The notes under the pieces: model-generated
Seen by the model: the letters and a program-made list of their open reading frames with translations, nothing else
Databases searched by the model: none
What the model was told of the DNA's origin: nothing
Origin: Escherichia phage EC106
Reading direction: 5' to 3' (one strand)
Sequence record: ON210138.1
DNA: 64,000 nucleotides
Made by a program: the position numbers and the translations under genes
In this document: piece after piece, positions 1 to 64,000 of the stretch
Layout: every line of letters starts with the position of its first letter
How positions within the stretch are numbered: the stretch's first letter is position 1

Positions 1-47
1 GGGGAGTAAGAGGGGGAGAGGGGTTGGTCTGGCTCTCTATAAAAACC

Positions 48-232
48 TACCTGCACGATTCTAAAATGATTTTTCTTGCCCGACCTGAGCGGGGTCTGCA
101 CGTTTTGAAAATGAAAAAGCTCTTTGGAGATTATCTGCACAGTTTGAAAATGAATTTTCTCTTTGGAGTTCAAAATTCTCTCTACAGATTTCTCTACAGA
201 ACTCTACCTGCACAATTCTGAAATGAAAAAGC
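48..232. repeat. array of four direct repeats, core CTGCAC-N2-TTYTRAAATGA, in ORF-poor left end
   Basis: copies at 51-69, 96-114, 135-153, 208-226; two copies followed by TCTTTGGAG; CTCTACAG duplicated at 182-200; G-rich tract at 1-37. Confidence 0.55.
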
Positions 233-299
233 CATCCTTACCTGAAAAATTTACCAGATAAGAAAGGCTTAGGCTATTGTGAATATCCTACAGAGTTTC

Positions 300-1085
300 T
301 TAGTTCTTTGCGTCTAAGAAGGTTACTTCCGGTGAAGAGAAAATTTCCTCAACATCCTCATCAGTTCTTGCATAGATATATGTATCTGCATCACTGCCAA
401 ATGTTACTGCAATCCTGTGATTGCTCTTCGACAGGTGGGTAACTAGAGCGTTACTTAGAGACATCTTTTCAACCGGAGGGTTACTTTGATGTATCTTACC
501 TTTTCTTCGTCTGAAGAGGGTAACTGCGTTATCTGTGAACACAACTACACCTGCAAAGTGTTCTGGTTCACAGTAGTTCTTCCAACCTGAGAGTAACTTG
601 TGGTACATCTCTCCTTCATAGACATATAGATAAACATCTACACTCTTCATCACCTGATTGATGATAACTGTGACGGCTTGAGGGTCAAGTCCACCGATAC
701 CTGCACCAATCATAGGTAAACCAACTTTCTTCAACTGATTGACTTCACAGTATCTGTTAAGCTGTTTCAAAGATGACTCTAAAGCACTGTATCGGGCATC
801 TTTACCAGTCTTAAGCTGAGTGTAAAGGTTAGCTATACGGCCTTGTTTTAAACGTGCTACAGAGAAATTGCCTAGTAAATTTTCACATGGTTTGTGGCCT
901 ATACCACCTGCATACAGATAGACTTCTGTATCGGTCTCATATGCTTTTGGGTAAAGTTTAGAAATCTTGTCAGCAATACCTGCACCCATTAAGTTCATAC
1001 AGTTACAACCGTGACCAATAATATCAAACTTACCCTTATCAAATGCGGAGAAGATATCCCCATTGATGATTTTTACAATACCCAT
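300..1085 (-). CDS. macro-domain (ADP-ribose binding/processing) protein with uncharacterised C-terminal extension
   Basis: N-terminal INGDIF, DIIGHGCNC, MGAGIA and later GLPMIGAGIGG motifs match macro-domain glycine-rich loops; C-terminal ~100 aa unassigned. Confidence 0.6.
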   Translation of the reverse strand: MGIVKIINGDIFSAFDKGKFDIIGHGCNCMNLMGAGIADKISKLYPKAYETDTEVYLYAGGIGHKPCENLLGNFSVARLKQGRIANLYTQLKTGKDARYSALESSLKQLNRYCEVNQLKKVGLPMIGAGIGGLDPQAVTVIINQVMKSVDVYLYVYEGEMYHKLLSGWKNYCEPEHFAGVVVFTDNAVTLFRRRKGKIHQSNPPVEKMSLSNALVTHLSKSNHRIAVTFGSDADTYIYARTDEDVEEIFSSPEVTFLDAKN

Positions 1086-1322
1086 TTAGCATCTCTCCCA
1101 AGATTCTTTATCTTCTGAAGGTTTTACACGTTGTCCTTCGTGGTCTACCCAGATACATCCACAACCTTCACAGATTACTGGCATTGCATAGCCAGCTTTA
1201 AAGTCATCTTCAGTGATAAGACCTTTTAAGTCACCTGTATCACGTCCGAACATTTCGATAGCACAATCTTTGCAGAAGTCAGCCATGAATAATTGCCTCT
1301 TGGATGATGATGCCTTTACCAC
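1086..1322 (-). CDS. hypothetical Cys-rich small protein (putative zinc binding)
   Basis: ORF with CKDC and CEGCGC motifs, co-oriented in operon. Confidence 0.35.
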   Translation of the reverse strand: MVKASSSKRQLFMADFCKDCAIEMFGRDTGDLKGLITEDDFKAGYAMPVICEGCGCIWVDHEGQRVKPSEDKESWERC

Positions 1323-1512
1323 AACGGCTTTTAAAATCTTCTAATGGTTCAGAGAAGAAGTCACGGAAATGGTTACTGCACTCACGTTTTATCACCTTCT
1401 TGTAAGTTAACACATCTTCTTCTGCAAACGGGATGACTTCATGCCTCCCTTTGAATACTGCTGACCTTACAATCTTACGTGTCTTTTTATCTCTGGCTAG
1501 TATTACTTTCAT
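1279..1512 (-). CDS. hypothetical protein
   Basis: ORF in operon context only. Confidence 0.3.
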   Translation of the reverse strand: MKVILARDKKTRKIVRSAVFKGRHEVIPFAEEDVLTYKKVIKRECSNHFRDFFSEPLEDFKSRCGKGIIIQEAIIHG

Positions 1513-1813
1513 AGTTTACCTTCTCAGTTAGCTCATACAAGTCAACATGCTCAATACTATCAATGTTGATACCAATCTTTTTGAAGCGTTCTATAACTTC
1601 GTTGTCAGTCATCCATATCAGACACCAATGATTGTGGATGGATTCTTCAAGAAGGTCAACACAATCTTTAAAAGTTTTTGTATCACTTCTTGTTCCAACT
1701 ACTGCGATTGTTCCATATAGCCACTTACCATTGCCATAAGACACTTGTGCTACGCCAACTTCTTTATCTTTCTCGTAGTAAACGGCTACAAAGTCTCTTC
1801 CATTAATCTGCAT
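1487..1813 (-). CDS. hypothetical protein
   Basis: ORF in operon context only. Confidence 0.35.
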   Translation of the reverse strand: MQINGRDFVAVYYEKDKEVGVAQVSYGNGKWLYGTIAVVGTRSDTKTFKDCVDLLEESIHNHWCLIWMTDNEVIERFKKIGINIDSIEHVDLYELTEKVNYESNTSQR

Positions 1814-1815
1814 AG

Positions 1816-2085
1816 TTACTTCCTCGTTTTGAGAACTGCTAAGATTTCTTTAGAGTCTGGTAAGAACCATGTGTAGTGATTCTCTTTGATTTCTGGATGA
1901 GTGTCAACCTTTATTTTGCACTCTTTACCAACATGCTTAAGCTGTGCTGTGACACCTTGCATAAAGATATGACACATCACATTATCCATAATGGTTGGTA
2001 AGAAATCAATTCGCATATAAGTTTCTTTTGGTCGTGGCAACAGTAAGTAACCTTCTACATAGAAAGTATCTTGATTCTCTGTCAT
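1816..2085 (-). CDS. hypothetical protein
   Basis: ORF in operon context only. Confidence 0.35.
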   Translation of the reverse strand: MTENQDTFYVEGYLLLPRPKETYMRIDFLPTIMDNVMCHIFMQGVTAQLKHVGKECKIKVDTHPEIKENHYTWFLPDSKEILAVLKTRK

Positions 2086-2351
2086 TGCTGCTTATTCCCT
2101 AATAAAATCATGTCAATAAGGTTATTAGCTTTGATTGTGCACTGGTAAAAGCCGTCACGATAGAACTCAAGGGCTGCTGCTACATCACTGCCTGTATTGC
2201 CTTTGATGATGTACCGTGATTCTTCTTGAGTGTACTTATCACTCTCACTTACTTGGGAGTTTTTGAATGTACTGCTCACTTTGTTCGTTGAACACCCTGA
2301 CATAGTTATCAGTAACACAAACATTATAAAACTCTGGCTTAGTTTTTTCAT
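2082..2351 (-). CDS. putative o-spanin (Rz1-like outer-membrane lipoprotein)
   Basis: signal peptide plus lipobox-like LITMSGC; gene start embedded out of frame in the 3' end of the upstream TM-protein gene. Confidence 0.5.
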   Translation of the reverse strand: MKKLSQSFIMFVLLITMSGCSTNKVSSTFKNSQVSESDKYTQEESRYIIKGNTGSDVAAALEFYRDGFYQCTIKANNLIDMILLGNKQQ

Positions 2352-2592
2352 ATGTTAGTACCTCTTTTGTATGCTTATTCTTAGCAAGCACATCTTTCAA
2401 ATCATTTTTGTAATTGGTGCTCAGTGTGACTAATCCTTCCTGATAAGCATCTTTAGCAACACTTATGAGCTTTTGATTATTTAGCTCAGTTTCAGCAACT
2501 TGATAGTCTCTGTAAGAGTATCCTCCCCAGACACCTGCCCCAACTAAGAAAACAATTATGAAAGTGGCTTGACAGAACTCTTTAAATGTCAT
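2245..2592 (-). CDS. putative i-spanin (Rz-like)
   Basis: N-terminal transmembrane helix then soluble domain; overlaps downstream lipoprotein ORF in another frame. Confidence 0.5.
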   Translation of the reverse strand: MTFKEFCQATFIIVFLVGAGVWGGYSYRDYQVAETELNNQKLISVAKDAYQEGLVTLSTNYKNDLKDVLAKNKHTKEVLTYEKTKPEFYNVCVTDNYVRVFNEQSEQYIQKLPSK

Positions 2593-2611
2593 TTAACAAT
2601 CTCCTAAAATG

Positions 2612-2632
2612 AAAAAGGCTCCCGAAGGAGCC
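2612..2632 (-). terminator. rho-independent terminator (GGCUCC-UUCG-GGAGCC + U5)
   Basis: perfect 6-bp stem, UUCG tetraloop on minus strand, followed by U-run. Confidence 0.75.
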
Positions 2633-2638
2633 TGTATA

Positions 2639-3451
2639 TTACTCTTGACTGTAATAGTTGACAAGTGAAATTGCTTGATTCATCAACAGCTTATCAGCCT
2701 GTGCTCCGCGACCAGCTTGTAATGCTAGTTGGTATACCTCTGTAACATATTTGTTAGACATACCTTCACAGTAATCGTTATAATCCTCCCAAAAGGAGAA
2801 TGCAGCATCACCATATAGGCGTAATGTGATTAGCATTGCTGCACGGATACCAGAAGAGTACTTGCGTTTTGCGTTTACTACACCTTTAAGCTGTACTTCA
2901 AGAGAATCAATTTGTTCCAACTCATTCTTAAAATCATTAAGGTATTTAACTGTTTCAGTGTTAGATACCTGTTGCACACCATAGTATGCAGCAACATACT
3001 TAATGGCAGTAGCCCAAGATGCTTTCATCAATTCTGATTCTGGATTGAAAGAAATCATCTTCATATTCCCGTAATAAACCTCTGAAGGTTTCTCTCTTGC
3101 TAATTCAGAGTCAAAATGAGTATACAAATCTGTGACATCCAATATAGAGTTCACATGGTATATAACTGCAATCAGGTTATCTGGTCGTGTCAGGTTACCA
3201 ACCTTCCATGCCTCTCGACGTGAGTGTCCATCAATAATAAACAGTGAACTGCCAAACTTAGCTACATGGACTACTGTTTGGTCTGGTGACACATCACCAT
3301 TAAGGTGCTTACTCTTCAGACGTTTCAGTGTATTTCTCTGACGAGGATTTTCTTTGTAGCGTTTCTCGTTAAGGAAATCCTCAACACTGATAATCTTAGT
3401 GTGCATTTTAACAACTTTACCGTTCAGTGCTACATTGATGCTATTTGACAT
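2639..3451 (-). CDS. ParB/Srx-like domain protein (paralog of 6418-7257)
   Basis: IDGHSRREAW motif resembling the DGHxR core of ParB-like nuclease/CTPase folds; clear similarity to 6418-7257. Confidence 0.45.
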   Translation of the reverse strand: MSNSINVALNGKVVKMHTKIISVEDFLNEKRYKENPRQRNTLKRLKSKHLNGDVSPDQTVVHVAKFGSSLFIIDGHSRREAWKVGNLTRPDNLIAVIYHVNSILDVTDLYTHFDSELAREKPSEVYYGNMKMISFNPESELMKASWATAIKYVAAYYGVQQVSNTETVKYLNDFKNELEQIDSLEVQLKGVVNAKRKYSSGIRAAMLITLRLYGDAAFSFWEDYNDYCEGMSNKYVTEVYQLALQAGRGAQADKLLMNQAISLVNYYSQE

Positions 3452-3462
3452 AACTTTATACC

Positions 3463-4347
3463 TTAGTTGTGGATAATTACTTCGTTAATACCTTTGCTTC
3501 TCTGTGCATGTATTGTGTATGAATGATTAACCTCTGTCAAGTGAAAATTTTCAGGAATTAGGTTTATCCATCCGTCCCACTGAGAGTTTGACATTAACAC
3601 CTTAGAGCCTAACTCCCCCCAATCAGACATATCTTTGCACAATTTCACAGACATTGAAACGTCGAACTTTGCGCCATATTTCTGGTTGGTGTTTATATAT
3701 GGTGGGTCACAGTAAATGACCGTCCCTTCTCCATGCTTTATGTCAACCATATCATAAGAGTGACTGCTGAGGACAACCCTCTCATCAGTGATGAAGTTAT
3801 AGAACTCCTTTAGTGCTTCTTCAGTCTTTGTAAAGAAAACTTCTTCTTCCATCAAATAGCCGCAAGGGGTTGCATAGTGCCCTTTCATCTCTTTAGTTGT
3901 CTGCCATACACCACCAAAACTTAGTTTCTGAAGGAAAAACTGTCTGGCATAGTATCTGTAGTCATAGACACCAGATTCACCAAGCGTGAGAAGCTCGTCT
4001 CTTACACTGTAGTACATCTTATAACGTAATCGGTTATGGCGTTGCCCCTTCATAGTGTACTCTTCCTGCATAGGTAATGCTAAGTACCTTTTTGCCAAGT
4101 ACCGAAACCCTTCCATGAATTTGTCATAATCATCCCTGAAGGTTATGTAAAGCTCTATGATATGCTTGTTTATCTCATTAATAAATATTTTTGCTTCTGG
4201 GTACTTATTGTAAGCCCAGATAGCTACTGAGCCACCACCTGAAAACAGGTCATAGAAGTTTTTACAGTTGTCTGGAAAGACACCTAAACGCTCATATTCT
4301 TTCAGTATTCTTGTTTTACCGCCAAGATACTTAAACATTGGTTTCAT
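3463..4347 (-). CDS. dam: Dam-family N6-adenine DNA methyltransferase
   Basis: KYLGGK N-terminus, FSGGGSV (motif I) and CDPPY (motif IV). Confidence 0.85.
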   Translation of the reverse strand: MKPMFKYLGGKTRILKEYERLGVFPDNCKNFYDLFSGGGSVAIWAYNKYPEAKIFINEINKHIIELYITFRDDYDKFMEGFRYLAKRYLALPMQEEYTMKGQRHNRLRYKMYYSVRDELLTLGESGVYDYRYYARQFFLQKLSFGGVWQTTKEMKGHYATPCGYLMEEEVFFTKTEEALKEFYNFITDERVVLSSHSYDMVDIKHGEGTVIYCDPPYINTNQKYGAKFDVSMSVKLCKDMSDWGELGSKVLMSNSQWDGWINLIPENFHLTEVNHSYTIHAQRSKGINEVIIHN

Positions 4348-4364
4348 TAGTACTCCTTGAATTT

Positions 4365-4385
4365 AAAAAGGCTCCCGAAGGAGCC
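4365..4385 (-). terminator. rho-independent terminator, same hairpin sequence as 2612-2632
   Basis: GGCUCC-UUCG-GGAGCC + U5 on minus strand. Confidence 0.75.
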
Positions 4386-4397
4386 TGTATCTTAACC

Positions 4398-4862
4398 TTA
4401 ACCGAGGACTTTAGCAAGGAAATTTGCAGCCATCGAAGAAGCTTTTGCAGCAGCAGCTACCCCAGCTTTGGCAGTGCTATCCTTGATAGCAGATACCGTT
4501 GCAGCATCAGTAAAGAGATAAGTAGTTGTTTTAGAACCACTTGTAAAGGAAAGCATGAGAGCAGTTTCCAGATTGAAAGAGCGATACGGAGCACCTTCTT
4601 TAACGATACCTACAGCACCTAATTCTGAAGCCATCCCCATATCATAGATGGTCATCAGGTTTTCTTTGTGTGCAGTCGTTGAACCAGCACCTTTGACGTG
4701 TTTCTTAACATTCAAAAGGGCACGATACTCCCGAATGTTACCGTCTGCTTTTACATTGACAGCACGGAAGATTTTACCCTCAAAGTTGCTCTTGATAATG
4801 TTACGAACTACTTCAGATTTGTTTGCCGTAACGTCAAGTGCTACCGTAATGATATTGTTCAT
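4398..4862 (-). CDS. hypothetical protein
   Basis: ORF with Ala/Ser/Thr-rich C-terminus; no recognisable motif. Confidence 0.4.
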   Translation of the reverse strand: MNNIITVALDVTANKSEVVRNIIKSNFEGKIFRAVNVKADGNIREYRALLNVKKHVKGAGSTTAHKENLMTIYDMGMASELGAVGIVKEGAPYRSFNLETALMLSFTSGSKTTTYLFTDAATVSAIKDSTAKAGVAAAAKASSMAANFLAKVLG

Positions 4863-4872
4863 AAGTTTTCTC

Positions 4873-6093
4873 TCAATGTTTAACTAACATGGTTTTAATG
4901 TGTGGAAGGATTCTGTTCACCTTCTGCACATTCTTCTCTGTGTCTTCTATAAAACATACTATATTAAAGTAAGGCAGGATGCAAGACTGAATCATCCTCA
5001 CTTTCAAACTTTCTGCACTTATAGAGTTAGTCCCAAAACCACGCATAAAAAGCATGTAGTCATGCTCTGTGTTATGCCTTAAAAACATCTCAGTAGGTAT
5101 TCTCTGAGATTCACCTCTCGCTGTCAAGAGGCCAATGGCAGCATGATTAGCAATTGCATCAATGATATTGAAAACATACGTTGGTTTTGCTCTTACAGAG
5201 TCAAGAAGATTGGTATACTGTGAAAATGAACCGTCTGTCAATTCCGTTGAGCAATCTTCGTGATTAAAATTTGTAAGAACACCATCAATATCTGCTAAGA
5301 TGAGATTCCCTTTTTCTACAAGGTCTTTATTGACTATGACTAAGCTATCACGACTCACACCTATAGTTTGTCCAGTCTCTTTATCAACAATGTTCACAAT
5401 TGGTTCTGATGTGTGGAACTCTTCAAGTGAACATATAACTTCTCTTGCAGTGTCTTCAAAATCCCTGCACTGTTCTGGAGTCCATACACAGGAATCAAGA
5501 CCTAACTCATGAGGATGTAAGTCATAAGCATGACACAGGACTTCATCAGACTTTTTAATTTTTTCATGGTTTACCTTAGAAATGTTTGTTGCAAATTCAC
5601 ATTGAGCAATAACTTTCATGTTGTTATAGACATCTTGAGAATACTTCTTAGCTTTAGGGATTCTGTACGAATACCCAGCATTATATGATGCTAAAACTTT
5701 TTGTAAAGTCTTCTTTGACTTTGGCTGACCATGCACCTTTGTCCAAAACTCAAGCTCTTTGTGAGTTTCCTTCGCAGCATAATCAAAGTCTCTTAAGAGT
5801 TTCTTTTTAGCCACATTAGGGCTAATTTTGTTACGCTTTACAACAGTCTTCAAGTGATTCTGGAAAATACCATAATCGTGTGTCTTTTTATTCTCTACCT
5901 TCAGACCTAACTCTGACTCTTGTAAGGCTATAGCAGCTAGAGTGATACCCCAACCTTTACCCATGTTATTCTCACCATACTGGTAAGCTTTTAACATGTT
6001 TACTTTTTGGCTAATTGATAGCTCTGGGCAGTCAACTGCATAAGATAAGTGTGCTGTAAACATTAAGCACAAACCTAGAATCAATTTCTTCAT
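4873..6093 (-). CDS. secreted lytic transglycosylase (SLT) domain protein with C-terminal HAD-like phosphatase-type domain
   Basis: signal peptide; SLT motifs QESE, GIFQ, SYNAGYS; C-terminal DIDGVLT (HAD motif I) and IEDTEKN. Confidence 0.55.
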   Translation of the reverse strand: MKKLILGLCLMFTAHLSYAVDCPELSISQKVNMLKAYQYGENNMGKGWGITLAAIALQESELGLKVENKKTHDYGIFQNHLKTVVKRNKISPNVAKKKLLRDFDYAAKETHKELEFWTKVHGQPKSKKTLQKVLASYNAGYSYRIPKAKKYSQDVYNNMKVIAQCEFATNISKVNHEKIKKSDEVLCHAYDLHPHELGLDSCVWTPEQCRDFEDTAREVICSLEEFHTSEPIVNIVDKETGQTIGVSRDSLVIVNKDLVEKGNLILADIDGVLTNFNHEDCSTELTDGSFSQYTNLLDSVRAKPTYVFNIIDAIANHAAIGLLTARGESQRIPTEMFLRHNTEHDYMLFMRGFGTNSISAESLKVRMIQSCILPYFNIVCFIEDTEKNVQKVNRILPHIKTMLVKH

Positions 6094-6154
6094 TGGTTCT
6101 CCTGTTTAGTTTATCGTGACAACAATTATACAGTACTCTGCACAAAATACAAAT

Positions 6155-6180
6155 AAAAAAGGCCGCCGAAGCAGCCTTTT
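6155..6180 (-). terminator. rho-independent terminator, possibly bidirectional
   Basis: GGCUGC-UUCG-GCGGCC hairpin flanked by A-run and T-run. Confidence 0.6.
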
Positions 6181-6182
6181 AG

Positions 6183-6443
6183 TTACATTACGTAGAGGTT
6201 CCCAAAACCTGTAGGTTTCCCATTACGAAAGTTACGACGCTTAACAGGTAACTTAGTGATAGTTTTCGTCTTCTCTAAGTCTATAAAGGTCTGTGTAAAA
6301 TCCGACGGGAGATATTTTTTACCAAACTTTGCAGAGAGGTACTCTGCTACTTCGTATTGTGTAGCTGCCCCCAGATACTTGAGAGCAACCCTGACCATCA
6401 TCTTTTTAACTTGCATATCAGTCCTTATAAGCTCTAAATGCAA
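6183..6443 (-). CDS. hypothetical protein
   Basis: ORF in operon context only. Confidence 0.35.
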   Translation of the reverse strand: MHLELIRTDMQVKKMMVRVALKYLGAATQYEVAEYLSAKFGKKYLPSDFTQTFIDLEKTKTITKLPVKRRNFRNGKPTGFGNLYVM

Positions 6444-7257
6444 CGTCAGCTTGTGACATTACATAACCTTGAAACACACCACCATTCTGGTCATACTGGG
6501 TCTTCATGGCATCTAAGAAGCTGCTTACAGACTCATCATCATCACGGTAGTCCAACCAGAACTTTGTAGCCTTTTCAGGGTTTTCTTTGAAGCTCTTAAG
6601 CATTGCTGCCATAATTGGAGCAGAGTACTTTTTACGCAGTTCACACTTCTGCTTAACACCGTTTACAGTCTTCTCTTTGTACTTATCCATCTCATCCTTA
6701 TTAATGCCAAGTGCATCAATAAGTTTAAGCTCTTCTTGATAGAGTACAAATGCTTCATCAAGGCATCCACGGAGACCTAATAAGGCCCACACACCAGCAC
6801 CAGTAAATTTCTTGGTGAACGCTGTCTGTGGCTTATAACCAGAGCGTAGTATTGCAGTTGTAACTTGGTCACCATTTGTGGCTCGTGAGTCCAGTGAGTT
6901 TTCTTGGTCGTAGAGGAAATCTACTTCTTCCTGTGAATTAACGGCAAACAGTGTCACATAGACAAGTCCGTTCTTGGGAGCACCTAACTTACCATTCTTC
7001 CAGTTCTCTACGCGCGCATGAGAATCAATGTTGATAACTTCTCCATTGAATAGTACACCCGTAACACGGGAACGTAAATCCACCTCACGAAGTTCTTCAT
7101 TAAGGTAGGGTTTAGCAATTCGTCGTTCAATGCTACGGTTTGCTGAGTAAGGCTTTGCACAGTTAGCCCAATCCATGTACCCCATGAAGAAGGAAGCTAC
7201 ACCACAAACGAAATCAATCTTGCAAGGTGTTTTGCTCTGGAACTCTTTGAATTTCAT
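6418..7257 (-). CDS. ParB/Srx-like domain protein (paralog of 2639-3451)
   Basis: IDSHARVENW motif and shared KYSxxxxAAML...FW C-terminal block with 2639-3451. Confidence 0.45.
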   Translation of the reverse strand: MKFKEFQSKTPCKIDFVCGVASFFMGYMDWANCAKPYSANRSIERRIAKPYLNEELREVDLRSRVTGVLFNGEVINIDSHARVENWKNGKLGAPKNGLVYVTLFAVNSQEEVDFLYDQENSLDSRATNGDQVTTAILRSGYKPQTAFTKKFTGAGVWALLGLRGCLDEAFVLYQEELKLIDALGINKDEMDKYKEKTVNGVKQKCELRKKYSAPIMAAMLKSFKENPEKATKFWLDYRDDDESVSSFLDAMKTQYDQNGGVFQGYVMSQADVAFRAYKD

Positions 7258-7262
7258 AGTTG

Positions 7263-7281
7263 CTCTCTCTCTCTCTCTCTC
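7263..7281. repeat. (CT)9 dinucleotide microsatellite
   Basis: ctctctctctctctctctc in intergenic spacer between methyltransferase and ParB-like genes. Confidence 0.9.
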
Positions 7282-7324
7282 ATCTACTAGGTTTGTTTAC
7301 AGGTATACTATATAAATTCTTTTA

Positions 7325-8224
7325 TTAATGCAAGTGTTTTTCTAAAGTATTTATAATTTCTTGTGAGTTGATAGAGCCTGCATAACTCAGTGCAAAACCA
7401 TCTCTCAAATCATTAAACCATTCTTGTTTGATTGCTGAGTAAAGTCCTTCTATGTGTGGTTCGATAAACTGTTTCACTGACACCTTGTCTTTATCTGGTT
7501 CAAAAGCCTTCACAGTACCAGCCTTGCGACCATGCGTGATAATCGTGAACAAGTCTTTGCCATCTAGTTTACCTAAAACACCAACTGGCTGCTCTTTACC
7601 ATCAATCTTGTGACATGGTGGTCTGTATAGTGTGAATTTCTCACGCTTATAGACTCTTACACCATCAACTATCACAGGGGCAATCTTACAAATTTTATCT
7701 GCCCGTTTTTGTCTCTTCCAGATTTGGAAGTTACAGCGTAGTGATGACTCTTTTGCTGAGTAGGCAACTCCATCAATCCTTTCAAAATGAAGGTTAGGTA
7801 GCTCTACTTCATCAATGCAGGTGTACTCTCTGCTAAGTCTGCTAAGATTCTTCTTCCCAAAGTTAATAGGAACTAGGAAGCAAATGTAGTCTGGATTCAT
7901 TGTAGCAGCCTTGTTAAAGAACTTTGTAGACAGACTGTTTGCCTTACCAAATGGAGGGTTGGTAACAATCGCAAAAGGCTTATCTGGAATTTCTAAGTCA
8001 TCTTTCAGGAAGTCTCTTGTGCTAACATCTTCAGAGTCTGGTTCGATGTCGTATAGCACAACATCTTGACAAACCCTCTTAAAAGAGTCTTTCCATCTTC
8101 CGTCACCTGCACAGGGGTCTATAATGCACGAAATAGAGCCTTTAAAGACCTTTTGTAGCTTCTCTTCACACACTCTTATTACTTCGTCTGGTGTGTAGTA
8201 TTTATCAAGTTCTGCTTTAGCCAT
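7325..8224 (-). CDS. gamma-class DNA methyltransferase (N6-adenine or N4-cytosine)
   Basis: YYTP, IDPCAGDG (motif I) and NPPF (motif IV) in gamma-class order. Confidence 0.7.
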   Translation of the reverse strand: MAKAELDKYYTPDEVIRVCEEKLQKVFKGSISCIIDPCAGDGRWKDSFKRVCQDVVLYDIEPDSEDVSTRDFLKDDLEIPDKPFAIVTNPPFGKANSLSTKFFNKAATMNPDYICFLVPINFGKKNLSRLSREYTCIDEVELPNLHFERIDGVAYSAKESSLRCNFQIWKRQKRADKICKIAPVIVDGVRVYKREKFTLYRPPCHKIDGKEQPVGVLGKLDGKDLFTIITHGRKAGTVKAFEPDKDKVSVKQFIEPHIEGLYSAIKQEWFNDLRDGFALSYAGSINSQEIINTLEKHLH

Positions 8225-8238
8225 TCATCCTCCCATAT

Positions 8239-8260
8239 AAAAAAGGCTACCGAAGTAGCC
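8239..8260 (-). terminator. rho-independent terminator (GGCUAC-UUCG-GUAGCC + U6)
   Basis: hairpin plus U-run on minus strand. Confidence 0.7.
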
Positions 8261-8272
8261 TATTGTAACCTA

Positions 8273-9379
8273 TTAAACGTGTGCTGTCTTGGAGATTAAC
8301 TCACCGTGAGAACCAATCACTACACGATACCCACCAGAGCCAGAGTGAGTCTTGATAACTTTACGGTTGCTGTCAACAATCGCAAAAGACTCATAAGCTG
8401 ATACACGCATCTTCATATCGTTGTAATCAGTCGGGACAGATACAACATCTCGTGGGTGGACACGAACTTTCAGGATGGTATCACCTCCAAAACATGATAC
8501 GTACTCCCATGCACCAACATGTAAACCCTGAGAGCAAGTGCGGTTAGGGTCACTGTCAACCATCCAACGAGGCATCTCAACTAGGTTACCCAAATCATTA
8601 GGCACTTTGTGGGTGTGGCTGTCTACCAGAGAACCATCAGCTTTGCTTTGTACCTTTTTCCAGCCGATAATGTAACCTTCTTCATCAATTTCAACATCAA
8701 GGTGAGATATGAAGCCCCAAAGTTGTTCTACAGAACCTTTAGATGGGTTTTCCATCAGTTTTTCGAAGAACATTACAAGTCGTTCAAAACCTTTATCACC
8801 AGTCTTCATCATGTGAAGAATACGGTCAACCAGAGTAGAACGCATCTCAACAGCACCGTAGAATAACTTGTCACCTTTGATTGTGATAGCGCCCTGAGTG
8901 AAGTTTTCGATAGACTTACGAATGTTCATCAGTTCAAAGGCTTTTTTGAACTCACCTTTCACAACATGAACTACAATCTCTTGATAGTTCGGATGAGTAG
9001 ACTCAACAATTTCAGATTCTGAACCATAAGTCATAATTACAGAGTCACCAGTAATCATGTACTCAATCTTGTCATCTTTCTGCATAGCTTCGTGCAGTTT
9101 ATTTACTGGAGCTTTCTGTACAGACTCTTTAACAACCTTTTCAACTGGTTTGCCAGCTTTCTTTTTAAAGGTCTTAGCAACTTGCTTCAAAGTCTTCGTA
9201 GCTGGTGTAGAAGTCACCTTCTTATTTCCTTTTAAGGTTGCTTCATGACGCTCTACAGCACGACCAACTGAACGGGTTGAAGTATTAAATTTCTGTGCAA
9301 TAGCTGTTTTAGTCAGCTTGCCCTCTTTAACCAGTTTGTAAATTTCTGCGTCAATCTGTGATTTAGTTTTAGTAGTCAT
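8273..9379 (-). CDS. rIIB: rIIB-like protein
   Basis: blocks recalled from T4 rIIB: LFY..E.RS.LVDRIL, NPS, CSQGLHVG, KVRVHPRDVVSVPTDYND.KMR. Confidence 0.8.
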   Translation of the reverse strand: MTTKTKSQIDAEIYKLVKEGKLTKTAIAQKFNTSTRSVGRAVERHEATLKGNKKVTSTPATKTLKQVAKTFKKKAGKPVEKVVKESVQKAPVNKLHEAMQKDDKIEYMITGDSVIMTYGSESEIVESTHPNYQEIVVHVVKGEFKKAFELMNIRKSIENFTQGAITIKGDKLFYGAVEMRSTLVDRILHMMKTGDKGFERLVMFFEKLMENPSKGSVEQLWGFISHLDVEIDEEGYIIGWKKVQSKADGSLVDSHTHKVPNDLGNLVEMPRWMVDSDPNRTCSQGLHVGAWEYVSCFGGDTILKVRVHPRDVVSVPTDYNDMKMRVSAYESFAIVDSNRKVIKTHSGSGGYRVVIGSHGELISKTAHV

Positions 9380-9458
9380 CTTATTACTCTCTCTTGTTAG
9401 TTAATAAATCATTTTGTGAGGATATTCTAAGGGGCTTTGAAGCCCCTTGTCAAACACT

Positions 9459-11825
9459 TTAATCGTAAATTGTAGTCCCTTCTGGAACACACTTCACATC
9501 AAAGCCCAAGAACTTACTCACTTCGATGGGTGACACTTTATTCCAATCTAAATGAGAAAGCAAGAAGTTTTCTTGTTTTCTTTTTGAGAAGTAGTTTGTC
9601 ACCTTAATAAACATACGGTCACCAGCTTTCTTAATTTTCTTGTAAAGCTTTGTATCCTTATCAAGACACCTTTTCAAATCTTGCAACACACTAATAGTGT
9701 AAGTGTATGCAAATTGTGCAGCAACGTATTGGATTTTACCGAACATTGCCTCAACAGCATCTTCATTACCTTCTAGGAAGATAGTTTTGTTTGTGTCCCG
9801 TGAATAGCAATAACCATCAGAAATCTTCCTGTTATTGAACGTAAAGTTTCTGGTAATAATCCAACAGCTTGTAAGGTTAAGGACACCACGCATACAGATA
9901 CGTGTCATATACCTGTTATGATTAATCCAATGAACATCAGTTAAGCTGTCGTTCAAGAGCTTCTCATCTACTTCAATCCAGTCTTCTGGTATCTTTTTCC
10001 AATTTGCTTTTCGGAAAACATAGACTGTCTTCCCTATAACATTAGCAACTGACTTAGCTACATCTTCTGGAGATGAGCAAAAACATTCGCCATCAACTGT
10101 GTCACCAACTGCCTTGATGTAAAGCTGAGGTTCTTCAATTGTGTCTAAGTCTTCTGACACCTCTGTGTATGAGGCTACACCTTCTGCTGGAACAGCTTTC
10201 CAGAGTTTTACAACACCCCTTACAGCTTCTTTGTGCTGATAGTGATGTTCCTTATCAGACATTTTCACAATCTTTAACAAGCTTTTATCAAGTTTGTGTA
10301 GGTTGATTAAGTCATCTAGCTCTTTTTCAGTCGAGAATACAAACACAATACCATTATATCTGTGAAACAGACTTGACTCACTGGCGTAATCTCGACATGC
10401 ACCACGCAGAATCTGATTGCGGCCTACAGTCTTCTCAGTACCGTTTTTATTGCGACGGTCGTTTATAACAAACAAAAACTGTTCAATTTGACTTTTACGC
10501 ATTGCGCCAAAGATATTGAACATACTTGCCTCTTGAGTGTAGGAAAGTGATGTTGCACGAATCTTACTCTCTAAAGAGTTGAACTTGACATAAGCAACTG
10601 GATTGTATAGGTAGTCCACTTTAGGAATGTTGTTTCCTTTACTGTCAACCTTAATATTACCTTTGCCGTCACGTTCATAGATGACTGAGCCGTCTTCTGC
10701 GTAGATAATTCCACGACGAATGTTTAACAATTCTTCTTCCAGAGAATCAAGCTTAATGCCTCCCCACTCTAGCTTTGGACACACAACATTAAACATCTCT
10801 CGTGAGTTCAAACGTAACTCAGCATAAGCCTGTGCAGCATCCATGAGTGTAGGTTGGCTGTTAACTTTCTTGATAACATCCTTTGTAATGGCTTCAGTTA
10901 TCTTTTTAGTAGCCTCAATGATAACATTTTTTGTCGTGTCATTCATCTGCAATGCTTCACGAGAAGCTGCAATAGCCACTGAACCAATAGGCATGTAGAT
11001 GTTTACAAGGTCTATGCTCCTACGGAAAAACTCTGGCAAGACTTTGAAGAAATCATCACCAAGTAATGCTTCCATGTTCACTGGGTAGGCAATATTACCC
11101 ATCACCACATTAAACTCTGTCCTGTTACCACTAGAACGCCAGCTTTGCTTATGAATCATGGCATCATAAACACCTTCTTCACGGGCAATGACATTCATAT
11201 CTGCTAACACATCGTCATACTCGATATTACTTTCTGGTTTTACAGCAAAGTATGAGTATACATTACCAGCCTCTTCAAAGAACTTTGAAATACGGTGGTC
11301 AGCAACTGCCACACGTACAGCTAAACCATTAGGTTCTTTTGTTGGGTTAGTGGTCAGCTTAGTTACTTGAGGGATACCATTCTCAAGATAAACAGAGTAC
11401 TTATTAACAACACCATCAACATAGCTAGACACTGTGAATGACTGAGCAATTGCAAATGGGGATTTTGAGCCGATACCCATTGCACCAATGTAATCATTAG
11501 AGTCATTCTTCGTAGAAGCCCCGTAGTTTAGGTACAAACTCATAACTTTATCATGAGTCAATCCAGTTCCAAAATCACGGACTTCAAAGTAAGGCTCAAA
11601 TCGAGTAGGTAAATGTACATGGAACGGGATGTTCTCTTTTCCAGCTTCTTTCTGAGCATCTACTGCATTACATGACAGTTCACGAATCACTGCCCTTTCT
11701 TTAAATGTGTATACACCAGAACTCAGAAGGCTGAACATTTCAGGTGTCATTGTAATCTGTGCTTGAGATGTCTCCAAAGAAGTTGAACTCTTAATCACTT
11801 CTGCGTGGTCATTTACCATGCGCAT
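9459..11825 (-). CDS. rIIA: rIIA-like protein (N-terminal GHKL-type ATPase fold)
   Basis: AVIRELSCNAVDA, RDFGTGL, NDYIGAMGIGSKSPF match the T4 rIIA N-terminal region; 788 aa. Confidence 0.85.
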   Translation of the reverse strand: MRMVNDHAEVIKSSTSLETSQAQITMTPEMFSLLSSGVYTFKERAVIRELSCNAVDAQKEAGKENIPFHVHLPTRFEPYFEVRDFGTGLTHDKVMSLYLNYGASTKNDSNDYIGAMGIGSKSPFAIAQSFTVSSYVDGVVNKYSVYLENGIPQVTKLTTNPTKEPNGLAVRVAVADHRISKFFEEAGNVYSYFAVKPESNIEYDDVLADMNVIAREEGVYDAMIHKQSWRSSGNRTEFNVVMGNIAYPVNMEALLGDDFFKVLPEFFRRSIDLVNIYMPIGSVAIAASREALQMNDTTKNVIIEATKKITEAITKDVIKKVNSQPTLMDAAQAYAELRLNSREMFNVVCPKLEWGGIKLDSLEEELLNIRRGIIYAEDGSVIYERDGKGNIKVDSKGNNIPKVDYLYNPVAYVKFNSLESKIRATSLSYTQEASMFNIFGAMRKSQIEQFLFVINDRRNKNGTEKTVGRNQILRGACRDYASESSLFHRYNGIVFVFSTEKELDDLINLHKLDKSLLKIVKMSDKEHHYQHKEAVRGVVKLWKAVPAEGVASYTEVSEDLDTIEEPQLYIKAVGDTVDGECFCSSPEDVAKSVANVIGKTVYVFRKANWKKIPEDWIEVDEKLLNDSLTDVHWINHNRYMTRICMRGVLNLTSCWIITRNFTFNNRKISDGYCYSRDTNKTIFLEGNEDAVEAMFGKIQYVAAQFAYTYTISVLQDLKRCLDKDTKLYKKIKKAGDRMFIKVTNYFSKRKQENFLLSHLDWNKVSPIEVSKFLGFDVKCVPEGTTIYD

Positions 11826-11853
11826 AATACTTTCCTCTTAGTTTACTGTTAAA

Positions 11854-12030
11854 TTACTTATTAAACATTTTACCAGAACCACCACACATAGGGCAACAAC
11901 CTGCTCCTGTATACCCTTCCCCATTGCAGTAATCACACTTCTTGTGCTCTGCATAGTACTTGCAAAGAAGGTAAACAAAGACTGCTACACTACCAAGTGA
12001 CAGTAAAATTTCTATCCAATACGCTTGCAT
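11854..12030 (-). CDS. small membrane-anchored zinc-ribbon protein (58 aa, below ORF-track cutoff)
   Basis: hand translation MQAYWIEILLSLGSVAVFVYLL...CDYCNGEGYTGAGCCPMCGGSG. Confidence 0.3.
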   Translation of the reverse strand: MQAYWIEILLSLGSVAVFVYLLCKYYAEHKKCDYCNGEGYTGAGCCPMCGGSGKMFNK

Positions 12031-12347
12031 GACTCACCTCTCATATTCTTGTAAAGGATAAAGCTTCTGTCATGGACGATACTTGTAGACACTGCAAAGT
12101 TACTTTCAAGCATCTGTTTGTTTGGATTGTAGAAGCTTTCTTTAAACTCGTCAAGTGCAAATTGGTGATGTTGCGGAAGACCTTTTACACAGACCTTTAT
12201 TGTGATTGCTGCTGCGACCTTGCCAGTCAGTTCTTCTTTAGCTGCTACCAAGATTTTGTTAAGGAACTTATGACCATCTTCAGGCTTCTTGATGTTCTCC
12301 CAACGTTCTTCTAAGACAATGTTGATGTTCATCTCTTTGATTTTCAT
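12012..12347 (-). CDS. hypothetical protein
   Basis: ORF in operon context only. Confidence 0.35.
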   Translation of the reverse strand: MKIKEMNINIVLEERWENIKKPEDGHKFLNKILVAAKEELTGKVAAAITIKVCVKGLPQHHQFALDEFKESFYNPNKQMLESNFAVSTSIVHDRSFILYKNMRGESCKRIG

Positions 12348-12364
12348 AGTTTTCTCCAGAAATT

Positions 12365-12385
12365 AAAAAGGCTCCCGTAGGAGCC
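12365..12385 (-). terminator. rho-independent terminator downstream of the NAMPT-like gene
   Basis: GGCUCC-UACG-GGAGCC + U5 on minus strand. Confidence 0.7.
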
Positions 12386-12400
12386 TCTTATCATATACTT

Positions 12401-14182
12401 TTAAAGCTGCTTGTCAATATTATTTCGAATATCACCAAGAGTTGTGTAGCCGAACTGCTCAGAGTCGCTAAAGACTAAACGTAAAGCACAAGCTGGATGT
12501 TCAAGTGCATCTGCAAAGCTCTGGAACCCATAGCCATCTACAGCTTTCAGATTCTCACCATCCCACATGGGTGCTACACCACCAAAAGCAGACTTCTTAA
12601 CACCACTATCTGTTTTAGGGTCTTTTGCAAGCATAATCTCTTTACCACCAATGCTTGCAAGAGTTGCTTTGACAGCAAATGCAAAGGTGTCACGAGTAAT
12701 GTACTGGTAAGTGTAAGAACCTACACCAAACACTACGTTAGAGCTTGCAAAACCCATTTCATACAAACGCTTCAGGATTTCGTTTGCACGTTCCAACGTG
12801 ATAGAGTCACCATAGATAAGTCCGATATGCTCATCCAGTACCTTAAAACCTTTAGAGTTGATAGTTCCCCCAAAGATGTTGTACAATGTCTTAATAGCTC
12901 CATCAATCTCAGCTACAGGACGTGTTACAACGTTTGCAGAACCAACCATATAAGCATTTTTCAACATCACTGTATCAGCAACTTCGAAGTCTTCTCTGTC
13001 AACAACCATCTCGTAGCCTTCTGACAGTAGCCATCCAGCAATACCATAGTTGATGTCTTCAAGCTTCATGTTTAGAACAGAGTTCAGCATTGTATCACTA
13101 GCTTCCAGCTTGCTAAGATGTTCGTAATAAGCCTTTTTAGCACACTCTAAGTGGATTGCTTTATAACCTGTGACAATATATACAGGGTCTCCAGAGTCAG
13201 GGCGAATTACCAGTTTGCCATCACGTTCCATAATTTCTTTACGGAGTGCTGGTAAGATTTCTGACACAGTTCTCCAGAAGTTATAAGTATCTGAAACAAC
13301 ACTTGCAATACCAGTTGGATAAGTTTCTGTTAAGAAACGACGGAAGGTTTGTAACTCACCTTTAAAGCGTCTTTCTTCTTCAATCAACTCATTACCACCT
13401 TCCCAAGCAATGTTTGCACACATTACAGAGTGCTCAGTGGCTGGTACAGAGCTACCAATATCAGAGATTGGGTAGGACTGTCCATAGATTCGTTTAGCTG
13501 TATATACAGCAGGGAAGCTATCAGTCCCTTTAAAGCTGGTTAAGTGGCCTACAGCGTTAAATGCGTCATCAGTAAAGCCGGACATACCACGCATAGCAAA
13601 GTCATGGCACTGATAAGGTAAATGCAAGTCGTTGTCACAAGTAAGGTCAGCCCACTTCTTACAGATACGTTTGTAGTGCAATGCAATAGTTGCAATGGTA
13701 CAAGCCTTCCAAATCTCAGCAGAGAAAGCATCTTCCAGATACCCCGCTACCCAATGGAAACCTGAAACAGTGTTCTGGAAGACAATCATTGGTACACGCA
13801 TAGGGACAACTGTGCCTTCTTCTACAGCGTATACTTCAACTGGTAGATAACCTAAGTCATGAAGTGCTTCCCAATGCTCTCGACCAATAGCACCTTTACC
13901 CAGAACACCGTTCATGACTTCTAAGATTTCGTCAATTGCTTCTTTTTTATCACGTTCAAAGAAGGTGGCATTCCAATGGTCTATCAAGTAATCTTTAACG
14001 AAACGTTGAATACCAAAAGCTACTACACCATCAATTGCTAAAGGGCTGTTAAACCATTTATCGCTACGTGGTGTCAGGTTCAGCATAAGGTACTGTGTGG
14101 CATCTGGATACTGATATATATGTGATGCCTTGTAAGCATCTGCGTTTAAACCTGCTGGTACTGCATAAAGTGATTTAGTCAT
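12401..14182 (-). CDS. nicotinamide phosphoribosyltransferase (NAMPT/NadV) family protein; candidate NARP1 Namat
   Basis: 593-aa protein read as NAMPT-like by overall resemblance; immediately downstream of the PRPP-synthetase-like gene. Confidence 0.75.
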   Translation of the reverse strand: MTKSLYAVPAGLNADAYKASHIYQYPDATQYLMLNLTPRSDKWFNSPLAIDGVVAFGIQRFVKDYLIDHWNATFFERDKKEAIDEILEVMNGVLGKGAIGREHWEALHDLGYLPVEVYAVEEGTVVPMRVPMIVFQNTVSGFHWVAGYLEDAFSAEIWKACTIATIALHYKRICKKWADLTCDNDLHLPYQCHDFAMRGMSGFTDDAFNAVGHLTSFKGTDSFPAVYTAKRIYGQSYPISDIGSSVPATEHSVMCANIAWEGGNELIEEERRFKGELQTFRRFLTETYPTGIASVVSDTYNFWRTVSEILPALRKEIMERDGKLVIRPDSGDPVYIVTGYKAIHLECAKKAYYEHLSKLEASDTMLNSVLNMKLEDINYGIAGWLLSEGYEMVVDREDFEVADTVMLKNAYMVGSANVVTRPVAEIDGAIKTLYNIFGGTINSKGFKVLDEHIGLIYGDSITLERANEILKRLYEMGFASSNVVFGVGSYTYQYITRDTFAFAVKATLASIGGKEIMLAKDPKTDSGVKKSAFGGVAPMWDGENLKAVDGYGFQSFADALEHPACALRLVFSDSEQFGYTTLGDIRNNIDKQL

Positions 14183-14227
14183 CTTTTAATCTCTCTCAAA
14201 ATGGGGCTTTCAAGCCCCTATAAACTT

Positions 14228-15127
14228 TCAATCAAGGTTTGCTACAGTAACTTGACTATAATGTGTTAAGCTACGGTCTTTAGCTTCCCCTAAAGAGTTT
14301 GTAGTGTAAATGTGGTCAATACCATTGTCAAGAAGGTTTTCAACACCTTTAGAGAAGACACCATGTGTTACATAGAGTTCCACACGTTTTGCACCTGCTT
14401 TACGAAGATGTTTAGCTGCTTCTATGAATGTTCGACCACCATCACAGATATCGTCGAGAATCATAACAGTTTTATCTGTCAAATCAACATCATCAAGGAT
14501 TCGCATACCAGTAATTTCACCAGTCTTAAGGTTACGCACTTTAGACATTGTGATATATGGTTTATCCACCTCTTTAGCAGTCTCTGCAATCTTCTTAGAA
14601 GCACCTGCATCTGGGGCTACTAAGTAATCAACCAGAGGGTCATTCGCATAGTGAACTGCGACTTCCTTTTGAGGAATGCTTTGGAAGCAGTTAAATAGGT
14701 TGTCTGGTACATAACTGTGAGGGTCAACTGCACAGACTGCACCAAACCCCATTGCATTAACCTGTTTAGCAAAAACCTTCAAAGCTGCTGCATCACCTTT
14801 AAACATGTGACGGTCATATCGTGCATTCGGTAAGTAGTAAAAAATGACAGTCTTTAAGGCATATTCATGAGGAACTAAATCATCAATTGCTTCTTTAGCA
14901 AGTGCCACAGCAAACAGTGTGTCTTTGTCATAACCCTTTACAATCATAACCACATTGTTAATAGATGATGCTGCATAAGCAGTGAAATCAACAAGCTCTT
15001 GTGAAAAGTGTCCACCAATCTCACCAGAAGGGAACTGGATGATGTTAAGCTCTTCTTCATGAGACCCTTTTGTCGGTGAATGAATTATAACACGGATAGA
15101 TGTTTTCATAGTTTTACTCTCAATCAA
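14228..15127 (-). CDS. ribose-phosphate pyrophosphokinase (PRPP synthetase) family protein; candidate NARP1 Adps
   Basis: VAPDAGA and ILDDICDGGRT phosphoribosyl-binding motifs, YVTHGVFS. Confidence 0.8.
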   Translation of the reverse strand: MIESKTMKTSIRVIIHSPTKGSHEEELNIIQFPSGEIGGHFSQELVDFTAYAASSINNVVMIVKGYDKDTLFAVALAKEAIDDLVPHEYALKTVIFYYLPNARYDRHMFKGDAAALKVFAKQVNAMGFGAVCAVDPHSYVPDNLFNCFQSIPQKEVAVHYANDPLVDYLVAPDAGASKKIAETAKEVDKPYITMSKVRNLKTGEITGMRILDDVDLTDKTVMILDDICDGGRTFIEAAKHLRKAGAKRVELYVTHGVFSKGVENLLDNGIDHIYTTNSLGEAKDRSLTHYSQVTVANLD

Positions 15128-15398
15128 AAGTTACGAATGTCACAGCCATAGCTGTTTTGCATTTTTGTGGATTCACAATGTGATAGATTACTGAACAGTT
15201 GCCTGTGCTATCTGGTACTGGTTTTGTCCAAGTGTGTTCAACATTTGGTTCACCTAGTTCTTTGTAGAATCCGTTTGTGTGATGGTCAATCATCTCAAGA
15301 GCTAATGGGTCTGGTATATGGCCACGAATCATATACATCTCACAACCATTTCCAGCATCACTTATTAGGTCTTTTATTTCCCAATCTGCTTTAGCCAT
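15120..15398 (-). CDS. hypothetical protein
   Basis: ORF in operon context only. Confidence 0.35.
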   Translation of the reverse strand: MAKADWEIKDLISDAGNGCEMYMIRGHIPDPLALEMIDHHTNGFYKELGEPNVEHTWTKPVPDSTGNCSVIYHIVNPQKCKTAMAVTFVTFD

Positions 15399-15906
15399 TG
15401 TAAGTTGCCCTATAAACTGTCTCGAACTTCAACAGGAGAGATATTGCCAAATCTGTATAGTTGTTGTCAAGCACATCTGGCATATTATTTTTGATATATT
15501 TCTCTTGCTCTTCATAGGTCATCTTAGAGGTGCTTAAAAGACTATCTCCTTGCTTCTGATTATCAAGTTTAGTCTGGATAAACCAGTTTGCACAGTGATG
15601 CTCACCACCCTTTGTAACAGGTTTGTGGTGGCCTAATGTGAAGGATTGACTACCTGTGTATCTGCAAAGTTTATTGAGTACTGTAATGGTGTTCTTCACA
15701 ACAAAACATTCATACAGGTTGTCTATGGTGTAGTATGGGTAATATCGGAATAATGCTCTTTCACGAGTACTCTCACGATTCCAGAGAATCATGTGATTGG
15801 AGTTGGAAGGGTCATATTGGTGGGAGTCAATGAACTCTTGACGTTCCTCAAAGCTGAGTCTTAGAACTGACATTGCAGCCGAACGTTTCAGGTTTGACAG
15901 GTACAT
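15391..15906 (-). CDS. hypothetical protein
   Basis: ORF in operon context only. Confidence 0.4.
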   Translation of the reverse strand: MYLSNLKRSAAMSVLRLSFEERQEFIDSHQYDPSNSNHMILWNRESTRERALFRYYPYYTIDNLYECFVVKNTITVLNKLCRYTGSQSFTLGHHKPVTKGGEHHCANWFIQTKLDNQKQGDSLLSTSKMTYEEQEKYIKNNMPDVLDNNYTDLAISLLLKFETVYRATYNG

Positions 15907-15960
15907 AGTATCTCCATAAAAATAAAAAGGGAACCTTTACAGTCCCCTTATAGTATCTGT

Positions 15961-16281
15961 TTACTGAGCTACTTTCAAGATGCTTGTGAATGAGATTTCA
16001 CTCTCATCCATAAACTCTTTTGCTTCTCCAGTAACTTTCACAAAGTTATCTAGGCAGATAATCTTCTTATCTTTCTTACTGTAGGTTAGCTTAACCTTTT
16101 CAATATCTTTCTTAGAGCTTTTCTCTTCATTGAAGAGTTTTACAGCCTCTTTGAATGGTAGATATGAGCCGTCATTATCACTAATGAATCCTGTACCACA
16201 ATAGTAGTAGTTATACTCTTTAGCCATAAACTGGCACAGTACGAAAATCTGTAATTTACGAGTGTTATAAACTTTGCTCAT
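15961..16281 (-). CDS. hypothetical protein
   Basis: ORF in operon context only. Confidence 0.35.
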   Translation of the reverse strand: MSKVYNTRKLQIFVLCQFMAKEYNYYYCGTGFISDNDGSYLPFKEAVKLFNEEKSSKKDIEKVKLTYSKKDKKIICLDNFVKVTGEAKEFMDESEISFTSILKVAQ

Positions 16282-16283
16282 GA

Positions 16284-16550
16284 TTATTTAGCCTTCTTGT
16301 TACGTTTACGGTTACTAGCTTTTTTAGCTGCACGTTTAATTGCTGCTGCACCAGTTGGTCGATGTGCTTGTTTTTTACCACCTTTACCACGTCCAACGTG
16401 GATGTAAGGCTGCTGTTCAATTTGGCTTGCAAGAACCTGTGCAATTGCTGAAGCATCTACACCAACCTGCTTCCCAGTCATAGCAATGATTGCTGCTGCT
16501 TTTGCCAGTGCCTTCAAAAAGCCAGCTTTCATATTACCTAAAATTCCCAT
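16284..16550 (-). CDS. small basic protein with Lys/Arg-rich tail (possible nucleic-acid binding)
   Basis: GRGKGGKK and KRAAKKASNRKRNKKAK C-terminus. Confidence 0.35.
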   Translation of the reverse strand: MGILGNMKAGFLKALAKAAAIIAMTGKQVGVDASAIAQVLASQIEQQPYIHVGRGKGGKKQAHRPTGAAAIKRAAKKASNRKRNKKAK

Positions 16551-16565
16551 TTTTAGTCTCTCTCA

Positions 16566-16922
16566 TTAAAGTTTAATACAGAACTTATGAAGTTCTTCTT
16601 CAGTGATACCGATTGGAGTTATACCTTCTCTGATGTTTTGAATCCTGTAGAAGTCTCCAAACTTATCTGACTCGTTTATGACAAAGGTAACGTTCTTCAC
16701 CATCGTTGCAAGAGCACATAATGAACGTTCACCAAATTTTTCTATTGTGTAAATCATCCAAGCATCTAACTTATTGATGTCGTAAATCCACTTGCCAGAA
16801 TAATCATTCTGCTCGCCATTGACAATCACCTTGCCATCCATACTCTTTTCTCCAGAGGTTTTGGTTATCAGAACCACGATATGGTTTAACTGTTGGTTTA
16901 GAAGAATCATACTTACCATCAA
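16566..16922 (-). CDS. hypothetical protein (true start probably at an internal Met)
   Basis: ORF overlaps the 3' end of nrdG; internal MDGK start would shorten overlap. Confidence 0.3.
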   Translation of the reverse strand: MMVSMILLNQQLNHIVVLITKTSGEKSMDGKVIVNGEQNDYSGKWIYDINKLDAWMIYTIEKFGERSLCALATMVKNVTFVINESDKFGDFYRIQNIREGITPIGITEEELHKFCIKL

Positions 16923-17289
16923 TCACCACGTCAACATATTTCATCACATCTAGGTGAATTTTTTCATGTAACTGAAAACCTGTCCAGAGCCAGATAGATT
17001 TTTCTGGGTAAATAGTTTTAATACGTTTACATATATTGGTAACCTCTTGAATATTTCTATCATCCAGAGGTTCTCCACCAAGTATTGACAAACCACTGAC
17101 AGCATTATCACCCATTAGTTGGATGATTCCATAGAGGTTTGCATAAGTAAACTCTTTACCAGCATTAAACTTCCAAGACTCCCTGTTAAAGCAGCCTTCA
17201 CAGTGATGCTTACAACCAGCTACGAAGAGGCTTACACGAACCCCTTCACCATTAGCTGTATCGAATGGTCTAATCTCCATGTAATTCAT
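16804..17289 (-). CDS. nrdG: anaerobic ribonucleotide reductase activating protein
   Basis: radical-SAM CKHHCEGC cluster; C-terminus DGKY...RGSDNQNLW as in T4 NrdG. Confidence 0.85.
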   Translation of the reverse strand: MNYMEIRPFDTANGEGVRVSLFVAGCKHHCEGCFNRESWKFNAGKEFTYANLYGIIQLMGDNAVSGLSILGGEPLDDRNIQEVTNICKRIKTIYPEKSIWLWTGFQLHEKIHLDVMKYVDVVIDGKYDSSKPTVKPYRGSDNQNLWRKEYGWQGDCQWRAE

Positions 17290-17353
17290 CTAGTTACCTC
17301 ACCAATAAAAAGGTGATGTAAGCCTATCAAGACCCACATCACCTTGTCAAGTT

Positions 17354-18220
17354 TTACATAGAAACCCTATCCTTAATTTCTGCCATCTTAGCGTCATTCA
17401 TTCGAGACTGACCTTTAATTTTTGTGAATGACAAGTACCCGCACACCCTGTTAATCACAGAGATATCGTGTGAATGGCAAACCTCACACTCTTCAACATC
17501 AGCCTTTGGTCTGTTACCACAATGTTCACAGATTGCTAAGTCAAAGTTAAGTCCCTGATAAAAACCTTTCAACATGCCTCTTGTAATGCAACTTTTAAGT
17601 GCTGGTAAGTTTTCTGGGTTAGCTACCCTTACATACTGGATTCTGCCACCTCTACAGATATGGAAGAATGGCTCTTCTAAGTCCTGCTTCTCAAATGGTG
17701 AGATGTCTGCTGCAACATTCATATGGAAACTGTTTGTAAAGTATTCCTTGTCAGAAACACCTTTGATAACACCAAACATTTCTCTGAACTGTTTTAGCTG
17801 AGTTCCACAAAGTGATTCTGCTGGAGTACCATAGACGGCATATAAGAAGCCATCTTCATTTTTAAACTCTTCAGTTTTCATGTTGATGTATGCCAGAACA
17901 TTGTATGCAAAACTACAGCTTCCAACTTCATGAAGTCGTTTACCTTCAGCAAGAACAGATAGCTCATCAAGCGCAGTAACACCAAAAGAAGCTGTGAAGG
18001 ACTTCACAATATCCCAACCAACCTTGTCAGTAGGCTTCTTAGTTCCTTTGTACAGACCACCTTGTGTAAACGCAAGAGGGTTAGAACTTGCTGGCATATT
18101 AGCAATCATTTCGTAACGTTTCTTGTGGAAGCTGCGAATCATCTCTAGGTACTTATCAAGTTCTTTCCAGAAATCTAAACCATTCTCTTTAGAATACTGG
18201 TAAATCATTGGTAAGTTCAA
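17354..18220 (-). CDS. nrdD: anaerobic ribonucleotide reductase, C-terminal exon
   Basis: glycyl-radical motif RVCGYLS and zinc ribbon CEHCG...CEVCH; frame stays open upstream of the annotated start to about 18322. Confidence 0.8.
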   Translation of the reverse strand: MNLPMIYQYSKENGLDFWKELDKYLEMIRSFHKKRYEMIANMPASSNPLAFTQGGLYKGTKKPTDKVGWDIVKSFTASFGVTALDELSVLAEGKRLHEVGSCSFAYNVLAYINMKTEEFKNEDGFLYAVYGTPAESLCGTQLKQFREMFGVIKGVSDKEYFTNSFHMNVAADISPFEKQDLEEPFFHICRGGRIQYVRVANPENLPALKSCITRGMLKGFYQGLNFDLAICEHCGNRPKADVEECEVCHSHDISVINRVCGYLSFTKIKGQSRMNDAKMAEIKDRVSM

Positions 18221-19041
18221 AGATACAGCACCAATGTTTGCACGACCTACATAAAACTCTTCACCATATTCGTTATAGTATGGTGATAAAAATGCTCTAC
18301 ACTTGTTGTTCAGGTAAGTTCGCTAAGCTTACCCCGCTTTATTCAAGCTGCTTACTGTCGCCAGTAAGTCCAGACTATATCTTCTACTTATTTCTAAGTA
18401 GCGTACCATTTCGAGTCGCTTGACCCTACACCGCTACATTCATCACGGTTAGTCGTTCGGCATTTAGATGTACTCAAACTTATATTCGAAGTTATTATGC
18501 TCTTTTACACCCTTCAATATTGAAGAGATGGTCTTGCGATTGTGTCCAAGTGTATTGGATAACTCTCGTATTGACTTAGCAACAATAACTTCCTTTGTCA
18601 CTTTGTGTGTGGCTTTCACGGCATATGAACGCTTGTGGAACTTGTAGCACCCGTTCTCAATAACCCTCTTTAGCATTCTCAGAATGAGTACCCCATTCTA
18701 AGTTAGATACGTGGTTATTTAGTTTGTTATCGTCCTTATGTTTTACAATTGGAAGATTGTTCGGGTTAGGTACATATTTCTCAGCAACTAACCTGTGGAC
18801 ATACATGTCACGATTCTTCTTACCGTAAAACCTCACTTTCATATACCCAGTGTTGGATTTCCACTGCGTAAGCTCTACACCATTTTCCCTAAAAACTTTT
18901 CCATCTTCAGTGACGTGATAGTTTGGCATGTAAGACTCCTATGTTGTATAGTTTCTTACATCGTACATCATTTAGCACAGGATTGTCTACATCTGTAGAG
19001 TTTCCCTGTTTAGGCACGTTTTAGATGAGCTATAGAGCTTG
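18221..19041 (-). mobile_element. putative group I intron interrupting nrdD, carrying an HNH homing-endonuclease gene (boundaries approximate)
   Basis: nrdD split into two co-linear ORFs; intervening HNH ORF plus structured non-coding flanks. Confidence 0.6.
18464..18929 (-). CDS. HNH homing endonuclease, apparently frameshifted (two overlapping ORFs)
   Basis: HKDDNKLNNHVSNLEWGTHSENAK HNH motif in 18657-18929; C-terminal segment in 18464-18676. Confidence 0.6.
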
Positions 19042-20241
19042 TTAACCCATCGGTGAAATTACCTTGCCAGAACGCTCAAAAGCTTCTGCTACAGCACCAT
19101 GACCAGATACACTTAAGAAATCTGGATACATTGCTTTAGAGCAACACTCTATAGCTTTACTGTACAGGTGGCCTTGACAGATATTCTCATTATGTCTCTT
19201 CTGGTCATAAATATAAACCAGTTTAGGGAATACAACAGGTTTCTTGCTCTTACCTTGTCCATTCATACGAACATCTAGGAGAGTACTTGCAATCATGTAT
19301 TGTAGTCGGTTATCTTCATTGGACATATCTGAGTCAAGTAACCCGAATGTCAAAGTTGTGAATGCAAAATCACCACGGCTGCAAGGTACAGTATTTAGTT
19401 TCATCTCTAGTGACTGGAAGCCTTGAGTTAATTCAATCTGTAGCTGCTCCATGACATAATTGTGGTAATGTTCTTTAGGAATACCATAAGATGCTGCTTT
19501 CTCAGCATGATAGCGTAGAGACTTCTTAGCATACGGTACAAGTACCTTATCAATCTCTGCTAAAGTAAAGCCACCAAATTGCTGTGCAGTTGCTGAAAGA
19601 ACTACGTCACCAATAACCTGTAAGGCTGACAGTACAGACTTTGGTTCACAATATTCAATGCCAGACATTTCAAAGCCACCTTTCAGCACTTTACCAATGT
19701 CAAACAGGCAACAGTTGATACCACCAAAAATTAGGTCTCTTAAATCATGGATATAGATAAACCCTTTTTCAATGGCTTCAAGTTCCTCTGGTGTTAAGTG
19801 GTACTGTTTAAAGATTTCTTTAGTCAGATAACCACGAATAATTGAGCCTTTTGTAGAAATTAAACTGCTGTCAAAATTAGCGTTTTCTCGGTCGCCTAAG
19901 AATAGTGTATCTTTGGTCTTCTGGTAGAGTTCATCCCAATTTTGAGCAACTTCTTTACGGTAATTTCTATATGTTGAGTAAGACTCATAAATCTCGTGAT
20001 TGACTTCTGCCAAAGCACCCTCAACAATACTGTGAATATCATTTACCGAAATTAGCAAATTATTCTGCTTAGTGGACTTTACCAGAATCCTCATAAATGC
20101 TGACTCAAGAGCTTGAGTAACATCTGGTGGAAGCTCTTTATAACCAACTCTGTTAGCTGACTTTGTGACTGCTGCTAAAACTTTTTTGATATCAGGTTCT
20201 TCAAGTGAGCCATTCTTTTTAATAATCTGTACTTTGTTCAT
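19042..20241 (-). CDS. nrdD: anaerobic ribonucleotide reductase, N-terminal exon
   Basis: 399-aa ORF co-linear with the C-terminal exon; ORF probably reads into intron before its stop. Confidence 0.75.
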   Translation of the reverse strand: MNKVQIIKKNGSLEEPDIKKVLAAVTKSANRVGYKELPPDVTQALESAFMRILVKSTKQNNLLISVNDIHSIVEGALAEVNHEIYESYSTYRNYRKEVAQNWDELYQKTKDTLFLGDRENANFDSSLISTKGSIIRGYLTKEIFKQYHLTPEELEAIEKGFIYIHDLRDLIFGGINCCLFDIGKVLKGGFEMSGIEYCEPKSVLSALQVIGDVVLSATAQQFGGFTLAEIDKVLVPYAKKSLRYHAEKAASYGIPKEHYHNYVMEQLQIELTQGFQSLEMKLNTVPCSRGDFAFTTLTFGLLDSDMSNEDNRLQYMIASTLLDVRMNGQGKSKKPVVFPKLVYIYDQKRHNENICQGHLYSKAIECCSKAMYPDFLSVSGHGAVAEAFERSGKVISPMG

Positions 20242-20260
20242 TATTGCCCCTTTACATGCT

Positions 20261-20281
20261 AAAAAGGTCTCCGAAGAGACC
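20261..20281 (-). terminator. rho-independent terminator (GGUCUC-UUCG-GAGACC + U5)
   Basis: hairpin plus U-run on minus strand. Confidence 0.7.
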
Positions 20282-20289
20282 CTTTCATT

Positions 20290-20496
20290 TTAAATCTTTT
20301 TAGAAAACTTCGCAAAGAGTTCTCTTAGTTTTTCAGTGATACCTAACTGTATCTCTAATATTTCGAAGATAACCCATAGTAACATGGCTACAAACAATGA
20401 ACCTTGTTCAAAGTCAGTAAATAGGTTAACAATAAGCATACCAATCACAATATCTGGTGCAGCAACAACCAAACCTTCCCAAAGGCGTTTAAGCAT
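20290..20496 (-). CDS. small hydrophobic membrane protein
   Basis: 68 aa with two predicted hydrophobic helices. Confidence 0.4.
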   Translation of the reverse strand: MLKRLWEGLVVAAPDIVIGMLIVNLFTDFEQGSLFVAMLLWVIFEILEIQLGITEKLRELFAKFSKKI

Positions 20497-20731
20497 TATT
20501 CACCTCTGCCATAAAATTCTGTAGCGTCCCAACAGGTTTTAGGTTTTGTCCATCAGTTTTCATGATGAATGGCATCTGACGAACTGGCATCTGTGCAATA
20601 TCCATTAGTTCTGATAGCTCATAATCCTGCCCTAACATCCTCACAACATGGTCAATACCACGAGCTTTTGCAAAATTCTTTGCAGTCTCACACTGAGGGC
20701 ATCCAGTTTTGGAGTAAATTACATAAGTCAT
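20489..20731 (-). CDS. glutaredoxin/NrdH-like redoxin
   Basis: CPQC active-site motif, 80 aa, immediately upstream of nrdB. Confidence 0.7.
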   Translation of the reverse strand: MTYVIYSKTGCPQCETAKNFAKARGIDHVVRMLGQDYELSELMDIAQMPVRQMPFIMKTDGQNLKPVGTLQNFMAEVNNA

Positions 20732-21864
20732 TAAGGAACCTCTAAAAATCCACTATTCAAATCATCTACAACAGTATTCAATAAATACGCACCGTTCTGT
20801 TGCTCCTGATTAGCATTCTGCTCTTTATCAATTTCCATCTTCTTAATCATGTACTTCAAAGGTGGTTCTTTAGGAGCTACAAAATCTCTGGGAATGCCAA
20901 ACATATCATACAGTGGGGCAGCATTATAGTAAACCCACTCATGAAGCAGCTTTGTATTTAAGCCAACTACAGCACGTCCTTCGGAGAAGATATAATACGA
21001 CCATTTCTCTTCACTTTCAACTACTTCATCTAAGATTACTTTAATCTCTGGAAGAATTTGTTGAAAAGCTTTCTGCCACTCATCATCTCTTAAAGTTTCT
21101 TTTAAAACTTCAATATCAATTTTAGTGTGAAGGGTTTCATCAAGCATAATTTTCTGGACAGCTTGAGCAATACCCTGAAATTTATCTTGAGCATCAAGTG
21201 CAAAAGTACATGCAAAGGATGCCATAAAAGATATACCTTCAAGTGCAGTCACTGCAAACAACCCTTTTAGAATCACTTTATGGAAGTGTAAAGGGTCTTT
21301 GTCCAGAAGTGAGTCCCGCACATAACTCAGACGATAGTTTATACCTTCATCCAGTAATTCTTCAAGAACACGATTCACAGTTTTTAATCGGTCTTGCACA
21401 GCAACATTCTGGTTAATCTCATCTAAGATTGTTTCAGGGTTTTTAATACATTGCCTTACAATCTCTGAGTAAGTCAAAGCATGAAGGTTCTCAATCTCAG
21501 ACTGCTTCATAATTGCAGTTGCATAGATGTCATCAGAGATAAAGGGTGCAAAGGCAAATGCCAAACTCTTAGCAACTTGAGTATCTGCTTCCCATTGCCA
21601 CTTGAGAATCTCAAGCATTACACCTGACATAGATGCTGGAACACTCTCAAAATCAAGACGTGATTGTTCAAAAGGGAACTCATCTTCTGACCAATCTTGT
21701 GCTTTTTGTTGCTTATATAGTTCAAAGATTTTTGGGTAGTGTTTATTAAGTGAGTCAAAAGTTTTTCTCTCACCACCTAAAAAGATTGGGTGCTGGTTAA
21801 TCATAATGTGATTTCTCCTTTCTTTATCATTTCTAAGGCTTGTTTTCTGTCTAAAACTTCCCAA
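20731..21864 (-). CDS. nrdB: ribonucleotide reductase small subunit
   Basis: 377-aa protein adjacent to nrdA; called from size, position and overall resemblance. Confidence 0.8.
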   Translation of the reverse strand: MGSFRQKTSLRNDKERRNHIMINQHPIFLGGERKTFDSLNKHYPKIFELYKQQKAQDWSEDEFPFEQSRLDFESVPASMSGVMLEILKWQWEADTQVAKSLAFAFAPFISDDIYATAIMKQSEIENLHALTYSEIVRQCIKNPETILDEINQNVAVQDRLKTVNRVLEELLDEGINYRLSYVRDSLLDKDPLHFHKVILKGLFAVTALEGISFMASFACTFALDAQDKFQGIAQAVQKIMLDETLHTKIDIEVLKETLRDDEWQKAFQQILPEIKVILDEVVESEEKWSYYIFSEGRAVVGLNTKLLHEWVYYNAAPLYDMFGIPRDFVAPKEPPLKYMIKKMEIDKEQNANQEQQNGAYLLNTVVDDLNSGFLEVP

Positions 21865-22142
21865 TTTTCTTTGTTAAACATCTCATAAGGTCTTGCGTAG
21901 ATTTTACAATCTGCTGTAGAGATGTAAGAGATACCAGCAACCCATGAGTCATCATTTTGTTTTATCATCATGTCTGTGCTACTCACATAGTACATCGTTT
22001 TCCGAGGCTTGTGGAGCAAGTATATAGGTCGCTTATGCTTTTCTATTAAATCTTTCATGGTCTCTCCAAAGTTATTTTTAGAGGGTCTTTTACGACCCTC
22101 ATAGTTGTTAAAACTAAACACCACAACCCTCGCAATAAGCAT
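21801..22142 (-). CDS. hypothetical protein (start uncertain)
   Basis: ORF between nrdA and nrdB overlapping both ends. Confidence 0.3.
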   Translation of the reverse strand: MLIARVVVFSFNNYEGRKRPSKNNFGETMKDLIEKHKRPIYLLHKPRKTMYYVSSTDMMIKQNDDSWVAGISYISTADCKIYARPYEMFNKENWEVLDRKQALEMIKKGEITL

Positions 22143-24348
22143 CTTGCAGTGCGGATTTACCTACACCAATGCGGCTGTTAAGGTAGTACATGGTTTTCAT
22201 ACCTACCGAGTTGGCATAAATCATGTACTTCAAAGCTTGAGCCAATGATACCTTCTTAGACTTTGCATAGTCAACATAGAAGTCTGAAGAGATAGCTTGA
22301 CCAGTGAACTTTTGAACAATTGCATAACAGTCAATCATATCAAAGGTGTCGATATCCCAAGCAATTTCATAGACATACTTCAACTCTTCATAATCTGGAA
22401 CAATAAACAGCACGTTACCAGTTGCAGACTTTTTAGTTAAAATAAAGTCACGAATTGGGTACAAGCCATTTGTCGTATTAGTTGCTAGTGAAGAACTCTC
22501 ATTAGGCATGTAAGCTTCTAATACAGAGTTTCGGATGCCACCGTTTTCTTTGATACGTTGTGCTAAGTCATCCCAATCATATCTTAGTTTTGCATCATGC
22601 TTCTCATCAATCTTCTTGTTAGCTGTCTTTGGAGGAACCCAGCCTTCAGGATACTTAGTGAACTTCATGTACTCTGGAACGCCACGCTCTTTAGCAAGTC
22701 TCAGAGAGGCTTCATGCAGATAGTAAGAGTGCATCTCTGCAAGTTCATGAAGTTTCGTTTTACCTGCTCGTGAAGAGTAGTTCACGTAGTTCTTCGCAAG
22801 GTAATGAGCAACATTTGTAAGGCCAATCCCAACAGAACGACGCTTCTGAACATGGTTACGCATCGACGGATACGGATAATCCATAAGGTCAATAACGGAG
22901 TCAACCATTGCAAGAGCATAATAAGCAACGTCAGCGTATTCATCTTCTGAAATTCTCCCTGCAACCAAACTAGCTAGGAAGCAAAGAGCCACCTCACCAT
23001 CCTCTTTCACAGCATCATCTCTGTAAAGGTCTGTCTCTTTCTCAAAACCATACACTGGCAATACAATTTCCATACAAAGATTTGACATCTTCAATGGTTC
23101 TTTAAATGGTGTATGTGTGTTTGCATTGTTAGTGAAGAATGGATACACACGACCTGTAGCATAACGCTGTTGAATAAACAGCTTAGCAATTTCACGAGCC
23201 TTGACTCGTCTGTGCTTAACTCCTGAATGTACTGCGTGACCAACCGCCATAGCAAACTCATCAGCAGATGCTGTGTAGAACATGTCATAGAGTTTTGGTG
23301 CATCTTTGTAAGAGAATAGCAACCAATCTGTATCATACTGAACACACTGCCAGAAATAATCGTTTGTGCCGAATGAGTAGTCCATCTCGTTAATACGTTT
23401 AGAAGGAACCGTTGTAGGGTGCTTCAAACGCAGTAAATCTTCAATCTGCGGGTCTAGAGCAGTATAGAAGTTATTAGCTGAACCACCACGACTCTTCTGT
23501 TTGTTTGCCTCTACAGATGAACGTACAAGCTTGTAATAAGGTAGCTTACCCATGTGCTCAATAGTATTTTGACGGATACCATCACCAATAGTGCGAGTCT
23601 CCATCAGCATACCAATACCAGCCTGCTTTGTAGTCATATCATAAGCAACCTTTGCAGCAATACCGAGTGATTCAGCAGTATCATTTGCCTTAATCAAACA
23701 GCATGACGCATAGCCTGATTTAGTTGCTCTTAAACCGTTTAAATAAGGCGTAGGAGCGTTAATCTTCAGGTCAGATAGGTAAGTGTACAGCTTGATAACA
23801 TCTTGCAGTCTACGGTGCTTTGGTTGCTTCTCAAAGGCTTTCATAGCCATACCCATAAACATAAATTGTGGTGACTCAAAAAGTCTTCCAGTTTTAATAT
23901 CACGGATACCATACTTGTCTCTGAACTGTTTCAATACTGCATAACCGTAAGAGATATCTTTTGAGTGTACGATGTAACCTTGCAGATATTCAAGCTCTTC
24001 CTGTGAATAATCCATCTTCTCCCAAAGTCCTGCTCTCTCCATATTTTTAACGAAGGTAATCAGCGTAGGAACCTTAGTAAAGCCTCCAAAGGCTTCTTTG
24101 TAGATAATACCCAAAAGCAGTCGTCCAGCCATATCTGAGTACTCTTGAGTTTGTTTATCAACACAAACATCAATCATGGCTTGGTGCATCTCTTTTGTAG
24201 TGCAACCCTCATAGACACGTTTCATAGCTTCCATAGTGACTTCTGACCAGATAATTCCACGTTTATCTGCCCATGATGCCCACTTATTCAGTCTTTCTGG
24301 GTCAAAGCTTACTACTGTACCGTTTGATTTTTTAATTGTCTTAATCAT
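22114..24348 (-). CDS. nrdA: ribonucleotide reductase large subunit
   Basis: 744 aa; NLCMEIVLP active-site region. Confidence 0.9.
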   Translation of the reverse strand: MIKTIKKSNGTVVSFDPERLNKWASWADKRGIIWSEVTMEAMKRVYEGCTTKEMHQAMIDVCVDKQTQEYSDMAGRLLLGIIYKEAFGGFTKVPTLITFVKNMERAGLWEKMDYSQEELEYLQGYIVHSKDISYGYAVLKQFRDKYGIRDIKTGRLFESPQFMFMGMAMKAFEKQPKHRRLQDVIKLYTYLSDLKINAPTPYLNGLRATKSGYASCCLIKANDTAESLGIAAKVAYDMTTKQAGIGMLMETRTIGDGIRQNTIEHMGKLPYYKLVRSSVEANKQKSRGGSANNFYTALDPQIEDLLRLKHPTTVPSKRINEMDYSFGTNDYFWQCVQYDTDWLLFSYKDAPKLYDMFYTASADEFAMAVGHAVHSGVKHRRVKAREIAKLFIQQRYATGRVYPFFTNNANTHTPFKEPLKMSNLCMEIVLPVYGFEKETDLYRDDAVKEDGEVALCFLASLVAGRISEDEYADVAYYALAMVDSVIDLMDYPYPSMRNHVQKRRSVGIGLTNVAHYLAKNYVNYSSRAGKTKLHELAEMHSYYLHEASLRLAKERGVPEYMKFTKYPEGWVPPKTANKKIDEKHDAKLRYDWDDLAQRIKENGGIRNSVLEAYMPNESSSLATNTTNGLYPIRDFILTKKSATGNVLFIVPDYEELKYVYEIAWDIDTFDMIDCYAIVQKFTGQAISSDFYVDYAKSKKVSLAQALKYMIYANSVGMKTMYYLNSRIGVGKSALQDAYCEGCGV

Positions 24349-24366
24349 TTTTGAGTCCTACAGATG

Positions 24367-24388
24367 AAAAGAGCCTCCGAAGAGGCTC
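24367..24388 (-). terminator. rho-independent terminator (GAGCCUC-UUCG-GAGGCUC + U4)
   Basis: 7-bp stem, UUCG loop, U-run on minus strand. Confidence 0.7.
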
Positions 24389-24394
24389 CCTAGT

Positions 24395-24733
24395 TTAAAT
24401 CTTGAAAATTTGCTCATTCTGCCACATATCGTAAAACTTATCACTCACTTTTGTGACTGAAGAAGTGTGCATACAATTCAGGGAGAACCATGATGGTGTA
24501 TTATCATACATAAGTGTTTCAAGTTTTTGTGTAACGTTCACATCCATGTCTGCAACAACGTAATTACCTCGCATCTTGCAAACAATTCTTCCAAACAAGA
24601 TTGCACTTCTGCCTCTTCGGTCATCACAGTACATAACTGTGTCTCCGTGCTTAACATCTTGTCCGATACTATCAACACCTAATTTAGCACCTGAGATAAT
24701 GTCATCATAAGATAGCTCTTTTGCTTTAGACAC
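24395..24733 (-). CDS. hypothetical protein
   Basis: ORF in operon context only. Confidence 0.35.
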   Translation of the reverse strand: MSKAKELSYDDIISGAKLGVDSIGQDVKHGDTVMYCDDRRGRSAILFGRIVCKMRGNYVVADMDVNVTQKLETLMYDNTPSWFSLNCMHTSSVTKVSDKFYDMWQNEQIFKI

Positions 24734-25058
24734 GGTATTTCTCCAAGTTTCTTTTTAGATACAACCAACCATCGTCAGTCCTTTCTACACCCATAAAGAG
24801 TGGAGCCATCACAACTTTCCCAAAAGTATTTCTGTGTTGGCAGATTTCAAAGGAATACTCTTTCTCAATGTCAATCCCGTATTTGTACAGAACTGCTTTT
24901 AAAACTTGTTCATTGTCCAGAAGTGTATCTGGAGTCTCACCATATTTTTCTAGTAACGGGTCATTCATGAACACCGTCATAGAAATATTGTAGTTTGAGA
25001 AGTGGCTCTTCTGAGCCACACCCTCTTTATTAATGTTCTGTGAATCCATTATAACCAA
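24726..25058 (-). CDS. hypothetical protein
   Basis: ORF in operon context only. Confidence 0.35.
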   Translation of the reverse strand: MVIMDSQNINKEGVAQKSHFSNYNISMTVFMNDPLLEKYGETPDTLLDNEQVLKAVLYKYGIDIEKEYSFEICQHRNTFGKVVMAPLFMGVERTDDGWLYLKRNLEKYRV

Positions 25059-25785
25059 CCCCTTTTAACCAGCACTTCAGGTTATTGACATCATAATTCA
25101 GTTTCGGGTATGAGGTTACATGGAACTGCTCACCATCATAATAGACAATATCTGCAATCCATAGTCCATTCTCTTTACAGAAGTCTTTATCTGCTTTAGA
25201 AGTAATTGGATTAACTTCTACAAAACCATCTACACCCAAATCCTTTAAGCTACCTACAATACCTTTGCAGATAACGCATGTCTCAGATACTACCACAAAA
25301 AGTTCTTGGCTTTCAAGTTCTACAATGTATTCACCAAGCTGTACTTTAGGGAGATTCGATTGCTTCATAATCTTCCCATCTGCTGCACGAACAATCGCAT
25401 ACCACTCTTTACCATCAACTACTGACATTCTGATAATACACTCTTGACCAGTACGCTTTTCAATGTCTGCAAGACGTTTTAAAGCTTCTTCATAGTCATC
25501 TGTGTACTTCAGGTCATTATTATGGCAAACAGCTTTCATAGCACCATTGTGGTCATGTTGTGACAGGTAAATCAAACCGTCAAGAACATATTGCAAATCT
25601 GCCTGAGCATCTAGTGTCTCAATGGGGTCTTTCTCTTCAATTGCTTTTACAAGCTCTTTTGCTTCTTCAAGCATACACAGAGATTGAGATTTTAAAGATT
25701 CCCAATACTCATTACTGTAAGGTTGCTTTTGAGTGTTTCCACAACGAAGGTTCCAGTTTTTTACTGATTCTCTTGAGTTAAACAT
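25030..25785 (-). CDS. hypothetical protein with possible N-terminal MazG-like NTP pyrophosphohydrolase domain
   Basis: LEEAKELVKAIEEKDPIETLDAQADLQYVLDGL resembles MazG EExxE...E..D helix pair. Confidence 0.4.
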   Translation of the reverse strand: MFNSRESVKNWNLRCGNTQKQPYSNEYWESLKSQSLCMLEEAKELVKAIEEKDPIETLDAQADLQYVLDGLIYLSQHDHNGAMKAVCHNNDLKYTDDYEEALKRLADIEKRTGQECIIRMSVVDGKEWYAIVRAADGKIMKQSNLPKVQLGEYIVELESQELFVVVSETCVICKGIVGSLKDLGVDGFVEVNPITSKADKDFCKENGLWIADIVYYDGEQFHVTSYPKLNYDVNNLKCWLKGVGYNGFTEH

Positions 25786-26009
25786 TCGGACTCCTTAAAA
25801 TATCTGTTAACTTTTAGCTCTCGTGTTTCAATATATTCTAGATGCTCACGTAGCTCTTGGCGTTTAAGCATTAGGTGCTGCATTTGTGATTCAACAGCTT
25901 CAACTTCTTTAATTATTGATTCTCTAGCATTTGCAAGAATGCGCTCAAGTTCTTCAATCTTACTGTCAACTTTTGCTACATGACTCACAGCTTTGCTTTT
26001 GTTAAACAT
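25761..26009 (-). CDS. hypothetical coiled-coil protein
   Basis: 82 aa, heptad-like charged sequence. Confidence 0.3.
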   Translation of the reverse strand: MFNKSKAVSHVAKVDSKIEELERILANARESIIKEVEAVESQMQHLMLKRQELREHLEYIETRELKVNRYFKESECLTQENQ

Positions 26010-26030
26010 TTTATTCTCTCTCAGTAGTTA

Positions 26031-26528
26031 TCAAGCACAATTTGCTTTCATGACCTTATGGATTCTTTTTTCAGCATCTTCATAAGTTTCTTTAGTAATA
26101 AACTTAATTGCTGCAATATTGGCATTGTAGAAGAGTCTGAGCTTCGAGTCAATCCTTTTTGTCATTACATCGAACTTGTGTTGAAGGTTTGCTTCACCAT
26201 AAACTAGACCACCTTTTGTGTAGTAGGTCTGAATAATGTAAAAGTCAAAAAATTCTTTTCCAAAGCTCTCAATATCTTTTTTAATATACTCAGAAGAAGT
26301 CTCATAAGTCATCCAATCACTTTCCTTAGTGACTACCTTCTTCCGAGTCTTACCAGCAACTTTTCGTTTGGTCACACTATTAAGTTGTTTTTTACCCAAA
26401 TAGTACTGTCCAGTCTTTTTGCAGTACACTAGGTAGACAAAACCAAAGTGCTTTGCTGGGTCAACTTCCCCACATAAAGATACCCAATGGCCATAGGTGG
26501 GACAATTGCCAAATCCTTTAATCTTCAT
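26031..26528 (-). CDS. putative GIY-YIG-like nuclease
   Basis: GFVYLVY...YYLGKK spacing resembles the GIY-(x10)-YIG motif; weak. Confidence 0.3.
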   Translation of the reverse strand: MKIKGFGNCPTYGHWVSLCGEVDPAKHFGFVYLVYCKKTGQYYLGKKQLNSVTKRKVAGKTRKKVVTKESDWMTYETSSEYIKKDIESFGKEFFDFYIIQTYYTKGGLVYGEANLQHKFDVMTKRIDSKLRLFYNANIAAIKFITKETYEDAEKRIHKVMKANCA

Positions 26529-27558
26529 TCATACAAGGCTCCCAATTATATTTCTTAAAAGTGAAATCGTCTTTCTTATTTCTTTCCTGATAAGCTAAGA
26601 AAAAGTGTTGCTGCATTAACTCTAAAGGTGTTCTGGTAATTGTTTGTCCATCCCACGAGACATAAGTGTATGACTCTTTCTTAGCGTAAAGCTCATAAAT
26701 TGCATCAAGACACTCTTTGTAAGTGGTTTTACCTTCAAGGGCTTTCATTATAGTAGCCTTACCAACACCCTTTAAACCAAAATAATTATCCGCATTATCA
26801 CCAGCCACAGCTTGGTAACAAAGGAATTTAAAACCTACCCCAACTGTCTTCTTAGCTTTTGGTGTCGATTTTATTGGGCAATCCCAAATTTCACCAACGT
26901 TGTTATCAGCAATGAAAATCAAAGGTGACTTTTCATAGGTCATATCAATACAGTAAGTCCCTTCAGCTTGGCGAAGGTCTTTATCAATACTCATTAAGGC
27001 AGCCTTTTTTCCCATCTTTTCAGCTTTAGCAATAACGATAGAGTCAGCTTCAAATCCATCAAGAATCAATTTGAACTCTGGTCTTGACAGAAGATACTCA
27101 CGACAAGCAACTAAGTGTGTTGGTGTGACAGCATCTTTACGGTTACCTTGATATTGGTGCTCAAGACCTTTAATGTCTTTATGTTTATGCACACCTTTCT
27201 CTGTTAAATAACCTACCCAAGTTCTCTCTTTACCAACAACCTTAAGCCATTCCTGAAGCACCTGTTGAGTAGCCATGATAGCTTCTTTTTCACTCTTAGC
27301 TTCTTTCCAAGTCTGTCTTTCCCATTCATCTTCATCAAATGTCAGGCCAAGTTCTTCCACAAGGATTCTCTGGTCTGCTAACCATCTTGCAGCATCTTTT
27401 GCATTATCAAATGGTTCAGATTCTTCTGCTGTGAGTTTATTGACGTATTTATATTTTGCTTTCTCAACTACACAAGCACCTTTATAGGCAATGCTGTCAG
27501 AGTCAATAAAAACATGTGTAACTGAATCGGGAAGTTTTGTTAATGTGTACTTCTCCAT
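26518..27558 (-). CDS. 5'-3' exonuclease (T7 gp6-like, FEN family)
   Basis: YQGNRK, LDGFEADSIV, SIDKD and AGDNADNYFGLKGVG blocks parallel T7 gene 6 exonuclease. Confidence 0.75.
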   Translation of the reverse strand: MEKYTLTKLPDSVTHVFIDSDSIAYKGACVVEKAKYKYVNKLTAEESEPFDNAKDAARWLADQRILVEELGLTFDEDEWERQTWKEAKSEKEAIMATQQVLQEWLKVVGKERTWVGYLTEKGVHKHKDIKGLEHQYQGNRKDAVTPTHLVACREYLLSRPEFKLILDGFEADSIVIAKAEKMGKKAALMSIDKDLRQAEGTYCIDMTYEKSPLIFIADNNVGEIWDCPIKSTPKAKKTVGVGFKFLCYQAVAGDNADNYFGLKGVGKATIMKALEGKTTYKECLDAIYELYAKKESYTYVSWDGQTITRTPLELMQQHFFLAYQERNKKDDFTFKKYNWEPCMNED

Positions 27559-27573
27559 TATGGCTCTCCATAT

Positions 27574-27601
27574 GAAAAAGCCCCATACTAAGTACAGGGC
27601 T
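27574..27601 (-). terminator. rho-independent terminator between SSB-like gene and exonuclease
   Basis: imperfect hairpin AGCCC..GGGCU flanked by A5 and T3. Confidence 0.5.
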
Positions 27602-27620
27602 TTAAAGTAACTTTTAGAGA

Positions 27621-28487
27621 TTAGTCTTCTGTATCGAAGTCTTCATCTTCTTCGTCATCTGGGTCTGGCAAATCTTCATCATCACCGTCATCAGAATCAT
27701 CAGAATCATTCGAAGGTTTGTGGTCTGTTGCGTCTTCTTCAGTGATTTCACCGTTATCTTCAACACCATCAAGACCAAGCATAGCCAGTTCATCTTCATC
27801 CAGTTCAGGTTCACCATTAGCACCGTTACCACCAGTGTAAGGTACAAGAGTATCAATGATAAACTGTTCCTGAATAGGTTTTGTCAGAACATTGTTCTCA
27901 AAAGTGTAGAAGTGAGTAGAAAGAATCACACTACCAAAAGAACCGTTACCAACTGCGATATCTGGATGAATTACATCATAGTCCTTATCATCTTCATGTT
28001 TATCAGATGCTTGAGCTTTGATTTTCTTCATCGGTTGTTTAACAGCTACACGCTTACCATTTACTTCTTCAATAAGCATAACAGGGAATGACTGTTTAGC
28101 TGTCCATACAGCACCATCTTTATAAGCTGCTGCACGACTTACTTTCAAGATGTAGTAAGTGTCTGCTTCAAAAGGTGGCTTACAACCAAACTTCTCTTCG
28201 AAGTCGTCTGCATCAACTGATTCAGTAGTGACTTTATCCCAGCCTTCTGGATTTTTCTTAGATTTAGTAAACTCTTTAAACAGTTTGTTACCGTCTTCTG
28301 CCAGAATTGATACGCTGTAGTTACAGTCTTTGCCTGGGAATTTCTTATCAATGGATTTACCTTTTCCCGGACGTGGTGAAGTGTTCAGGTAATAAAACCA
28401 GACATCTTTCAGCAGGTAACGCAGAGTTTGACGTTCAGTACCGTTGTACTTCTCTACCGGAGCTTTCATTTTAACAACTTTAGACAT
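27621..28487 (-). CDS. putative ssDNA-binding protein with long acidic C-terminal tail (T7 gp2.5-like architecture)
   Basis: position between exonuclease and primase-helicase; C-terminus DSDDSDDGDDEDLPDPDDEEDEDFDTED. Confidence 0.45.
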   Translation of the reverse strand: MSKVVKMKAPVEKYNGTERQTLRYLLKDVWFYYLNTSPRPGKGKSIDKKFPGKDCNYSVSILAEDGNKLFKEFTKSKKNPEGWDKVTTESVDADDFEEKFGCKPPFEADTYYILKVSRAAAYKDGAVWTAKQSFPVMLIEEVNGKRVAVKQPMKKIKAQASDKHEDDKDYDVIHPDIAVGNGSFGSVILSTHFYTFENNVLTKPIQEQFIIDTLVPYTGGNGANGEPELDEDELAMLGLDGVEDNGEITEEDATDHKPSNDSDDSDDGDDEDLPDPDDEEDEDFDTED

Positions 28488-28559
28488 TATTTAAACCTCT
28501 ATCTCAATTTATGAAGAGTACCAATTCTAGTTTATTGATACCCTATTGTCAAATACTAA

Positions 28560-28709
28560 TTACTGGAAGTTGTGCTTATCTTTAGAAGCTGCTTTACGTG
28601 CAGTTTTTCCAGTTCTTACACGTTTTTCTTCATAGTATTTTGCTGGTTTTCCAGCAGTGGCTTTTAAGGAATCCCCAAAAACTTTTTCAAATGCTTTAGA
28701 GTGTTTCAT
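28560..28709 (-). CDS. small Lys-rich protein (49 aa, below ORF-track cutoff)
   Basis: hand translation MKHSKAFEKVFGDSLKATAGKPAKYYEEKRVRTGKTARKAASKDKHNFQ. Confidence 0.3.
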   Translation of the reverse strand: MKHSKAFEKVFGDSLKATAGKPAKYYEEKRVRTGKTARKAASKDKHNFQ

Positions 28710-28961
28710 GATATTCTCCGATATACTTGATATTCAAACACATTTTCTTTCATTATAAACAGCCAACTAATGTTATACTGAGGCAGCGAAATGATGACTG
28801 TAATCATGCTTTGGTGGAAATCTTCTTTTATCTCAACTCCACCATTGCATTTCATGAGGAGCATTCTATAGAACCTATCAATCTTTGTCAAACACTCTTC
28901 CTGAAATTTATTTAAACTTTTTTCTTCAAAGAAGGGTGTGAACCCCTCTCTTTTATAGCTA

Positions 28962-30953
28962 TCACTCAGTTTCGAATGGGCAGTCATCTGCATCCTCACT
29001 TAATACAGGTGGAATCGTTGAGCTTTGACGCTGCTCTTCAGTATAGACTTCACCAGTCTCACGGTCAAACACTTCATCCTCATAATGTGGCAAAGAGTCA
29101 TCATAATGGTCTTCAGCTTCACCAATACCAAACTGTTGGCGAATATTTTCTGCTGCGCCATCAATGTCAACTCCACAACCAGATGCTTTGATGAGGCGTC
29201 CTGTATCTGGATTGTACCAAGTATGACCAGCAATACCCGTTGACTTACCGTGACGACGACACTTAGTTAACTTGATTTTTGTCAAGTTTTTCTTAACAGG
29301 GTCTGGGTCAACCTTGTTACGCATTAACAGAATGTTGTTCATAGAAATCTGGAAATACGCACCAGAACCTTTAATATCCTCTTCAGAGATATCTCCACCT
29401 TCGGAGTTAGCCTTCTGACCACCTGCACTTTTACGAACGTGACAGACGTTTACCTGTGCATACTGGTAGCGTTTACAACGACGCAATAGCTCAGACAAAA
29501 CTTCCTCTTCATCCGTATCTGAACGTGACAGAGCCAACGTAATAGGGTCAAGAATAATAATCTTACAGTCTAAACTGTTAACAAGATAGTCAACAAATTC
29601 CAGCAGGTTATCTTGGTCAATTGCACCTTGATGGTCAACGATGTGGATACGACGACCTTTAGACAGTTCTGCATGTGCTTCCTTCAATTCATCCCAATCA
29701 CGTTCGTCATAAGGAATCTCAGAAATCTGCTTGCTCAGGTGGATTGCACAGAGCATCTCCATCAACTCTTCATATGTATCTTCGACAGGAATTACACCAA
29801 TATTATAATCAGTTTCTTTCCAAGCAGTGTAAATCATTTCACGGGTATATGCTGATTTACCTACTGAAGATGGTGCTGCCAGAGTTGTAATCTCACCTAA
29901 ACCATAACCACCATAAGTCAGTCTGTTCAAATCTCCGAAAGATTCTGGGAAAGGAATCAATGGAATCTGACCACGATTCTTCATTGCCTCAAAACCATCT
30001 GCGAAGTTCTTGATACCAGCAGGACAGTAACGAGGTGCATTGTAGATACGCTGCTTAAATCCTTCCAGAACTGTATCTTTCTCTTTATAGAACTTTGTCC
30101 ACCACTCGTTAAGGTCTTTTACACCCTCTGGATACTGGAATAAACGAACCTTCTCGATAGGGAGAATGCCAGCAGCCTCTTTAGTGGCTTTAGCACCTGC
30201 TTCATCGTTATCAAAGCACAAGTAAATCTCATCAAATGATGTAATGTACTGATAGTTATCCTTGATAGACTTGATGTTTGCACCTAATGGAACAGATACG
30301 TGACAGTAATTTTTACGACGAGACTTGTCTTTAATCGCAAGAGAAGTCATATAGATTGCTGTCGCACATTCCATCTCACCTTCCCAGATGAATAGACGGT
30401 TACCACCTTCTGGAGCAATCCATGAACCGAACATCGCCAGTTCACCTTTAATGTCTCCAACACCACCTGAGAAGTCTTTTAGCTTACCTCGTAGGTGTTC
30501 TTTTGGATGGTCTTCTGGGTAACGGTGACGAACACGGTAGCCAACATGTTCTAGCTTGCCATCTTCATTGCGTTTGTAAGTTGGGTAGAAATGTGCGTCA
30601 ATTTCACCGTCACTGTCAATGTCAACCTTAATACCCAAACGCTCAAGAACTTTTGCAGGAATCTTCCTGTCCTTTAAGTCCATTGCTTCAAGGTTTTCTT
30701 TTACATCACCTAAATCCATTCCACGGAAAGTACGGTTTTTATTATCTGAACCAGTAGAATAAGTGCTCACGATTTGTCCTTTATCAAAATCCCACTCTGG
30801 GAAACCTTTGTTACAGCTAAAGCAAGTCATCGAATAAGAATCATCGTCATGGTGGTAGATTGAACCAGCATCTGATGAACCACAACGTGGACATGCACAA
30901 TGACCAATAAACTGACCAGCCTCTTTCAATTTACGACCTTTAGACATTAACAC
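28962..30953 (-). CDS. bifunctional DNA primase-helicase (T7 gp4-like)
   Basis: N-terminal zinc ribbon CPRCG...CFSCNKG, central primase region, DnaB-type Walker A APSSVGKSAYT. Confidence 0.85.
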   Translation of the reverse strand: MLMSKGRKLKEAGQFIGHCACPRCGSSDAGSIYHHDDDSYSMTCFSCNKGFPEWDFDKGQIVSTYSTGSDNKNRTFRGMDLGDVKENLEAMDLKDRKIPAKVLERLGIKVDIDSDGEIDAHFYPTYKRNEDGKLEHVGYRVRHRYPEDHPKEHLRGKLKDFSGGVGDIKGELAMFGSWIAPEGGNRLFIWEGEMECATAIYMTSLAIKDKSRRKNYCHVSVPLGANIKSIKDNYQYITSFDEIYLCFDNDEAGAKATKEAAGILPIEKVRLFQYPEGVKDLNEWWTKFYKEKDTVLEGFKQRIYNAPRYCPAGIKNFADGFEAMKNRGQIPLIPFPESFGDLNRLTYGGYGLGEITTLAAPSSVGKSAYTREMIYTAWKETDYNIGVIPVEDTYEELMEMLCAIHLSKQISEIPYDERDWDELKEAHAELSKGRRIHIVDHQGAIDQDNLLEFVDYLVNSLDCKIIILDPITLALSRSDTDEEEVLSELLRRCKRYQYAQVNVCHVRKSAGGQKANSEGGDISEEDIKGSGAYFQISMNNILLMRNKVDPDPVKKNLTKIKLTKCRRHGKSTGIAGHTWYNPDTGRLIKASGCGVDIDGAAENIRQQFGIGEAEDHYDDSLPHYEDEVFDRETGEVYTEEQRQSSTIPPVLSEDADDCPFETE

Positions 30954-31140
30954 CTCTTCGTTGTAGTTCTGCCTTCAATCCATTTTCAATCTTATCCAGT
31001 TCATGAATTTCATCTGCAATCTCTTTCCTTCGTGATTCAACTCTCTTAAGACGTTCAATCATTACCTCATTGGAAAGAGATGAGAGTTCCACTAAACGGT
31101 GGTCAATAACTTTAAAATTGTCTTTTACTCTCATCTTCAT
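30940..31140 (-). CDS. hypothetical coiled-coil protein
   Basis: 66 aa charged helical sequence. Confidence 0.3.
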   Translation of the reverse strand: MKMRVKDNFKVIDHRLVELSSLSNEVMIERLKRVESRRKEIADEIHELDKIENGLKAELQRRGVNV

Positions 31141-31148
31141 TCTCTCTT

Positions 31149-31892
31149 TTAAATCTTCAGGATAGCTCTTAGCTTACTTTCAAGGTCTGCAAGAGTACCA
31201 TTATTATGAATAATGTCACGCTCATATTTTGTAGAAATTCCATTCTCTGAAACATGTGATGAAACTTTGCCCACATTGTCTCTTTTTACTTCAATGGTTT
31301 GGTGTGCAAATCTACTCAGCCACTCAGCTTCAGAGTCAAATCTTAAATCACTGATTAAAACAACACCTTCTTGATTTCTAAGTGAGCAAACGTCAAAGAA
31401 ATTTACCATTCGTTTTTCGAGGTCTTTAGCCCAGAACTTGTCACCCATAACTTTACGGATAACTTCAGTGCCCCAAATCTGTTGAATTTGTCTTGATGAG
31501 AATTTATACTTATTGCTAAATCCCAGACGTGTTAATAGAGTCGGTTTAGCAACCTTCTTAAGCTCCATAATTAATCGTCCGGTTAGTTCTGAAATAAGCT
31601 TGAAATCCATATGGTAACGTTCGCCTTTGAAGGTAAACTCCATAGCTTCTGTAACTTTGAACATCAGTTCAGGATATGATAAGTCAAAAACCTGTGGAGT
31701 CTCTTTAGTTTCACCATACAGGTCATTCCAAGTTAGGTCAAATATCTTTGATGCAGATAGCTTAAGGTTGTCTGCATAAGCCATTACTGCAACATTGTAG
31801 CCGTACTCATCCTCTAAGATGTTCTTCACAATAGAACATGATGTGTCTTTTCCAGAACGTGCCTTTCCAGTAAATGCAATAATATTACTCAT
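31149..31892 (-). CDS. deoxynucleoside monophosphate kinase (T4 gp1-like)
   Basis: P-loop GKARSGKDT and C-terminal NGTLADLESKLRAIL parallel T4 dNMP kinase. Confidence 0.75.
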   Translation of the reverse strand: MSNIIAFTGKARSGKDTSCSIVKNILEDEYGYNVAVMAYADNLKLSASKIFDLTWNDLYGETKETPQVFDLSYPELMFKVTEAMEFTFKGERYHMDFKLISELTGRLIMELKKVAKPTLLTRLGFSNKYKFSSRQIQQIWGTEVIRKVMGDKFWAKDLEKRMVNFFDVCSLRNQEGVVLISDLRFDSEAEWLSRFAHQTIEVKRDNVGKVSSHVSENGISTKYERDIIHNNGTLADLESKLRAILKI

Positions 31893-31953
31893 TTTATCTC
31901 CCTTAATTACTAAAAAGCCCCCAACTAAGGAGGCTTGTAAGATTTATAAAGAC

Positions 31954-32754
31954 TTAGTGCAGTTGGTCAGCATACTCTTTTTCAGCCATAGCTGAGATTT
32001 GCTTCACAAAATCATCACCGAAGTTAATGCGTAGTTTCTCTTCAATGATTGAAGCACCAATGTTCACCAAAACATCATTGATTGCTTGCATACTGACGCC
32101 ACCAGTCATCTCTTCAATGAACTCAATACTCACACCCATCATCTGTGAAAGTTGGATTAGTGCAACAATATTCATCATCGTAGAGATAGCTGGAATCATC
32201 AGTGCAACTTTCACCTGAAGAGGTTCTATATCAGCTACAGAGTCATTTTCAACAGCTTCTTCCAAAGACTCTTTAGTTTGCTGGATAATCTCCTTGATTC
32301 GTGGGTTTAGTTCTTCTACGCCCCAATCAAGTTTTTCATATCGTGAAAGTTTCTCTTCCATACGCTTCTCAAGAGCAGCCATAACAGCACTTGTTGATGA
32401 GATAAGCGTATCAATAATGAAATCAGTGTCCTTAGTCAGCAACAGTTCCTTATCTTCATCTGACATTCTGATATAGTCATTCTTTTGCATTTCATAAAAA
32501 ATGAACTCAGCAAGTGCATCAACACCAACCGCAATAGATGCCAGAGCAAGTGTTTTGTCGCAAAGCATCATGTTGACCTGTTCTGCAAAAGCACCGTTAT
32601 CAGACTTGTCTTCAGGCAAGTTATAGCTTGCAGGCATAAACTGTTCTGTGTAGTTATTACCACGAAGAATCATAGCCATGCTTTCTACGGCATTGATTAA
32701 AAATGCTTCGTCAACACCTTTCTCTTCAAGCATCTTTTCTACATCGTTATTCAT
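31954..32754 (-). CDS. hypothetical acidic early protein
   Basis: 266 aa, strongly Asp/Glu-rich; second gene of leftward early operon. Confidence 0.4.
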   Translation of the reverse strand: MNNDVEKMLEEKGVDEAFLINAVESMAMILRGNNYTEQFMPASYNLPEDKSDNGAFAEQVNMMLCDKTLALASIAVGVDALAEFIFYEMQKNDYIRMSDEDKELLLTKDTDFIIDTLISSTSAVMAALEKRMEEKLSRYEKLDWGVEELNPRIKEIIQQTKESLEEAVENDSVADIEPLQVKVALMIPAISTMMNIVALIQLSQMMGVSIEFIEEMTGGVSMQAINDVLVNIGASIIEEKLRINFGDDFVKQISAMAEKEYADQLH

Positions 32755-32755
32755 A

Positions 32756-33178
32756 TTATTTCTCTCTCAGTTGGTTAAGTTTCTTTCTAGAACATTTTAA
32801 GTTTTCGGATGAAGAAAAGTCAAGTGTCTTTTCAGAACGTGGATAGTAGTGCCTATCCCAAGAAGTTTCAACATCGTTAATCAGTGACGCTAGATTACAC
32901 AGGTCTGTACCACTTTGCAACCTCTTTTTAAGAGAATCTAGTAAAGCAACTGTGTCTTTAGCTTTACGTCTCGCTGTAGCAACATCTTTCATATGCTCAA
33001 ATACAGAGCATTTTAAGTCATCTTCATAGTTTTCAGACAACTCTATTTCATGTTGTATATCAACCATTCTCCTGTGATGGTGAGCATATTCCCGTTGAGC
33101 AGCAATGTCAAGTTCTTCCAACTTCTGCAAAGCTCTAACAAAGTCAGCTATGTCTGGGTGAACAAACATTTTCTGCAT
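32756..33178 (-). CDS. hypothetical early protein
   Basis: first gene leftward of the divergent control region. Confidence 0.4.
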   Translation of the reverse strand: MQKMFVHPDIADFVRALQKLEELDIAAQREYAHHHRRMVDIQHEIELSENYEDDLKCSVFEHMKDVATARRKAKDTVALLDSLKKRLQSGTDLCNLASLINDVETSWDRHYYPRSEKTLDFSSSENLKCSRKKLNQLREK

Positions 33179-33435
33179 GTAAGCCTCTTTTAAGTAACTA
33201 TTAAGTTTTAATCTTTTATCTTAACGTATTCTATACGTTATACTTTAAAGCTTTTTAAAAGCTATTAAATAATCTTTTAAGAGTTTTAAAGTATCTGTAT
33301 AGTTAAACTGTTAAGTAACCTTTTAAGTAAAAACCCACTTCGCAAAGATTAACACCTTGTCAAGTACATTGTCAACTTGCTTTTTATAATTTTTTGCAGT
33401 AATGTATGAGGTTAATGATTTTAGAGGGAGTAAAA
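33179..33435. promoter_or_regulatory. AT-rich divergent control region with repeated CTTTTAAG motifs, palindromes and TATAAT element
   Basis: CTTTTAAG at 33187, 33274, 33321; palindrome AACGTATTCTATACGTT 33223-33239; TTGTCA x2 and TATAAT at 33385-33390; SD AGGGAG at 33424-33429. Confidence 0.5.
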
Positions 33436-35619
33436 ATGGAAAACGTAGATTTTAAAAACTTACATTTGGTTGGTGATACAGAAACTGATGGTTTACTCCT
33501 TGAGTTCACTAAAGTGCACGTAATGGCCTTTGCAGACTATAAATCTGACGATGAAGAGCCACCTGTATGGGTCTTTACAGATGAGCCTATCCTCGGTCAC
33601 AAGTACACCAAGTACATTAAGGGTGGTTTACGTGAAGGTGTTGAGTTTGCGTTAAAGGCAAAACGACTTTGCATCCATAACGGTCTTGGTTATGACTGGT
33701 GGGTTTTTAATCACATTGCACCTGATTTATGGAACTTTGATAATCCAAAGTGTAAGCCGTGGAGTAATTTCTTTCAGGATTCTCTTATCCAGTCTCGTGT
33801 TCAGTGGATGGATAGACCAACTCCAAAGGGTTATAAAGGTGCTCATGGCTTGGCTGCATGGGGTGCTCGTGTTGGTGTTCGTAAGCCAGAGATTGAGCAT
33901 TGGGGTGTGTGGAATGCAGAAATCTTCACTCGTGTTGTAGAAGATATTCGTATTAACGCCAAAACTAAACGGGCACTTGATAACGAGTATCTCAAGCTTA
34001 AGAAGTGTGGTATAGACACTTATGAAACCTACATGCGAGCTAAAGAAACATCTTTCTGGATGAGTCAACAGGCTATCAATGGTTGGAAAGCTGATAAAGA
34101 ACTTATGGAGTTCCATGTAAAGGAACTTGACAAGTTGACTAATGAGCTTGCTTCAGAGGTTGAACCACATCTACCTCCAACTATTAAGACCAAAGGTAAA
34201 GTCACTGGAGAAGAGTTTGCGAAAGCTTGGAATGAGTATGTTGAAACATTTGGTCATGCAGATGGACTGAAGAGAATTACCAAGTACCCTAAGACAAAGT
34301 ATCGTCAGCAGGTACGTAATGGTGAGATGCAGACATACGAAATCAAACCATTTGGTAAGCCAACTACAAAGATTTTTAACATTGGAAAGAGAAATTGCTA
34401 TACACCAACTAACTCCGTAACTGGTGAAGAGTACAAGGAAGGCTTTGTAGCAATGAAGGATGCTCGTGCAATTTGCAATGAGTTGAACGCAAAGATTGGT
34501 AAGAAATGCAAAGACTGGAAGCCAGTAAAAACAGTCAAAACTGTGAAGTACTATAACAGCCACGTTGTTAACCACTTTGAACTTGAGTCAAGTCGCTACA
34601 CAGGTTTGATTGATGCACCATATACACCAATTGAGTTTGAAGTTTCTCGTATGACTCAGGTAGCAGTTGTTAAAGATTACTTGAAATCAGTTGGTTGGAT
34701 TCCAGATGACTGGAATTACAAGAAAGACTCAGATGGTCGCCCTGTCAAAGTTTGTCGTTTCAAAGACAATAAAAAGATGATTACAAAGCATCCTAAGTGG
34801 CAGGAAATGGTTGAGCGGTGTGGTTTGAGCTATGTTGAGCATGAAGGTGTACAGTACATTGAGCATAACTGGTCTGTGAAGAAGTACACAGATTTGCTTG
34901 AGCCTTGTTTAATCCGTACTTCACCAAAACTTACTGAATCATCTTACGATACGATTGAAGGTGAACTTGGACAGAAGATTGCGAAGTACTATACTTTGAT
35001 GCACCGACGCAGAACTATTGAGAACTCAAAGGACGACGAAAAAGGCTGGTTGAACCAGATTCGTCCAGATGGTCGCCTTAGTGCTGGTGCAATGGTGTTT
35101 GGTACTTCAACTGGACGTATGACGCAATATGGTATTGTAAACGTACCGTCTGGTGCTGCTGTCTATGGAGCACCTATGAGGGAGGTGTGGATTTGTGAGG
35201 AAGGGACTAACGTTGTCTCTGTTGATATGAACTCAGCCCAGCTAGTTCTTCTTTGTAACTTTATGGGTGATAAAGAGTCCACTAAAGCGGTAACACAAGG
35301 TAAAGAAGAGGTTGAGTTCATTCGTCAAGAAGATGGACGCTATTACTGCAAACACTTTGATGAGTACCTCAACCCAGAGATTGATAAGTACCTTCGCTAT
35401 GACTCTGAGAATGACCTGTACGTTGTCTATTCAGGGACTGATGCACATACACTGAACAGTATCTACTTTAGCTTGAACGATGAGCAGGATATCTTGACTT
35501 GTCGAGCTACTCAGGATGAGAATCTTCTTCATGAGATTAGCAAAGGTCGTAAGAAAGCTAAGAATGGTATCTATGCGTCAGTGGCGCATGTAAAACGTTG
35601 TGAATTGCTGGAAGCCTAA
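33436..35619 (+). CDS. family A DNA polymerase, N-terminal part (exon 1); ORF-track start 33406, likely start 33436 after SD
   Basis: 3'-5' exonuclease motif HLVGDTETDG, motif A VDMNSAQLVLL, motif B RKKAKNGIY near the end. Confidence 0.85.
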   Translation: MENVDFKNLHLVGDTETDGLLLEFTKVHVMAFADYKSDDEEPPVWVFTDEPILGHKYTKYIKGGLREGVEFALKAKRLCIHNGLGYDWWVFNHIAPDLWNFDNPKCKPWSNFFQDSLIQSRVQWMDRPTPKGYKGAHGLAAWGARVGVRKPEIEHWGVWNAEIFTRVVEDIRINAKTKRALDNEYLKLKKCGIDTYETYMRAKETSFWMSQQAINGWKADKELMEFHVKELDKLTNELASEVEPHLPPTIKTKGKVTGEEFAKAWNEYVETFGHADGLKRITKYPKTKYRQQVRNGEMQTYEIKPFGKPTTKIFNIGKRNCYTPTNSVTGEEYKEGFVAMKDARAICNELNAKIGKKCKDWKPVKTVKTVKYYNSHVVNHFELESSRYTGLIDAPYTPIEFEVSRMTQVAVVKDYLKSVGWIPDDWNYKKDSDGRPVKVCRFKDNKKMITKHPKWQEMVERCGLSYVEHEGVQYIEHNWSVKKYTDLLEPCLIRTSPKLTESSYDTIEGELGQKIAKYYTLMHRRRTIENSKDDEKGWLNQIRPDGRLSAGAMVFGTSTGRMTQYGIVNVPSGAAVYGAPMREVWICEEGTNVVSVDMNSAQLVLLCNFMGDKESTKAVTQGKEEVEFIRQEDGRYYCKHFDEYLNPEIDKYLRYDSENDLYVVYSGTDAHTLNSIYFSLNDEQDILTCRATQDENLLHEISKGRKKAKNGIYASVAHVKRCELLEA

Positions 35620-35891
35620 GTCTGTAAAGATATGGTAATCAGCAGCGAAGTCTCTGTTAGGACTCCTAAAGCAAATAACATAACTATAGAGATTCCTAAC
35701 AGAGAAACGTTCAGAGACTATCGAAAAGCATACTTAATGTATGAACTGAGTAGAGTAGGGTGGTAAGCTAATGACCATTCCCAAGTGCAACGGTAGTATT
35801 ACTACTACGTGATATAGTCCGACACTCCGTAGAAATGCGGAGAAGTTCATAAGAGAACTGGTACACCTTGCGAGTGTATTGACCAGATGTA
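35575..35891 (+). other. putative ORF-less group I intron (or split-gene junction) in DNA polymerase gene; boundaries approximate
   Basis: polymerase motif B ends exon 1 and GAGDEK continuation starts 35892; about 270-310 nt of structured non-coding sequence between. Confidence 0.5.
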
Positions 35892-36446
35892 TTGTTCGGT
35901 GCAGGTGATGAGAAGTTTGCTAAGACGATTAAAGCTGCAACTACTCAGGAAGGTGCGCTGACTAAACAGACTTACTTTATACGTTTGCCTAAAATTAAGA
36001 AGCTGTTAGATGACTTGGAAGCTGACTACAAAGCAACTAAAAAGGCACTTGAAGAGGTGTTTGGTAAGACTGCTGCAATCTCTAAAGGGGGTTTTGTAAA
36101 GGTTGCTGGAGCTTGGTTGTGGTGTAAATCTCCACATAAGTTATTGAATTATTTGCTCATGGGTTCGGAAAGTCAGATTCAGAACGAGGCAATTAACCTT
36201 GCTTGCCGTCGTATGATTGACGAAGGTTTGATGAAGTTGAACGGTCGTAAACCAGCCATAGGTGCTCGTTTATTGTGCTCCTATCACGACGAGACAAGTT
36301 GGGAATGTCCAGAAAGTATGACGGCAGAGGTGAAGGCTGTCACTGATTGGTATTACGGACAAGCCTCTAAGAACTTAGGGCTAAAGAGTGAAACACTGGT
36401 AACTGGTACTGGTAAGGTTGGTAAAAGCTGGTATGAGGTACATTGA
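35892..36446 (+). CDS. family A DNA polymerase, C-terminal part (exon 2)
   Basis: LFGAGDEKFAKTI continues motif B; motif C SYHDE; C-terminal ...YEVH. Confidence 0.85.
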   Translation: MFGAGDEKFAKTIKAATTQEGALTKQTYFIRLPKIKKLLDDLEADYKATKKALEEVFGKTAAISKGGFVKVAGAWLWCKSPHKLLNYLLMGSESQIQNEAINLACRRMIDEGLMKLNGRKPAIGARLLCSYHDETSWECPESMTAEVKAVTDWYYGQASKNLGLKSETLVTGTGKVGKSWYEVH

Positions 36447-36958
36447 TGCGAGATTGTGGATTCACACATGAACAGTTAAAGTCTTGGTTAAACTATGACC
36501 CCGAAACAGGGGTCTTAACGTGGATTGGCAGACCTCCACATAGTAGTAGGGTGGTTATTGGGAGCCAAGCCGGAGCAATCAAGCGCACAAGGTCTGGTGT
36601 GTATATGCACACACAGATTTTAGGATACAGGACAGGCAATCACCGAATTGCTTGGTTCTGGATGACAGGTAAGTGGCCTGATAAACACATTGACCATAAA
36701 GATGGAGATGGTTTGAATAACGCTTGGGACAATCTAAGAGAGGCCACAAAAGAGCAGAACATGTCCAATAGGAGACAACCTAGAACATCAAAAAACTTAA
36801 AAGGTACAAGTAGAAGCAAGTCTGGTAAGTGGATAGCCCAGATTAACCATAATGGCAAGACTATACATATAGGGACATACACAACAGAAGAAGAAGCCCA
36901 TAAAGCTTACTGTGAAGCTGCTATTAAACTCCACGGAGAGTTTGCAAAACTAAGTTGA
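36443..36958 (+). CDS. HNH homing endonuclease with AP2-type DNA-binding domain
   Basis: HIDHKDGDGLNNAWDNL HNH motif; C-terminal GKWIAQI...YTTEEEAHKAY AP2-like; start overlaps polymerase stop. Confidence 0.75.
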   Translation: MMRDCGFTHEQLKSWLNYDPETGVLTWIGRPPHSSRVVIGSQAGAIKRTRSGVYMHTQILGYRTGNHRIAWFWMTGKWPDKHIDHKDGDGLNNAWDNLREATKEQNMSNRRQPRTSKNLKGTSRSKSGKWIAQINHNGKTIHIGTYTTEEEAHKAYCEAAIKLHGEFAKLS

Positions 36959-37009
36959 CAAGGTGCTCAGGGAAGAGTACCTTATACTATATCTTGTATA
37001 GGAGGGCTT

Positions 37010-37219
37010 ATGAGCCACCGTGGAAGAACCCATGCAGCGATGATGAAAGGTGCTTCAAAGGAAACTATCAAGAACCGTAAGCAGAAGTTGTTTGAGAGAA
37101 TGAACAGGCTAATTGACAATTCATCTCTTTCAGGTTCTGAGAAGGTTTTCTTGAAAGGTAATCTGAAAAGCATTGCACAAGAACTTATTGACATTGAGTA
37201 TTGGAGACATCAAAAATGA
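37010..37219 (+). CDS. hypothetical protein
   Basis: co-oriented small ORF. Confidence 0.35.
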   Translation: MSHRGRTHAAMMKGASKETIKNRKQKLFERMNRLIDNSSLSGSEKVFLKGNLKSIAQELIDIEYWRHQK

Positions 37220-37428
37220 CACTTGCAGACGTTATTCAGCAACTTCACGACAATTGCTATACTCCAGAGTTGATTCAGGAGATGTCCATTGTAGTGATGC
37301 CTAGTAAGTTCGTAAGAGCTTTTAATGGTGACTCTTTAAGGGCTGCACATATCCTTATTGTTGACGGCAAGATTGCAAGAGACCGTACAGGAGTCCTTAA
37401 GGGCGAACGTATTAATATTGACCTCTGA
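37201..37428 (+). CDS. hypothetical protein
   Basis: co-oriented small ORF. Confidence 0.35.
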   Translation: METSKMTLADVIQQLHDNCYTPELIQEMSIVVMPSKFVRAFNGDSLRAAHILIVDGKIARDRTGVLKGERINIDL

Positions 37429-37444
37429 GTATTGGTATACCAAA

Positions 37445-37600
37445 ATGAAACGCAAAGTAAAATTATTCAGTTTGTATGGAAGAGTCGGTAAAGGTTTTGA
37501 TTGGCAACTGCTACGTTCAGATGTTAAAAGCAACGAGTTAGCACAGCTTATTATAAACTATCGACGAACGTACAGAGAGGTAGAGCATCGTGAACAGTAA
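37445..37600 (+). CDS. hypothetical small protein (internal start of ORF 37358-37600)
   Basis: ATG at 37445 avoids overlap with upstream gene. Confidence 0.25.
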   Translation: MKRKVKLFSLYGRVGKGFDWQLLRSDVKSNELAQLIINYRRTYREVEHREQ

Positions 37601-37844
37601 AATTGAAAAGTCTGATGAAGTTATCAGAAGCAAAGATAAAGCTACAGCATTAGTAGCTGAAGCTTGGAGCAGGGGCTTGGACTACGAATGGTATCTTAGT
37701 ATATGCCAAGGGCTATCAGTTTCCCCTGTACAAAAAGAGATTTTTGATAAACTCTACGCAGTTTGTCAAGAGGGATACAATGAAGCCATGCTTCAAAACT
37801 GCATGAGTTTAATCAACCCAAAAGCATCTGATTTATTCTTTTGA
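37590..37844 (+). CDS. hypothetical protein
   Basis: co-oriented small ORF. Confidence 0.35.
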   Translation: MNSKIEKSDEVIRSKDKATALVAEAWSRGLDYEWYLSICQGLSVSPVQKEIFDKLYAVCQEGYNEAMLQNCMSLINPKASDLFF

Positions 37845-37853
37845 GGAAACACT

Positions 37854-38060
37854 ATGCAAGTTTTAGTAAACTATATCTACCGTTACGATGTTATTCATTC
37901 TACTACAACGGTATCTCAACGTAATCCAATTGTACCAAGAGAAGGTGAGTGGGTTCGTATTGAAGGTTGGACTTACACTGTAGAGAACATCATTCACAAG
38001 TTTGATGTGGCTGGTGATGTTCAGGTTATTGCTGTAGAAATTGGTGGTAAGAGAAAATGA
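37854..38060 (+). CDS. hypothetical protein
   Basis: co-oriented small ORF. Confidence 0.35.
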   Translation: MQVLVNYIYRYDVIHSTTTVSQRNPIVPREGEWVRIEGWTYTVENIIHKFDVAGDVQVIAVEIGGKRK

Positions 38061-38242
38061 AAACAGAACCTGTAAGAACTGAAGACGGAAACATTGAGAC
38101 GTTCATAATCACAGTAGCTGGTGGTGAGTTCTCTTGCAAATGTGGGTGTAATTGCTTTCATAAACCTGACAACACAAAATTAGGTTTATATGAATGTAAT
38201 AGCTGCGGTGCAAGATTCTTAGATAAGAGCAAGGAGATGTGA
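38057..38242 (+). CDS. small zinc-ribbon protein
   Basis: CKCGCNC...CNSCG motifs. Confidence 0.35.
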   Translation: MKTEPVRTEDGNIETFIITVAGGEFSCKCGCNCFHKPDNTKLGLYECNSCGARFLDKSKEM

Positions 38243-39342
38243 TGACAATTCTGTACAAACAAAATAAAGACGGTTCCTTCAACATCTGGTCATGCGGTGC
38301 TATAGGTAACAAAGTTATTACAACCTATGGTAAAGAAAACGGAAAGATGATGTTTGAAGAGTATACAGCAGAACCTAAAAACATCGGTAAAAAGAATGAG
38401 CGTAATGCTGAACAGCAAGCTCTCTTTGAAGTTGCTGCTAAGTATAAAAAGCAAGTTGACCGCAAAGGTTATGCTTACACAAAAGAGTCTGCACAGAATA
38501 CTGAGAAGGTAGGTGTACAGCTTGCTCATGATGCTGCAAAGGTTAGTCATGCAAAGTATCTGAAATTTCCTGCTGATGCTCAACCGAAACTGGATGGTGT
38601 TCGTTGTAGAATTTCAAGAGATGATGATTCAGTTAGTTTCACAGCCTATTCTCGTGAGAATACTGTTTACAACGTTCCAACAGAACTAATCCCAGATTTG
38701 CTTTTGTTGCTTAAATTACATCCACAAGTTGAAGACTTTGATGGAGAGATTTATGCTCATGGTTGGGACTTAGAAGATATTGTATCTATGATTAAGAATG
38801 CTGACAATCCAGACCGTCACCTTCTTAAGTTCTACTGGTATGATATCTGCGACAATTCAAAAACTTGGCCTGAGCGTCGTGAAGTTATTGATAACTCACC
38901 CATTGTTGAGCTTGGTGATACCTGTAGAGTGGTTCCTGTACAGACTATCCGTGTAAATTCTTGGGAAGAGTTTGATGAAGCCCATGATAAGTGGGTTGAA
39001 GCTAAGTTTGAAGGTGCAATGTACCGTTCAATCTCTGAAGACTCCTTCTACGAGTGTTGTCACCGTTCATACTTCTTGATTAAGCACAAGAAGATGCACA
39101 CTGAAGAGTTTAAAGTGACTGGTGTAAAGACCGATAAGCGTGGTCATGGTAAGTTCGTTGTAGAGACTCTTCCTAACGTCTTTGTAGATGTCTCATGGAA
39201 GACTACACACGAGAAGAAACAGTATCTTGCTGAACATCCTGAAGAGTTTATCGGGAAGCCTTTAACGGTTCAGTTCCAGAAGATGACTCGTAAGGGTTCT
39301 TTACAGTTCCCTGTTGGGCTAGTTATTAGGGATTACGAATAA
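38239..39342 (+). CDS. ATP-dependent DNA ligase
   Basis: adenylation motif I PKLDGVRCRI; 367 aa. Confidence 0.85.
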   Translation: MMTILYKQNKDGSFNIWSCGAIGNKVITTYGKENGKMMFEEYTAEPKNIGKKNERNAEQQALFEVAAKYKKQVDRKGYAYTKESAQNTEKVGVQLAHDAAKVSHAKYLKFPADAQPKLDGVRCRISRDDDSVSFTAYSRENTVYNVPTELIPDLLLLLKLHPQVEDFDGEIYAHGWDLEDIVSMIKNADNPDRHLLKFYWYDICDNSKTWPERREVIDNSPIVELGDTCRVVPVQTIRVNSWEEFDEAHDKWVEAKFEGAMYRSISEDSFYECCHRSYFLIKHKKMHTEEFKVTGVKTDKRGHGKFVVETLPNVFVDVSWKTTHEKKQYLAEHPEEFIGKPLTVQFQKMTRKGSLQFPVGLVIRDYE

Positions 39343-39349
39343 AAAGTTG

Positions 39350-39378
39350 TTGACATAGAAAATTTGGTGAGTATGCTG
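39350..39378 (+). promoter_or_regulatory. putative sigma70-like promoter (TTGACA-16-TATGCT)
   Basis: perfect -35 at 39350-39355; followed by nested palindrome GGTGAGTA...TACTCACC 39366-39405. Confidence 0.4.
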
Positions 39379-39551
39379 AGCAGCATAAACCAACGGGTAC
39401 TCACCAGCATCACTTAAGAGTCTTCTAAGAGGGTTTTAAGTAATGTATTACACGGTAAGGTGATGTGAAGTCTGGTCTGGCATGGTGTAGTCTGGTATGG
39501 AAGGGTGGCAGTAGCCTTATAAAAAATCTGCCAAATAAGCTATAAAATCTG

Positions 39552-39580
39552 TTGACAAGTCAGGTGTTATAGCTTATTTT
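39552..39580 (+). promoter_or_regulatory. putative sigma70-like promoter (TTGACA-17-TATTTT) flanked by 9-bp inverted repeat
   Basis: -35 at 39552-39557; inverted repeat AAGCTATAA / TTATAGCTT brackets the -35. Confidence 0.4.
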
Positions 39581-39624
39581 TATACTCAATGTAATACAAA
39601 ATTTAATATAACTTTGAGGTCATT

Positions 39625-40008
39625 ATGAAAAAGATTTTATTAGCTGCTGCAATGGTTATGGCAATGAATTTACCAGTCAATGCAACAGAACTTCCAAATG
39701 TGGACTTATCAGGTGTTCCAGAAGACACTTGCCAGATTGTAAAAGGTGTTGCTCTAGCTAAAGGTGAGCTACTTAAACCAATCTCTGAAGAATCTTTAAC
39801 AGAGATGACTGATAAGGTAACTGACTATCAATATCGTGTTCTTGCAGAGTATTTCCTGCAATCTGCAAACATTAAAGAGAAACACCATGATGATATTGAT
39901 GTACAGGCGATGCTCAACCACCGTATCCAGTTTAAAGAAGATTTGATGCAAAAAGCTATGTATGGTGTTGAGTATTTCTTAGAAAACAGAAGCTGCACAG
40001 GTATTTGA
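39625..40008 (+). CDS. secreted/periplasmic hypothetical protein
   Basis: N-terminal signal peptide MKKILLAAAMVMAMNLPVNA. Confidence 0.45.
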   Translation: MKKILLAAAMVMAMNLPVNATELPNVDLSGVPEDTCQIVKGVALAKGELLKPISEESLTEMTDKVTDYQYRVLAEYFLQSANIKEKHHDDIDVQAMLNHRIQFKEDLMQKAMYGVEYFLENRSCTGI

Positions 40009-40009
40009 T

Positions 40010-40222
40010 ATGGCTCTTAAAAAGTTACATCCCAGAAGCGGTTATGGTAAGATAATTGATGATACAGACGGCTTTACAGTCTTTACAGTTATCTGTCAAG
40101 ATGATTCACAGATTGAAAAGGCTCTTGATGATTATCTTAATGATGAACGTGAAAAGGTTAGGGCTACAAACATAGATTCATTGATTGACACTTCACGCAA
40201 ACGGAAGAAGAAAGATGAATGA
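40010..40222 (+). CDS. hypothetical protein
   Basis: co-oriented small ORF. Confidence 0.35.
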   Translation: MALKKLHPRSGYGKIIDDTDGFTVFTVICQDDSQIEKALDDYLNDEREKVRATNIDSLIDTSRKRKKKDE

Positions 40223-40514
40223 GGTTTTTGACCCTTATGCCCCACAAGATGATTGGGAGGCTGATAGAGAGGCTGAAATGGAGAGTTATATTTGTCCAAT
40301 GGATGTAGACGAAATGAGAGACTTCGTTGCACATCGTTTTAAGAGAGAGATTAAATCCAGAGGTCTTTCTCAAGAGCAAGTCGCTAAAATTTGTGGTATC
40401 TCTCAAGCTCGTGTATCCAACATAATCCACCTCACTGGGAATGTCTCTCTTGAGTATATGTTGGAAGTATGTGAAAAATTTGGTGTTAATTTTAATTTAA
40501 GGTTGGCAGACTAA
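40185..40514 (+). CDS. helix-turn-helix DNA-binding protein (XRE-like)
   Basis: LSQEQVAKICGISQARVSNI HTH. Confidence 0.45.
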   Translation: MTLHANGRRKMNEVFDPYAPQDDWEADREAEMESYICPMDVDEMRDFVAHRFKREIKSRGLSQEQVAKICGISQARVSNIIHLTGNVSLEYMLEVCEKFGVNFNLRLAD

Positions 40515-40515
40515 T

Positions 40516-40875
40516 ATGAAACGTGAAAACATTATCCACTCTGAAAATTTCGCATTAGGCTTTTATGGTGTACCTACTCACCTTGAAAAGTATTATGGTG
40601 TAAAGATTCTTTCCAATCTCATTATGGCTTACAAAGATGGTAAGATTAAGCATACTGAGAAGAAACGTGTCATGGGCTACATGGCTGTAGGTTCAGCAAT
40701 CTCAAACATCAAGCTGGAAACCACTAGTAGCCAGATTGTGAAAGACCACTTCATCAAAGAGCTTTACCAGAATCTTGATGGTGTAGATGTTCAGGCTGTT
40801 TGGTTGGATGTTGATGGTCACAACTACACAAGTTTTGTTTTCAAAAACGATGACATTAAGTGTCTGTTCCCATAA
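40516..40875 (+). CDS. hypothetical protein
   Basis: co-oriented ORF. Confidence 0.35.
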   Translation: MKRENIIHSENFALGFYGVPTHLEKYYGVKILSNLIMAYKDGKIKHTEKKRVMGYMAVGSAISNIKLETTSSQIVKDHFIKELYQNLDGVDVQAVWLDVDGHNYTSFVFKNDDIKCLFP

Positions 40876-40888
40876 TAGGTGATTAACT

Positions 40889-41404
40889 ATGATTGATGTC
40901 TACTTACAAGATGCTCATGCAGATTTCCTTAAAGAGATGCTTAAAAAGTTTATGGCTTCGCAGTATGAGAATGAAGCATCTTTTAAAATAGTTACATGTG
41001 GCGATGAAGCTGGTTTTGTTGAGATTGAGCATGAAGGTACTGGAAAGACTGTTTGTAAGCTACCTGATAGTATGTTCTCTAGCACATTCTTAACAAAGAC
41101 TAGTATAAATGTTAAGCTTGTGCCTCAGATTGAAACATACTCTGGTACAGATTATCCTAAAGGTTTTAAGTCACTGATGAAGTACTTCTTAGATGACTTT
41201 GTGAGTAATCTTCTGAGGGAGGTAAAAGAAAGTCGTACAGTGTTGACTGTAGAGAACATGGGAGGGACTATCAGGGTTACTTCTGACTATTTTGTTATGA
41301 GCCTCTTCGACTTCGTTCCTAAGAACTTTGATGGTATTCTGGATGAAGAAGATGACTGTGTAGACTTTATATTGGTTCTTGAGCCAGTTTTTGAGGTTAA
41401 GTAA
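40889..41404 (+). CDS. hypothetical protein
   Basis: co-oriented ORF. Confidence 0.4.
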   Translation: MIDVYLQDAHADFLKEMLKKFMASQYENEASFKIVTCGDEAGFVEIEHEGTGKTVCKLPDSMFSSTFLTKTSINVKLVPQIETYSGTDYPKGFKSLMKYFLDDFVSNLLREVKESRTVLTVENMGGTIRVTSDYFVMSLFDFVPKNFDGILDEEDDCVDFILVLEPVFEVK

Positions 41405-41665
41405 ATGAAAATTGAACACTGTTATGAGTCTGATGGAACACCTATCCGATGCCCACATTGTGGGTGTACAGACTTACAAGGTGAGGTAAGTGAAATAGTC
41501 AACGGTCATATCGCTGAAGAGAGTACAAGGTGTACAGGATGTAATGAAATCATTGCTTTCTGGGCTTATGGTTCATACCAACCCACACCACACTTAATCT
41601 ACCATAGCAATAAAGCTGTGAAGAATGTTATCAACTGGTTTATTAAGAAAGGATTTACAAAATGA
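41405..41665 (+). CDS. zinc-finger hypothetical protein
   Basis: CPHCGC...CTGCN motifs. Confidence 0.4.
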   Translation: MKIEHCYESDGTPIRCPHCGCTDLQGEVSEIVNGHIAEESTRCTGCNEIIAFWAYGSYQPTPHLIYHSNKAVKNVINWFIKKGFTK

Positions 41666-42207
41666 TTAAATTAATCTTCGCAAGTGGTGAAAATGGGGAG
41701 TTTGGTACTCCAACTGGTATGCCGTGGCCTCGACATAAACATGATATGCAAGAGTTTAAGAGACTTACTAAAGGTAACTTAGTAGTCATGGGTAATGAAA
41801 CTTTTAAGACTCTGGGTAGTAAACCATTACCAGAACGTACAAACCTCATCTTAACAAATTCTGTACCATACTTAGGCATAGACTTTGACAAAGACGATGT
41901 AATGTATGCTAAAGCTAGTAAAGAGTCTTTTGGAGCATTTTTGAAGTATCTTGATAGCTCTATTGATGAAGATGTCTTTGTAATTGGTGGTGCAGGTGTT
42001 CTTGTCAATGCTTTGCCGTATGCTGGTGTAGTTTTCCATACAGTTTTCCATAAAGTTACTGAAGAGGCCACTGTGTATTTACCTTTTGAAAACTTCTTTG
42101 AGAAGCTGTATGATAACCGTGTATTTACAAAGGTACAGTCAAAACCATCAGAGGATGGTAAAGCAACCTTTGAAATTTATGTTCCACAAGTAAAAGGACA
42201 CTTTTGA
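41662..42207 (+). CDS. folA: dihydrofolate reductase
   Basis: MIKLIFASGENGEFGTPTGMPWP N-terminus; upstream of thymidylate synthase. Confidence 0.8.
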   Translation: MIKLIFASGENGEFGTPTGMPWPRHKHDMQEFKRLTKGNLVVMGNETFKTLGSKPLPERTNLILTNSVPYLGIDFDKDDVMYAKASKESFGAFLKYLDSSIDEDVFVIGGAGVLVNALPYAGVVFHTVFHKVTEEATVYLPFENFFEKLYDNRVFTKVQSKPSEDGKATFEIYVPQVKGHF

Positions 42208-42208
42208 T

Positions 42209-43108
42209 ATGTCACAAGCAGATACAAGTTACAAAAATATCCTGAACCATGTTTTATCCGTTGGTGAACTGCGTACTACACGAACTGGAGATGTTATCTC
42301 TGCATTTGCTCCACCACAGTTTCGTTTTGATATGAGAACTGGTTTCCCACTCTTAACATCTAAACAGGTGTTTACACGGCAAGTTATTGGGGAAGCTCTA
42401 TGGTTCCTGAATGGTGAGAATAAACTTGGCGAACTCCGTTACCGTACTTGGGGTGAAAATGATGGGGAACGCTGGACTATCTGGTCAGATGATTTTAAAC
42501 GCTGGTTAAGCTCTAACTATTCTTCTGAACAAGACTGGTTAGAAGATGCAGGTGGGAGAATCTACGGAGTTCAGTGGAGAAACTTTGAAGGTCATAATGG
42601 TTGTGTTGTAGACCAGTTAGAGGCCTTAGTAACGAAGATGAAGGGTGATATTACAGACCGCTACATGCTTGTTAATGCTTGGAATGCAGCAGATATTGCA
42701 GCTAACTCGATGGCTTTAGCACCTTGCCATGTACTGTTTCAGATTTATATCACTAATGAGGGTGAAGTTGACTTGCAATGGTATCAGCGTTCTGTAGACA
42801 CCTTTTTAGGACTTCCATTTAACATTGCGTCTTACGGCTTCATCTTAGAAGTTCTTTGTAAGATGACTGGATACACTCCACGGTACTTGATAGGTGTCTT
42901 TGGAGATACTCAGATTTATCAGAACCATATGAAACAGGTTTATGAACTGATGAACAATGAAGAGTTCCATGCACCTACTTTTGAGATTGGTGTGCAGCTT
43001 AACACTCTAAGTGACCTTAAACATCTTACTGCAAGTGATTTTATTGGTGGCATTAACAACTACCAACATGCAGGGAAGATTGAAGCACCTTTATCAGTAG
43101 GCAAGTAA
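42209..43108 (+). CDS. thyA: thymidylate synthase
   Basis: active-site LAPCHVLFQ and conserved length. Confidence 0.9.
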   Translation: MSQADTSYKNILNHVLSVGELRTTRTGDVISAFAPPQFRFDMRTGFPLLTSKQVFTRQVIGEALWFLNGENKLGELRYRTWGENDGERWTIWSDDFKRWLSSNYSSEQDWLEDAGGRIYGVQWRNFEGHNGCVVDQLEALVTKMKGDITDRYMLVNAWNAADIAANSMALAPCHVLFQIYITNEGEVDLQWYQRSVDTFLGLPFNIASYGFILEVLCKMTGYTPRYLIGVFGDTQIYQNHMKQVYELMNNEEFHAPTFEIGVQLNTLSDLKHLTASDFIGGINNYQHAGKIEAPLSVGK

Positions 43109-43111
43109 AAC

Positions 43112-43144
43112 AAAAAAAAAAAAAGGCTCCCGTAAAAAGGAGCC
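43112..43144 (-). terminator. rho-independent terminator at convergence point (minus strand strong, plus strand weak)
   Basis: A13 run then GGCTCC-N8-GGAGCC hairpin. Confidence 0.65.
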
Positions 43145-43151
43145 TTAAACT

Positions 43152-43523
43152 TTATTTTTCAGTATTCTTTGTGTTCTTTTCAGTAATAGCTTGGAGGGCT
43201 GATACTGATTGAGCCAGATTGTTCACACTGTCAGAGAATTTATCAAGAGTTTTGGTAAGTTTTGCATTCTCACCCTTAACATTCTCTAACTGGACTTTCT
43301 GGTTCTCCATCCCTAACTGAAGCATTCTCATGTCAGACTGTAAGTCACGAATAGCTGAATAGTTACTTTTGGAATAATTATCTAGCTGCTGTAACTTTGT
43401 TGTGACAGACACTTCTTGCTTACCACTTGAAACTTGTATCGTGGTATACATCCCAATAACACTAAAAATACCAACAACAATTGCACCAATATTGTTTTTA
43501 AAAGCTTCCTCTAGCCACTTCAT
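43152..43523 (-). CDS. membrane-anchored coiled-coil protein (possible lysis or fibre-associated)
   Basis: N-terminal TM helix then heptad-rich soluble domain. Confidence 0.4.
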   Translation of the reverse strand: MKWLEEAFKNNIGAIVVGIFSVIGMYTTIQVSSGKQEVSVTTKLQQLDNYSKSNYSAIRDLQSDMRMLQLGMENQKVQLENVKGENAKLTKTLDKFSDSVNNLAQSVSALQAITEKNTKNTEK

Positions 43524-43717
43524 TTATTCTCCCCCTTAAAAGCTTTTTCTAAGTTATCTACGAACTCATCATCAATAGGTGTGTCTGTCTTACCCGCAAG
43601 GTATCTTGCAAGCTTAAAGAACACTTTCTCAATCATGTATTCACTTAGAAGGGATAAAATGAGTTTCCAGAAGAAGCTACCTAGATTTTTTAGAAGAATT
43701 GCTAGGATTGTAGGCAT
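43520..43717 (-). CDS. small membrane protein
   Basis: 65 aa, hydrophobic N-terminus. Confidence 0.35.
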   Translation of the reverse strand: MPTILAILLKNLGSFFWKLILSLLSEYMIEKVFFKLARYLAGKTDTPIDDEFVDNLEKAFKGENK

Positions 43718-43796
43718 TTAATCACCTCATCAGCCAAGATGGTGAGAATACCCATAAATAATATTAACACCATCTTAACAATCAGTCAATAAGGGA

Positions 43797-46154
43797 TTAA
43801 GCAGTTCTTACCCAAGCCATTAACTTGTAGAACTGGTTAGTAACACTAAATGCTGAACCAGAACCTGTACCACCAGTGTCACCACTAACCGTATGACTGT
43901 GAGCACCAATACCTACAGAGTGGGAATGGTCGCCAGCACCGCTAGTCCAAAAAGAGAAAGAATGACTGTGGTTCCCTGACGCATAAGTTTCATGACCACC
44001 AGACCTATATGCTACTGCATATGATGATGTTCTATTACCACCTACACCAGTACCGTTCCACGCCTCAATGTAGTGGGTGTGCTCACCATTTGTGCTAGTA
44101 GAACCACTACCATAGTGAGAATGACCACCAGTACTGTTAGTTCCCTTCGTACCATAATCAAAAGATGAAGTGGTAGCAGAGAAACTATGAGTGTGTGAAG
44201 GTAAATTACCAACAGCTAACGCCACAGAATCTGAACCACCAGTTGTAGCAACATCTGAACCATTTGCTGCTGCAATTCTAATAGTTCTGCCAACACCATT
44301 GTTCAGGTACGTCCAAGTTAGACCAGGAAGTGCTGTATTAGGGTCAACATTACTGTTAAACCACGTTACAATACCTACTGGATAGATTTTGTTAAGGTCT
44401 GTAGAGTCACTAATTGCCTGTGCAATCTTCTGGTCAGTTTCAGCTTTAGTATATGCGCCGATATCTGAAGGGGTTGGTTTAAAATCAGTTGTATAAAACT
44501 GTGCTTCTCCAGCGTATTCACCCTTGTCATCATAGGCATAGGTGAATGCTGCTAAGCCCAATGAGCCGTACAAAAAAGAGATGCCCCTTGAATGTGCAGC
44601 AGTCTTACTAGAGTGCGCAACATGAATTGCTAAATCTCTTAAGCCGTCAGTAACACCATTATTTCTGACAAAACCTGAGTACCCAATATTAAATGCTGAA
44701 TGGTCTTCAAGGTTATTTACAGTTACAGTCATTAAGGATTGGTCTAATAGCTTAGTCTTAACAAAATATCTATTATCTAAGTTAGCCCAATCTTGTGGTT
44801 GAACCTGCCCATTAATATACAGGTTCTTATTCATACTAACCAATGTTGGCTCTAGGGAAATTTGAGTGCCTGAAAAGCTGTTGCTCAAGGTTACCACGTT
44901 AGAATTAGCAGTTCCTACGCCCAGCCACCACCTAGATACATTCGCAGTATCAACACCACGGATATATTGTGGCTGTCCCTGTGTTAAGCTCCTTAATACC
45001 AAACCCTCGTTGTCAGACACAATAGTTTGCACATTTGTGAAAGTATTAGATACATTAAGTTTAGCAAGATTACTCAAAGTAGCTGCCGGAATGTATCTAG
45101 AGTCAATGTTAGTCCAATCAGAAGGTTGAACTTGACCAGTGATTCTTACATTCTTATTAAATGCTACGCCAGACGAGTTTAAGATAATAGAGGTATTGCC
45201 CTTGTAATCGTAAAATGTGATATCAGAGCTTGTATCACCTTTACCAATAAACCATAAATTATTGTACTCGCTATCTTTTGCTAGGATGAATAACTCCTCA
45301 CCTACATCTTTATTCTGTAACATGATAGCAGCTTTATTAACTTTTACGGAAATAGGTTTACCGAATGTATTTTCACCGCTAAAAGCATTATTAGCAGCTA
45401 ACTGTGCAAATCTCTGATTAGCTGCTGTCTGAGTAAAATATCTAGCATCTAAGTTAGAGAAGTCAGACGGCTGAACTTGACCAGTGATTGATAAAGACCT
45501 ATTAAAAGAAGCAACCGTGCCTAGAGTGAGGATGGAACCTTGTTTACTCTCGATTTGAACATCAAGATTACCCCTAATCAGGTTCCCAATAGCCCAAGTT
45601 TTTTCATTACTTGCGTCCCTACCTACAATAGCAGAGTATGCGCTATCCCCACTCACAGGAGATTTTAATGTTAACTGTTCCCCATTTGCGATGATAGTCT
45701 GTTTAGAATTGAATGAGTTTGTAACAGCAAGCCTTGCATACCTTGCATCATTCTCTTCATTAGCTCTCATCCCAAGTTCATTAGGGCTTGGTTTATTCAG
45801 AGTATGATAAACAGTTGCCGACCTTGAAGCATCTGCAATAGTTAGTTTAAGGCCATTTGCGTTGATTTTAAAAGTCTTTAAAACATCCCCAATAGTAATC
45901 TCAGAAGAGCCTGTTGGGTCAAAGACTGCCTTACCACCATAAAGTAACTTAACAATTCCTAAGTCACCCGTCATAGTGCTGCCAGCAATCTGAACAAATC
46001 TTTCTAGTTTAAAAGATGCTAAGAAGTCTTGATAGGTCATTCGACGGTCTTCATCACCCAGCATTTCAGGTCTCTTTTTAACTCTGACATGAAGAAGGTC
46101 ATCTGAACGGATTGTATCGATTGAGTTTAATTCACTCAACTTGTAATCTGCCAT
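43797..46154 (-). CDS. tail fibre protein with His-x-His repeat tip
   Basis: 785 aa; three [13 protein letters not shown] repeats; C-terminal HTHS/HSHS repeats ending ...WVRTA. Confidence 0.75.
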
Positions 46155-46170
46155 TATAAATTTTCCTCTA

Positions 46171-46190
46171 AAAAGGGGCTATAAAGCCCC
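46171..46190 (-). terminator. rho-independent terminator between the two tail fibre genes
   Basis: GGGGCU-AUAA-AGCCCC hairpin with U-run on minus strand. Confidence 0.6.
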
Positions 46191-46200
46191 TGTAAAGAAA

Positions 46201-47373
46201 TTAAGCTGTTCTCTGCCATACATACAGTACGAAGGATGGCTGCTCAATATTAACCGCCTGACCTCCACCAACACTATTCGTATTGCCACTATGTGTATGC
46301 TCAGAAGAAGAAATTGCCACAGTTCCACTATGTGTATGTGAACCAATACCAACTGTGTGGATGTGAGCACCAATACCAACTACGTGGCTGTGGTTACCAG
46401 ATGCACCAGATGTAACGCTAAAACTGTGTGAGTGTGCACCATCACTAGATGTCCTTGATGTTCTCCATGCACCACCACCATCAGAGTCAGCTACAGCATT
46501 ACCAGTACCATCATTTTCTCTAGGGTACACATCATGGTTGTGAGTGCCATCTGTACTTGTGTTACCTGATACGTTGTGTGTATGGTTACCAGTTGTATTA
46601 GTCTCTTTTGTTCCATAGTCGAAAGAGTTGGTAGCCTTAGTTCCATAGTCAAAAGCTGAAATTGACACAGTTGCATTATGAGTGTGACCACCACCACTAA
46701 GAGACACAGAGTGAGAGTGTTGAGGCATGTTATTAACTGACAAAGTGACAGTTGAAGAACCAAATACAGAACCTGCTGGTCTTGTGTCAGAGTCATAACC
46801 AACCAATGCTCTACCTTTTGAAACTAACTCCCAAGTACCTCCACAAATTAAATATGTAGAAGGGTTTGCAGAGTTCATGGAAAGATGGATAGTACCTACT
46901 GGATAGGAAGCCTGAACAGCCTTGTACAAGTTATTTACTGCTCTTGCTGTAGCGTACTTATCTGCATCTTCGTTATAAAGGTTAGATGCTGTCCAGTTCT
47001 GAACATTACTCAACCCTACCTGTGCCTTAGTTGTATTGTGTGGGTTACTCTTGTCTTTGATATGTTGTTGGACAAGATTATTAACCTCTTCTGAAGACAT
47101 AATCTGTAGATTTGCTCTTGCCTCAGCTACATTGACAATATCTGATAAGTTATTTGCAGCGACTAACTGAAGAGCGTTAATAACATTATCTAAACCAATT
47201 TGTGTTTTAGTAACACCATGAGGGTTATTTCTTAGGCTTGAGTGTGGAGCAAGTAATTGCTCAAGAGTACATCTCTTATCTTCAATACCCTGCTTAAGAT
47301 GGAAGATATCACTAAGGTCAATTGGTAAGGCTGCTTGAGGCAAGGCACTAATTTGAATTTCACCTACTGCCAT
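46201..47373 (-). CDS. tail fibre protein paralog with His-x-His repeat tip
   Basis: 390 aa; HSHS, GGHTHN, GNHTHN, AHSHS, GSHTHS repeats; C-terminus ...WQRTA similar to 43797-46154. Confidence 0.75.
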   Translation of the reverse strand: MAVGEIQISALPQAALPIDLSDIFHLKQGIEDKRCTLEQLLAPHSSLRNNPHGVTKTQIGLDNVINALQLVAANNLSDIVNVAEARANLQIMSSEEVNNLVQQHIKDKSNPHNTTKAQVGLSNVQNWTASNLYNEDADKYATARAVNNLYKAVQASYPVGTIHLSMNSANPSTYLICGGTWELVSKGRALVGYDSDTRPAGSVFGSSTVTLSVNNMPQHSHSVSLSGGGHTHNATVSISAFDYGTKATNSFDYGTKETNTTGNHTHNVSGNTSTDGTHNHDVYPRENDGTGNAVADSDGGGAWRTSRTSSDGAHSHSFSVTSGASGNHSHVVGIGAHIHTVGIGSHTHSGTVAISSSEHTHSGNTNSVGGGQAVNIEQPSFVLYVWQRTA

Positions 47374-47375
47374 TA

Positions 47376-55409
<8,034 letters not shown>

Positions 55410-55410
<1 letters not shown>

Positions 55411-55649
55411 TACATTTTTCCTGCTCTTCTAAGTTCGTTGTAAGCAATTTCCTCTTTATACGACCTCTGAATCTCAAGAAATTGTCTCAATGATAATAAA
55501 TCAGAGAATGTCATAGCAAAGAGTTGGTCAAGTGTTTCTTTACACCCTTCCATACCATAAATAGCAAGCACAAATTTCATCTCGTCTGCTTCTTCATAGG
55601 TTGCCTCTACAGCAGCATCAGTTAGTGGTGTCTGTAGAGTGTTACCCAT
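55410..55649 (-). CDS. tail assembly chaperone, -1 frame extension (putative frameshift product C-terminus)
   Basis: in -1 frame relative to 55652-56050; -1 frame open from slippery site at 55688-55694 into this ORF. Confidence 0.5.
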
Positions 55650-55651
55650 GT

Positions 55652-56050
55652 TTACTGAGAAGTTAGGCTTTTGAAAATGCTTGCTTCGAAAAAACTTCCG
55701 AAGTTTGCCTCCAGCGCAAACGCTAAGTAATCAATGAACTCACCATAGTTTGCTTGGAAGTACGTATCAATATTAAGCGGGAAGTCATCAACAGTTGCCC
55801 CTTGAAATAATAAGGTAGCCATCTCTTCAAGGTTAATTTCTTCAATTCTGTCAAAACAAGCTTCAACAAGTTCTTTAAATGGAACCATTGGAGCTTCTTT
55901 CTTACCCTTGTCAGTCAGACTTGATAGCATCTGTGCAAAAGTTGGAACAACAATTTTACCCAACTTCATAGACATCTTAATACCATCTCTTGCCCCAAGC
56001 AGAATGATATTCACCTTCTTACCATTAATTACTCTAGATTCTGTTTTCAT
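55652..56050 (-). CDS. tail assembly chaperone
   Basis: between tube and tape measure; slippery heptamer U UUU UUC about 40 nt before stop. Confidence 0.55.
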   Translation of the reverse strand: MKTESRVINGKKVNIILLGARDGIKMSMKLGKIVVPTFAQMLSSLTDKGKKEAPMVPFKELVEACFDRIEEINLEEMATLLFQGATVDDFPLNIDTYFQANYGEFIDYLAFALEANFGSFFEASIFKSLTSQ

Positions 56051-56080
56051 TGTGATTCCTTAATACTTTTAAAAGAAACA

Positions 56081-56110
56081 AAAAAGGGGAAGACCTTTTA
56101 AAGTCTCCCC
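56081..56110 (-). terminator. rho-independent terminator after sheath-tube genes
   Basis: GGGGAGAC...GUCUUCCCC hairpin with U-run on minus strand. Confidence 0.65.
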
Positions 56111-56123
56111 CTTATAGGATTTA

Positions 56124-56570
56124 TTAAACACTTGACGCTGGAATCGTAGAAGTGTAGTCTAGCTTCTCACAACCAAAAATCCAAGTTTTAGAGTTCTGGT
56201 CACGACCAAGTTCAATCTGTGGTAGTTCCTGCAACCAAGCATTAATACCAGTTGCCAGAACAGAGCCTGATGGGTCGTAGATTACGAAGTTAGAAGAGAT
56301 ATCTTCTTCAAGTTCCATATTGTCTTGTTTAGCTTGAATTGCAGAAAGCATCTGGTTAGAGAGAGAAGTCTGCATTAACTCAATCTCAATAGTACCTGTC
56401 TTGTCTGCATTTCTTGTCAGAGCAACTTGACCACCCGCACCTACAACTGGTGTCACAAGTGGTGATGTTCTCTGTAGACGTAAGAATGAGTCTGGGGCAA
56501 AGCCTTCAATGGCAATACCATTCCAGCTACACACAACGTCTTTAGGGGAATATTGCTGATACATAGCCAT
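56124..56570 (-). CDS. tail tube protein
   Basis: 148 aa directly downstream of sheath candidate. Confidence 0.55.
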   Translation of the reverse strand: MAMYQQYSPKDVVCSWNGIAIEGFAPDSFLRLQRTSPLVTPVVGAGGQVALTRNADKTGTIEIELMQTSLSNQMLSAIQAKQDNMELEEDISSNFVIYDPSGSVLATGINAWLQELPQIELGRDQNSKTWIFGCEKLDYTSTIPASSV

Positions 56571-56585
56571 TCCAATTTACCTCTA

Positions 56586-57938
56586 TTATTCGTAAGCCAC
56601 TGTACCTTTCAAGTCAACATCCAAGATAGCCCCTGCTAAGATACCTGAGAAGGTAACGTCTTTCAGGATACGCGCTTTCTTGTCTGCTAAAGCAACTTGA
56701 GAGGCTTTAGGAACATTAACTGTGTAAGATGACAGGAAGTTTCTGTTGACTGCTCTTTGCAGAGAGGTTTCAATGACTTGACGAATACGGGTAATACCAG
56801 TATCATCATAAGTAATCTTACCACCCTTCTGGTTAATTAGCAAGTCTCTCAGAGAAGTTTTCAGGTCTGATTCTAACCAGTCAACACCACGGATGATATC
56901 AATCCATTCCCCACCAGAAGTAATCCCTCTACGAACCACTGGAACACCACCATCGAGGTCAATAAAGTTACAGTGACGTGCATCTAAAGCTGACTTCTGA
57001 ATACTTGTCAGAGGTCTCTTATTAGTTGGCTGTAGAGAAGCAGCTACACCAGTTAGCTGAGCATTACCCCAAGCAATCGAGCCTGCATCATATGGAGCAC
57101 CATAAGCAATGTATGCCATTTCTGGATAGTCTTCTGCTGCCGTGTGATGCCACAAGCAAACTGTGCGAGTATACATACCCTTAGCAAGCTGTGCTGGAAC
57201 ATCATTTGCACTGGCTAATTCTGTGCCTTGTAGGGCTGTTACATTAGAGTTAGCTGTAAAGAAAATCTTCTTACGGGCTTGAATCTCAGAAGCCATTGCT
57301 AAGACAAACTGTTGAGTTCTATCTTCTGCTGCAATGAAATACCAGTCAGTAGAATAGGCTTCAATAGCTGCCAGAGCAGTTGATGCTGTATCGGCAGTTG
57401 TACTTGCAATATATACAGTCTTTGCTGTGGTTGTTACTTTCACAAAGTCATTATCACCAGCTTTGGTAATAATCATTGTGGCAGAGCCATTGCTACCAGT
57501 CACATTCACAGAAACCTTATCTTTGATTGTTGGGTCAGCTTCAATCTGTGTTTTAAACTGTTGCAAAACTTTCTCAGCAGTGTCTGATTTCAGTGCTGTG
57601 TACTGGTATGGTTGAGAAATTCCACCACCAACAGCAACAGTAATTGAGTAGTCTGTACTTTCGGTAACGGCATCAGGAATTGATACAGTGTACTGCATAG
57701 CACGTCTACCAATATAAAGCTGAGTTACTTTAGGAGTCTGACTCCAAAGTTGTTTAGCAGCCTTATATGCAGCAGACCTCTCATCGAAATCTTCAGCAAC
57801 TTCAGTTAAGGAAGTGTAGCCACGGACTCTTTCTTCAAAGTTGTCTGTTGAAGCTAAGAATAGTGGCAAGCCAAAACCTTCTCTTGTAGTTCCTGCGGTG
57901 TTCAATGTAATATCTACATTAACAATTGGATTCCACAT
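56586..57938 (-). CDS. tail sheath protein
   Basis: 450 aa; position between head-tail joining genes and tube. Confidence 0.55.
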   Translation of the reverse strand: MWNPIVNVDITLNTAGTTREGFGLPLFLASTDNFEERVRGYTSLTEVAEDFDERSAAYKAAKQLWSQTPKVTQLYIGRRAMQYTVSIPDAVTESTDYSITVAVGGGISQPYQYTALKSDTAEKVLQQFKTQIEADPTIKDKVSVNVTGSNGSATMIITKAGDNDFVKVTTTAKTVYIASTTADTASTALAAIEAYSTDWYFIAAEDRTQQFVLAMASEIQARKKIFFTANSNVTALQGTELASANDVPAQLAKGMYTRTVCLWHHTAAEDYPEMAYIAYGAPYDAGSIAWGNAQLTGVAASLQPTNKRPLTSIQKSALDARHCNFIDLDGGVPVVRRGITSGGEWIDIIRGVDWLESDLKTSLRDLLINQKGGKITYDDTGITRIRQVIETSLQRAVNRNFLSSYTVNVPKASQVALADKKARILKDVTFSGILAGAILDVDLKGTVAYE

Positions 57939-58538
57939 TTATTTTACCCCTTTGGAGTCTACATCTAGATGGATAGTATATTCTGGTGGCTCTTGTCCTT
58001 CTTCATAAACCAACTCACCATCAACAATGACACGCTCGATAATACTTCCACGTTCATCTTTCAGGACTGAGTTTTTTACAAGAGTTACAACAAGAGGTGC
58101 AGAATTTTCGAAATCTGTATTGAGATAAGTGTAATCATTTGGGATTGCTCCAGTGTCTAGCACTGTAGCCCCTGTTTCTTCAAGGATTAAATCTCTGACT
58201 GAACTCATCTCTAATCGTTGTTTAAGCTCAAGCATAATACTGTGAGCACCTTTACCATTTACCGTAATTAATACAGGAATCTGAAAAGCAATTCTGTAGC
58301 AAACTACATCACCCTCAACAAACTTATCAAGAACCCAACCATAAGGTGTTGCAGCATCTTGACAATATACGGTAATAAATGGCTGGTCAGGTTTTAAACC
58401 TTTGTCATTTGAGTTATCAGAAGGGTAAGCTCTAATTACATTTGGTCTATTATTCTTATCACGAGCTAGTCTGTGACCAATAACATCCACTAAGGTTCTA
58501 ACTAGACCTTTTTCAAGTTCTGCTGTTTCTAACTGCAT
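57939..58538 (-). CDS. head-tail joining/tail completion protein
   Basis: position. Confidence 0.35.
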   Translation of the reverse strand: MQLETAELEKGLVRTLVDVIGHRLARDKNNRPNVIRAYPSDNSNDKGLKPDQPFITVYCQDAATPYGWVLDKFVEGDVVCYRIAFQIPVLITVNGKGAHSIMLELKQRLEMSSVRDLILEETGATVLDTGAIPNDYTYLNTDFENSAPLVVTLVKNSVLKDERGSIIERVIVDGELVYEEGQEPPEYTIHLDVDSKGVK

Positions 58539-58914
58539 TCATTTTATCCCTTCTAATAATGATATATTCATAATGGGACGTATGGGCTAATTGCTGTGAC
58601 CAATCCATAGTCATAAATACTTCATACTCATGACCATCAATCATAACAATGTCAGACTCATTCCACTCTACATCATCTGAAGTTCTAAGCTTATATGTGG
58701 TATACAGGATTCTTGTATCGGTAAGACTAATACCTTCCGGTAAAGCAATCTGTGTACCATTCTTTACAGAACCTTTGATATATGGCTGAATATTACCTTT
58801 ACAGTTAACCTCTACAATATCTTGTGAAGCTACCCAATCACCATCATCATTATAATAACCGTCTTCAGAGACTTTACGCTTTACTACAAAGCTGTGTCTG
58901 TTTAAGAGTCTCAT
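58513..58914 (-). CDS. head-tail joining protein
   Basis: position. Confidence 0.35.
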   Translation of the reverse strand: MRLLNRHSFVVKRKVSEDGYYNDDGDWVASQDIVEVNCKGNIQPYIKGSVKNGTQIALPEGISLTDTRILYTTYKLRTSDDVEWNESDIVMIDGHEYEVFMTMDWSQQLAHTSHYEYIIIRRDKMNAVRNSRT

Positions 58915-59393
58915 TTCTTAATACCCTTCTTAGTAGAAATTTTATAAGCAAGGTTATCCCTTAAGTCACCTGTCTCAACAAGAGGTGCGTTAAAGCCTTT
59001 TTTCTTGACTGTGGAAGGTGCGTTAGGAGGGAGGATAGCAGAATTACCAAAACCCTTTTTAATTGCCTTCTGAGCATTCTTTGCAAATGCTTCTAAGGTA
59101 TTTGAGGGGTCTGTATTGAGACTGCTAAGTTGCTTATATAGATTCTTCTTAGTCTGCTCTAACAAGGTCTGTTTGTTTAGCATCATAGTGATTTCAAACA
59201 ACCTACGATATACTTTACCAGAAGCTGAAGGAACCCCAATAACTTCTTGTAAATACATTAAAGCAGGATAAGAAAAACCAGAGCTATGTTGACCTTGTTC
59301 TTGAAAATACCCAACTTGAGCATTAGCCGTTTGCAAGTTCTTCATAGCCCCGACTAATTTTGCTCTAGCGGGGTGAATAACCCTTTTAACCAT
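58911..59393 (-). CDS. head-tail connector protein
   Basis: position. Confidence 0.35.
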   Translation of the reverse strand: MVKRVIHPARAKLVGAMKNLQTANAQVGYFQEQGQHSSGFSYPALMYLQEVIGVPSASGKVYRRLFEITMMLNKQTLLEQTKKNLYKQLSSLNTDPSNTLEAFAKNAQKAIKKGFGNSAILPPNAPSTVKKKGFNAPLVETGDLRDNLAYKISTKKGIKK

Positions 59394-59842
59394 TATTCAT
59401 CTCGCTCGATAATAAATACGCCATTAACACGGTTGCAGTAATCTCTGCCTTCGTATCTGGCAGCATCACCATATTCTGTGTATTTCTTGACAGAGCAAGG
59501 ATTCTGACGACGCATATCAATATCACACTGATTAATACCACCTGCATAAGGTAGTCCTGAAACAGAGCTTTTAACAAGGTCGTCATAAACAGCTTTCAGA
59601 GATTTGAATCTGGAAGAGTTACGTAAATAAACACCACCAACCTTCTCATCTCCCATCTTGGCTACTTGAAAGAGTAAATATTTAAGAGCTTTGATGGCTG
59701 CTTTCTTTTCATCCTTTCCAGATTCTAGATAGAACCACTCTAGCACAGACTGCTCAATAAGAATTTCATCATTATTGGTGTCTGTGCAGAGGATTCTTAC
59801 TCTATCAAGAGGGTTATTGGCTGGGTCGCCTGTATAACACAT
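59393..59842 (-). CDS. head completion protein
   Basis: position immediately after capsid gene. Confidence 0.35.
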   Translation of the reverse strand: MCYTGDPANNPLDRVRILCTDTNNDEILIEQSVLEWFYLESGKDEKKAAIKALKYLLFQVAKMGDEKVGGVYLRNSSRFKSLKAVYDDLVKSSVSGLPYAGGINQCDIDMRRQNPCSVKKYTEYGDAARYEGRDYCNRVNGVFIIERDE

Positions 59843-59863
59843 TCATAACCCTCCTTAAGAATA

Positions 59864-60967
59864 TTAGCCTCTAGCGTCAGCGCGAACATCTACCAGCAAC
59901 TGAGGACGAGTGCAGTATGGCAGCATGTAAGAGTGAGCTTCGAAGTCAATACCTTCGTCACGGTCTTTTTCGTATTCAAATACGTACAGTTCCTGACCAA
60001 GTGTATTTGCATAACCCATCTTAGGACATGGGCCATATGCAACTTCGAAGATGTTGTTAGCTTCACCTAGCATAGATACGTCAGGGAAAGCATGACCAAC
60101 ACCAACAGTGTCTGCTACGCTGTCAATGCTCACCAGAGTATGAACCTTACCACGCTTGTCTTTGAACTTACCGTTGTACTGGACAAACTTAACACCACCG
60201 TAGTAGAAAGTATTCATGTGAGCCTGAACACCGTCAGAACCACCAGTTCTCAGAGAACCAGTAATCTGTTGCCAAGCCAGCGGAGTCTGCTGTGCAAGAT
60301 AAGCGTCACGAATCTTAGGATGCTTAACCAGTTTGCTGAAGAATACACGGTCAACAACTACGTGAATTTCTTCGCCGTTGATTACAGTGCCAGTCTTAGC
60401 TTCATCTTCCATGTGCATACGTAGTTCTTCGATAGAAGCATCGATGTCAGCATTAGGGTTGGCAAGGTCGAAGTAAACAGTCTTCTTCTCAACGTCGAAC
60501 TGCTTGTACAGGTCAGCGTACAGAGTACCACGAGCATCAACAACTTTACCCTTCAGAGCTTGCATAAACAGGAACTCACGAGTAATATCGAACTTGGTAC
60601 GAATCTTCATCAGCTTCTTAGCACGTACTACAGCTTCAGTAGTCAGTTCGTTTGCAGTGCCTGGCTGACGTACACCCTGAATCTCATCAGGAGTAATGCT
60701 TTCAACTTCTTTGAAGTACATCATTGGGAAGCTGATTTGACGAACACGCTCAGGTGCGCTAGTCTCTGCTTTACGGCTATCACGGTCTACCGCATCAAGC
60801 AAGCTAACATCCCAATCAGTCAAGTCCATAAGGAAAGTGGTTTGGGTGATTGGTGCTGAACGGAACAGACCTAAGTTGGAAATATACCCATAAGTATTTG
60901 GGATAGACTGGACTTCACCAGTCAGGTCAGCAAGGAAAAATCTGCTTTTTTCAGAATTAGTCAACAT
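59864..60967 (-). CDS. major capsid protein
   Basis: 367 aa following protease and decoration protein in lambda-like order. Confidence 0.65.
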   Translation of the reverse strand: MLTNSEKSRFFLADLTGEVQSIPNTYGYISNLGLFRSAPITQTTFLMDLTDWDVSLLDAVDRDSRKAETSAPERVRQISFPMMYFKEVESITPDEIQGVRQPGTANELTTEAVVRAKKLMKIRTKFDITREFLFMQALKGKVVDARGTLYADLYKQFDVEKKTVYFDLANPNADIDASIEELRMHMEDEAKTGTVINGEEIHVVVDRVFFSKLVKHPKIRDAYLAQQTPLAWQQITGSLRTGGSDGVQAHMNTFYYGGVKFVQYNGKFKDKRGKVHTLVSIDSVADTVGVGHAFPDVSMLGEANNIFEVAYGPCPKMGYANTLGQELYVFEYEKDRDEGIDFEAHSYMLPYCTRPQLLVDVRADARG

Positions 60968-61000
60968 TGTAAAATTCTCCAGAATGTCTTATTATTGTTA

Positions 61001-61378
61001 TTACAGGCCAGTTGGTACGAAATCAATACCTTTAGCAGCCAGAGCTTTCTTGACTTCAGCAGCATTAACGCTTGATTCAAGAGTCAGCAGGTCTTTTAGT
61101 TCTGCATCACGGTAAATACCAACAACTTTCAACTGACCATGATAAGACAGTTGCAGGTCTGCATAAAAGTTAACGATACATACTGAATCAGCCTGAGCTT
61201 CTTGCCCTGCTGTAACCTTAGTACCGTCTGCTTTCAGAACTTCACCTACACGATATTCTGTAGATGCCTGTGGAGTGTACTCTTTACGAGAGTGGCCTGT
61301 TGGGGTAACCTGTTCCCAAAGAATGATATCATTCAGAGGTTCTCTTTTACCTAGCTTAGTAAAACCTTGATATGCCAT
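61001..61378 (-). CDS. head decoration protein (putative)
   Basis: 125 aa between protease and capsid genes. Confidence 0.45.
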   Translation of the reverse strand: MAYQGFTKLGKREPLNDIILWEQVTPTGHSRKEYTPQASTEYRVGEVLKADGTKVTAGQEAQADSVCIVNFYADLQLSYHGQLKVVGIYRDAELKDLLTLESSVNAAEVKKALAAKGIDFVPTGL

Positions 61379-61389
61379 TATTGTGTTCC

Positions 61390-62736
61390 TTATTTGATAA
61401 GAGATTTTAGAGCATTCTGGAGAGCCAGTTTGCGTTGTTCAGCGGTGTCTTCGGAAGCATTCTTAGCTGGTTCTTTTTCTTCTTCAACCAAGTCAGCTTC
61501 GCCGTCATTACCCATTTCTTCCATAGCATTAGAATGTTCAAGAACAGCACCAGCAGTTTCTTTCAGCTTGGTAATTTCTGATTCTTTTTCTTCCATTGCA
61601 GAAGCATGGGACGCGATAGTTTCATTAAGTTTCTGGTTAGCACCTTCCATAGCATTCATAAACAGAACACTCAGAGGGTTATCAAGACCAGCACCTAAAA
61701 TAGTCGTTGCAGCTTCTTTTGCATCAAACCCAAAAGCTTCAGCAGAAGCAGAAATCTTATTAGTCAAATCTGACAAAGCAGCTTCCTGTTCTTTAGCTTT
61801 CATTTGAGCAACCTGAAGACGCAAAGCTTCTAGTTCTTGCTTTTCTTGTTCAGTCATTTCTTCACCTGAATTGTTAACGTTTAAACTTACAGGAGCCTCT
61901 TCAGAACCTTGTAAGTAATTTAAGAAATCATCTTGAGACATGATTGAGTTAATTAAACCAAGTTCAAGAGCTTCCTGAGCAGAATAAACATTCGCCTCAG
62001 TATTCTTTACAGCTTCTTCAGAGAGATTACGAGATTCGGCTACAAAACCTGTAAAGGTTGCGTAGGTATCATTAATTCTCTTTTGAAGTCTTTCTTTGCT
62101 TTCTTCTGAAAGTGCTTGGAATGGTGAACCCATACCTTTAAACTCACCAGCTTTGATGACGTTAATTGTTACGCCATTCTTTTCAAACGCCTTAGTTAAT
62201 TCCTGATGAACCATAATTACACCAATAGAACCAACATCTGCATCTGGTGATGCAATAATTTCTTCAGCAGAAGATGCAAGAGCGTATGCAGCGGAACAAG
62301 CGAACTCATCTACATAGGCAATAATTTTCTTTTGGCCTCTTGAAGCCATAATGTGACGTGCTAATTCAAAGCAACCTGAAGCTTCACCACCACCAGAATC
62401 AATATGCAGAACGATAGTCTTGATTGACTCATCTGCTAAAGCTTCGTCAAAGCCTCTACGTAAACCTTCATAAGAGCTTAAACCACCTGTACACATTGCA
62501 TCAATGAATGTCATACGATGAGTTAAACCACCCATAATAGGAATAATAGCAATGTCATCTCTTACTTTTAAAAGACTTCTTGCGTCACCTTTGGGTTTAT
62601 CAAAGTTTACTGCTGCTTGGACATCACCCAGCAATCTGTTATTCACATAAGTTGCTGCTGAGTGAGCTAATGATTCAGTGGCTAGTAAAGGTTGGTTGAA
62701 TAATCTATCAGCAAGTCTGAAGATATTCGAACTCAT
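61390..62736 (-). CDS. prohead protease (S49/ClpP-like) fused to scaffold-like coiled-coil C-terminus
   Basis: N-terminal peptidase-like region, C-terminal EQEKQELEALRLQVAQMKAKEQEAALSD coiled coil. Confidence 0.6.
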   Translation of the reverse strand: MSSNIFRLADRLFNQPLLATESLAHSAATYVNNRLLGDVQAAVNFDKPKGDARSLLKVRDDIAIIPIMGGLTHRMTFIDAMCTGGLSSYEGLRRGFDEALADESIKTIVLHIDSGGGEASGCFELARHIMASRGQKKIIAYVDEFACSAAYALASSAEEIIASPDADVGSIGVIMVHQELTKAFEKNGVTINVIKAGEFKGMGSPFQALSEESKERLQKRINDTYATFTGFVAESRNLSEEAVKNTEANVYSAQEALELGLINSIMSQDDFLNYLQGSEEAPVSLNVNNSGEEMTEQEKQELEALRLQVAQMKAKEQEAALSDLTNKISASAEAFGFDAKEAATTILGAGLDNPLSVLFMNAMEGANQKLNETIASHASAMEEKESEITKLKETAGAVLEHSNAMEEMGNDGEADLVEEEKEPAKNASEDTAEQRKLALQNALKSLIK

Positions 62737-62747
62737 TTTTACTCACC

Positions 62748-63080
62748 CTATTTGTTTAAATCTACAGAGACTGAAGAGATAACATAGATACCTTCTTCAG
62801 CAAAGAATTGAGGTTTACTAAGAGCACCAGTTGCCACGCATTTATCGTTAGCATCCCACAAGCTATAGTGTGAGACCGTTGCAGAAGCTGGGACAGTAAT
62901 GTTAACTGTGTCTTCTGAGGCAATTAAGCCATTATCCGGTTCAGAAAAATAAATAGCCACTGGCTGAGTAACCTTATTTGCTGTAGGGTCTGCCGTTGGG
63001 TCTACATTGTGTAAAATAATAGTCTTTGGGGTTAGCGTGGCGAGGATTTTATTCTTACCATCAATAGTTAATGTTCCCAT
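62748..63080 (-). CDS. hypothetical head protein
   Basis: position. Confidence 0.3.
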   Translation of the reverse strand: MGTLTIDGKNKILATLTPKTIILHNVDPTADPTANKVTQPVAIYFSEPDNGLIASEDTVNITVPASATVSHYSLWDANDKCVATGALSKPQFFAEEGIYVISSVSVDLNK

Positions 63081-63580
63081 TAATTAAACCTTACTTTTTG
63101 TTTAAGGACTGTTGAATGGTTACCAGATTCATCTACCACATTTACAATCATATCATATACTTTGCCTTTGACAAGTACTTTGTAATCATTTTGTGAAAAA
63201 ATGTATTCAAGTCTGTTTGTTTCTTTATCAACTGTCATTGGAGATTGAAATGCAGTGTCGAGGGTAATGAAAGCGGCTTCAATGCTATTAACATTGATAC
63301 GTTTATTCTCGCAGTTATATAACTTTACACCCAAAAGGCATGAACTGTCAAATGGAATTTTAACAATTTCACTACAATTTCCTGAAATAAACGGTTTTCC
63401 ACTCATTGGTGCATCAAGTAACCTACAAATAGTGAAAACGTCAGAGGTTCCACCGTCACTTACATAACCTGAAAGGCTGACCCTTGAGCCAGCCTCTACA
63501 GATAATTTGTCAGTAATGATAAGAACACCTCTATACGAATGCACTCGTGTAGCATTTGAAATAGAGATAACTTCAGCCAT
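63080..63580 (-). CDS. hypothetical head protein
   Basis: position. Confidence 0.3.
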   Translation of the reverse strand: MAEVISISNATRVHSYRGVLIITDKLSVEAGSRVSLSGYVSDGGTSDVFTICRLLDAPMSGKPFISGNCSEIVKIPFDSSCLLGVKLYNCENKRINVNSIEAAFITLDTAFQSPMTVDKETNRLEYIFSQNDYKVLVKGKVYDMIVNVVDESGNHSTVLKQKVRFN

Positions 63581-63963
63581 TATTTATTTGCCTTATTTGC
63601 TGTGCTTGGGTCTTTCGCTGAAGGTGTCTTTGCAGTACCTTCTCCAGCGGTCTTATAACCATCTCCTGAACGGCTTTGGCTATTTGGAGAAAGCTTTTCA
63701 GATACTGGCTGAGACTCATCAGCAGGAGGAAGACCAATATGCTCTCTAAGCTTGTTAGATAGCTCTTTGTCAACTTCCAAAGCACCTACTGCAACAGTCT
63801 TCTGGATATAAGAACCAATTGCTTCAAGGTCTGGAGTTTCGATATCATTATAAGTGATTTGTACATGTTCTTCATCGTCCCACATATTAAGAGCATAAGT
63901 CTGTGCAACTAAATCACGGTTAATTACGTTCTTGATTTGCTTCAGCAGAATATCTACTGACAT
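63580..63963 (-). CDS. hypothetical head-module protein (possibly C-terminal part of portal, may continue beyond window)
   Basis: ORF near window edge upstream of protease. Confidence 0.3.
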   Translation of the reverse strand: MSVDILLKQIKNVINRDLVAQTYALNMWDDEEHVQITYNDIETPDLEAIGSYIQKTVAVGALEVDKELSNKLREHIGLPPADESQPVSEKLSPNSQSRSGDGYKTAGEGTAKTPSAKDPSTANKANK

Positions 63964-64000
63964 TGCTAGTAAGCTTGTCTTAGAATCTGCAAGAGAGAAT

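Follow-up and report, generated by a model that had tools for sequence, protein, structure and literature searches.

The left edge of the Escherichia phage EC106 sequence analyzed here (record ON210138.1; the window is the whole stretch of 64,000 nucleotides) carries an array of four co-oriented repeat units of about 37-45 bp; a fifth unit may have been present originally. The repeats are real and do not code for protein. Their core is found nowhere else in the genome, is conserved deep into the subfamily Ounavirinae, and is constrained neither as a reading frame nor as an RNA fold. The array is a sharply defined new example of a familiar type of feature, the cis-acting repeat array. The interpretation that is favored, tentatively and on the sequence comparisons described below, is that of an iteron-like set of protein-binding sites that follows a putative rightward sigma-70-type promoter and might act as an origin or as a regulatory boundary.

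Layout of the array and its surroundings

The window belongs to a Felixounavirus (Ounavirinae): its first 3 kb align at 90-99% identity with over 250 phage records from Escherichia, Salmonella, Shigella and Citrobacter, nearly all of them of this genus. Among the phages used to type Salmonella, those of the Felix O1 group are classics, and cocktails for therapy and biocontrol often contain them. The window has a G+C content of about 39%, and the genes of its first ~32 kb are on the minus strand, beginning with a macro-domain 'phosphatase' (Table 1). The array lies inside an untranslated gap of about 450-500 bp, which is bounded by the terminator of the macro-domain operon on one side and by the first early promoter on the other. 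To the left of this gap, the relatives have about 20 small early genes on the minus strand, which fill the region between the array and the terminal repeat. Each is under a promoter of its own, and a promoter-hairpin module of ~87 bp separates one from the next.

Table 1. Features of the array region and the adjoining gene, in window coordinates
Feature	Position	Strand	Remarks
G-rich leader, variable segment	1..44	+	leader truncated by the window start; -10-like TAAGAG at 7-12
Repeat unit 1	48..84	+	core TGCACGATTCTAAAATGA at 52-69; profile match 49-84, 29.5 bits; conserved in all genera
Repeat unit 2	93..129	+	core TGCACGTTTTGAAAATGA at 97-114, then AAAAAGCTCTTTGGAG; profile match 95-129, 37.1 bits
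Repeat unit 3	132..168	+	core TGCACAGTTTGAAAATGA at 136-153, then ATTTTCTCTTTGGAG; profile match 133-168, 35.3 bits
Spacer with the CTCTACAG pair	172..203	+	between units 3 and 4
Repeat unit 4	205..241	+	core TGCACAATTCTGAAATGA at 209-226; profile match 206-241, 33.8 bits
Intrinsic terminator hairpin of the leftward macro-domain operon	229..270	-	T-tract at 219-228
Macro-domain 'phosphatase' gene, 261 aa	300..1085	-	context only; array always 3' of the gene

A preliminary description of this DNA had reported four copies of a ~19-nt motif, CTGCAC-N2-TTYTRAAATGA, at irregular spacing. These copies are indeed present on the plus strand at 51-69, 96-114, 135-153 and 208-226, with 0, 1, 1 and 0 mismatches, respectively, and the start-to-start distances are 45, 39 and 73 bp. 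The smaller elements of that description were also recovered: TCTTTGGAG follows the second and third copies (121-129 and 160-168), CTCTACAG is present twice (180-187 and 192-199), and the first 37 nt are rich in G (20 of 37, counted by eye; the GC skew over positions 1-40 is +0.67). The 19-nt consensus was made post hoc, with the copies already in view, and its own statistics are therefore weak (five matches with at most three mismatches against 1.46 expected).

The core was redefined with the help of the relatives as TGCAC-N6-RAAAT-R-A. It has four exact, co-oriented copies, starting at 52, 97, 136 and 209; there is no further exact copy elsewhere in the 64-kb window, and none in the 28.5 kb of the relative LMP33 that lie beyond the coverage of the window. 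As the core occurs at this locus only, a general phage promoter motif is excluded. A profile of 38 positions, built by sequence only from 31 distinct units, gives the four units scores of 29.5-37.1 bits (E up to 6e-8). The runner-up in 92.5 kb scores 12.6 bits and is inside a coding sequence.

The core consists of two invariant blocks about one helical turn apart, separated by an A/T-rich spacer with a conserved T at position 9. The further conserved positions of the unit are a C at position 0, R6, T9, Y10, a four-base A/T run, C24 and A32, and this weaker conservation extends over ~34 nt in all. The units differ from each other and have little in common beyond the invariant core of about 10 bases and partial flanks. 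Because the 73-bp gap between the starts of units 3 and 4 is close to twice 37 bp, the spacer at 172-203 may represent a decayed fifth unit in Felixounavirus. Outside Kolesnikvirus the alignment of this spacer contains a semi-conserved TCTnTaCAGA block; the profile search gives no match for it.

The A-run of unit 4 doubles as the T-tract of the minus-strand terminator. The hairpin has a folding energy of -20.1 kcal/mol on the minus strand, where it is accompanied by the U-tract, versus -10.5 kcal/mol on the plus strand. Its counterpart in LMP33 has a 17-bp stem, and the KhF1 and wV8 records annotate the hairpin as a terminator. The hairpin arms vary among the genera, and the hairpin itself is kept. 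In Felixounavirus it suits the minus strand, as there are four G-U pairs and no plus-strand U-tract, while in Mooglevirus its stability is the same on either strand and a U-rich tail comes after it on the plus strand. The presence of a strong intrinsic terminator at this position agrees with the earlier statement that the array is downstream of the leftward operon and is not its promoter.

In the relatives, the non-coding DNA runs on for ~220 nt to the left of the window start, and the window start thus cuts through the G-rich element. The full element in the relatives begins with TTGACT-N17-TAAGAG and continues with four runs of G that make up a motif of the G-quadruplex type. TTGACT, just left of the window, would be the -35 element of a putative rightward sigma-70-type promoter, and TAAGAG a -10 element without the usual final T. 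A leftward early promoter, TTGACT-17-TAGTAT, is located ~115 bp from this rightward element, also left of the window. The G-rich leader had been described as a part of the array, but it is not universal, and many Felixounaviruses have an unrelated segment in its place. About 16 of the 43 loci compared carry this other leader, GTGGTAGCCTTGTGAG..., which is not G-rich and replaces the sequence from the promoter spacer to window position 44, with the breakpoint at 44/45. The alternative leader keeps TAGCCT exactly 17 bp after TTGACT, so that TTGACT-N17-TA survives the replacement. In Kolesnikvirus, the same strand carries a near-consensus TTGACC/G-N18-TATACT upstream of the array, and the shared GGGGCTGGCT comes after it. 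The survival of TTGACT-N17-TA through the leader swap, together with the promoter of Kolesnikvirus on the same strand, makes a rightward transcript over the units plausible.

Conservation among the Ounavirinae

The whole untranslated gap is syntenic across the Ounavirinae. Three or four units are kept in Felixounavirus, Suspvirus, Mooglevirus and Kolesnikvirus (the Erwinia phages phiEa104 and L030), and in all of these genera the core and its strict 6-bp spacing are invariant while the flanking non-coding sequence is scrambled. The array is present even in a distant contig, L031, in which the macro protein has 37% identity, and its synteny with the macro gene holds at 37-40% protein identity (L031, L104, L138). 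The preliminary description had named a lack of conservation in related genomes, together with termini that map elsewhere and flat coverage, as evidence against its reading; the alignment with related phages gave the opposite result. Judged by these alignments, the array is the most conserved non-coding feature found at the boundary of the early region.

The distances between the units vary, with 45/39/73, 45/41/75 and, in the Erwinia phages of Kolesnikvirus, where the array is strictly tandem, 39/37/37 bp. Single units are lost or mutated in L021/L044, in VpaE1 and in L042: unit 3 is missing from L021/L044, and its TGCAC has become TACAC in the VpaE1 type. Redundant sites would tolerate such losses and mutations, and a distribution over the entire subfamily speaks more for a core than for an accessory function.

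In a metagenome scan, 15 of the 120 pattern matches were Ounavirinae and no new context was found. All 15 loci have the array 3' of the macro gene, two of them with a macro protein that is only 40% identical. The species-level scan of 185,579 genomes gave 42 matches, mostly unrelated tandem repeats or coding repeats, none of them in the Enterobacterales; the two of these neighborhoods that were inspected (L053, L089) had no toxin gene next to the repeats. No related array was found in 72,556 plasmids or in 5,426 E. coli genomes.

Genome ends, reading frames and RNA folds

The region had been described as a left-end array and as a possible packaging or terminal-repeat boundary. Its 'left end', however, is only the boundary of the window or contig, as the region is internal in complete relatives, and the termini of the relatives are a different, TGTTAA-rich sequence, 6.1-7.6 kb to the left of window position 1. 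The terminal repeat is an annotated exact DTR of 581 bp with 100% identical copies in Pr103Blw, 618 bp long in UAB_69, and 608 bp long in UAB_Phi87, where it was determined by Bal31 digestion and sequencing. The repeats of Pr103Blw and UAB_69, the only two compared, are homologous to each other and TGTTAA-rich, and a BLAST search with both found no match in the window. Relative to window position 1, the repeat lies 7.0-7.6 kb to the left in LMP33 and 6.1-6.6 kb to the left in Pr103Blw. The array region itself is single-copy and internal in ~270 records besides KhF1.

What speaks for a physical genome end, a DTR boundary or a terminase recognition (pac) site is that several assemblies break within ~200 nt of this point (this window, LMP34, TH10, FSL SP-010 and the metagenome contigs L020 and L027) and that KhF1, alone among the records, repeats 377 bp of the array region at both of its ends. 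The KhF1 end copies are just 89.7% identical, though, whereas the copies of a genuine terminal repeat match exactly; the overlap in TH10 is one of assembly, 74 nt long; and the end of L027 is a Nextera adapter fused to the G-run, which suggests that sequencing or assembly broke off within a strain-variable segment rich in G. The assembly ends near the window start read as breaks of this kind and not as termini. With three independent determinations placing the terminal repeat on another sequence, the probability of such a genome end or pac site is close to nil; the published termini and the direct BLAST comparison rule out a genome end or terminal repeat at the array.

GenBank records leave the locus blank or fill it with hypothetical ORFs. 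Both strands do have open frames, and one or more small proteins could be imagined from ORF 24-221 (plus strand) or ORF 61-213 (minus strand), as the annotations of wV8 gp13, Felix O1 ORF31-34, Michonne gp131 and Silverhawkium gp124 imply. This is barely credible. The four units of one genome fall in different reading frames, the frame is broken by a 2-nt deletion in wV8 and by indels that are not multiples of three in Michonne and phiEa104, and would-be wobble positions are among the invariant bases. The ORFs start with TTG or GTG and have no Shine-Dalgarno sequence at a usable distance, and the annotators disagree on the strand. Small ORFs on either strand are ruled out by this frame analysis of 11 phage loci, the window included, and the small ORFs that many GenBank annotations place here are probably spurious.

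A known or structured RNA was likewise rejected. The Rfam 15 covariance-model search of the whole gap, carried to E = 10, returned two chance-level matches, both outside the array. RNAalifold, which leaves pseudoknots out, gave no conserved fold (consensus -2.9 kcal/mol) and no covariation except in the terminator helix, and the plus strand folds worse than shuffled sequence (z = +1.2). At the DNA level, a consensus scan of the units gave no convincing site for IHF, DnaA, Fis, CRP, ArgR or sigma-54, and no convincing marbox.

The repeats might also have no function and be left over from an old tandem duplication, for instance a minisatellite, as the tandem layout and the possible decayed fifth unit would suggest. 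The core and its 6-bp spacing have, however, stayed invariant across the genera and in L031 while the adjoining non-coding DNA and the proteins diverged, which makes such a remnant highly improbable.

Possible functions of the array

The suggestion that the repeats are iterons or protein-binding sites belongs to the class of explanations that is best supported, with the reservation that the spacing is irregular and no initiator gene is adjacent. The units would be DNA recognition sites for one sequence-specific protein, encoded by the phage or by the host, which would contact two successive major grooves in the way iterons or operator arrays are read. The unique locus in ~92 kb, the two blocks one turn apart and the A/T-rich spacer between them all point in this direction. 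We infer that the array functions as DNA and not as RNA; the nature of its ligand and any role in replication are likewise matters of inference.

The comparison with the iterons of lambda ori, R6K and pPS10, and with T4 oriE, is instructive in both directions. Like these, the array comprises 3-5 co-oriented direct repeats with an asymmetric core of ~18-22 bp, is non-coding and unique in its genome, is located beside promoters, and tolerates the loss of a single copy. Origin iterons are expected to be at least three co-oriented direct repeats of a site of ~17-22 bp that occurs nowhere else in the genome, and this is found here; the regular spacing of about two helical turns is not. The distances between the units (45/39/73 bp, and 39/37/37 bp in the Erwinia phages) are out of helical phase. 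There are no DnaA boxes, no marked DNA-unwinding element and no neighboring initiator gene, and ~34 bp of conservation in each unit is more than one protein site would normally account for.

The preferred form of the DNA-site reading is a transcription-activated replication origin. The T7 primary origin consists of the promoters phi1.1A and phi1.1B followed by an A/T-rich region, and the array resembles it in having a promoter directed into non-coding DNA rich in A and T. The replication proteins of Felix O1 include a T7-like DNA polymerase and a gp4-like primase-helicase (Whichard 2010, PMC3185647), and it is this replication machinery, together with the position of the array directly downstream of a promoter, that gives the transcription-activated origin preference. 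The array promoter is, however, of the host sigma-70 type with a weak -10 element, and the T7 origin is not known to have a four-fold repeat. The GC skew does not change across the array locus, and the array DNA is only moderately unstable, ranking in the top ~5% of the least stable windows. The divergent intergenic region at 33,179-33,405 (~33.2 kb) combines the least stable DNA with the minimum of the cumulative skew and would be a more conventional origin candidate. Taken by itself, an origin of the T7 kind at the array is rather unlikely, and a transcriptional boundary or regulatory element of the early region would be nearly as likely.

Two further explanations deserve to be weighed against binding sites on DNA. 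The rightward promoter might produce a plus-strand non-coding RNA that exposes four single-stranded UGCAC-N6-RAAAU-RA motifs and serves as a decoy for an RNA-binding protein or endoribonuclease. The succession of promoter, ~37-45-nt tandem repeats and hairpin is that of a type III antitoxin array lacking its toxin gene; the layout of type III toxin-antitoxin loci has been reviewed (PMC5086642), and the pseudo-ToxI of phage PhiTE is a precedent for a mimic carried by a phage (PMC3475682). With ToxI and pseudo-ToxI the array would share a promoter, tandem repeats of 34-45 nt, a hairpin and an A-rich, cleavage-like motif in each unit: the invariant RAAAU resembles the A-rich cleavage sites (AA/AU) of the ToxN family (PMC5086642). 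With the PhiTE element it also shares an intergenic location in a lytic phage. All of the units are co-oriented with the promoter, conservation spans the unit to ~34 nt, the Kolesnikvirus array is strictly tandem, and the Mooglevirus hairpin with its U-rich tail could serve a plus-strand transcript. Against this, the alignment to ToxI and pseudo-ToxI is at chance level (z ~0), and there is neither sequence similarity nor a bacterial counterpart: the plasmid and E. coli scans described above contain no related array, and none of the species-level matches is in the Enterobacterales. The units are heterogeneous, whereas the repeats of real antitoxins are near-identical; no adjacent toxin gene is evident; and neither a pseudoknot is evident nor a conserved fold predicted by the method used, which leaves pseudoknots out. 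The Felixounavirus hairpin favors the other strand, the -10 element is poor, and conservation throughout a subfamily would be unusual for an anti-defense accessory. The antitoxin idea would survive only as the mimic of some hypothetical partner, and a decoy RNA as a whole is unlikely.

The array might instead be a boundary for genome entry which, by analogy with the injection stop signal of phage T5, pauses or gates the entry of the DNA. It would then mark the inner edge of a terminal block of ~6-7 kb, about 7.5% of the genome, that carries the early host-takeover genes. In T5, this signal (iss, Repeat Region 3) has been described as a conserved region of untranslated repeats, located at 7.9% of the genome (Davison, bioRxiv 10.1101/866236). 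The array is 6.6 kb from the right end of Pr103Blw, or 7.5% of its 88,421 bp, and the ~20 small genes with their own promoters occupy the interval up to the terminal repeat. In both phages, conserved untranslated repeats adjoin poorly conserved early coding DNA at ~7.5-8% from one end. However, the T5 signal is part of a terminal repeat of 10 kb and comprises DnaA boxes as well as large inverted repeats, whereas the array is outside a short terminal repeat, has no large inverted repeats, and has no DnaA boxes in or next to its units. Moreover, there is no report of two-step injection for a Felix O1-like phage. An entry boundary is very unlikely, and the protein-binding array on DNA, as an origin or regulatory boundary, is retained as the favored, if tentative, reading.

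No description of the array was found in the literature, and nothing useful was found on transcription starts or the replication origin of Felixounavirus. The direct repeats listed in the Felix O1 genome paper are different ones, and temporal regulation is described there as not understood. The array could be used as a handle on the start of replication, the timing of transcription and cell entry in Felix O1-like phages. Its sharply defined core and its single occurrence in the genome make this handle immediately testable. For genome work on these phages, the tendency of assemblies to break in the adjacent G-run means that such breaks should not be taken for termini. The array is well conserved and easy to test, and nothing unusual in its action has been demonstrated so far. 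It is possible, if unlikely, that this subfamily-wide cis element at the inner edge of the early block is a repeat RNA that, like an antitoxin, titrates an endoribonuclease of the host or another RNA-binding defense factor, or a T5-like entry gate. Should that be true, RNA titration or staged entry would be a mechanism new for these typing and therapy phages.

Assembly ends and an apparently chimeric record around the array

Several independent assemblies have an end in the G-run, only a few bases away from the window start: the metagenome contigs L020 and L027 and the assemblies of LMP34 (L009) and TH10 (L010/L011). The LMP34 assembly ends at window position 14, the two ends of the TH10 record overlap by 74 nt in this region, and in L027 a terminal Nextera adapter is fused to GGAGTAAGAGGGGG. 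The full element of the relatives contains four G-runs and represents a G-quadruplex-type motif. The G-run within the leader is probably a sequencing or assembly break point.

In KhF1, 377 bp spanning the whole array region are present at both record ends, the two copies being only 89.7% identical. This end duplication may be an artefact of a mixed-template assembly; the alternative is that the array has undergone a real tandem duplication whose copies have diverged. The viral contig L033 appears to be chimeric. Judged by eye, its first ~195 nt resemble bacterial chromosomal coding sequence, possibly mukB, and the junction with the phage sequence, CCCGACCTGAGCGGGG, lies immediately 5' of unit 2.

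Coordinates of the features in the window and in related records
Feature	Location	Remark
G-rich leader	window 1-44
Leader of the JLBYU28 type	L002 3957-4000
Near-palindrome CAAGAATTATTTTTCAAT, conserved	L001 (LMP33) 3948-3965 = window -52 to -35	directly upstream of the rightward -35
KhF1 end copies	L003 1-377; L008 1128-1500
Bacterial-like part of L033	reverse strand, 1-195
Early-gene modules of LMP33	L001 1-3800	left of the window
Weak profile match TGCACAAAATACAAATAA	window 6137-6168
8-mer CTCTACAG, example sites	window 9251, 17650, 23509, 55605/55632
TGTTAA / CTTGTTA-rich regions	L012 1-1100; L047 7436-8500; L031 600-760	L012: Pr103Blw terminal repeat and neighbourhood
Divergent intergenic region	window 33179-33405
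Near-palindrome, 27-nt	window 33240-33294	inside the divergent intergenic region

Leader variants and the early-gene modules

The leaders of Felixounavirus fall into two unrelated types, the G-rich one and GTGGTAGCCTTGTGAGAAATGGCGACATCCCCACC, with a sharp breakpoint at window position 44/45. In both variants TA is found 17 bp 3' of the conserved TTGACT. The near-palindrome CAAGAATTATTTTTCAAT resembles an ARG box with three mismatches, and may serve as an operator or, alternatively, an UP element. Further to the left, LMP33 carries about 20 small early genes with a repeated module of ~87 bp between each, in which a GGGGCTTA...TAAGCCCC hairpin overlaps a TTTACA-N17-TAAAGT promoter; AAAGAGCTTTACCACT comes next, together with a ribosome-binding site, GGAG.

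Unit-like matches and other repeats

Besides the four units, the profile of the repeat unit has a single, weak match in the window (12.6 bits, E about 0.01), located inside the rII coding region (the rIIB ORF ends at 6093), and this match is probably due to chance. In unrelated bacteria the TGCAC-N6-RAAAT-GA core also occurs in tight tandem arrays, whose units are 21-22 bp long and number up to 15 or more. These are MAG contigs (L053/L062, L066/L087, L089, L083 and L054/L067/L068), and the groups concerned are Prevotellaceae, Caldilineaceae, Parabeggiatoa and Ignavibacteriales. No common gene context was found in the two neighbourhoods inspected. The bacterial arrays may be a coincidence, because any tandem repeat that contains one match is found twice.

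The 8-mer CTCTACAG occurs at 17 sites in the window compared with 2.7 expected from shuffles. With an order-2 Markov model it ranks as the most over-represented 8-mer (z = 9.9), and its z falls to only 2.8 with a maximal-order model. The sites are mostly intragenic and on either strand, and have no context in common. TGTTAA / CTTGTTA repeats crowd the true terminal repeat and the adjoining ~500 bp; a single 500-bp bin of LMP33 contains 13. About 12 such repeats directly adjoin the TGCAC units in L031, a distant relative.

The divergent intergenic region at 33 kb

Gene orientation and cumulative GC skew both switch at the divergent intergenic region, which also contains the least stable DNA of the window at window sizes of 100-200 bp. 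This region is a conventional candidate, either as a replication origin or as a site of divergent promoters.

What the first reader, a model, noticed from the sequence alone, without database searches (positions are those of the whole stretch)
300..1085. Macro-domain protein with novel C-terminal extension at the end of the leftward operon
The N-terminal ~160 aa carries macro-domain loops (GDIF, DIIGHGCNC...MGAGIA, GLPMIGAGIGG) and the C-terminal ~100 aa matches nothing I recognise. Macro domains bind or hydrolyse ADP-ribose derivatives, so in a phage that also encodes a candidate NAD+ reconstitution module it could reverse host ADP-ribosylation (DarT-like or CmdT-like toxins) or process ADP-ribose-derived immune signals.
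Basis: partly seen in the sequence, partly recalled or inferred. Interest (0 to 1): 0.6.

Follow-up and report, generated by a model that had tools for sequence, protein, structure and literature searches.

The report
Phage anti-DarT macrodomain with orphan tail
This Felix O1-like phage gene encodes an ADP-ribose-removing macrodomain related to phage T4's anti-DarTG2 factor, most likely used to strip a bacterial defence toxin's marks off phage DNA, fused to a roughly 100-residue domain of unknown fold found only in this phage subfamily.

Summary

The macro half is a known kind. It is 35% identical to T4 Tk.4 and shares PHROG 335 with it. A 2025 preprint named Tk.4 AdfM because deleting it sensitises T4 to DarTG2.

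The whole Tk.4 clade has an invariant Gln where DarG and TARG1 have the catalytic Lys. Streptomyces SCO6735 has that same Gln, needs it for activity, and cleaves thymidine-linked ADP-ribose from DNA. The equivalents of SCO6735 H24, N27, Q85, G126 and G128 are all conserved here.

The most likely function is therefore de-ADP-ribosylation of DarT2-modified phage DNA. This is inferred, not shown.

The C-terminal domain is confined to Ounavirinae (242 phage genomes), is always fused, is under purifying selection, and evolves 2-3 times faster than the macro half. It is unrelated to the DarG C-terminus, AdfA or AdfB, and its role is unknown.

Verdict: a new variant of a known kind, of moderate interest.

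The parts
300..1085 (-). Complete CDS, 261 aa plus TAA stop (300..302): macro domain fused to an Ounavirinae-specific C-terminal domain
   Evidence: ORF list. PHROG 335 E=3.6e-112 over aa 1-260. Orthologues at 90-99% identity in about 200 Felixounavirus genomes. dN/dS below 1.
621..1085 (-). Macro domain, aa 1-155, TARG1/DarG/SCO6735-like class, Tk.4 (AdfM) clade
999..1013 (-). H25-G26-C27-N28-C29 motif. H25 and N28 correspond to SCO6735 H24 and N27 (DarG N22).
   Evidence: Invariant H25, G26, N28 and C29 across 21 clade members. Direct alignment of a clade member to 5e3b gives HGCN <-> H24 V25 C26 N27. The N27S mutant is almost inactive (PMC9411070).
972..989 (-). M33-G34-A35-G36-I37-A38, Gly-rich loop 1 of the ADP-ribose pocket
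   Evidence: M33, G36 and A38 are invariant. Aligns to TARG1 MGAGIA.
816..830 (-). N86-L87-Y88-T89-Q90. Q90 occupies the position of the catalytic Lys of TARG1 (K84) and DarG (K80) and of the essential Gln85 of SCO6735.
   Evidence: Alignments to TARG1. Alignment of a clade member to SCO6735 (NMIGQ85) and to Mtb DarG (PTKKHW). N86, L87, T89 and Q90 are invariant in the clade. Q85A and Q85E mutants are inactive.
690..716 (-). P124-M-I-G127-A-G129-I-G-G132, phosphate-binding loop 2
   Evidence: P124, G127 and G129 are invariant. They align to SCO6735 P123, G126 and G128. The G128E mutant has reduced activity.
303..620 (-). C-terminal domain, aa 156-261: linker helix (158-167), six beta-strands, terminal helix (242-249). 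Orphan fold, specific to Ounavirinae.
549..578 (-). N170-x3-P174-x2-F177-D/A178-G179, the most conserved segment of the C-terminal domain, at the domain boundary
   Evidence: P174 and G179 are invariant, and N170 and F177 are in 17 of 19 sequences, in homologues down to 33% identity.
1093..1099 (-). Shine-Dalgarno-like GGGAGAG, 7 nt upstream of the ATG. The upstream ORF's stop codon abuts the start codon (TAAATG).
   Evidence: Sequence read directly. A ribosome-binding site is annotated at the same place in phages Meda and Michonne.
223..269 (-). Hairpin followed by CUUUUUC, a candidate intrinsic terminator downstream of the stop codon
   Evidence: Terminator scan. RNA fold -23.8 kcal/mol, z = -3.3 against shuffles.
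1086..1283 (-). Upstream 65-aa CxxC...CxxC protein (PHROG 2210, unknown function), possibly translationally coupled. Whether it belongs to the same functional unit is uncertain.
   Evidence: A different small CxxC ORF abuts the macro gene in the distant locus L004.

Best explanation
The gene encodes an orphan, antitoxin-like ADP-ribosylglycohydrolase of the T4 Tk.4 (AdfM) clade.

Proposed mechanism: early in infection, host DarT2-type toxins ADP-ribosylate thymidines in single-stranded phage DNA and block replication. The N-terminal macro domain binds the ADP-ribose through its two Gly-rich loops. It then cleaves the thymine-ribose bond by the Gln-dependent, water-initiated mechanism described for Streptomyces SCO6735. 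In that mechanism Gln90, held in place by Asn28, orients the distal ribose. This differs from the Lys-nucleophile chemistry of DarG and TARG1. The outcome is restored phage DNA.

The C-terminal domain of about 105 aa is a lineage-specific, non-catalytic accessory module packed against the macro domain. It most likely acts through protein-protein contacts. It could add a second, stoichiometric layer of toxin neutralisation, or it could target the enzyme to replicating DNA.

Shown here: the gene, the macro fold, clade membership, conservation of the active-site residues, and the restriction of the tail to Ounavirinae together with selection on it.
Inferred: the substrate (dT-ADPr on DNA), the biological target (DarTG2), and any role of the C-terminal domain.

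For: (2) Same clade as T4 Tk.4: 35% identity, E=8e-24, shared HGCNC, NLYTQ and P.IGAGIG motifs. Both fall in PHROG 335. A clean tk.4 knockout sensitises T4 to DarTG2 (preprint).

(3) A profile of the clade hits TARG1 (4.6e-18), Mtb DarG (9.4e-18), SCO6735 (1.6e-17) and Poa1p. Enzymes of this TARG1-like class were the ones found to reverse T- and U-linked ADP-ribosylation.

(4) Q90 aligns with TARG1 K84. Through a clade member it also aligns with SCO6735 Q85 and the Mtb DarG lysine. The equivalents of SCO6735 H24, N27, Q85, G126 and G128 are invariant in the clade. In SCO6735, Q85A, Q85E and N27S abolish dT-ADPr hydrolysis, and the enzyme protects against DarT in vivo.

(5) DarG HMMs recognise the macro half more strongly here (47 bits) than in T4 Tk.4 (36 bits).

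(6) The clade is phage-borne. A motif scan of about 185,000 species genomes gave only two true hits, both on phage-like MAG contigs. That fits an orphan counter-defence gene.

(7) The gene lies among same-strand genes that include rIIA and rIIB and ends at a hairpin plus U-run.

(8) The C-terminal domain is under purifying selection but evolves 2-3 times faster than the macro half. The full-length model's pTM of 0.86 suggests a fixed arrangement of the two domains.
Against: No biochemical or genetic test exists for any Ounavirinae member; a search for Felix O1 with DarTG returned no papers.

The T4 evidence is a preprint and is genetic only. Hydrolysis by a Gln-type phage macro domain has not been shown.

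The biochemically proven phage AdfM (PhiKZ gp104) is a Lys-type, DarG-like enzyme only 25% identical to this protein.

The SCO6735 DNA-positioning lysines K34 and K89 have no positional equivalents here. The DarG Trp83 proposed to stack on thymine is also missing.

The clade shares the HxCNC motif with yeast Poa1p, an ADP-ribose-1''-phosphate phosphatase, so a small-molecule substrate is not excluded.

For the C-terminal domain there is no positive evidence of function. Its charge is not conserved (pI 4.6-9.5). It resembles neither the DarG C-terminus, AdfA nor AdfB.
Confidence: 0.55

Rival explanations
1. Poa1p-like small-molecule enzyme. Under this reading the protein is an ADP-ribose-1''-phosphate phosphatase or O-acetyl-ADP-ribose deacetylase that clears NAD-derived metabolites, which is what its database names imply, and it has no anti-defence role.
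Against: The annotations are inherited names, not tests. T4 Tk.4, in the same PHROG, has a specific DarTG2 phenotype. Poa1p has Ser, not Gln, in its LFTS motif by my reading of the alignment. The clade's best single-sequence PDB match is SCO6735, not Poa1p. A housekeeping metabolite phosphatase does not explain why the clade is confined to phages.
Confidence: 0.1
2. RNA or protein de-ADP-ribosylase. The physiological substrate would be uracil-linked ADP-ribose on RNA, or ADP-ribosylated proteins, made by host toxins other than DarT2.
For: TARG1, DarG and SCO6735 also remove U-ADPr from ssRNA in vitro. SCO6735 also de-modifies PARP1 E988Q.
Against: No bacterial anti-phage system that makes U-ADPr came up in the papers read. 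SCO6735 is inactive on 2'-OH RNA-ADPr, and its activity on 5'-phosphate-linked ADPr is reported inconsistently within one paper. CmdT adenine-ADPr is described as irreversible. The only genetic phenotype in the clade is against DarTG2.
Confidence: 0.12
3. Sponge or hydrolase for ADP-ribose-derived immune signals (gcADPR or His-ADPR of Thoeris), or a partner of the phage NAD+ salvage genes.
For: Macro domains bind His-ADPR in type II Thoeris ThsA. The phage encodes Nampt and Prs on the same strand.
Confidence: 0.07
4. Two-layer DarG mimic. The macro domain erases dT-ADPr, and the C-terminal domain directly binds and blocks DarT2 or another toxin, reproducing by convergence the macro plus toxin-binding architecture of DarG. 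This is a sharper version of the best explanation, listed separately because it makes a distinct claim about the tail.
For: DarG2 has exactly this logic, a macro domain plus a DarT-interacting domain. The tail evolves 2-3 times faster than the macro domain while under purifying selection, as expected for an arms-race interface. It is always fused and lineage-restricted.
Against: There is no sequence or fold similarity to the DarG C-terminus, AdfA or AdfB. The tail lacks the conserved acidic character expected of an ssDNA mimic. T4 Tk.4 works without any tail. SCO6735 inhibits DarT with its macro domain alone.
Confidence: 0.2

Closest known systems
T4 Tk.4 (ORF 60.5, 155 aa), named AdfM in the HIDEN-SEQ preprint (10.1101/2025.11.20.689424)
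   Same: Same macro clade and the same PHROG 335. 35% identity over aa 3-157 (E=8e-24). Identical HGCNC, NLYTQ and P.IGAGIG motifs, including the Gln in place of the catalytic Lys. Both are phage-encoded orphan genes.
   Different: Tk.4 is the macro domain alone. The Felix O1-type protein carries about 105 additional C-terminal residues that form a separate domain. No phenotype has been measured for the Felix O1-type protein.
Streptomyces coelicolor SCO6735 (PDB 5e3b), a Gln-type TARG1-like hydrolase of thymidine-linked DNA ADP-ribosylation (PMC9411070)
   Same: The active-site residues H24, N27, Q85, G126 and G128 correspond to H25, N28, Q90, G127 and G129 here. It is the best single-sequence PDB match of a clade member. 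It is an orphan enzyme not paired with a toxin.
   Different: SCO6735 is cellular, not phage-encoded. Its DNA-positioning K34 and K89 are not positionally conserved here. It has NMIGQ where this protein has NLYTQ. It has no C-terminal domain.
DarG2 antitoxin of DarTG2 (T. aquaticus, M. tuberculosis; PDB 5m3e, 5m3i; NCBIfam NF048014)
   Different: The catalytic K80 is replaced by Gln. It scores 47 bits against a 250-bit cut-off. The C-terminal domain is unrelated, since profile positions beyond about 150 are unmatched. No adjacent darT gene.
PhiKZ gp104, the chimallivirus AdfM (Cell Rep 2026, PMC13309987)
   Same: Phage-encoded orphan macro domain of the TARG1/DarG class. Shown to remove ADP-ribose from T-ADPr DNA and to protect against DarTG2.
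   Different: Only 25% identical (E=1e-4). It is Lys-type (N23, K78) and scores 133 bits on the DarG HMM against 47 here. It is imported into the phage nucleus. It has no C-terminal domain.
Human TARG1/OARD1 (PDB 4j5r, 2lgr)
   Different: The TARG1 catalytic dyad K84 and D125 aligns to Q90 and G131 here. TARG1 is eukaryotic and single-domain.
Yeast Poa1p (PDB 6lfq), ADP-ribose-1''-phosphate phosphatase
   Different: Poa1p has Ser (LFTS) where this clade has Gln, by my reading. Its substrate is a small molecule and it is eukaryotic. No phosphatase activity has been shown for any phage member.

Membership tests
Macro domain superfamily (Pfam PF01661) | Profile match above the curated gathering score | tested here: met
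   32.3 bits against a cut-off of 22, aa 25-141, E=1e-7.
Macro domain superfamily (Pfam PF01661) | Three-layer alpha/beta/alpha macro fold | tested here: met
Macro domain superfamily (Pfam PF01661) | Binds ADP-ribose | not testable with these tools
   Both Gly-rich loops (MGAGIA, IGAGIGG) and the N-terminal GD are conserved, but binding was not measured.
TARG1-like (ALC1-like) macro class: TARG1, DarG, SCO6735, Poa1p | Closest sequence and structure neighbours are members of this class | tested here: met
SCO6735-type (Gln) thymidine-ADPr DNA hydrolase | Gln at the TARG1 K84 / DarG K80 position, held in place by a conserved Asn (SCO6735 Q85 and N27) | tested here: met
   Q90 and N28 are invariant in 21 clade members. 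Supported by alignments and mutagenesis reported.
SCO6735-type (Gln) thymidine-ADPr DNA hydrolase | His24 and the Gly126/Gly128 phosphate-binding loop | tested here: met
   H25, G127 and G129 are invariant.
SCO6735-type (Gln) thymidine-ADPr DNA hydrolase | DNA-positioning lysines K34 and K89 | tested here: not met
   K34 aligns to A35 and K89 has no positional equivalent. K92 and K95 lie nearby but are not conserved across the clade.
SCO6735-type (Gln) thymidine-ADPr DNA hydrolase | Hydrolyses dT-ADPr on ssDNA | not testable with these tools
   Needs an enzyme assay.
AdfM, T4 Tk.4 type (anti-DarTG2 factor) | Homology to Tk.4 together with the clade's invariant motifs | tested here: met
   35% identity, E=8e-24. 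Same PHROG 335. Invariant motifs shared.
AdfM, T4 Tk.4 type (anti-DarTG2 factor) | Phage-encoded orphan with no cognate toxin | tested here: met
   Felixounavirus genome. The flanking ORFs are PHROG families of unknown function. The annotated relative has no DarT nearby.
AdfM, T4 Tk.4 type (anti-DarTG2 factor) | Required for plaquing on DarTG2 hosts | not testable with these tools
   Shown only for T4. No data for Ounavirinae.
DarG antitoxin (NCBIfam NF048014 equivalog; PADLOC PDLC02990) | Full-length match above the curated cut-off | tested here: not met
   47.3 bits against 250; only profile positions 4-150 of 338 are matched. PADLOC matches positions 17-145 of 329.
DarG antitoxin (NCBIfam NF048014 equivalog; PADLOC PDLC02990) | Catalytic lysine (K80) | tested here: not met
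   Gln90 occupies this position.
DarG antitoxin (NCBIfam NF048014 equivalog; PADLOC PDLC02990) | C-terminal DarT-binding domain | tested here: not met
   The C-terminal domain alone gives no NCBIfam or PADLOC hit and no PDB fold match.
DarG antitoxin (NCBIfam NF048014 equivalog; PADLOC PDLC02990) | Encoded next to darT | tested here: not met
   The neighbouring genes are small phage ORFs.
AdfM, PhiKZ gp104 type (DarG2-like) | DarG-like macro domain with N23 and K78 | tested here: not met
   25% identity; the lysine position is Gln here; 47 bits against 133 on the DarG HMM.
Poa1p ADP-ribose-1''-phosphate phosphatase | Sequence and fold similarity, including the HxCNC motif | tested here: met
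Poa1p ADP-ribose-1''-phosphate phosphatase | Phosphatase activity on Appr-1''-p | not testable with these tools
   The annotation is inherited by similarity only.

The most novel reading that the evidence does not exclude
The Ounavirinae-specific C-terminal domain is a new protein fold that gives the enzyme a second anti-defence activity. It might bind and block DarT2-type (or other) toxins directly, or it might recruit the eraser to the phage replisome. Under this reading the protein would be a convergently evolved two-layer 'DarG mimic', and the first phage anti-DarT factor to combine enzymatic reversal with a dedicated partner-binding module.
Probability: 0.2. Interest if true: 0.7.

Novelty: new variant of a known kind. 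Interest (0 to 1): 0.45.

Why it matters
DarTG systems occur in E. coli and other enterobacteria, and Felix O1-like phages are used for Salmonella typing and biocontrol. Knowing that the whole subfamily carries a probable anti-DarT2 eraser helps predict host range and defence escape.

Two points go beyond the published AdfM work:
- The T4/Felix O1 clade is a Gln-type, SCO6735-like enzyme, not a Lys-type, DarG-like one. So the two proteins that independent papers both named 'AdfM' come from mechanistically different sub-clades. Mutagenesis and inhibitor design should be guided by SCO6735, not by DarG.
- One phage subfamily has fused this eraser to a conserved, fast-evolving domain with no detectable relatives. 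That makes it a clean candidate for a new interaction module in the DarT arms race.

The widespread 'phosphatase' annotation of this gene family is probably misleading.

Tried and rejected
- **Profile of the C-terminal domain against 1.84 billion representatives.** Only its own family came back. The 114-aa and 54-aa 'stand-alone' hits are gene fragments. The multi-stretch hits include a PQQ-type beta-propeller and a tandem-repeat protein that I inspected; I did not inspect the three very large proteins. I rejected all of these as spurious.
- **Homology of the tail to the direct DarT inhibitors.** Compared with AdfA (T4 61.2) and with the 76-aa ICP1 ORF145 taken as AdfB: hhalign probability 0.2%. 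The ICP1 ORF was identified by number and length only.
- **Nucleic-acid binding or DNA mimicry by the tail.** Judged from charge. The pI ranges from 4.6 to 9.5 across the family, so neither idea is supported.
- **Cellular relatives next to DarT.** The alignment-based locus search failed. A motif scan of GTDB genomes gave 4 hits: 2 out-of-frame chance matches and 2 phage-like contigs, so no toxin context was available.
- **AFDB50 fold search.** Not available on the machine.
- **Functional coupling to the upstream small CxxC ORF.** A small CxxC ORF also abuts the macro gene in the distant locus L004, but the two show no evident sequence similarity. Left open.
- **MAFFT alignment A4.** It placed the PhiKZ 'PTK' one column out of register. 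I relied on BLAST and HMMER alignments instead.

Full report
**What is there.** The window is a Felix O1-like phage (Ounavirinae, Felixounavirus). Bases 1-3000 match about 250 phage records at 90-95% identity. ORF 300..1085 on the minus strand encodes 261 aa. A GGGAGAG ribosome-binding site lies 7 nt upstream of the ATG, and the stop codon of the preceding small ORF abuts the start codon (TAAATG). Relatives annotate the gene as 'phosphatase', 'macro domain protein', 'Poa1p-like' or 'O-acetyl-ADP-ribose deacetylase'.

**The N-terminal half is a macro domain.**
- Pfam Macro scores above its gathering threshold (32.3 against 22 bits).
- An AlphaFold2 model built from 19 homologues is confident (pLDDT 86, pTM 0.86).
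- A profile of the phage clade hits only this TARG1-like class in the PDB: TARG1 4.6e-18, Mtb DarG 9.4e-18, SCO6735 1.6e-17, Poa1p 4e-17.
- The DarG HMMs of NCBIfam and PADLOC recognise the macro half at about 47 bits, far below the 250-bit equivalog cut-off, and match none of the DarG C-terminal half.

**It belongs to the T4 Tk.4 clade.** A tblastn search finds the macro part in 2850 phage records, but full-length coverage in only 256. T4 Tk.4 (ORF 60.5, 155 aa) is 35% identical (E=8e-24) and shares the HGCNC...MG.G.A, NLYTQ and P.IGAGIG motifs. Both proteins fall in PHROG 335. Tk.4 covers profile positions 54-205 and this protein covers 53-312.

The HIDEN-SEQ preprint reports tk.4 as the single significant hit for conditional essentiality on DarTG2. 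It also reports that a clean knockout sensitises T4 to DarTG2, and it names the gene adfM. Independently, a Cell Reports paper gave the same name to PhiKZ gp104, which removes ADP-ribose from T-ADPr DNA in vitro. That protein is only 25% identical to this one, has the DarG-type Asn/Lys pair, and scores 133 bits on the DarG HMM. The two 'AdfM' proteins therefore come from different sub-clades, and this gene sits with T4 Tk.4.

**The active site is the Gln type.** DarG K80 and TARG1 K84 are the key catalytic residues, and K80A is inactive. In this protein the aligned residue is Gln90, in both single-sequence and profile alignments. TARG1 D125 aligns to Gly131. Across 21 clade members, with or without the tail, these residues are invariant: G9, H25, G26, N28, C29, M33, G36, A38, P46, G72, N86, L87, T89, Q90, P124, G127 and G129.

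The Gln does not imply an inactive enzyme. Streptomyces coelicolor SCO6735 has Gln85 at this position. It cleaves thymidine-linked ADP-ribose from DNA efficiently and protects cells from DarT. The Q85A, Q85E and N27S mutations abolish or nearly abolish its activity. The proposed mechanism has Gln85, locked by Asn27, orienting the distal ribose while a water molecule initiates cleavage.

A natural clade member aligns best to SCO6735 among all PDB sequences (E=1.4e-6). The printed alignment reproduces the paper's numbering:
- HGCN aligns with H24-V25-C26-N27.
- NLYTQ aligns with N81-M82-I83-G84-Q85.
- P.IG.G aligns with P123...G126-C127-G128.
- In the same output, Mtb DarG shows PTKKHW under YTQ.

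So H25, N28, Q90, G127 and G129 here correspond to the SCO6735 residues probed by mutagenesis. The two DNA-positioning lysines, K34 and K89, are not positionally conserved. In the papers read, TARG1, DarG and SCO6735 were the hydrolases that reversed T- and U-linked ADP-ribose. SCO6735 is inactive on 2'-OH RNA-ADPr, and its activity on 5'-phosphate-linked ADPr is reported inconsistently within one paper.

**The clade is phage-borne.** A stringent motif scan of one genome per species, covering about 185,000 species, gave four matches. Two are out-of-frame chance hits. Two are real and lie on phage-like MAG contigs. That fits an orphan counter-defence gene more than a housekeeping enzyme.

**The C-terminal domain (aa 156-261).** The model shows a linker helix, six beta-strands and a terminal helix.
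- It has no Pfam, NCBIfam or PADLOC match.
- In BFVD it matches only the SUSP2 orthologue.
- Its profile finds 11 proteins among 1.84 billion representatives. These are family members, two gene fragments, and unrelated repeat proteins.
- In sequenced phages it occurs in 242 records, all Ounavirinae (Felixounavirus, Suspvirus, Mooglevirus). It occurs once per genome and always inside the macro gene.
- Metagenomic homologues down to 33% identity keep the two-domain length. One of them sits in the same synteny, with rIIB, a D12 methyltransferase, SLT and HAD genes leading to the macro gene.
- Nei-Gojobori dN/dS over 8 orthologues is 0.01-0.2 for the macro half and 0.08-0.42 for the tail. The tail is therefore a selected domain that changes 2-3 times faster.
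- The conserved positions are mainly aromatic or structural, plus an N170-x3-P174-x2-F177-D-G179 segment at the domain boundary. Net charge is not conserved (pI 4.6-9.5). That argues against a conserved polybasic DNA-binding surface and against an acidic ssDNA mimic of the DarG C-terminus or AdfB type.
- It shows no similarity to T4 AdfA or to the 76-aa ICP1 ORF145 taken as AdfB.

**Context.** A hairpin plus U-run follows the stop codon (-23.8 kcal/mol, z = -3.3). Same-strand small ORFs continue beyond it in the window and in relatives. 'End of the leftward operon' is therefore at most the end of one transcription unit, seen at a window edge. Nampt and PRPP synthetase are present 11-14 kb upstream on the same strand. 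Nothing links them functionally to this gene.

**Conclusion.** The most likely function is erasure of DarT2-type thymidine ADP-ribosylation from phage DNA by a Gln-type, SCO6735-like mechanism. That makes this an Ounavirinae version of T4 AdfM. I put confidence at about 0.55, because neither the substrate nor the phenotype has been tested for this clade in vitro or for this subfamily in vivo. The tail is a subfamily-specific orphan domain. Its role is unknown, and I favour a protein-interaction or targeting function at low confidence.

The rivals have less support. They are a Poa1p-like metabolite phosphatase, an RNA or protein de-ADP-ribosylase, and a Thoeris-signal or NAD-salvage role. Overall this is a new variant of a known kind. 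It is ordinary in its catalytic half and new in its appended domain.

Noticed in passing
window 2639..4862 (-): A variable island. Many Felixounavirus genomes align only up to about base 2641. Here the island holds a 270-aa PHROG 2615 protein of unknown function containing a 'DGHSRR' segment, a D12-class N6-adenine DNA methyltransferase (3463..4347, Pfam E=1.8e-21) and a 154-aa PHROG 2267 protein. The relative SME50 carries three different hypothetical genes at this position.
   Followed up: partly
window 26031..26528 (-): The ORF that relatives annotate as 'NAD synthetase' (SME50_032) matches the Pfam SegE GIY-YIG endonuclease domain (E=8.7e-27). The annotation looks wrong, which removes one presumed member of the phage 'NAD module'.
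   Followed up: partly
window 12401..15127 (-): Nampt (NAPRTase plus NAMPT_N domains) and a PRPP synthetase-like protein sit side by side on the same strand as the macro gene. I did not look for an NMNAT partner.
   Followed up: partly
window 1086..1283 (-); L004 7810..8001: A small CxxC...CxxC protein (PHROG 2210) ends exactly where the macro gene starts (TAAATG). In a distant syntenic phage contig, a different small CxxC protein also abuts the macro gene. This could be coincidence or a conserved zinc-ribbon partner.
   Followed up: partly
Literature: T4 Tk.4 (L001 1498..1962) and PhiKZ gp104 (L005 12518..13003): Two independent papers gave the name AdfM to proteins from different macro sub-clades. 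T4 Tk.4 is Gln-type (36 bits on the DarG HMM). PhiKZ gp104 is Lys-type (133 bits). The two were not compared directly with each other here; each is 35% and 25% identical to the present protein respectively.
   Followed up: yes
L015 6695..7288 (-), contig JBBACR010000001.1: A 425-kb contig binned as a 'Candidatus Pacearchaeota' MAG carries a Tk.4-type macro gene with a different, short helical C-terminal tail, among small phage-like ORFs. The contig may be a jumbo phage and not archaeal DNA.
   Followed up: no
window 4873..6093 (-): A 406-aa ORF with an N-terminal signal-peptide-like segment and no Pfam hit at E<=0.001. In the distant syntenic locus L004, the corresponding position holds separate genes with weak SLT and HAD_PNKP hits, so this may be a fusion.
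   Followed up: no
window 7325..8224 (-): A second methyltransferase-like ORF with a weak Pfam N6_Mtase hit (E=6e-5), in addition to the D12-class enzyme. The phage may encode two DNA adenine methyltransferases.
   Followed up: no
window ~33000..43000: GC skew and AT skew change sign between about 33 kb and 43 kb, which coincides with a switch of coding strand (the ORF 33406..35619 is on the plus strand). This marks a divergent transcription module.
   Followed up: no
phage records GU169904.1 and MG065664.1: Records labelled 'Staphylococcus phage SA1' and 'Campylobacter phage A132' carry near-identical Felixounavirus sequence, including this gene. They look like mislabelled or contaminated database entries.
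   Followed up: no

Follow-up and report, generated by a model that had tools for sequence, protein, structure and literature searches.

The window analysed here is a stretch of 64,000 nucleotides from Escherichia phage EC106 (ON210138.1), a Felixounavirus (Felix O1-like phage). Its early, leftward-transcribed region holds two gene cassettes whose four main ORFs all lie on the minus strand (Table 1). Each cassette joins one orphan DNA adenine methyltransferase gene (M1 or M2, the latter a putative assignment) to one gene for a partner of predicted ParB-like fold (P1 or P2), and in both of these Felix-type cassettes the methyltransferase is translated first and the partner second. An earlier note on this DNA had placed the ORFs, their motifs and four UUCG terminators, all of which ORF calls and a hairpin search confirm.

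Table 1. Coordinates of the cassette genes and their flanking elements in the window.
Feature	Position	Strand	Description
T1 terminator hairpin	2612-2637	-	Stem-loop 2616-2633, UUCG loop, T-run; downstream copy of 26-nt direct repeat
P1, 270 aa	2639-3451	-	phrog_2615 family; predicted N-terminal ParB/Srx fold and helical C-terminal half
M1, 294 aa	3463-4347	-	D12-class, alpha-order N6-adenine DNA methyltransferase
T2 terminator hairpin	4365-4390	-	Stem-loop 4369-4386; upstream copy of 26-nt direct repeat
T3 terminator hairpin	6157-6180	-	Closes cassette 2; backbone element, also at Felix O1 empty site
Small third gene	6183-6443	-	Between P2 and downstream terminator
P2, 279 aa	6418-7257	-	P1 paralogue, core DSHAR
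(GA)n tract	7263-7281	-	Directly upstream of P2 start codon
M2, 299 aa	7325-8224	-	Gamma-order putative N6-adenine DNA methyltransferase
T4 terminator hairpin	8244-8261	-	Between rIIB stop and M2 start

Gene content and acquisition of the cassettes

The four UUCG-loop hairpins lie in intergenic gaps, carry T-runs on the coding strand and have folding energies of -10.7 to -14.7 kcal/mol (z -3.8 to -4.6); just one more hairpin of this terminator type occurs elsewhere in the 64-kb window. By hairpin, U-run, transcribed strand and intergenic place, T1 to T4 are predicted to be intrinsic (Rho-independent) terminators. The gaps upstream of both cassettes measure 48-50 nt and are taken up by the hairpin and a ribosome-binding site. 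Within cassette 1, 17 nt separate T2 from the M1 start and 11 nt separate the M1 stop codon from the P1 start; no terminator lies between M2 and P2. No convincing sigma-70-like promoter was found upstream of M1 or M2. Because both cassettes begin directly after a terminator and leave no room for a promoter, their layout implies that each must be expressed by read-through of backbone transcription, and the earlier description of the cassettes as insulated was too strong.

A perfect direct repeat of 26 nt, ATACAGGCTCCTTCGGGAGCCTTTTT, marks both ends of cassette 1 and is the terminator itself; T1 and T2 are identical over these 26 nt, as had been noticed earlier. The assignment of M1 to the Dam family is borne out by a full-length match to the D12-class model PF02086 (residues 7-279, E 1.8e-21, 77.5 bits at a gathering cut-off of 22). 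Motif I, FSGGG (residues 35-39), stands N-terminal to DPPY (about residues 214-217), which is the alpha order, and relatives in the PDB are DpnM and T4 Dam. Against TIGR00571, M1 scores 103 bits, under the cut-off of 114.85. The window has 0 GATC sites where about 210 are expected, so M1, if GATC-specific, would be without a phage substrate there, and a canonical Dam role in phage self-protection at GATC is ruled out.

M2 carries DPCAGDG (residues 36-42) before NPPF (89-92), the gamma order that the earlier note had given it. It matches PHROG DNA-methyltransferase families (phrog_799, 1.7e-19) and PADLOC type II methyltransferase models (MTase_II, 2e-22), and scores 22.9 against PF02384, slightly over the gathering score of 20.4 and across residues 55-100 only. 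Residues 1-190 resemble methyltransferases of about 170 aa from rV5-like and phAPEC8-like phages; the last 110 or so residues, at the C-terminus, are unique. M2 is probably an N6-adenine DNA methyltransferase, with DNA rather than RNA as its presumed substrate.

Cassette 2 was correctly described as a methyltransferase gene and a partner gene, but a third small gene had been missed. Its likely start, which is the one annotated in Tf and ESCO56, is the ATG at 6416 (77 aa), 1 nt past the P2 stop codon; the longest ORF opens with a TTG at 6443 (86 aa). Profile searches (Pfam, PHROG) gave no family match for it. A homologue follows a P2-like gene in L039 (35% identity, E 3e-7), and the gene is missing from Felix O1. 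The (GA)n tract upstream of P2 differs in length among relatives, with 19 nt here, 9 nt in Tf and 13 nt in ESCO56.

Both cassette sites are empty in Felix O1, which has one terminator copy at the cassette 1 site, and its relatives hold cassette 1, cassette 2 or both. T4 is unlike T3 in sequence and came in with cassette 2. Comparison of these genomes indicates that the two cassettes were acquired independently, each by insertion at a terminator-bounded intergenic site. Thirteen phage records contain P1 and nine contain P2. Among the relatives, Tf and ESCO56 are the two records with both cassettes, and P1 is disrupted in each; ESCO56 has lost P1 by a clean deletion and kept M1. Across Felixounavirus, M2 and P2 co-occur in 9/9 records, and there is an asymmetry: every P1 or P2 record has the matching methyltransferase, whereas M1 occurs without P1 in ESCO56. 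M1 would accordingly have no obvious need for P1, although P2 is present in the same genome.

P1 and P2 align with a BLASTP E of 4e-12 (26% identity over 213 aa) across the DGHSR/DSHAR core and the KYSxxxxAAML...FW block, and this alignment marks them as true but old paralogues, in agreement with the earlier note. M1 and M2 share no similarity (alpha/D12 against gamma order); that note, too, had assigned them to different classes. With unrelated methyltransferases and partners just 26% identical, the cassettes are not duplicates of one another. Of the suggested modular acquisition or duplication, the modular part stands, given the empty Felix O1 sites and the variable relatives.

The partner family and its methyltransferase neighbours

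The P family (705 representatives at E<=1e-3) consists of unnamed, mostly viral, stand-alone proteins. A Pfam search of 146 members returned a single match, to ParBc_2 at E 0.0097; apart from this weak exception, the curated models PF02195 (ParB_N), PF08857 (ParBc_2), DndB and DUF262 were unmatched. P1 and P2 match no NCBIfam or PADLOC model, and a PDB sequence search with both, profile included, found nothing. Aligned with B. subtilis ParB by hhalign, the family profile reaches a probability of 0.5%, so the correspondence between its motif and that of ParB is drawn from structure. The motif reads DGH[ST]R; P2 has Ser for Gly (DSHAR), and the common core, formerly given as DGHxR, is therefore D[GS]HxR. 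R78 is the sole invariant residue in the 146 sequences, and D74 and H76 are near-invariant. In the C-terminal half just D182 and F220 are near-invariant, with no conserved His or Glu constellation among the 146 sequences. An HTH domain went undetected in 145/146 members.

An AF2 model of P1 (pLDDT 95.7, pTM 0.84) shows a ParB/Srx fold over approximately residues 1-115, with DGHSR at 74-78, followed by a C-terminal half of helices. R78 sits at a strand-to-helix junction in this model (strand 69-74, helix 76-84). In a Foldseek search of the PDB, the best nine matches are all nucleotide-bound ParB or PadC structures (probability 0.97-1.0), ParB-CDP and ParB-CTPgammaS among them. A viral structure library returns P family members to TM 0.82, followed by proteins annotated as ParB-like, DndB-type and GmrSD-N. 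The superposable N-terminal domain of the model, together with an Arg conserved in a Box II (P motif) of the G-x-x-R type, supports a ParB/Srx fold for the P partners, the similarity on which the earlier note had staked its proposal. Fold and invariant Arg together suggest that the pocket may bind NTP.

Genes of the P family adjoin DNA methyltransferase genes drawn from five or more families. The partner may come before or after the methyltransferase, and such pairs occur across Ounavirinae, Kyanoviridae and uncultured phages. Cyanophage homologues stand next to a beta-class methyltransferase in 28/28 informative loci, on either side of it, and metagenomic relatives adjoin D12 methyltransferases, likewise in either order. 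Among 69 IMG/VR loci, the +1 gene belongs to PF01555 in 23/54, with MT-A70 and PF05869 cases as well. In one broad clade, weighted by lineage, a methyltransferase occupies the +1 position at 19% against 1.3% at non-adjacent positions of the same loci, yet adjacent methyltransferases occur in just 6/28 lineages; some two thirds or more of P family lineages lack one. These counts support a pairing that recurs far outside this phage and is position-specific, yet optional. The earlier idea of split pairs as a module holds for the recurrent adjacency and is qualified by the many unpaired lineages; its further suggestion, that the ParB-like partner targets or regulates methylation, is conjectural.

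The methyltransferase beside a P gene can change. In L039 the P2-type partner is paired with a Dam-type methyltransferase, not a gamma-type one, which argues against a specific, co-evolving protein-protein interface. Other neighbours include SNF2 and DEAD helicases, a clamp loader, PolA, Rad52, RusA, dUTPase, metallophosphoesterases and DUF1376; the Kolesnikvirus homologue stands alone among nucleotide-metabolism genes. Upstream of the methyltransferase, Syn19-type loci have a gene whose annotation is R.RsaI-like endonuclease.

Possible functions of the partner proteins

The preferred reading, given a probability of roughly 0.4, takes P as an NTP-binding, ParB-fold accessory factor for DNA methylation, carried by each of two accessory cassettes that were acquired independently. 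P would bind a nucleotide triphosphate in its ParB pocket and act on DNA, loading onto or remodelling phage DNA during replication and thereby letting the neighbouring methyltransferase, of whatever class, mark that DNA efficiently. P and methyltransferase would then be the two-gene, trans counterpart of the ParB-methyltransferase fusions common in phages, analogous to DpdB aiding DpdA. The benefit of such a module would most likely be escape from host restriction or another DNA-targeting defence; the lack of GATC weakens a self-protection reading for cassette 1 if M1 is GATC-specific.

P might instead work independently of the methyltransferase, as a ParB-fold protein of DNA metabolism or anti-defence within the replication module, with adjacency reflecting the frequent co-mobilisation of accessory genes. 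The many lineages with no adjacent methyltransferase, the replication and repair genes nearby, the solitary Kolesnikvirus homologue, the interchangeable methyltransferase class beside the P2-type gene and the survival of M1 without P1 in ESCO56 all favour independence. Such a reading is nonetheless unlikely: the methyltransferase enrichment is confined to +1, with no diffuse effect of module sharing, the pairing recurs with at least five methyltransferase families in both gene orders and in all three phage groupings, and M2 and P2 are together in every Felixounavirus record that has either. It is similarly improbable that P acts as a nickase or DNase under NTP regulation, or as some other toxic DNA-binding effector, aimed at unmethylated host or competitor DNA, while the methyltransferase protects phage DNA in a compact restriction-modification-like or exclusion module. 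Metal-dependent DNase and ATPase activity has been reported for ParB/Srx pockets, among them that of the ParB domain in a ParB-methylase fusion from B. cereus (PMC5512222), and translation of the methyltransferase first, the occurrence in Felixounavirus of M1 without P1 but never of P1 or P2 without the matching methyltransferase, and the conservation of D74, H76 and R78 would suit such an effector. For an obligate restriction-like effector, however, the frequent lack of an adjacent methyltransferase would be self-destructive unless one is encoded elsewhere in the genome. Syn19-type loci already hold their annotated endonuclease, the C-terminal half of P has no conserved His/Glu constellation, and the same conserved core beside very different methyltransferases is unexpected if each P had to fit a different recognition site.

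DndB, an ATP-modulated ParB-fold protein that represses a DNA-modification operon (cited in PMC10164549, PMC12704722), offers a precedent for P as a nucleotide-sensing transcriptional regulator of methyltransferase expression, and the structural neighbours of P include proteins annotated as DndB-type. This role is very improbable: the 17- and 11-nt gaps of cassette 1 leave no space for a promoter or operator, neither methyltransferase is preceded by a convincing sigma-70-like promoter, expression must come from the backbone, and all but one of the 146 P members lack a detected HTH domain. A bolder and unlikely reading makes P a DNA clamp of ParB fold, gated by NTP, which would sense or use how the DNA is methylated and would not bind any one methyltransferase. 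If so, P with any adenine methyltransferase would be a portable module that labels phage DNA as self and disfavours DNA without the label; the module might steer replication or packaging, or it might attack the DNA of host or competitors. Such a module would account for both the interchangeable methyltransferase class and the frequent fusion or linkage of ParB-like domains to DNA-modification enzymes. A phage with both cassettes offers a practical means of finding out why ParB-like proteins accompany DNA methylases.

Relation to known systems

The cassettes resemble phage morons as discrete, terminator-bounded insertions, present or absent between conserved backbone genes. Unlike morons, they carry no promoter of their own, with no promoter-like site or space between the upstream hairpin and the methyltransferase start, and an exact duplicate, 26 nt long, of the resident terminator flanks cassette 1. 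The predicted N-terminal domain of P shares its fold with canonical ParB/Spo0J, from which P differs in having no detected HTH, C-terminal dimerisation domain, TIGR00180 match or sequence-level match, and no ParA neighbour. From the DndB/DUF262 branch (GmrS, the SspE N-domain, BrxU), P differs in lacking a DUF1524/HNH nuclease domain, dnd, ssp or BREX neighbours and a Pfam match, and in having DGH[ST]R rather than DGQ[HQ]R; by motif and Pfam search, P is not a DndB/DpdB member.

Fusions of a ParB fold to a methyltransferase are frequent in phages, some bind ATP, and their function is stated to be unknown (PMC12704722; PMC12783734). The cassettes likewise couple a predicted ParB fold to a DNA methyltransferase, as do the phage and prophage ParB-CTPase-fold fusions (PF02195 with PF01555 or Methyltransf_23), but in separate genes, with P before or after the methyltransferase and with a helical domain of about 150 residues of its own. 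As PF02195 does not detect the ParB-like domain of P, a PF02195-based survey presumably missed the family.

The DpdB ATPase is required for DNA modification by DpdA (PMC10164549). P differs from DpdB in its motif (DGH[ST]R against DGQQR), in having no detectable sequence similarity to it and no Pfam DndB/ParB match, in being viral, and in its partner enzymes, which are SAM-dependent adenine methyltransferases and not a transglycosylase. Like DpdB, P combines an N-terminal ParB fold with a helical C-terminal domain, as modelled for P1, and is encoded beside a DNA-modification enzyme.

Anatomy, gain and loss of the two cassettes

EC106 is a Felix O1-like myovirus of the genus Felixounavirus. Its 6-kb cassette region aligns over the full length with that of Shigella phage Tf at 94% identity, and more than 200 related phage records match parts of it. 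Every gene in the first 12 kb of the window lies on the minus strand, in the transcription order rIIA and rIIB; the cassette 2 methyltransferase (MTase) M2, its partner P2 and a small ORF; the SLT-like/PNK gene and the phrog_2267 gene; the cassette 1 MTase M1 and its partner P1; and the spanin genes. The four cassette ORFs named in an earlier note, a first look at the sequence alone, are present at exactly the coordinates it gave. The note overlooked the small third gene of cassette 2, which probably starts 1 nt past the P2 stop.

Features of the EC106 window and of comparison loci
Feature	Record or locus	Position	Strand	Details
Macro-domain protein	EC106	300-1085	minus	PF01661; phrog_335 'phosphatase'
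P1	EC106	2639-3451	minus	
M1	EC106	3463-4347	minus	D12 class; PF02086 over full length, 77.5 bits, E 1.8e-21
SLT-PNK ORF	EC106	4873-6093	minus	406 aa; junction near 5555
Small third gene of cassette 2	EC106	6183-6416, or 6443 with a TTG start	minus	
P2	EC106	6418-7257	minus	
(GA)n tract	EC106	7263-7281	minus	directly upstream of P2 start codon
M2	EC106	7325-8224	minus	gamma order, DPCAGDG then NPPF
P1 with deletion	ESCO56 (L037)	1694-1847		
P1 split	Tf (L005)	3925-4053		
Metallophosphoesterase	L001	4792-5886		~360 aa
Metallophosphoesterase	L041	484-1575		~360 aa
Metallophosphoesterase	L063	4807-5874		~360 aa
ORF upstream of MTase	Syn19 (L003)	2565-3080		
MTase beside P	S-CAM4 (L002)	4916-5800		294-aa ORF; annotated as 165 aa
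Tandem P paralogues	metagenomic contig L038	61-888 and 949-1902		

The earlier note's assignment of M1 to the Dam family (D12) is backed by the full-length PF02086 match. M1 has the alpha order, with motif I before DPPY, and within the PDB it is distantly related to DpnM and T4 Dam. The motif order of M2 agrees with the proposed gamma class. M2 scores barely over the threshold of PF02384 and also matches PHROG DNA-methyltransferase families and, at 2e-22, PADLOC models for type II methyltransferases. Over its first ~190 residues it is similar to the ~170-aa adenine methyltransferases found in rV5-like and phAPEC8-like phages. The two MTases share no detectable similarity and do belong to different classes. 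P1 and P2 are 26% identical over 213 residues (E 4e-12) and share the D[GS]HxR core and the KYSxxxxAAML...FW block that the note described, which at the sequence level marks them as genuine though old paralogues.

Four UUCG-loop hairpins with T-runs occupy intergenic gaps on the coding strand (-10.7 to -14.7 kcal/mol, z about -4), and the remaining 58 kb of the window holds one further hairpin of this type only. UUCG terminators therefore do flank both cassettes, as the note had it, and the pair that brackets cassette 1 is identical across 26 nt. The description of the cassettes as insulated goes too far. In both, just 17-19 nt separate the upstream hairpin from the MTase start and contain no promoter-like site, so the cassettes must rely on read-through and are attenuated rather than insulated. 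The 67-nt M2-P2 spacer has no terminator and ends in a (GA)n run. This tract is longer in the window (19 nt) than in Tf (9 nt) or phage ESCO56 (13 nt), and may be a slippage-prone ribosome-binding region.

Felix O1 has the order rIIA, rIIB, ORF3 (SLT-like), PNK, ORF5, spanin, so both cassette sites are empty there. At site 1, Felix O1 carries a single copy of ATACAGGCTCCTTCGGGAGCCTTTTT between ORF5 and the spanin gene. The same 26-mer flanks M1-P1 on both sides in the window, and cassette 1 originated either through an insertion that duplicated the resident terminator or through exchange by recombination within it. At site 2, the backbone terminator and downstream sequence directly follow rIIB in Felix O1; the insert in the window consists of a different hairpin, M2, P2 and the small ORF. 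P1 is found in 13 phage records, P2 and M2 in 9 each, and both cassettes together in two database records, Tf and ESCO56. The two cassettes are independent insertions. Of the "modular acquisition or duplication" suggested earlier, acquisition is supported by the empty Felix O1 sites and the separate presence of the cassettes in relatives, while duplication of one cassette from the other is ruled out by the dissimilarity of M1 and M2 and the low identity of P1 and P2.

In ESCO56, a clean microhomology deletion has removed P1 codons 1 to about 238 and left M1 intact. In Tf, P1 is split by a 1-nt insertion in an A-run; this change could be a sequencing error and is not accepted as a second natural loss. 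P1 is thus disrupted in both database phages with both cassettes, and both P genes are intact in the window. The pattern might mean that P1 and P2 are redundant or incompatible, but the cases number only two and one of them is possibly a sequencing error.

Three further features of the region deserve mention. The SLT-like and polynucleotide-kinase genes are joined in one ORF in the window, where one G is absent from an A-rich tract (AAAAAATTAA-AAAG); in Felix O1, Tf, ESCO56 and L039, a Felix-like metagenomic contig, they are two ORFs overlapping by about 20 nt. The joined ORF may reflect a genuine fusion, a frameshift site or a sequencing error. The macro-domain protein lies in the same early region, is annotated in ESCO56 as an O-acetyl-ADP-ribose deacetylase, and may be an anti-defence gene. 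Two records named "Campylobacter phage A132/A126" (MG065664, MG065668) are about 92% identical to the Felixounavirus region, carry cassette 1, and are probably mislabelled or contaminant assemblies.

The partner family and its fold

P1 and P2 both fall in phrog_2615, annotated "unknown function" in PHROGs, and comparison with Pfam, NCBIfam, PADLOC and PDB sequences returns nothing useful. An exhaustive HMMER search recovers 705 representatives of the P family (E<=1e-3), most of which are stand-alone and 250-330 aa long. A 146-member alignment yields the consensus DNPxQR[DN]T...HL...KLDGH[TS]R..LW..G.L..P...Y......LY..FD, in which R78 is the sole invariant residue. The Pfam models of ParB, DndB and DUF262 match none of these 146 members, save for one weak ParBc_2 hit, and the alignment profile has no match among PDB sequences. 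Word-indexed homology searches return near-identical proteins only, even when seeded with distant phage homologues, and a related-locus search seeded with a Rhizobium phage protein finds none. A scan of the species-representative genomes, run with a single pattern, yields just three loci and so underestimates the family in cellular genomes.

Structure prediction places the family. An AlphaFold2 model from a 4-sequence alignment is unusable (pLDDT 44), and the deep-alignment model of P1 used instead reaches pLDDT 95.7 and pTM 0.84, in which an N-terminal alpha/beta domain spans roughly residues 1-115 and the C-terminal half is helical. The nine best Foldseek matches in the PDB are all nucleotide-bound ParB or PadC structures (probability 0.97-1.0). 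Full-length P family members lead in a viral structure library (TM up to 0.82), followed by proteins annotated as ParB-like nuclease, DNA-sulfur-modification-associated (DndB type) and GmrSD N-terminal domain. The DGH[ST]R motif lies at the junction of strand 69-74 and helix 76-84, the same placement as that of the superfamily's G-x-x-R motif. The "ParB/Srx-like" designation is thus borne out at the level of fold. The C-terminal half has generic helical bundles as its sole structural matches. In hhalign, the P family profile does not match B. subtilis ParB (sequence checked against 6sdk), so no residue-level alignment of Boxes I, II and III is claimed. One metagenomic contig carries two P paralogues in tandem, the second at an hhalign probability of 98.8%.

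Neighbouring methyltransferases and the absence of GATC

Among T4-like cyanophages, a beta-class MTase directly adjoins the P homologue in every informative locus, with the MTase before P in 18 Syn19-type loci and after it in 10 S-CAM4-type loci. These enzymes are not relatives of M1 or M2. Metagenomic P relatives adjoin D12 enzymes in either order. At the cassette 2 position, before its SLT-PNK genes, L039 carries a Dam-type enzyme (38% identity to M1), a P2-type partner (41% identity to P2) and a homologue of the small ORF. The class of MTase can therefore change with the P2-type partner and the small gene retained.

An unbiased Pfam scan of immediate neighbours in 69 further IMG/VR loci from a broad clade finds PF01555 in 23 of 54 downstream neighbours, plus one MT-A70; upstream are one MT-A70 and one PF05869 Dam, and SNF2/DEAD helicases are commonest. 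After dereplication into 28 lineages, an MTase lies directly downstream of P in 19% of lineages. The corresponding figures within these loci are 1.3% for non-adjacent positions and 0.3% for positions at least four genes from P, indicating that the linkage is position-specific. Pooling both adjacent positions gives 9.7% versus 1.3% (odds ratio 6.75, p = 0.008; Fisher, rounded lineage counts). P is linked to at least five MTase families (D12, gamma type, PF01555, MT-A70 and PF05869). The linkage is optional: in most lineages P has different neighbours, among them a clamp loader, metallophosphoesterases (three lineages) and DUF1376, and in Kolesnikvirus the homologue is on its own.

Several arrangements recur around P. 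A trio of SNF2/DEAD helicase (~450-497 aa), P and PF01555 MTase is found in uncultured phages (IMG/VR loci L074-L116), four loci of this set having small winged-helix proteins upstream of P. The metallophosphoesterases lie beside P or one gene off in three separate lineages without an adjacent MTase, and may be a second recurrent partner. In Syn19-type loci (L003, L007-L025), an ORF of ~145-171 aa just upstream of the MTase mostly overlaps its start and is annotated in Syn19 as R.RsaI endonuclease; these loci may be complete restriction-modification systems plus P. The S-CAM4 MTase annotation is probably too short at its start, a 294-aa ORF being open from an upstream start with DPPY near the N-terminus, as in related contigs.

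GATC is absent from the 64-kb window (about 210 expected), as are the palindromes CTGCAG, CAGCTG, ATGCAT, CCATGG, GGTACC and GAATTC. GATC is likewise missing from the loci of Felix O1, Tf, ESCO56 and phiEa104, a known Felixounavirus trait (PMC5477317, PMC4690856); L039, with its D12 MTase, has a normal count (19 observed, 22 expected). A Dam enzyme with canonical GATC specificity would find no substrate in the EC106 genome, so either the specificity of M1 differs or its target is not phage DNA.

Candidate roles and precedents

To the demonstrated fold, invariant arginine and gene linkage of the P family, the favoured reading adds a function. P1 and P2 would bind NTP, load on DNA and affect, in trans, methylation by whichever MTase adjoins, in cassettes expressed early as anti-restriction or DNA-marking modules. 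This reading, given a probability of about 0.4, is favoured on the basis of published work. The DpdA transglycosylase needs the ATPase DpdB to modify DNA, and DpdB is a homodimer whose N-terminal domain has a ParB fold and whose C-terminal domain is helical (PMC10164549). Fusions of ParB-fold domains to DNA methyltransferases are common in phages, some of these fusion proteins bind ATP, not CTP, and nucleotide binding requires the Box II Arg (PMC12704722). The role of ParB domains alongside methyltransferases is described as unknown (PMC12704722, PMC12783734).

The exchanged MTase of L039 and the ESCO56 M1 that persists without P1 argue against a tight, enzyme-specific P-M complex, and are more readily explained if P acts through DNA or has a function of its own. 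The same observations thus lend something to the rival in which P serves the replication module independently of the MTase, which we consider unlikely. A similarly low likelihood attaches to P as an NTP-regulated nickase or DNase that attacks unmethylated DNA, the MTase providing self-protection; ParB domains have reported nuclease activity (PMC5512222), and within Felixounavirus M exists without P, yet P never without M. A DndB-like regulator is considerably less probable still, because cassette 1 leaves no space for a promoter or operator. Should P prove to be an NTP-dependent methylation accessory factor, or a methylation reader, a widespread class of phage genes would gain a function. EC106 offers a convenient E. 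coli/Salmonella phage system for such work, with two paralogous pairs in a single genome, relatives that naturally carry neither, one or both cassettes, and a natural P1 deletion that retains M1.

ParB-like domains recur in phages fused to or beside DNA methyltransferases and other DNA-modifying enzymes, and this general theme is already known. New here are a large family that sequence models miss and that its predicted structure assigns to the ParB/Srx fold, its occurrence as an unfused, separate gene, its linkage in trans to many MTase classes, and the natural variants, by presence or absence and by deletion, among enterobacterial phages that are easy to handle. The closest functional precedent for P1 and P2 is DpdB, and the P1 model likewise pairs an N-terminal ParB fold with a helical C-terminal half.

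Follow-up and report, generated by a model that had tools for sequence, protein, structure and literature searches.

The closest described relatives of the locus treated here are two adjacent genes of the Felix O1-like phages, already known from Felix O1 as ORF3 and ORF4 and present in hundreds of genomes. The first encodes gp3 (Felix01p003, NP_944779.1), listed in UniRef as 'Lysin' (Q6KGV0). The second encodes gp4 (Felix01p006, NP_944782.1), annotated as 'polynucleotide kinase'. Further afield, gp3 resembles T4 Vs.1, for which a marginal SLT match has already been noted (PMC1524935). The more distant counterparts of gp4 are T4 Pnkp (PseT) and bacterial Pnkp1, of the Pnkp1-Rnl-Hen1 RNA-repair complex.

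Escherichia phage EC106 is an 87,829-bp Felixounavirus (Ounavirinae, Felix O1-like), sequenced on Illumina MiSeq at 73x (ON210138.1; PMC9583813). The window analysed here is a stretch of 64,000 nucleotides from that record, and all positions refer to it. On the minus strand, positions 4873 to 6093 form one uninterrupted ATG-to-stop open reading frame of 406 codons, giving a protein of 406 aa. The region shares 94–97% identity with its counterparts in over 250 Felix O1-like phages. A first-pass annotation, made from the letters alone, described this frame as a secreted lytic transglycosylase fused to a HAD-like phosphatase-type domain. The sequence elements it quoted are all there: a signal-peptide-like N-terminus at aa 1-19, the SLT motifs QESE (58-61), GIFQ (75-78) and SYNAGYS (136-142), and, towards the C-terminus, DIDGVLT (268-274) and IEDTEKN (382-388). 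Judging from the alignments these are not chance matches, as the key residues are conserved across the homologues of both parts. PHROGs cuts the 406-aa protein cleanly into two families, with aa 1-170 falling in phrog_600 and aa 178-406 in phrog_3970. The features of the locus are collected in Table 1.

Table 1. Features of the EC106 locus, in window coordinates.
Feature	Position	Strand	Basis
Fused open reading frame, EC106 protein URO83478.1	4873..6093	-	ORF list and protein records
Shine-Dalgarno AGGAG, 5 bases 5' of the first ATG	6099..6103	-	read from sequence
Vs.1-type GH23/SLT-like gene (gene 1), Felix O1 gp3 homologue, ancestral TGA 5546-5548	5546..6093	-	profiles, homologues, AF2 model
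Putative Sec-type signal peptide, aa 1-19 (MKK, hydrophobic core, SYA/VD cut)	6037..6093	-	read from sequence
AAGG ribosome-binding site, 6 nt 5' of the ancestral phosphatase ATG, kept in EC106	5574..5577	-	sequence; annotated RBS in phage Moogle
One-base deletion site: plus-strand T5 = gene-strand A5 (TTAAAAAGTC)	5552..5556	.	alignment to relatives
Dead-end reading frame from the ancestral phosphatase start, 21 codons, MKKLKSLMKSCVMLMTYILMS*	5502..5567	-	frame reading
PNKP-type HAD phosphatase gene (gene 2), Felix O1 gp4 homologue, ancestral ATG 5565-5567	4873..5567	-	profiles, motifs, AF2 model
N-terminal beta-rich module of gene 2, about 85 aa, without Walker A, not a kinase domain	5311..5553	-	AF2 model and motif search
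HAD phosphatase domain: I DIDGV, II T-A-R-G, III K, IV E-D	4876..5310	-	homologue alignment, structure
Terminator-like hairpin upstream of the unit	6157..6180	-	hairpin search
Terminator-like hairpin after the 154-aa gene (4398-4862)	4369..4386	-	hairpin search

The single frame very probably has a simple origin: two adjacent, normally separate Felixounavirus genes have been joined in EC106 by the loss of one A from an A6 run in their overlap. In Felix O1, ESCO56, LinBro and Tf the same span measures 1222 nt, against 1221 nt in EC106, and the annotation divides it into a 549-nt and a 696-nt gene (182 and 231 codons) with 23 nt in common. When EC106 is aligned to these four, the only difference in length in 1.2 kb is a one-base gap at an A-run, within that 23-nt overlap. 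Where the relatives read CATGAAAAAATTAA[A/G]AAAGTCTGATGAAG, EC106 reads CATGAAAAAATTAA-AAAGTCTGATGAAG. Across 23 loci that were read base by base, the run is A6 in 9 and AAGAAA in 14.

The consequences can be followed codon by codon. In the relatives, gene 1 ends in ...HEKIKKV followed by TGA, and the ATG of gene 2 lies inside that end, 6 nt 3' of an AAGG. This stop comes 7 codons past the junction in all 23 loci. In EC106 the ancestral TGA is out of frame, and frame 1 continues into the body of gene 2 with the junction peptide ...NHEKIKKSDEVL...; the ancestral ATG of gene 2 now opens a dead end. The fused frame thus exists because one A is missing from the run. Compared with Felix O1 gp3, which aa 1-180 match, the EC106 gene lacks its stop codon and runs into the next gene. 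Compared with gp4, whose counterpart is aa 181-406, the start and the first six codons are out of frame, so that the product is possible only as a C-terminal extension of gp3. These 226 residues are 93–95% identical to the 231-aa proteins of the relatives. If one A is put back, the first gene yields a 182-aa product identical to Felix01p003, which is recorded on 121 contigs.

The first-pass annotation regarded an SLT-HAD fusion in a single gene as an unusual architecture. This does not survive comparison with the relatives: all those examined, from three genera, keep the two genes apart, and each gene has a ribosome-binding site and start codon of its own. The comparison took in roughly 110 of some 255 phage records one by one, the 23 loci followed at base level, and two further genera of Ounavirinae; the remaining related records are covered by ranking logic alone, in that a one-piece match would come top. 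The 231-codon frame opens at the internal ATG in 20 of the 23 loci, two others being cut by the end of the locus and one being shortened to 193 codons. The shortened phosphatase gene, near position 6432 of a metagenomic contig (IMGVR_UViG_3300045988_003503), may be a sign of tolerated disruption, or an assembly error.

A 61-aa peptide spanning the EC106 junction gives the same picture over a wider set. In the 60 best of 259 records it matches as two pieces, in two frames and in two annotated genes. It is likewise split in 59 of 60 rows sampled evenly from those 259 records, the sixtieth being a chance match in a Lactobacillus phage. No one-piece match to this peptide was seen in either set of 60. 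Full-length matches are also spread over two frames, in 10 rows that reach down to 40–41% identity (Kolesnikvirus), with Mooglevirus at 67%. Phage Moogle keeps genes of 549 and 696 nt with the 23-nt overlap, while in Kolesnikvirus SE5 the genes (513 and 651 nt) abut without overlapping. The adjacency of the two genes is kept across Ounavirinae.

Searches of larger collections agree. The two-gene junction string is found in 19 IMG/VR contigs, against zero occurrences of the EC106 junction string in IMG/VR, JGI metagenomes and GTDB genomes. In a collection of 15 billion proteins, the exact 406-aa protein is present only in the EC106 record and in one Logan assembly (SRR21280023). Protein and contig searches returned no fused homologue; all homologues stand alone, at 151-193 aa or at 229-233 aa. 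Independent, diverged homologues with the same domain order in one frame, as a natural fusion would have, were not found.

There is a side effect of the fused protein on databases. As it chains the 182-aa Vs.1-like and the 231-aa phosphatase families, both end up in one 90%-identity cluster of 1051 members, of which the representative is a 231-aa sequence. A protein search with the full frame returned 231-aa proteins only, the N-terminal homologues being hidden because the fused EC106 protein had merged both families into one cluster. The impression that the N-terminal part has no relatives was dispelled by searching it separately, which gave 21 homologues.

Whether the missing base is a mutation or an error has to be weighed separately. 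On the assemblies, the deletion is probably genuine and specific to this isolate, present in the sequenced phage stock, and a good deal likelier than a read or assembly error. It is reproduced in an independent k-mer assembly of the public EC106 reads, where the Logan contig built from SRR21280023 shows 100% identity to the window across 7,221 nt that take in the junction. The contrary reading, that EC106 truly has A6 and two genes and that the deposited sequence is one base short in a homopolymer, is unlikely though by no means negligible. A one-base change in homopolymer length is a classic type of error, and restoring the base recreates a protein already seen on 121 contigs. The second lone frameshift in the window, in an HNH endonuclease gene near 18660, is also at an A/AA difference. 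Against this stand the Illumina MiSeq data at 73x, in which consensus errors are rare in 6-base runs, and the identical result of the independent assembly of the public run. The assembly is also not error-ridden: when the 64 kb are aligned to Tf and phiWec172, the one in the HNH gene is the only other frame-breaking indel, which speaks against pervasive homopolymer errors as a general explanation, and the other 1-nt differences from these relatives are intergenic or compensated. An apparent further case, at window position 3352, turned out to be a frameshift belonging to Tf. A mixture of A5 and A6 (heteroplasmy), or a systematic error, may lie behind the A5 call. Genuine or not, the deletion does not make the fusion an evolved domain architecture.

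Two other readings take the fusion as functional. The first-pass annotation proposed an endolysin with an accessory phosphatase domain or an enzyme acting in the periplasm; that this is an evolved, secreted bifunctional enzyme is very improbable. The frame is open, the signal peptide, the catalytic Glu and the HAD motifs are intact, and the adjacency conserved in Ounavirinae puts a fusion one step away. Yet a single phage has the fused product on record, no fused homologue came out of the protein and contig searches, and the annotated endolysin of the relatives is a separate gene elsewhere. The junction moreover keeps intact relics of a stop codon, a ribosome-binding site and a start codon. 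With its 7 cysteines the phosphatase part looks like a typical cytoplasmic protein (the mature exported part has 2 conserved ones), and its nearest structural relatives work on nucleic-acid ends in the cytoplasm. The overlap could instead be a site of programmed frameshifting or transcriptional slippage in all Felix O1-like phages, which EC106 has hard-wired. The two A-runs in the overlap (GAAAAAATTAAAAAAG) are of the slippery kind that can support slippage, but the second is broken by a G (AAGAAA) in 14 of the 23 loci, and SE5 has no overlap at all. A +1 shift would be needed, the zero frame lacks a canonical heptamer, and the downstream gene has its own conserved ribosome-binding site and ATG. 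Such recoding is scarcely credible.

Taken by itself, gene 1 is predicted from motifs, profiles and models to be a Sec-exported, periplasmic Vs.1-type lytic-transglycosylase-like enzyme acting on peptidoglycan. The SLT call for the N-terminal part has held up: aa 1-180 form a signal-peptide-bearing, T4 Vs.1-type GH23/SLT-like protein by motifs, PHROG 600 and AF2 fold. The signal peptide region is conserved in homologues (basic and hydrophobic, ending SYA|VD) and is unstructured in the AF2 model. A lipoprotein signal was considered and rejected, Cys9 being preceded by Leu and too near the N-terminus. Over 18 homologues E59, S60, Q78, Y137, N138, G140 and Y151 are invariant or nearly so; within the SLT/GH23 motifs (E-S, G-x-x-Q, A/S-Y-N-x-G), E59, Q78, Y137, N138 and G140 are invariant and S60 nearly. 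The mature part has two conserved cysteines.

The match to phrog_600 (function unknown in PHROGs) has an E-value of 9.4e-57 and places aa 1-170 on profile positions 1-176 of 178. Together with tblastn matches to vs.1 of phages 133 and PEi20, this full-length profile match puts the protein in the T4 Vs.1 family. T4-like vs.1 genes are 31–37% identical to the N-terminal part, and a signal peptide and a marginal SLT match are common to both. The Pfam SLT family (PF01464) scores 16.8 bits, below its gathering threshold of 21.3 (E = 0.005); five distant homologues carry a precomputed PF01464 match. The AF2 model of this part has a pLDDT of 85.8, and GH23 enzymes make up 34 of its top 35 PDB matches, with g-type lysozyme, Slt/Cj0843, MltE and EtgA the best. 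These structural matches mostly have a probability above 0.8, with E from 5e-3 to 1 and TM around 0.5, so the fold is consistent but the match is weak. With Slt70/Cj0843/MltE and goose-type lysozyme the protein shares the all-helical lysozyme-like fold, and it keeps E-S, G-x-F-Q, S-Y-N-A-G and the downstream Tyr. It differs from them in being small and single-domain, in its sub-threshold Pfam SLT match, and in structural E-values of 5e-3 or higher. Gene 1 is presumably not the main endolysin, since the relative Tf has a separate endolysin gene; the one annotated there adjoins tail genes. In several records of T4-like phages the Vs.1 homologue goes under 'RegB endoribonuclease' or 'site-specific RNA endonuclease', apparently a label carried over from the adjacent regB gene.

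For gene 2, the HAD call was also right, and it can be narrowed. The AF2 model (pLDDT 89.7) has a Rossmann-like HAD fold, and each of its 17 best PDB matches is to T4 Pnkp or Pnkp1. The best is 5uj0_A, the T4 Pnkp 3'-phosphatase domain, with a target-normalised TM of 0.81 and an rmsd of 2.2 A. In the numbering of the 231-aa protein, D92-I-D94-G-V96, T148-A-R150-G, K188 and E207-D208 are invariant in nine sequences. The match to phrog_3970 ('polynucleotide kinase') covers aa 178-406 at 8e-133. The Pfam family HAD_PNKP (PF25109) scores 14.6 bits on the EC106 protein, short of its gathering threshold of 27.6 (E 0.036), and matches 5 of 9 family members with E no higher than 1 (5.1e-8 for the best). 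A sequence search of PDB chains with the whole frame gave nothing useful; a profile of the C-terminal part gave a weak Pnkp1 match (4xrp) with the S/T-x-R motif aligned.

No kinase domain accompanies the phosphatase. The Walker A pattern [AG]xxxxGK[ST] is absent from the gene 2 protein, and the structural matches, of about 160 columns, are confined to the phosphatase half of T4 Pnkp. The protein has 231 aa, against 300-residue T4 Pnkp chains in the PDB. T4 Pnkp and Pnkp1 have the same HAD fold and motifs (Foldseek E 5e-7 to 1e-6), at 14–18% identity, and gene 2 has its beta module in place of their P-loop kinase. Gene 2 is therefore best described as a putative cytoplasmic Pnkp-type 3'-phosphatase and not a kinase, with 3'-phosphates of nucleic-acid ends or nucleotides as putative substrates. 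Its homologues in more than 100 Felix O1-like records are labelled 'polynucleotide kinase' or 'PseT 5'-kinase/3'-phosphatase'. The label 'polynucleotide kinase' is unsupported, because the protein is phosphatase-only and has no P-loop kinase domain. A role in RNA repair is not established either, as the Tf record has no RNA ligase annotation outside positions 50,001-57,636.

The first-pass annotation placed the locus within an early/DNA-metabolism block, far from the virion genes. The distance from the virion genes is confirmed, yet the Vs.1-like gene lies two genes from an Rz-like spanin and adjoins the rIIB/rIIA region. In Felix O1, rIIB comes directly before gene 1 and the spanin follows closely. 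From the sequence, gene 1, gene 2 and the 154-aa gene look like a small transcription unit bracketed by the two hairpins of Table 1. In EC106, unlike in Felix O1, accessory genes flank this unit on both sides (2639-4347 and 6183-8224). They are two DNA-methyltransferase-like genes, at 3463-4347 (Dam-type) and 7325-8224, and two distant phrog_2615 paralogues, at 2639-3451 and 6418-7257.

Some further length differences were seen along the way. In Shigella phage Tf a one-base insertion (T5 vs T4) at 5589-6402 splits the 270-aa phrog_2615 gene, which is intact in the window (2639-3451) and in 12 other records. A (CT)n tract at about 7263-7283, in the intergenic stretch 7257-7325, is 10 nt longer than in Tf. 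An HNH homing-endonuclease gene on the minus strand (18464-18929) lies between the nrdD halves 17354-18220 and 19042-20241. In EC106 one inserted base (AA in place of A) breaks it into two frames, 90 and 70 aa long. Tf and phiWec172 have one HNH gene of about 154 aa in a span that is shorter by one base, and so do most of 93 other records. An Rfam scan found no group I intron near the split gene.

What the lost base would mean for the phage can be sketched as follows. In the relatives, translation of the phosphatase would begin at the ATG behind its own AAGG, both within the last part of gene 1. The deletion in EC106 would carry the ribosomes of gene 1, its stop lost, into the body of gene 2. 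With the ATG of gene 2 a dead end, the phosphatase could then arise in one form alone, as the tail of a secreted protein. Such a tail, with its seven cysteines and cut off from cytoplasmic substrates, would lose its function, and for these reasons the phosphatase is most likely inactive in EC106. T4 pseT is dispensable on ordinary hosts, and the phage would tolerate the loss if, as is likely, genes of this kind are generally dispensable there. The transglycosylase part might withstand an extension of 226 residues, or might not. The fusion protein may really be made, the frame being open and reproduced from reads. It is at most a faint prospect that EC106 holds a gene fusion in progress, a stable chimera with both halves active, in which the Vs.1-type transglycosylase carries the Pnkp-type phosphatase into the periplasm. 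If true, this would give EC106 a new periplasmic phosphatase activity.

The domains were correctly called, and what EC106 carries is probably a frameshift allele, confined to this isolate, of two neighbour genes that are conserved and already known. As such it has little biological weight, and its value is cautionary. A one-base indel in the overlap of coupled genes can mimic an exotic domain architecture, and one comparison with relatives is enough to expose it.

Follow-up and report, generated by a model that had tools for sequence, protein, structure and literature searches.

The neighbouring Prs-like and NAMPT-like genes of Escherichia phage EC106 raise the question of whether they carry out a classical salvage route or form a pathway that protects the phage against NAD+-depleting immunity. 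The window analysed here is a stretch of 64,000 nucleotides of this phage (ON210138.1), for which an earlier sequence-only reading proposed an Adps/Namat module of the NARP1 type. We are highly confident that positions 12401-15109 hold the two-gene NARP1 (NAD+ reconstitution pathway 1) of Felixounavirus. The earlier proposal is borne out by orthology to gp79 and gp80 of Bas63 (76% and 97% identity, respectively), by the same gene order and by the presence of the selectivity-clamp helix (SCH) motif. The identity of the pair is thus supported by orthology, synteny, motifs and predicted fold, and its probable chemistry and anti-defence phenotype are taken from published experiments on the orthologs. 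The EC106 NARP1 operon is an already known system and not a novel one. Its two genes are:

14228-15109, minus strand: adps, predicted ADP-ribose pyrophosphate synthetase (Prs family), 293 aa, ortholog of Bas63 gene 79
12401-14182, minus strand: namat, predicted nicotinamide ADP-ribose transferase (NAMPT-like), 593 aa, ortholog of Bas63 gene 80

The mechanism given in the earlier reading for NARP1 agrees with the published papers. An NAD+-depleting defence (e.g., SIR2-HerA, type I Thoeris, DSR1/2 or SEFIR) would split NAD+ into ADP-ribose (ADPR) and nicotinamide, Adps would then move pyrophosphate from ATP onto the 1'' position of ADP-ribose to give ADPR-PP, and Namat would exchange the pyrophosphate of ADPR-PP for nicotinamide, yielding NAD+ directly. 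An adenine clamp, formed by a K42/W43 loop and by Y490 and Y494 of the motif GSYTYQYITRD, would give Namat its preference for ADPR-PP over PRPP. With NARP1, a single two-enzyme pathway, phages can evade a wide range of unrelated immune systems that deplete NAD+. EC106 is predicted to withstand SIR2-HerA, Thoeris I and defences of the DSR type, but to remain sensitive to aRES, which produces ADPR-1''-P. The assignment also improves the annotation of EC106, as the database labels of its relatives still read ribose-phosphate pyrophosphokinase and nicotinamide phosphoribosyltransferase.

The EC106 stretch is a Felixounavirus genome, colinear with that of Bas63 (JohannRWettstein), the phage whose genes 79-80 led to the discovery of NARP1 (bioRxiv 10.1101/2024.02.11.579819, 2024). 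Deletion of these genes lowered plating on SIR2-HerA and abolished both NAD+ restoration and the appearance of ADPR-PP in infected cells (bioRxiv 10.1101/2024.02.11.579819). That preprint (bioRxiv 10.1101/2024.02.11.579819) also includes a repeat of the growth experiment in a host without pncC and nadR. In an independent knockout screen of Bas63, loss of either gene led to a 10^4- to 10^6-fold drop in plating on Sir2-HerA, which was restored by complementation. The two phages share the genus, the site of the operon between the nrdG region and rIIA, the gene order, both insertions in Namat and the clamp residues, whereas they differ in the Adps allele (76%) and in a small gene downstream of Namat, bas63_0081, which EC106 lacks. 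The order of adps followed by namat with a 45-nt spacer also matches FADO, ICP1 and SPbetaL1. The same NARP1 operon occurs in hundreds of Felixounavirus genomes.

The adps and namat genes lie co-oriented on the minus strand, adps first, with a 45-nt spacer and no intervening gene. Both are read from that strand up to an intrinsic terminator, and a second hairpin lies in the spacer:

12366-12389, minus strand: intrinsic terminator at the operon end, 10-bp stem AAGAGGCUCC / GGAGCCUUUU, loop UACG, followed by a U-run
14203-14218, minus strand: spacer hairpin GGGGCU-UGAA-AGCCCC, then AUUUUG and the Shine-Dalgarno of namat, GAGAGAG

The terminator had been described as a UUCG hairpin at 12365-12385; the element is real (-16.6 kcal/mol, z=-3.7, with none of 200 shuffles folding as well), but its loop is UACG. 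The spacer hairpin (-12.6 kcal/mol, z=-2.9) is identical in Bas63, where the spacer is likewise 45 nt long, and it may act as a partial terminator or as an element of RNA stability or processing.

Two further genes precede adps:

15120-15906, minus strand: two tightly packed genes, encoding proteins of 171 aa (15391-15906) and 92 aa (15120-15398)

Their ORFs overlap each other, leaving a 10-nt gap before adps, and they are possibly co-transcribed with it, since they are sited between adps and a terminator-like site at 15927-15949, upstream of the 171-aa gene. The 171-aa protein is 97% identical to bas63_0077 and the 92-aa protein 68% identical to bas63_0078. In Kolesnikvirus SB18 the former is kept upstream of NARP1 (44%), whereas the 92-aa protein is not conserved at that place. 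A shared function of the two genes, judged by their conservation beside NARP1, was considered and set aside, as whole-genome synteny in the Ounavirinae explains this conservation equally well; the two genes are context, outside NARP1.

The tight packing of these genes with adps could also indicate that the pair acts with an extra phage enzyme. This could be the Nmnat/Nudix known from KVP40, the Macro-domain ADPR-1''-phosphatase Adpp of NARP1-AP or an RyR-domain cADPR glycosidase (RyDEP), and such extended operons do occur in other phages. However, adps and namat follow each other without an intervening gene, and Namat belongs with the Adps-associated enzymes rather than with Nampt. Macro, RyR, CTP_transf_like and NUDIX domains had no match in the four flanking small proteins, two on each side (Pfam, NCBIfam, PHROGs), and the RyR domain PF02026 none in the flanking proteins (Pfam). 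No Nmnat is annotated in the colinear Bas63 or was found among the EC106 flanking and EC106-specific ORFs scanned; the segments specific to EC106 hold methyltransferase-like genes only (Pfam). We regard a NARP2-type or extended pathway as extremely improbable, and a NARP2 assignment was rejected because Adps and the clamp motif are both present and Nmnat is absent from the Bas63 annotation and the ORFs scanned. As no gene for a Macro-domain phosphatase, an RyR-domain glycosidase or an Nmnat was found beside the pair in the ORFs scanned, the locus is read as plain two-gene NARP1.

The upstream gene had been reported as a Prs homolog at 14228-15127. Its Prs-like character, orientation and position upstream of namat hold, but not its start, which is most likely the ATG at 15109, preceded by a GAGAG Shine-Dalgarno. 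The TTG at 15127, which overlaps the stop of the preceding gene, was rejected, as both Bas63 gene 79 and the phage allfine protein are annotated from the corresponding ATG. The two motifs quoted earlier are present, as LVAPDAGASKK and MILDDICDGGRTF. The protein matches PF00156 (1.2e-11), PF14572 (4.8e-09) and phrog_619 (2e-96) and scores 122 bits against TIGR01251 (cutoff 113); the two Pfam matches likewise exceed their cutoffs. It shares 97.3% identity with the Adps of phage allfine (MN850633_00112), 76% with Bas63 gp79 (bas63_0079) and 27-30% with the validated Adps of SPbetaL1, FADO and ICP1, and it is of the same allele type as wV8 Adps. Osterman Supplementary Table 1 (bioRxiv 10.1101/2024.02.11.579819) lists the allfine and wV8 Adps, each with a Namat neighbour. 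A Namat gene lies at most 10 genes away in 97% of the Adps clade (bioRxiv 10.1101/2024.02.11.579819), and in EC106 namat begins 45 nt after adps, as expected of a clade member. The catalytic lysine of Adps is also in place:

14540-14542, minus strand: codon of Adps Lys190, equivalent to catalytic Lys162 of SPbetaL1 Adps and to Lys197 of B. subtilis Prs

This column is invariant in an alignment of the EC106, Bas63, SB18, SPbetaL1, FADO and ICP1 Adps (K-x-R-N/D-x-x-T-G-E/D-I), and the K162A exchange in SPbetaL1 Adps led to the loss of NARP1 activity (bioRxiv 10.1101/2024.02.11.579819).

The names attached to both genes by Pfam, NCBIfam, PHROGs and GenBank annotations agree with classical salvage, in which the Prs homolog would turn ribose-5-phosphate into PRPP, the NAMPT homolog would join PRPP and nicotinamide to NMN, and host NadR/NadD would complete NAD+. 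Against this, Adps falls far under the cutoff of every bacterial Prs equivalog model (NCBIfam), and it reaches only 45-68 bits against solved Prs structures. By the published table and the model cutoffs, EC106 Adps is assigned to the phage Adps clade and not to cellular Prs. SPbetaL1 Adps converts ADPR and ATP to ADPR-PP in vitro and uses ribose-5-phosphate poorly (bioRxiv 10.1101/2024.02.11.579819), and EC106 Adps probably likewise makes ADPR-PP rather than PRPP. The enzymes purified in the literature (SPbetaL1, DyoEdafos, Vibrio phage Gary, Paenibacillus) are 27-30% (Adps) and ~46% (Namat) identical to those of EC106.

The second gene had been called a NAMPT homolog of 593 aa at 12401-14182, which is confirmed by the ORF and by matches to PF04095 (E=1.6e-34), PF18127 and NCBIfam NF006629 (E=1.1e-140). 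It is 97% identical to bas63_0080 (gp80) over its full length, with the same size and insertions. Its best sequence match in the PDB is SPbetaL1 Namat (9w5w/9w5x, E=3e-127; mammalian NAMPT, E~1e-40), for which crystal structures are available (NAR 2026, PMC12774641). Structure comparison with characterised Namat, suggested earlier as a check, gives the same picture, the AF2 model (pLDDT 93.9) being closest to 9w5x/9w5w in Foldseek (TM 0.95), with HdNadV and mammalian NAMPT ranking behind. The catalytic core D15, Y17, F195, R198, D221, H251, R327 and D329 is kept in full (D13, Y15, F189, R192, D215, His245, R306 and D308 in SPbetaL1), and the NAD+-contacting residues are all conserved or conservatively replaced in the alignment with SPbetaL1. 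Both parts of the clamp can be located:

12689-12721, minus strand: SCH of Namat, GSYTYQYITRD, aa 488-498, fitting the published consensus
14048-14074, minus strand: selectivity-clamp loop (SCL) of Namat, TPRSDKWFN, aa 37-45, with K42 aligned to SPbetaL1 R40 and followed by W43

The consensus of the SCH is GS-X-Phi1-X-Phi2-X-Phi3-TRD, with X aromatic (NAR 2026, PMC12774641). In the alignment, Y490 and Y494 take the places of F392 and Y396, which stack on adenine in SPbetaL1 Namat, and Phi3 is Ile in EC106 and Met in Bas63 (Asn/Val in the consensus). The SCL residues are identical to those of Bas63 Namat, which has been described as carrying a Lys with the next residue stacking; the stacker of this loop is either an Arg or the residue after a Lys/Tyr. 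These motifs and the 97% identity to Bas63 gp80 suggest that EC106 Namat prefers ADPR-PP and forms NAD+ directly.

Namat enzymes still convert PRPP to NMN in vitro (bioRxiv 10.1101/2024.02.11.579819; PMC12774641), so that some classical salvage activity is possible. However, SPbetaL1 Namat offered both ADPR-PP and PRPP formed NAD+ only, and ADPR-PP was found in infected cells only when Bas63 genes 79-80 were present (both bioRxiv 10.1101/2024.02.11.579819), while the ADPR-PP clamp motif of EC106 Namat is missing in true Nampt. Considering this, we find it very unlikely that classical salvage is what the pair performs, and NARP1 is retained.

Comparison with other known systems further delimits the EC106 pair. 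Cellular Prs and NAMPT/NadV have homologous folds and share pyrophosphoryl transfer from ATP and PPi displacement by nicotinamide, but differ in that Adps fails all bacterial Prs equivalog cutoffs and Namat is marked by the adenine clamp. The NARP2 system of the KVP40 type, NadV (Nampt) with NatV, shares the NAMPT fold, the catalytic core and NAD+ restoration under NAD+-depleting defence, whereas its Nampt (~30% identical) uses PRPP, lacks an Adps partner and needs Nmnat. Where Namat carries the aromatic clamp, the KVP40-type Nampt of ValKK3 reads GGGLLQQLDRD. With SPbetaL1, the EC106 pair shares the catalytic residues, the SCH motif class, the overall fold and the catalytic Lys of Adps, but identity is 46% for Namat and 29% for Adps, the SCL has Arg40 in SPbetaL1 and Lys42-Trp43 in EC106, and SPbetaL1 Namat (491 aa) is devoid of both insertions:

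13364-13411, minus strand: insertion 1 of Ounavirinae-type Namat, aa ~258-273 (~16 aa), directly after the catalytic His251 strand
12902-13165, minus strand: insertion 2 of Ounavirinae-type Namat, aa ~340-427 (~88 aa), after the RPDSGDP catalytic strand

The unusual length of the NAMPT homolog had been taken as a possible sign of an extra domain. The length is real and is explained by these two lineage-specific insertions, shared with Bas63 and common to the Ounavirinae; a fused foreign Pfam domain was rejected as its source, as the only matches are NAPRTase and NAMPT_N, split around the insertion. Insertion 1, absent from SPbetaL1, FADO, ICP1 and bacterial homologs in the alignment, varies in length among the homologs bearing it and appears in the AF2 model as extended helices 251-262 and 268-287. 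Where EC106 has aa 340-427, SPbetaL1 Namat has the linker GDPEAKDELVRK. Insertion 2 is confidently modelled as a small subdomain of the alpha/beta type, for which no structural relative could be recognised, and no discussion of it was found in the NARP1 literature examined. Judged by their position in the sequence, both insertions follow catalytic beta-strands and should therefore lie at the catalytic face of the barrel.

The loose ends of the locus are this subdomain of Namat and the occurrence of two divergent alleles of Adps. The insertions may add a function beyond that of the 491-aa SPbetaL1 Namat, such as docking of Adps to channel labile ADPR-PP, gating of an enlarged pocket or evasion of a host inhibitor. 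Similarly, the N-terminal divergence of Adps, which occurs in two allele classes although the neighbouring Namat is 97% conserved, may result from selection by an Adps-targeting host factor. We consider this proposal speculative and rather unlikely. The 24% of Adps positions that differ from Bas63 are concentrated in the N-terminal two-thirds, with ~50-70% identity over the N-terminal 90 aa and 88-97% in the C-terminal third, and this divergence is part of a ~750-bp block of divergent DNA that also spans the upstream 92-aa gene.

Both neighbouring minus-strand ORFs proposed from the sequence alone were found in the window, and they very probably encode an Adps and a Namat acting as NARP1, the two-gene NAD+ reconstitution pathway, with chemistry and phenotype carried over from their orthologs. 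The orthology and synteny of the pair, its diagnostic motifs and its predicted fold support this reading. The finding is already known, i.e., the ortholog of the type example is re-identified.

12401-14182, minus strand, namat (NAMPT-like), 593 aa, downstream ORF of the pair
14228-15109, minus strand, adps (Prs-like)
12366-12389, terminator closing the operon, strong hairpin and U-run with a UACG loop
9459-11825, minus strand, rIIA homolog, just downstream of NARP1
8273-9379, minus strand, rIIB homolog, just downstream of NARP1

The 593-aa ORF matches NAPRTase/NAMPT_N (Pfam) and NF006629 (NCBIfam, E=1.1e-140). The Prs-like ORF, in which the previously quoted motifs VAPDAGA and ILDDICDGGRT were both recovered, matches phosphoribosyltransferase and Prs-associated domains and scores over the cutoff of TIGR01251, and far under that of all bacterial Prs equivalog models. 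The sequence-only reading had placed this gene at 14228-15127; the ORF holds, but not its TTG start at 15127 (299 aa), the most likely start judging from sequence context being the ATG at 15109, which gives 293 aa as in annotated orthologs, is preceded by a GAGAG ribosome-binding site and lies 10 nt past the stop of the preceding gene. Likewise, the proposed UUCG terminator exists as a hairpin and U-run, but its loop is UACG. The two genes are separated by a 45-nt spacer without any gene, which contains a hairpin (GGGGCU-UGAA-AGCCCC, then AUUUUG; 14203-14218, minus strand) of identical sequence in Escherichia phage JohannRWettstein (Bas63). This hairpin may set the Adps:Namat ratio, either as a leaky terminator or by affecting transcript stability. 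In Salmonella phage SB18 (Kolesnikvirus), an HNH homing endonuclease gene (L006:3475-3972, in the SB18 sequence) lies exactly between adps and namat, thus the spacer is a tolerated insertion site.

Matches to the 3.5-kb region come from 257 phage records at 90-96% identity, nearly all of them Felixounavirus, with Escherichia, Salmonella and Shigella as hosts. The entire window is colinear with positions 2887-64318 of Bas63 (MZ501086) in reverse orientation. The pair corresponds to bas63_0079 and bas63_0080, annotated as ribose-phosphate pyrophosphokinase and nicotinamide phosphoribosyltransferase, respectively, and in both genomes the operon lies between the nrdG region and rIIA. The window (12347-12401) lacks bas63_0081 (345 bp, L002:6509-6853 in the Bas63 sequence), a small gene that in Bas63 follows the Namat terminator and precedes the next gene; several relatives carry ~350 bp of additional sequence at this site, seen as two-piece matches.

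NARP1 was discovered in this operon of Bas63 (genes 79-80), the deletion of which lowered plating on SIR2-HerA cells, abolished NAD+ restoration and removed a new metabolite, ADPR-pyrophosphate (ADPR-PP), from infected cells (bioRxiv 10.1101/2024.02.11.579819). In the same study, purified Adps of SPbetaL1 pyrophosphorylated ADP-ribose, and its Namat formed NAD+ from ADPR-PP and nicotinamide, preferring ADPR-PP over PRPP. An independent genome-wide Bas63 knockout study observed a 10^4-10^6-fold plating drop on Sir2-HerA after loss of either gene, reversed by complementation. These experiments contradict the main alternative, in which the pair would serve classical PRPP/NMN salvage, and so does the clamp motif of Namat. 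Namat has been distinguished from Nampt by a selectivity-clamp helix (GS-X-Phi-X-Phi-X-Phi-TRD), with aromatics stacking on the NAD+ adenine, and by a variable loop adding another stacking residue, either Arg or, as in Bas63, Lys/Tyr followed by the stacking residue (PMC12774641). The window Namat has this helix (GSYTYQYITRD, aa 488-498) and the loop TPRSDKW, with K42 and W43, whereas the KVP40-type Nampt of NARP2 reads GGGLLQQLDRD at the clamp site. All NAD+-contacting residues of SPbetaL1 Namat are kept or conservatively changed (S190 to A196, A362 to S460, F392 to Y490), as are, unchanged, the catalytic His (H251) and R327, the counterpart of R306.

The assignment of this protein to Namat is also in agreement with its 97% identity to Bas63 gp80 across all 593 residues; Bas63 and allfine Namat are listed as 'Adps-associated' (Table 2 of bioRxiv 10.1101/2024.02.11.579819). 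Its AlphaFold2 model (53 homologs, pLDDT 93.9) best matches SPbetaL1 Namat crystals in the PDB (TM 0.95), with H. ducreyi NadV and mammalian NAMPT lower, and a PDB sequence search gave the same order (429 bits to SPbetaL1 Namat vs ~140 bits to human NAMPT). Bacterial homologs of 496 aa (P0068, P0074-P0077, P0109-P0113) on Erwinia, Klebsiella, Cronobacter and Phytobacter chromosomes (contigs of several Mb) have the Namat-type clamp GSFTYQYNTRD, in line with the NARP1 homologs already described from bacteria (PMC12774641).

The extra length initially suspected for Namat was confirmed and consists of two insertions relative to the 486-498-aa homologs of SPbetaL1, FADO, ICP1 and bacteria.

aa 258-273, insertion 1, ~16 aa, after the catalytic-His strand
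aa 340-427, insertion 2, ~88 aa, after the RPDSGDP strand

The site of insertion 2 is a hot spot, where minimal forms have 25 aa and other lineages have 42-103 aa that vary in sequence. Insertion 2 is modeled as a confidently folded alpha/beta subdomain, and its position after catalytic beta-strands suggests, from general barrel architecture, a location on the catalytic face. Homologous insertions are found in proteins whose names point to phages of Yersinia (vB_YenM_P778), Pectobacterium (Arno162) and Salmonella (SB18, Ounavirinae Kolesnikvirus). Since Bas63 Namat also carries it, the insertion is compatible with NARP1 function; it is discussed in neither the discovery preprint (bioRxiv 10.1101/2024.02.11.579819) nor the structural paper (PMC12774641).

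Adps is 76% identical to Bas63 gp79, and a tblastn survey revealed two allele classes in Felixounaviruses (~154 records share at least 90% identity with the window Adps, ~94 share 60-80%, the Bas63 class). The window-type allele is already catalogued: the allfine protein is 97.3% identical, and allfine and wV8 Adps are listed with 'Namat within 10 genes: Yes' (Supplementary Table 1 of bioRxiv 10.1101/2024.02.11.579819). In the alignment, K190, equivalent to SPbetaL1 K162, is conserved within K-x-R-N-x-x-T-G-E-I. A ~750-bp block (14610-15360) has 67-81% DNA identity to Bas63, with flanks at 90-97%; it takes in a 92-aa upstream gene, whose protein is 68% identical, and the part of adps encoding the N-terminal two-thirds. 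Together with the two allele classes and a Felix O1 Adps that appears chimeric between them, this sequence pattern suggests allelic replacement via recombination.

NARP1 is also known in extended forms: NARP1-AP adds a Macro-domain ADPR-1''-phosphatase, and some loci carry a cADPR glycosidase of the RyR-domain type. For the two genes on either side of adps-namat, Pfam, NCBIfam and PHROGs gave no match to a Macro, RyR, Nudix or nucleotidyltransferase domain, and Bas63 has no annotated Nmnat. By gene content, the operon is plain two-gene NARP1 and, by published logic, should not counter aRES-type defence.

A 171-aa protein (15391-15906, minus strand) is 97% identical to bas63_0077. A knockout-screen preprint, which calls bas63_0077 GIY-YIG, reports that it counters the Ec67 retron, and also reports Bas63 g84/g85 as counters to QatABCD. 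Considering these reports, NARP1 and the rIIA and rIIB homologs just downstream of it, ~8.3 to 15.9 kb appears to be a counter-defence cluster with experimental support for its genes. The 171-aa protein gave only a weak HNH-endonuclease PHROG match, with a GHH...N...Q motif, and a homolog (44% identity) lies upstream of NARP1 in SB18. The homolog of bas63_0083 (a 'putative membrane protein' by annotation) is a 58-aa protein (11854-12030, minus strand) with a hydrophobic segment at the N-terminus and a zinc-finger motif resembling that of DnaJ (CDYCNGEGYTGAGCCPMCGGSG). Two window segments have no counterpart in Bas63 and may be anti-restriction cargo.

2650-4352, a 270-aa unknown protein and a Dam-like D12-class N6-adenine methyltransferase (3463-4347)
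6181-8233, 86-aa and 279-aa unknown proteins and a 299-aa protein (7325-8224) with a weak N6_Mtase match

The first half of phrog_12872 (547 positions) matches Adps and the second half Namat, and the Shigella phage Ag3 entry in Supplementary Table 1 (Osterman; bioRxiv 10.1101/2024.02.11.579819) reads as an Adps-Namat fusion. Thus, NARP1 seems to occur also as a fused single polypeptide, barring annotation or frameshift artefacts.
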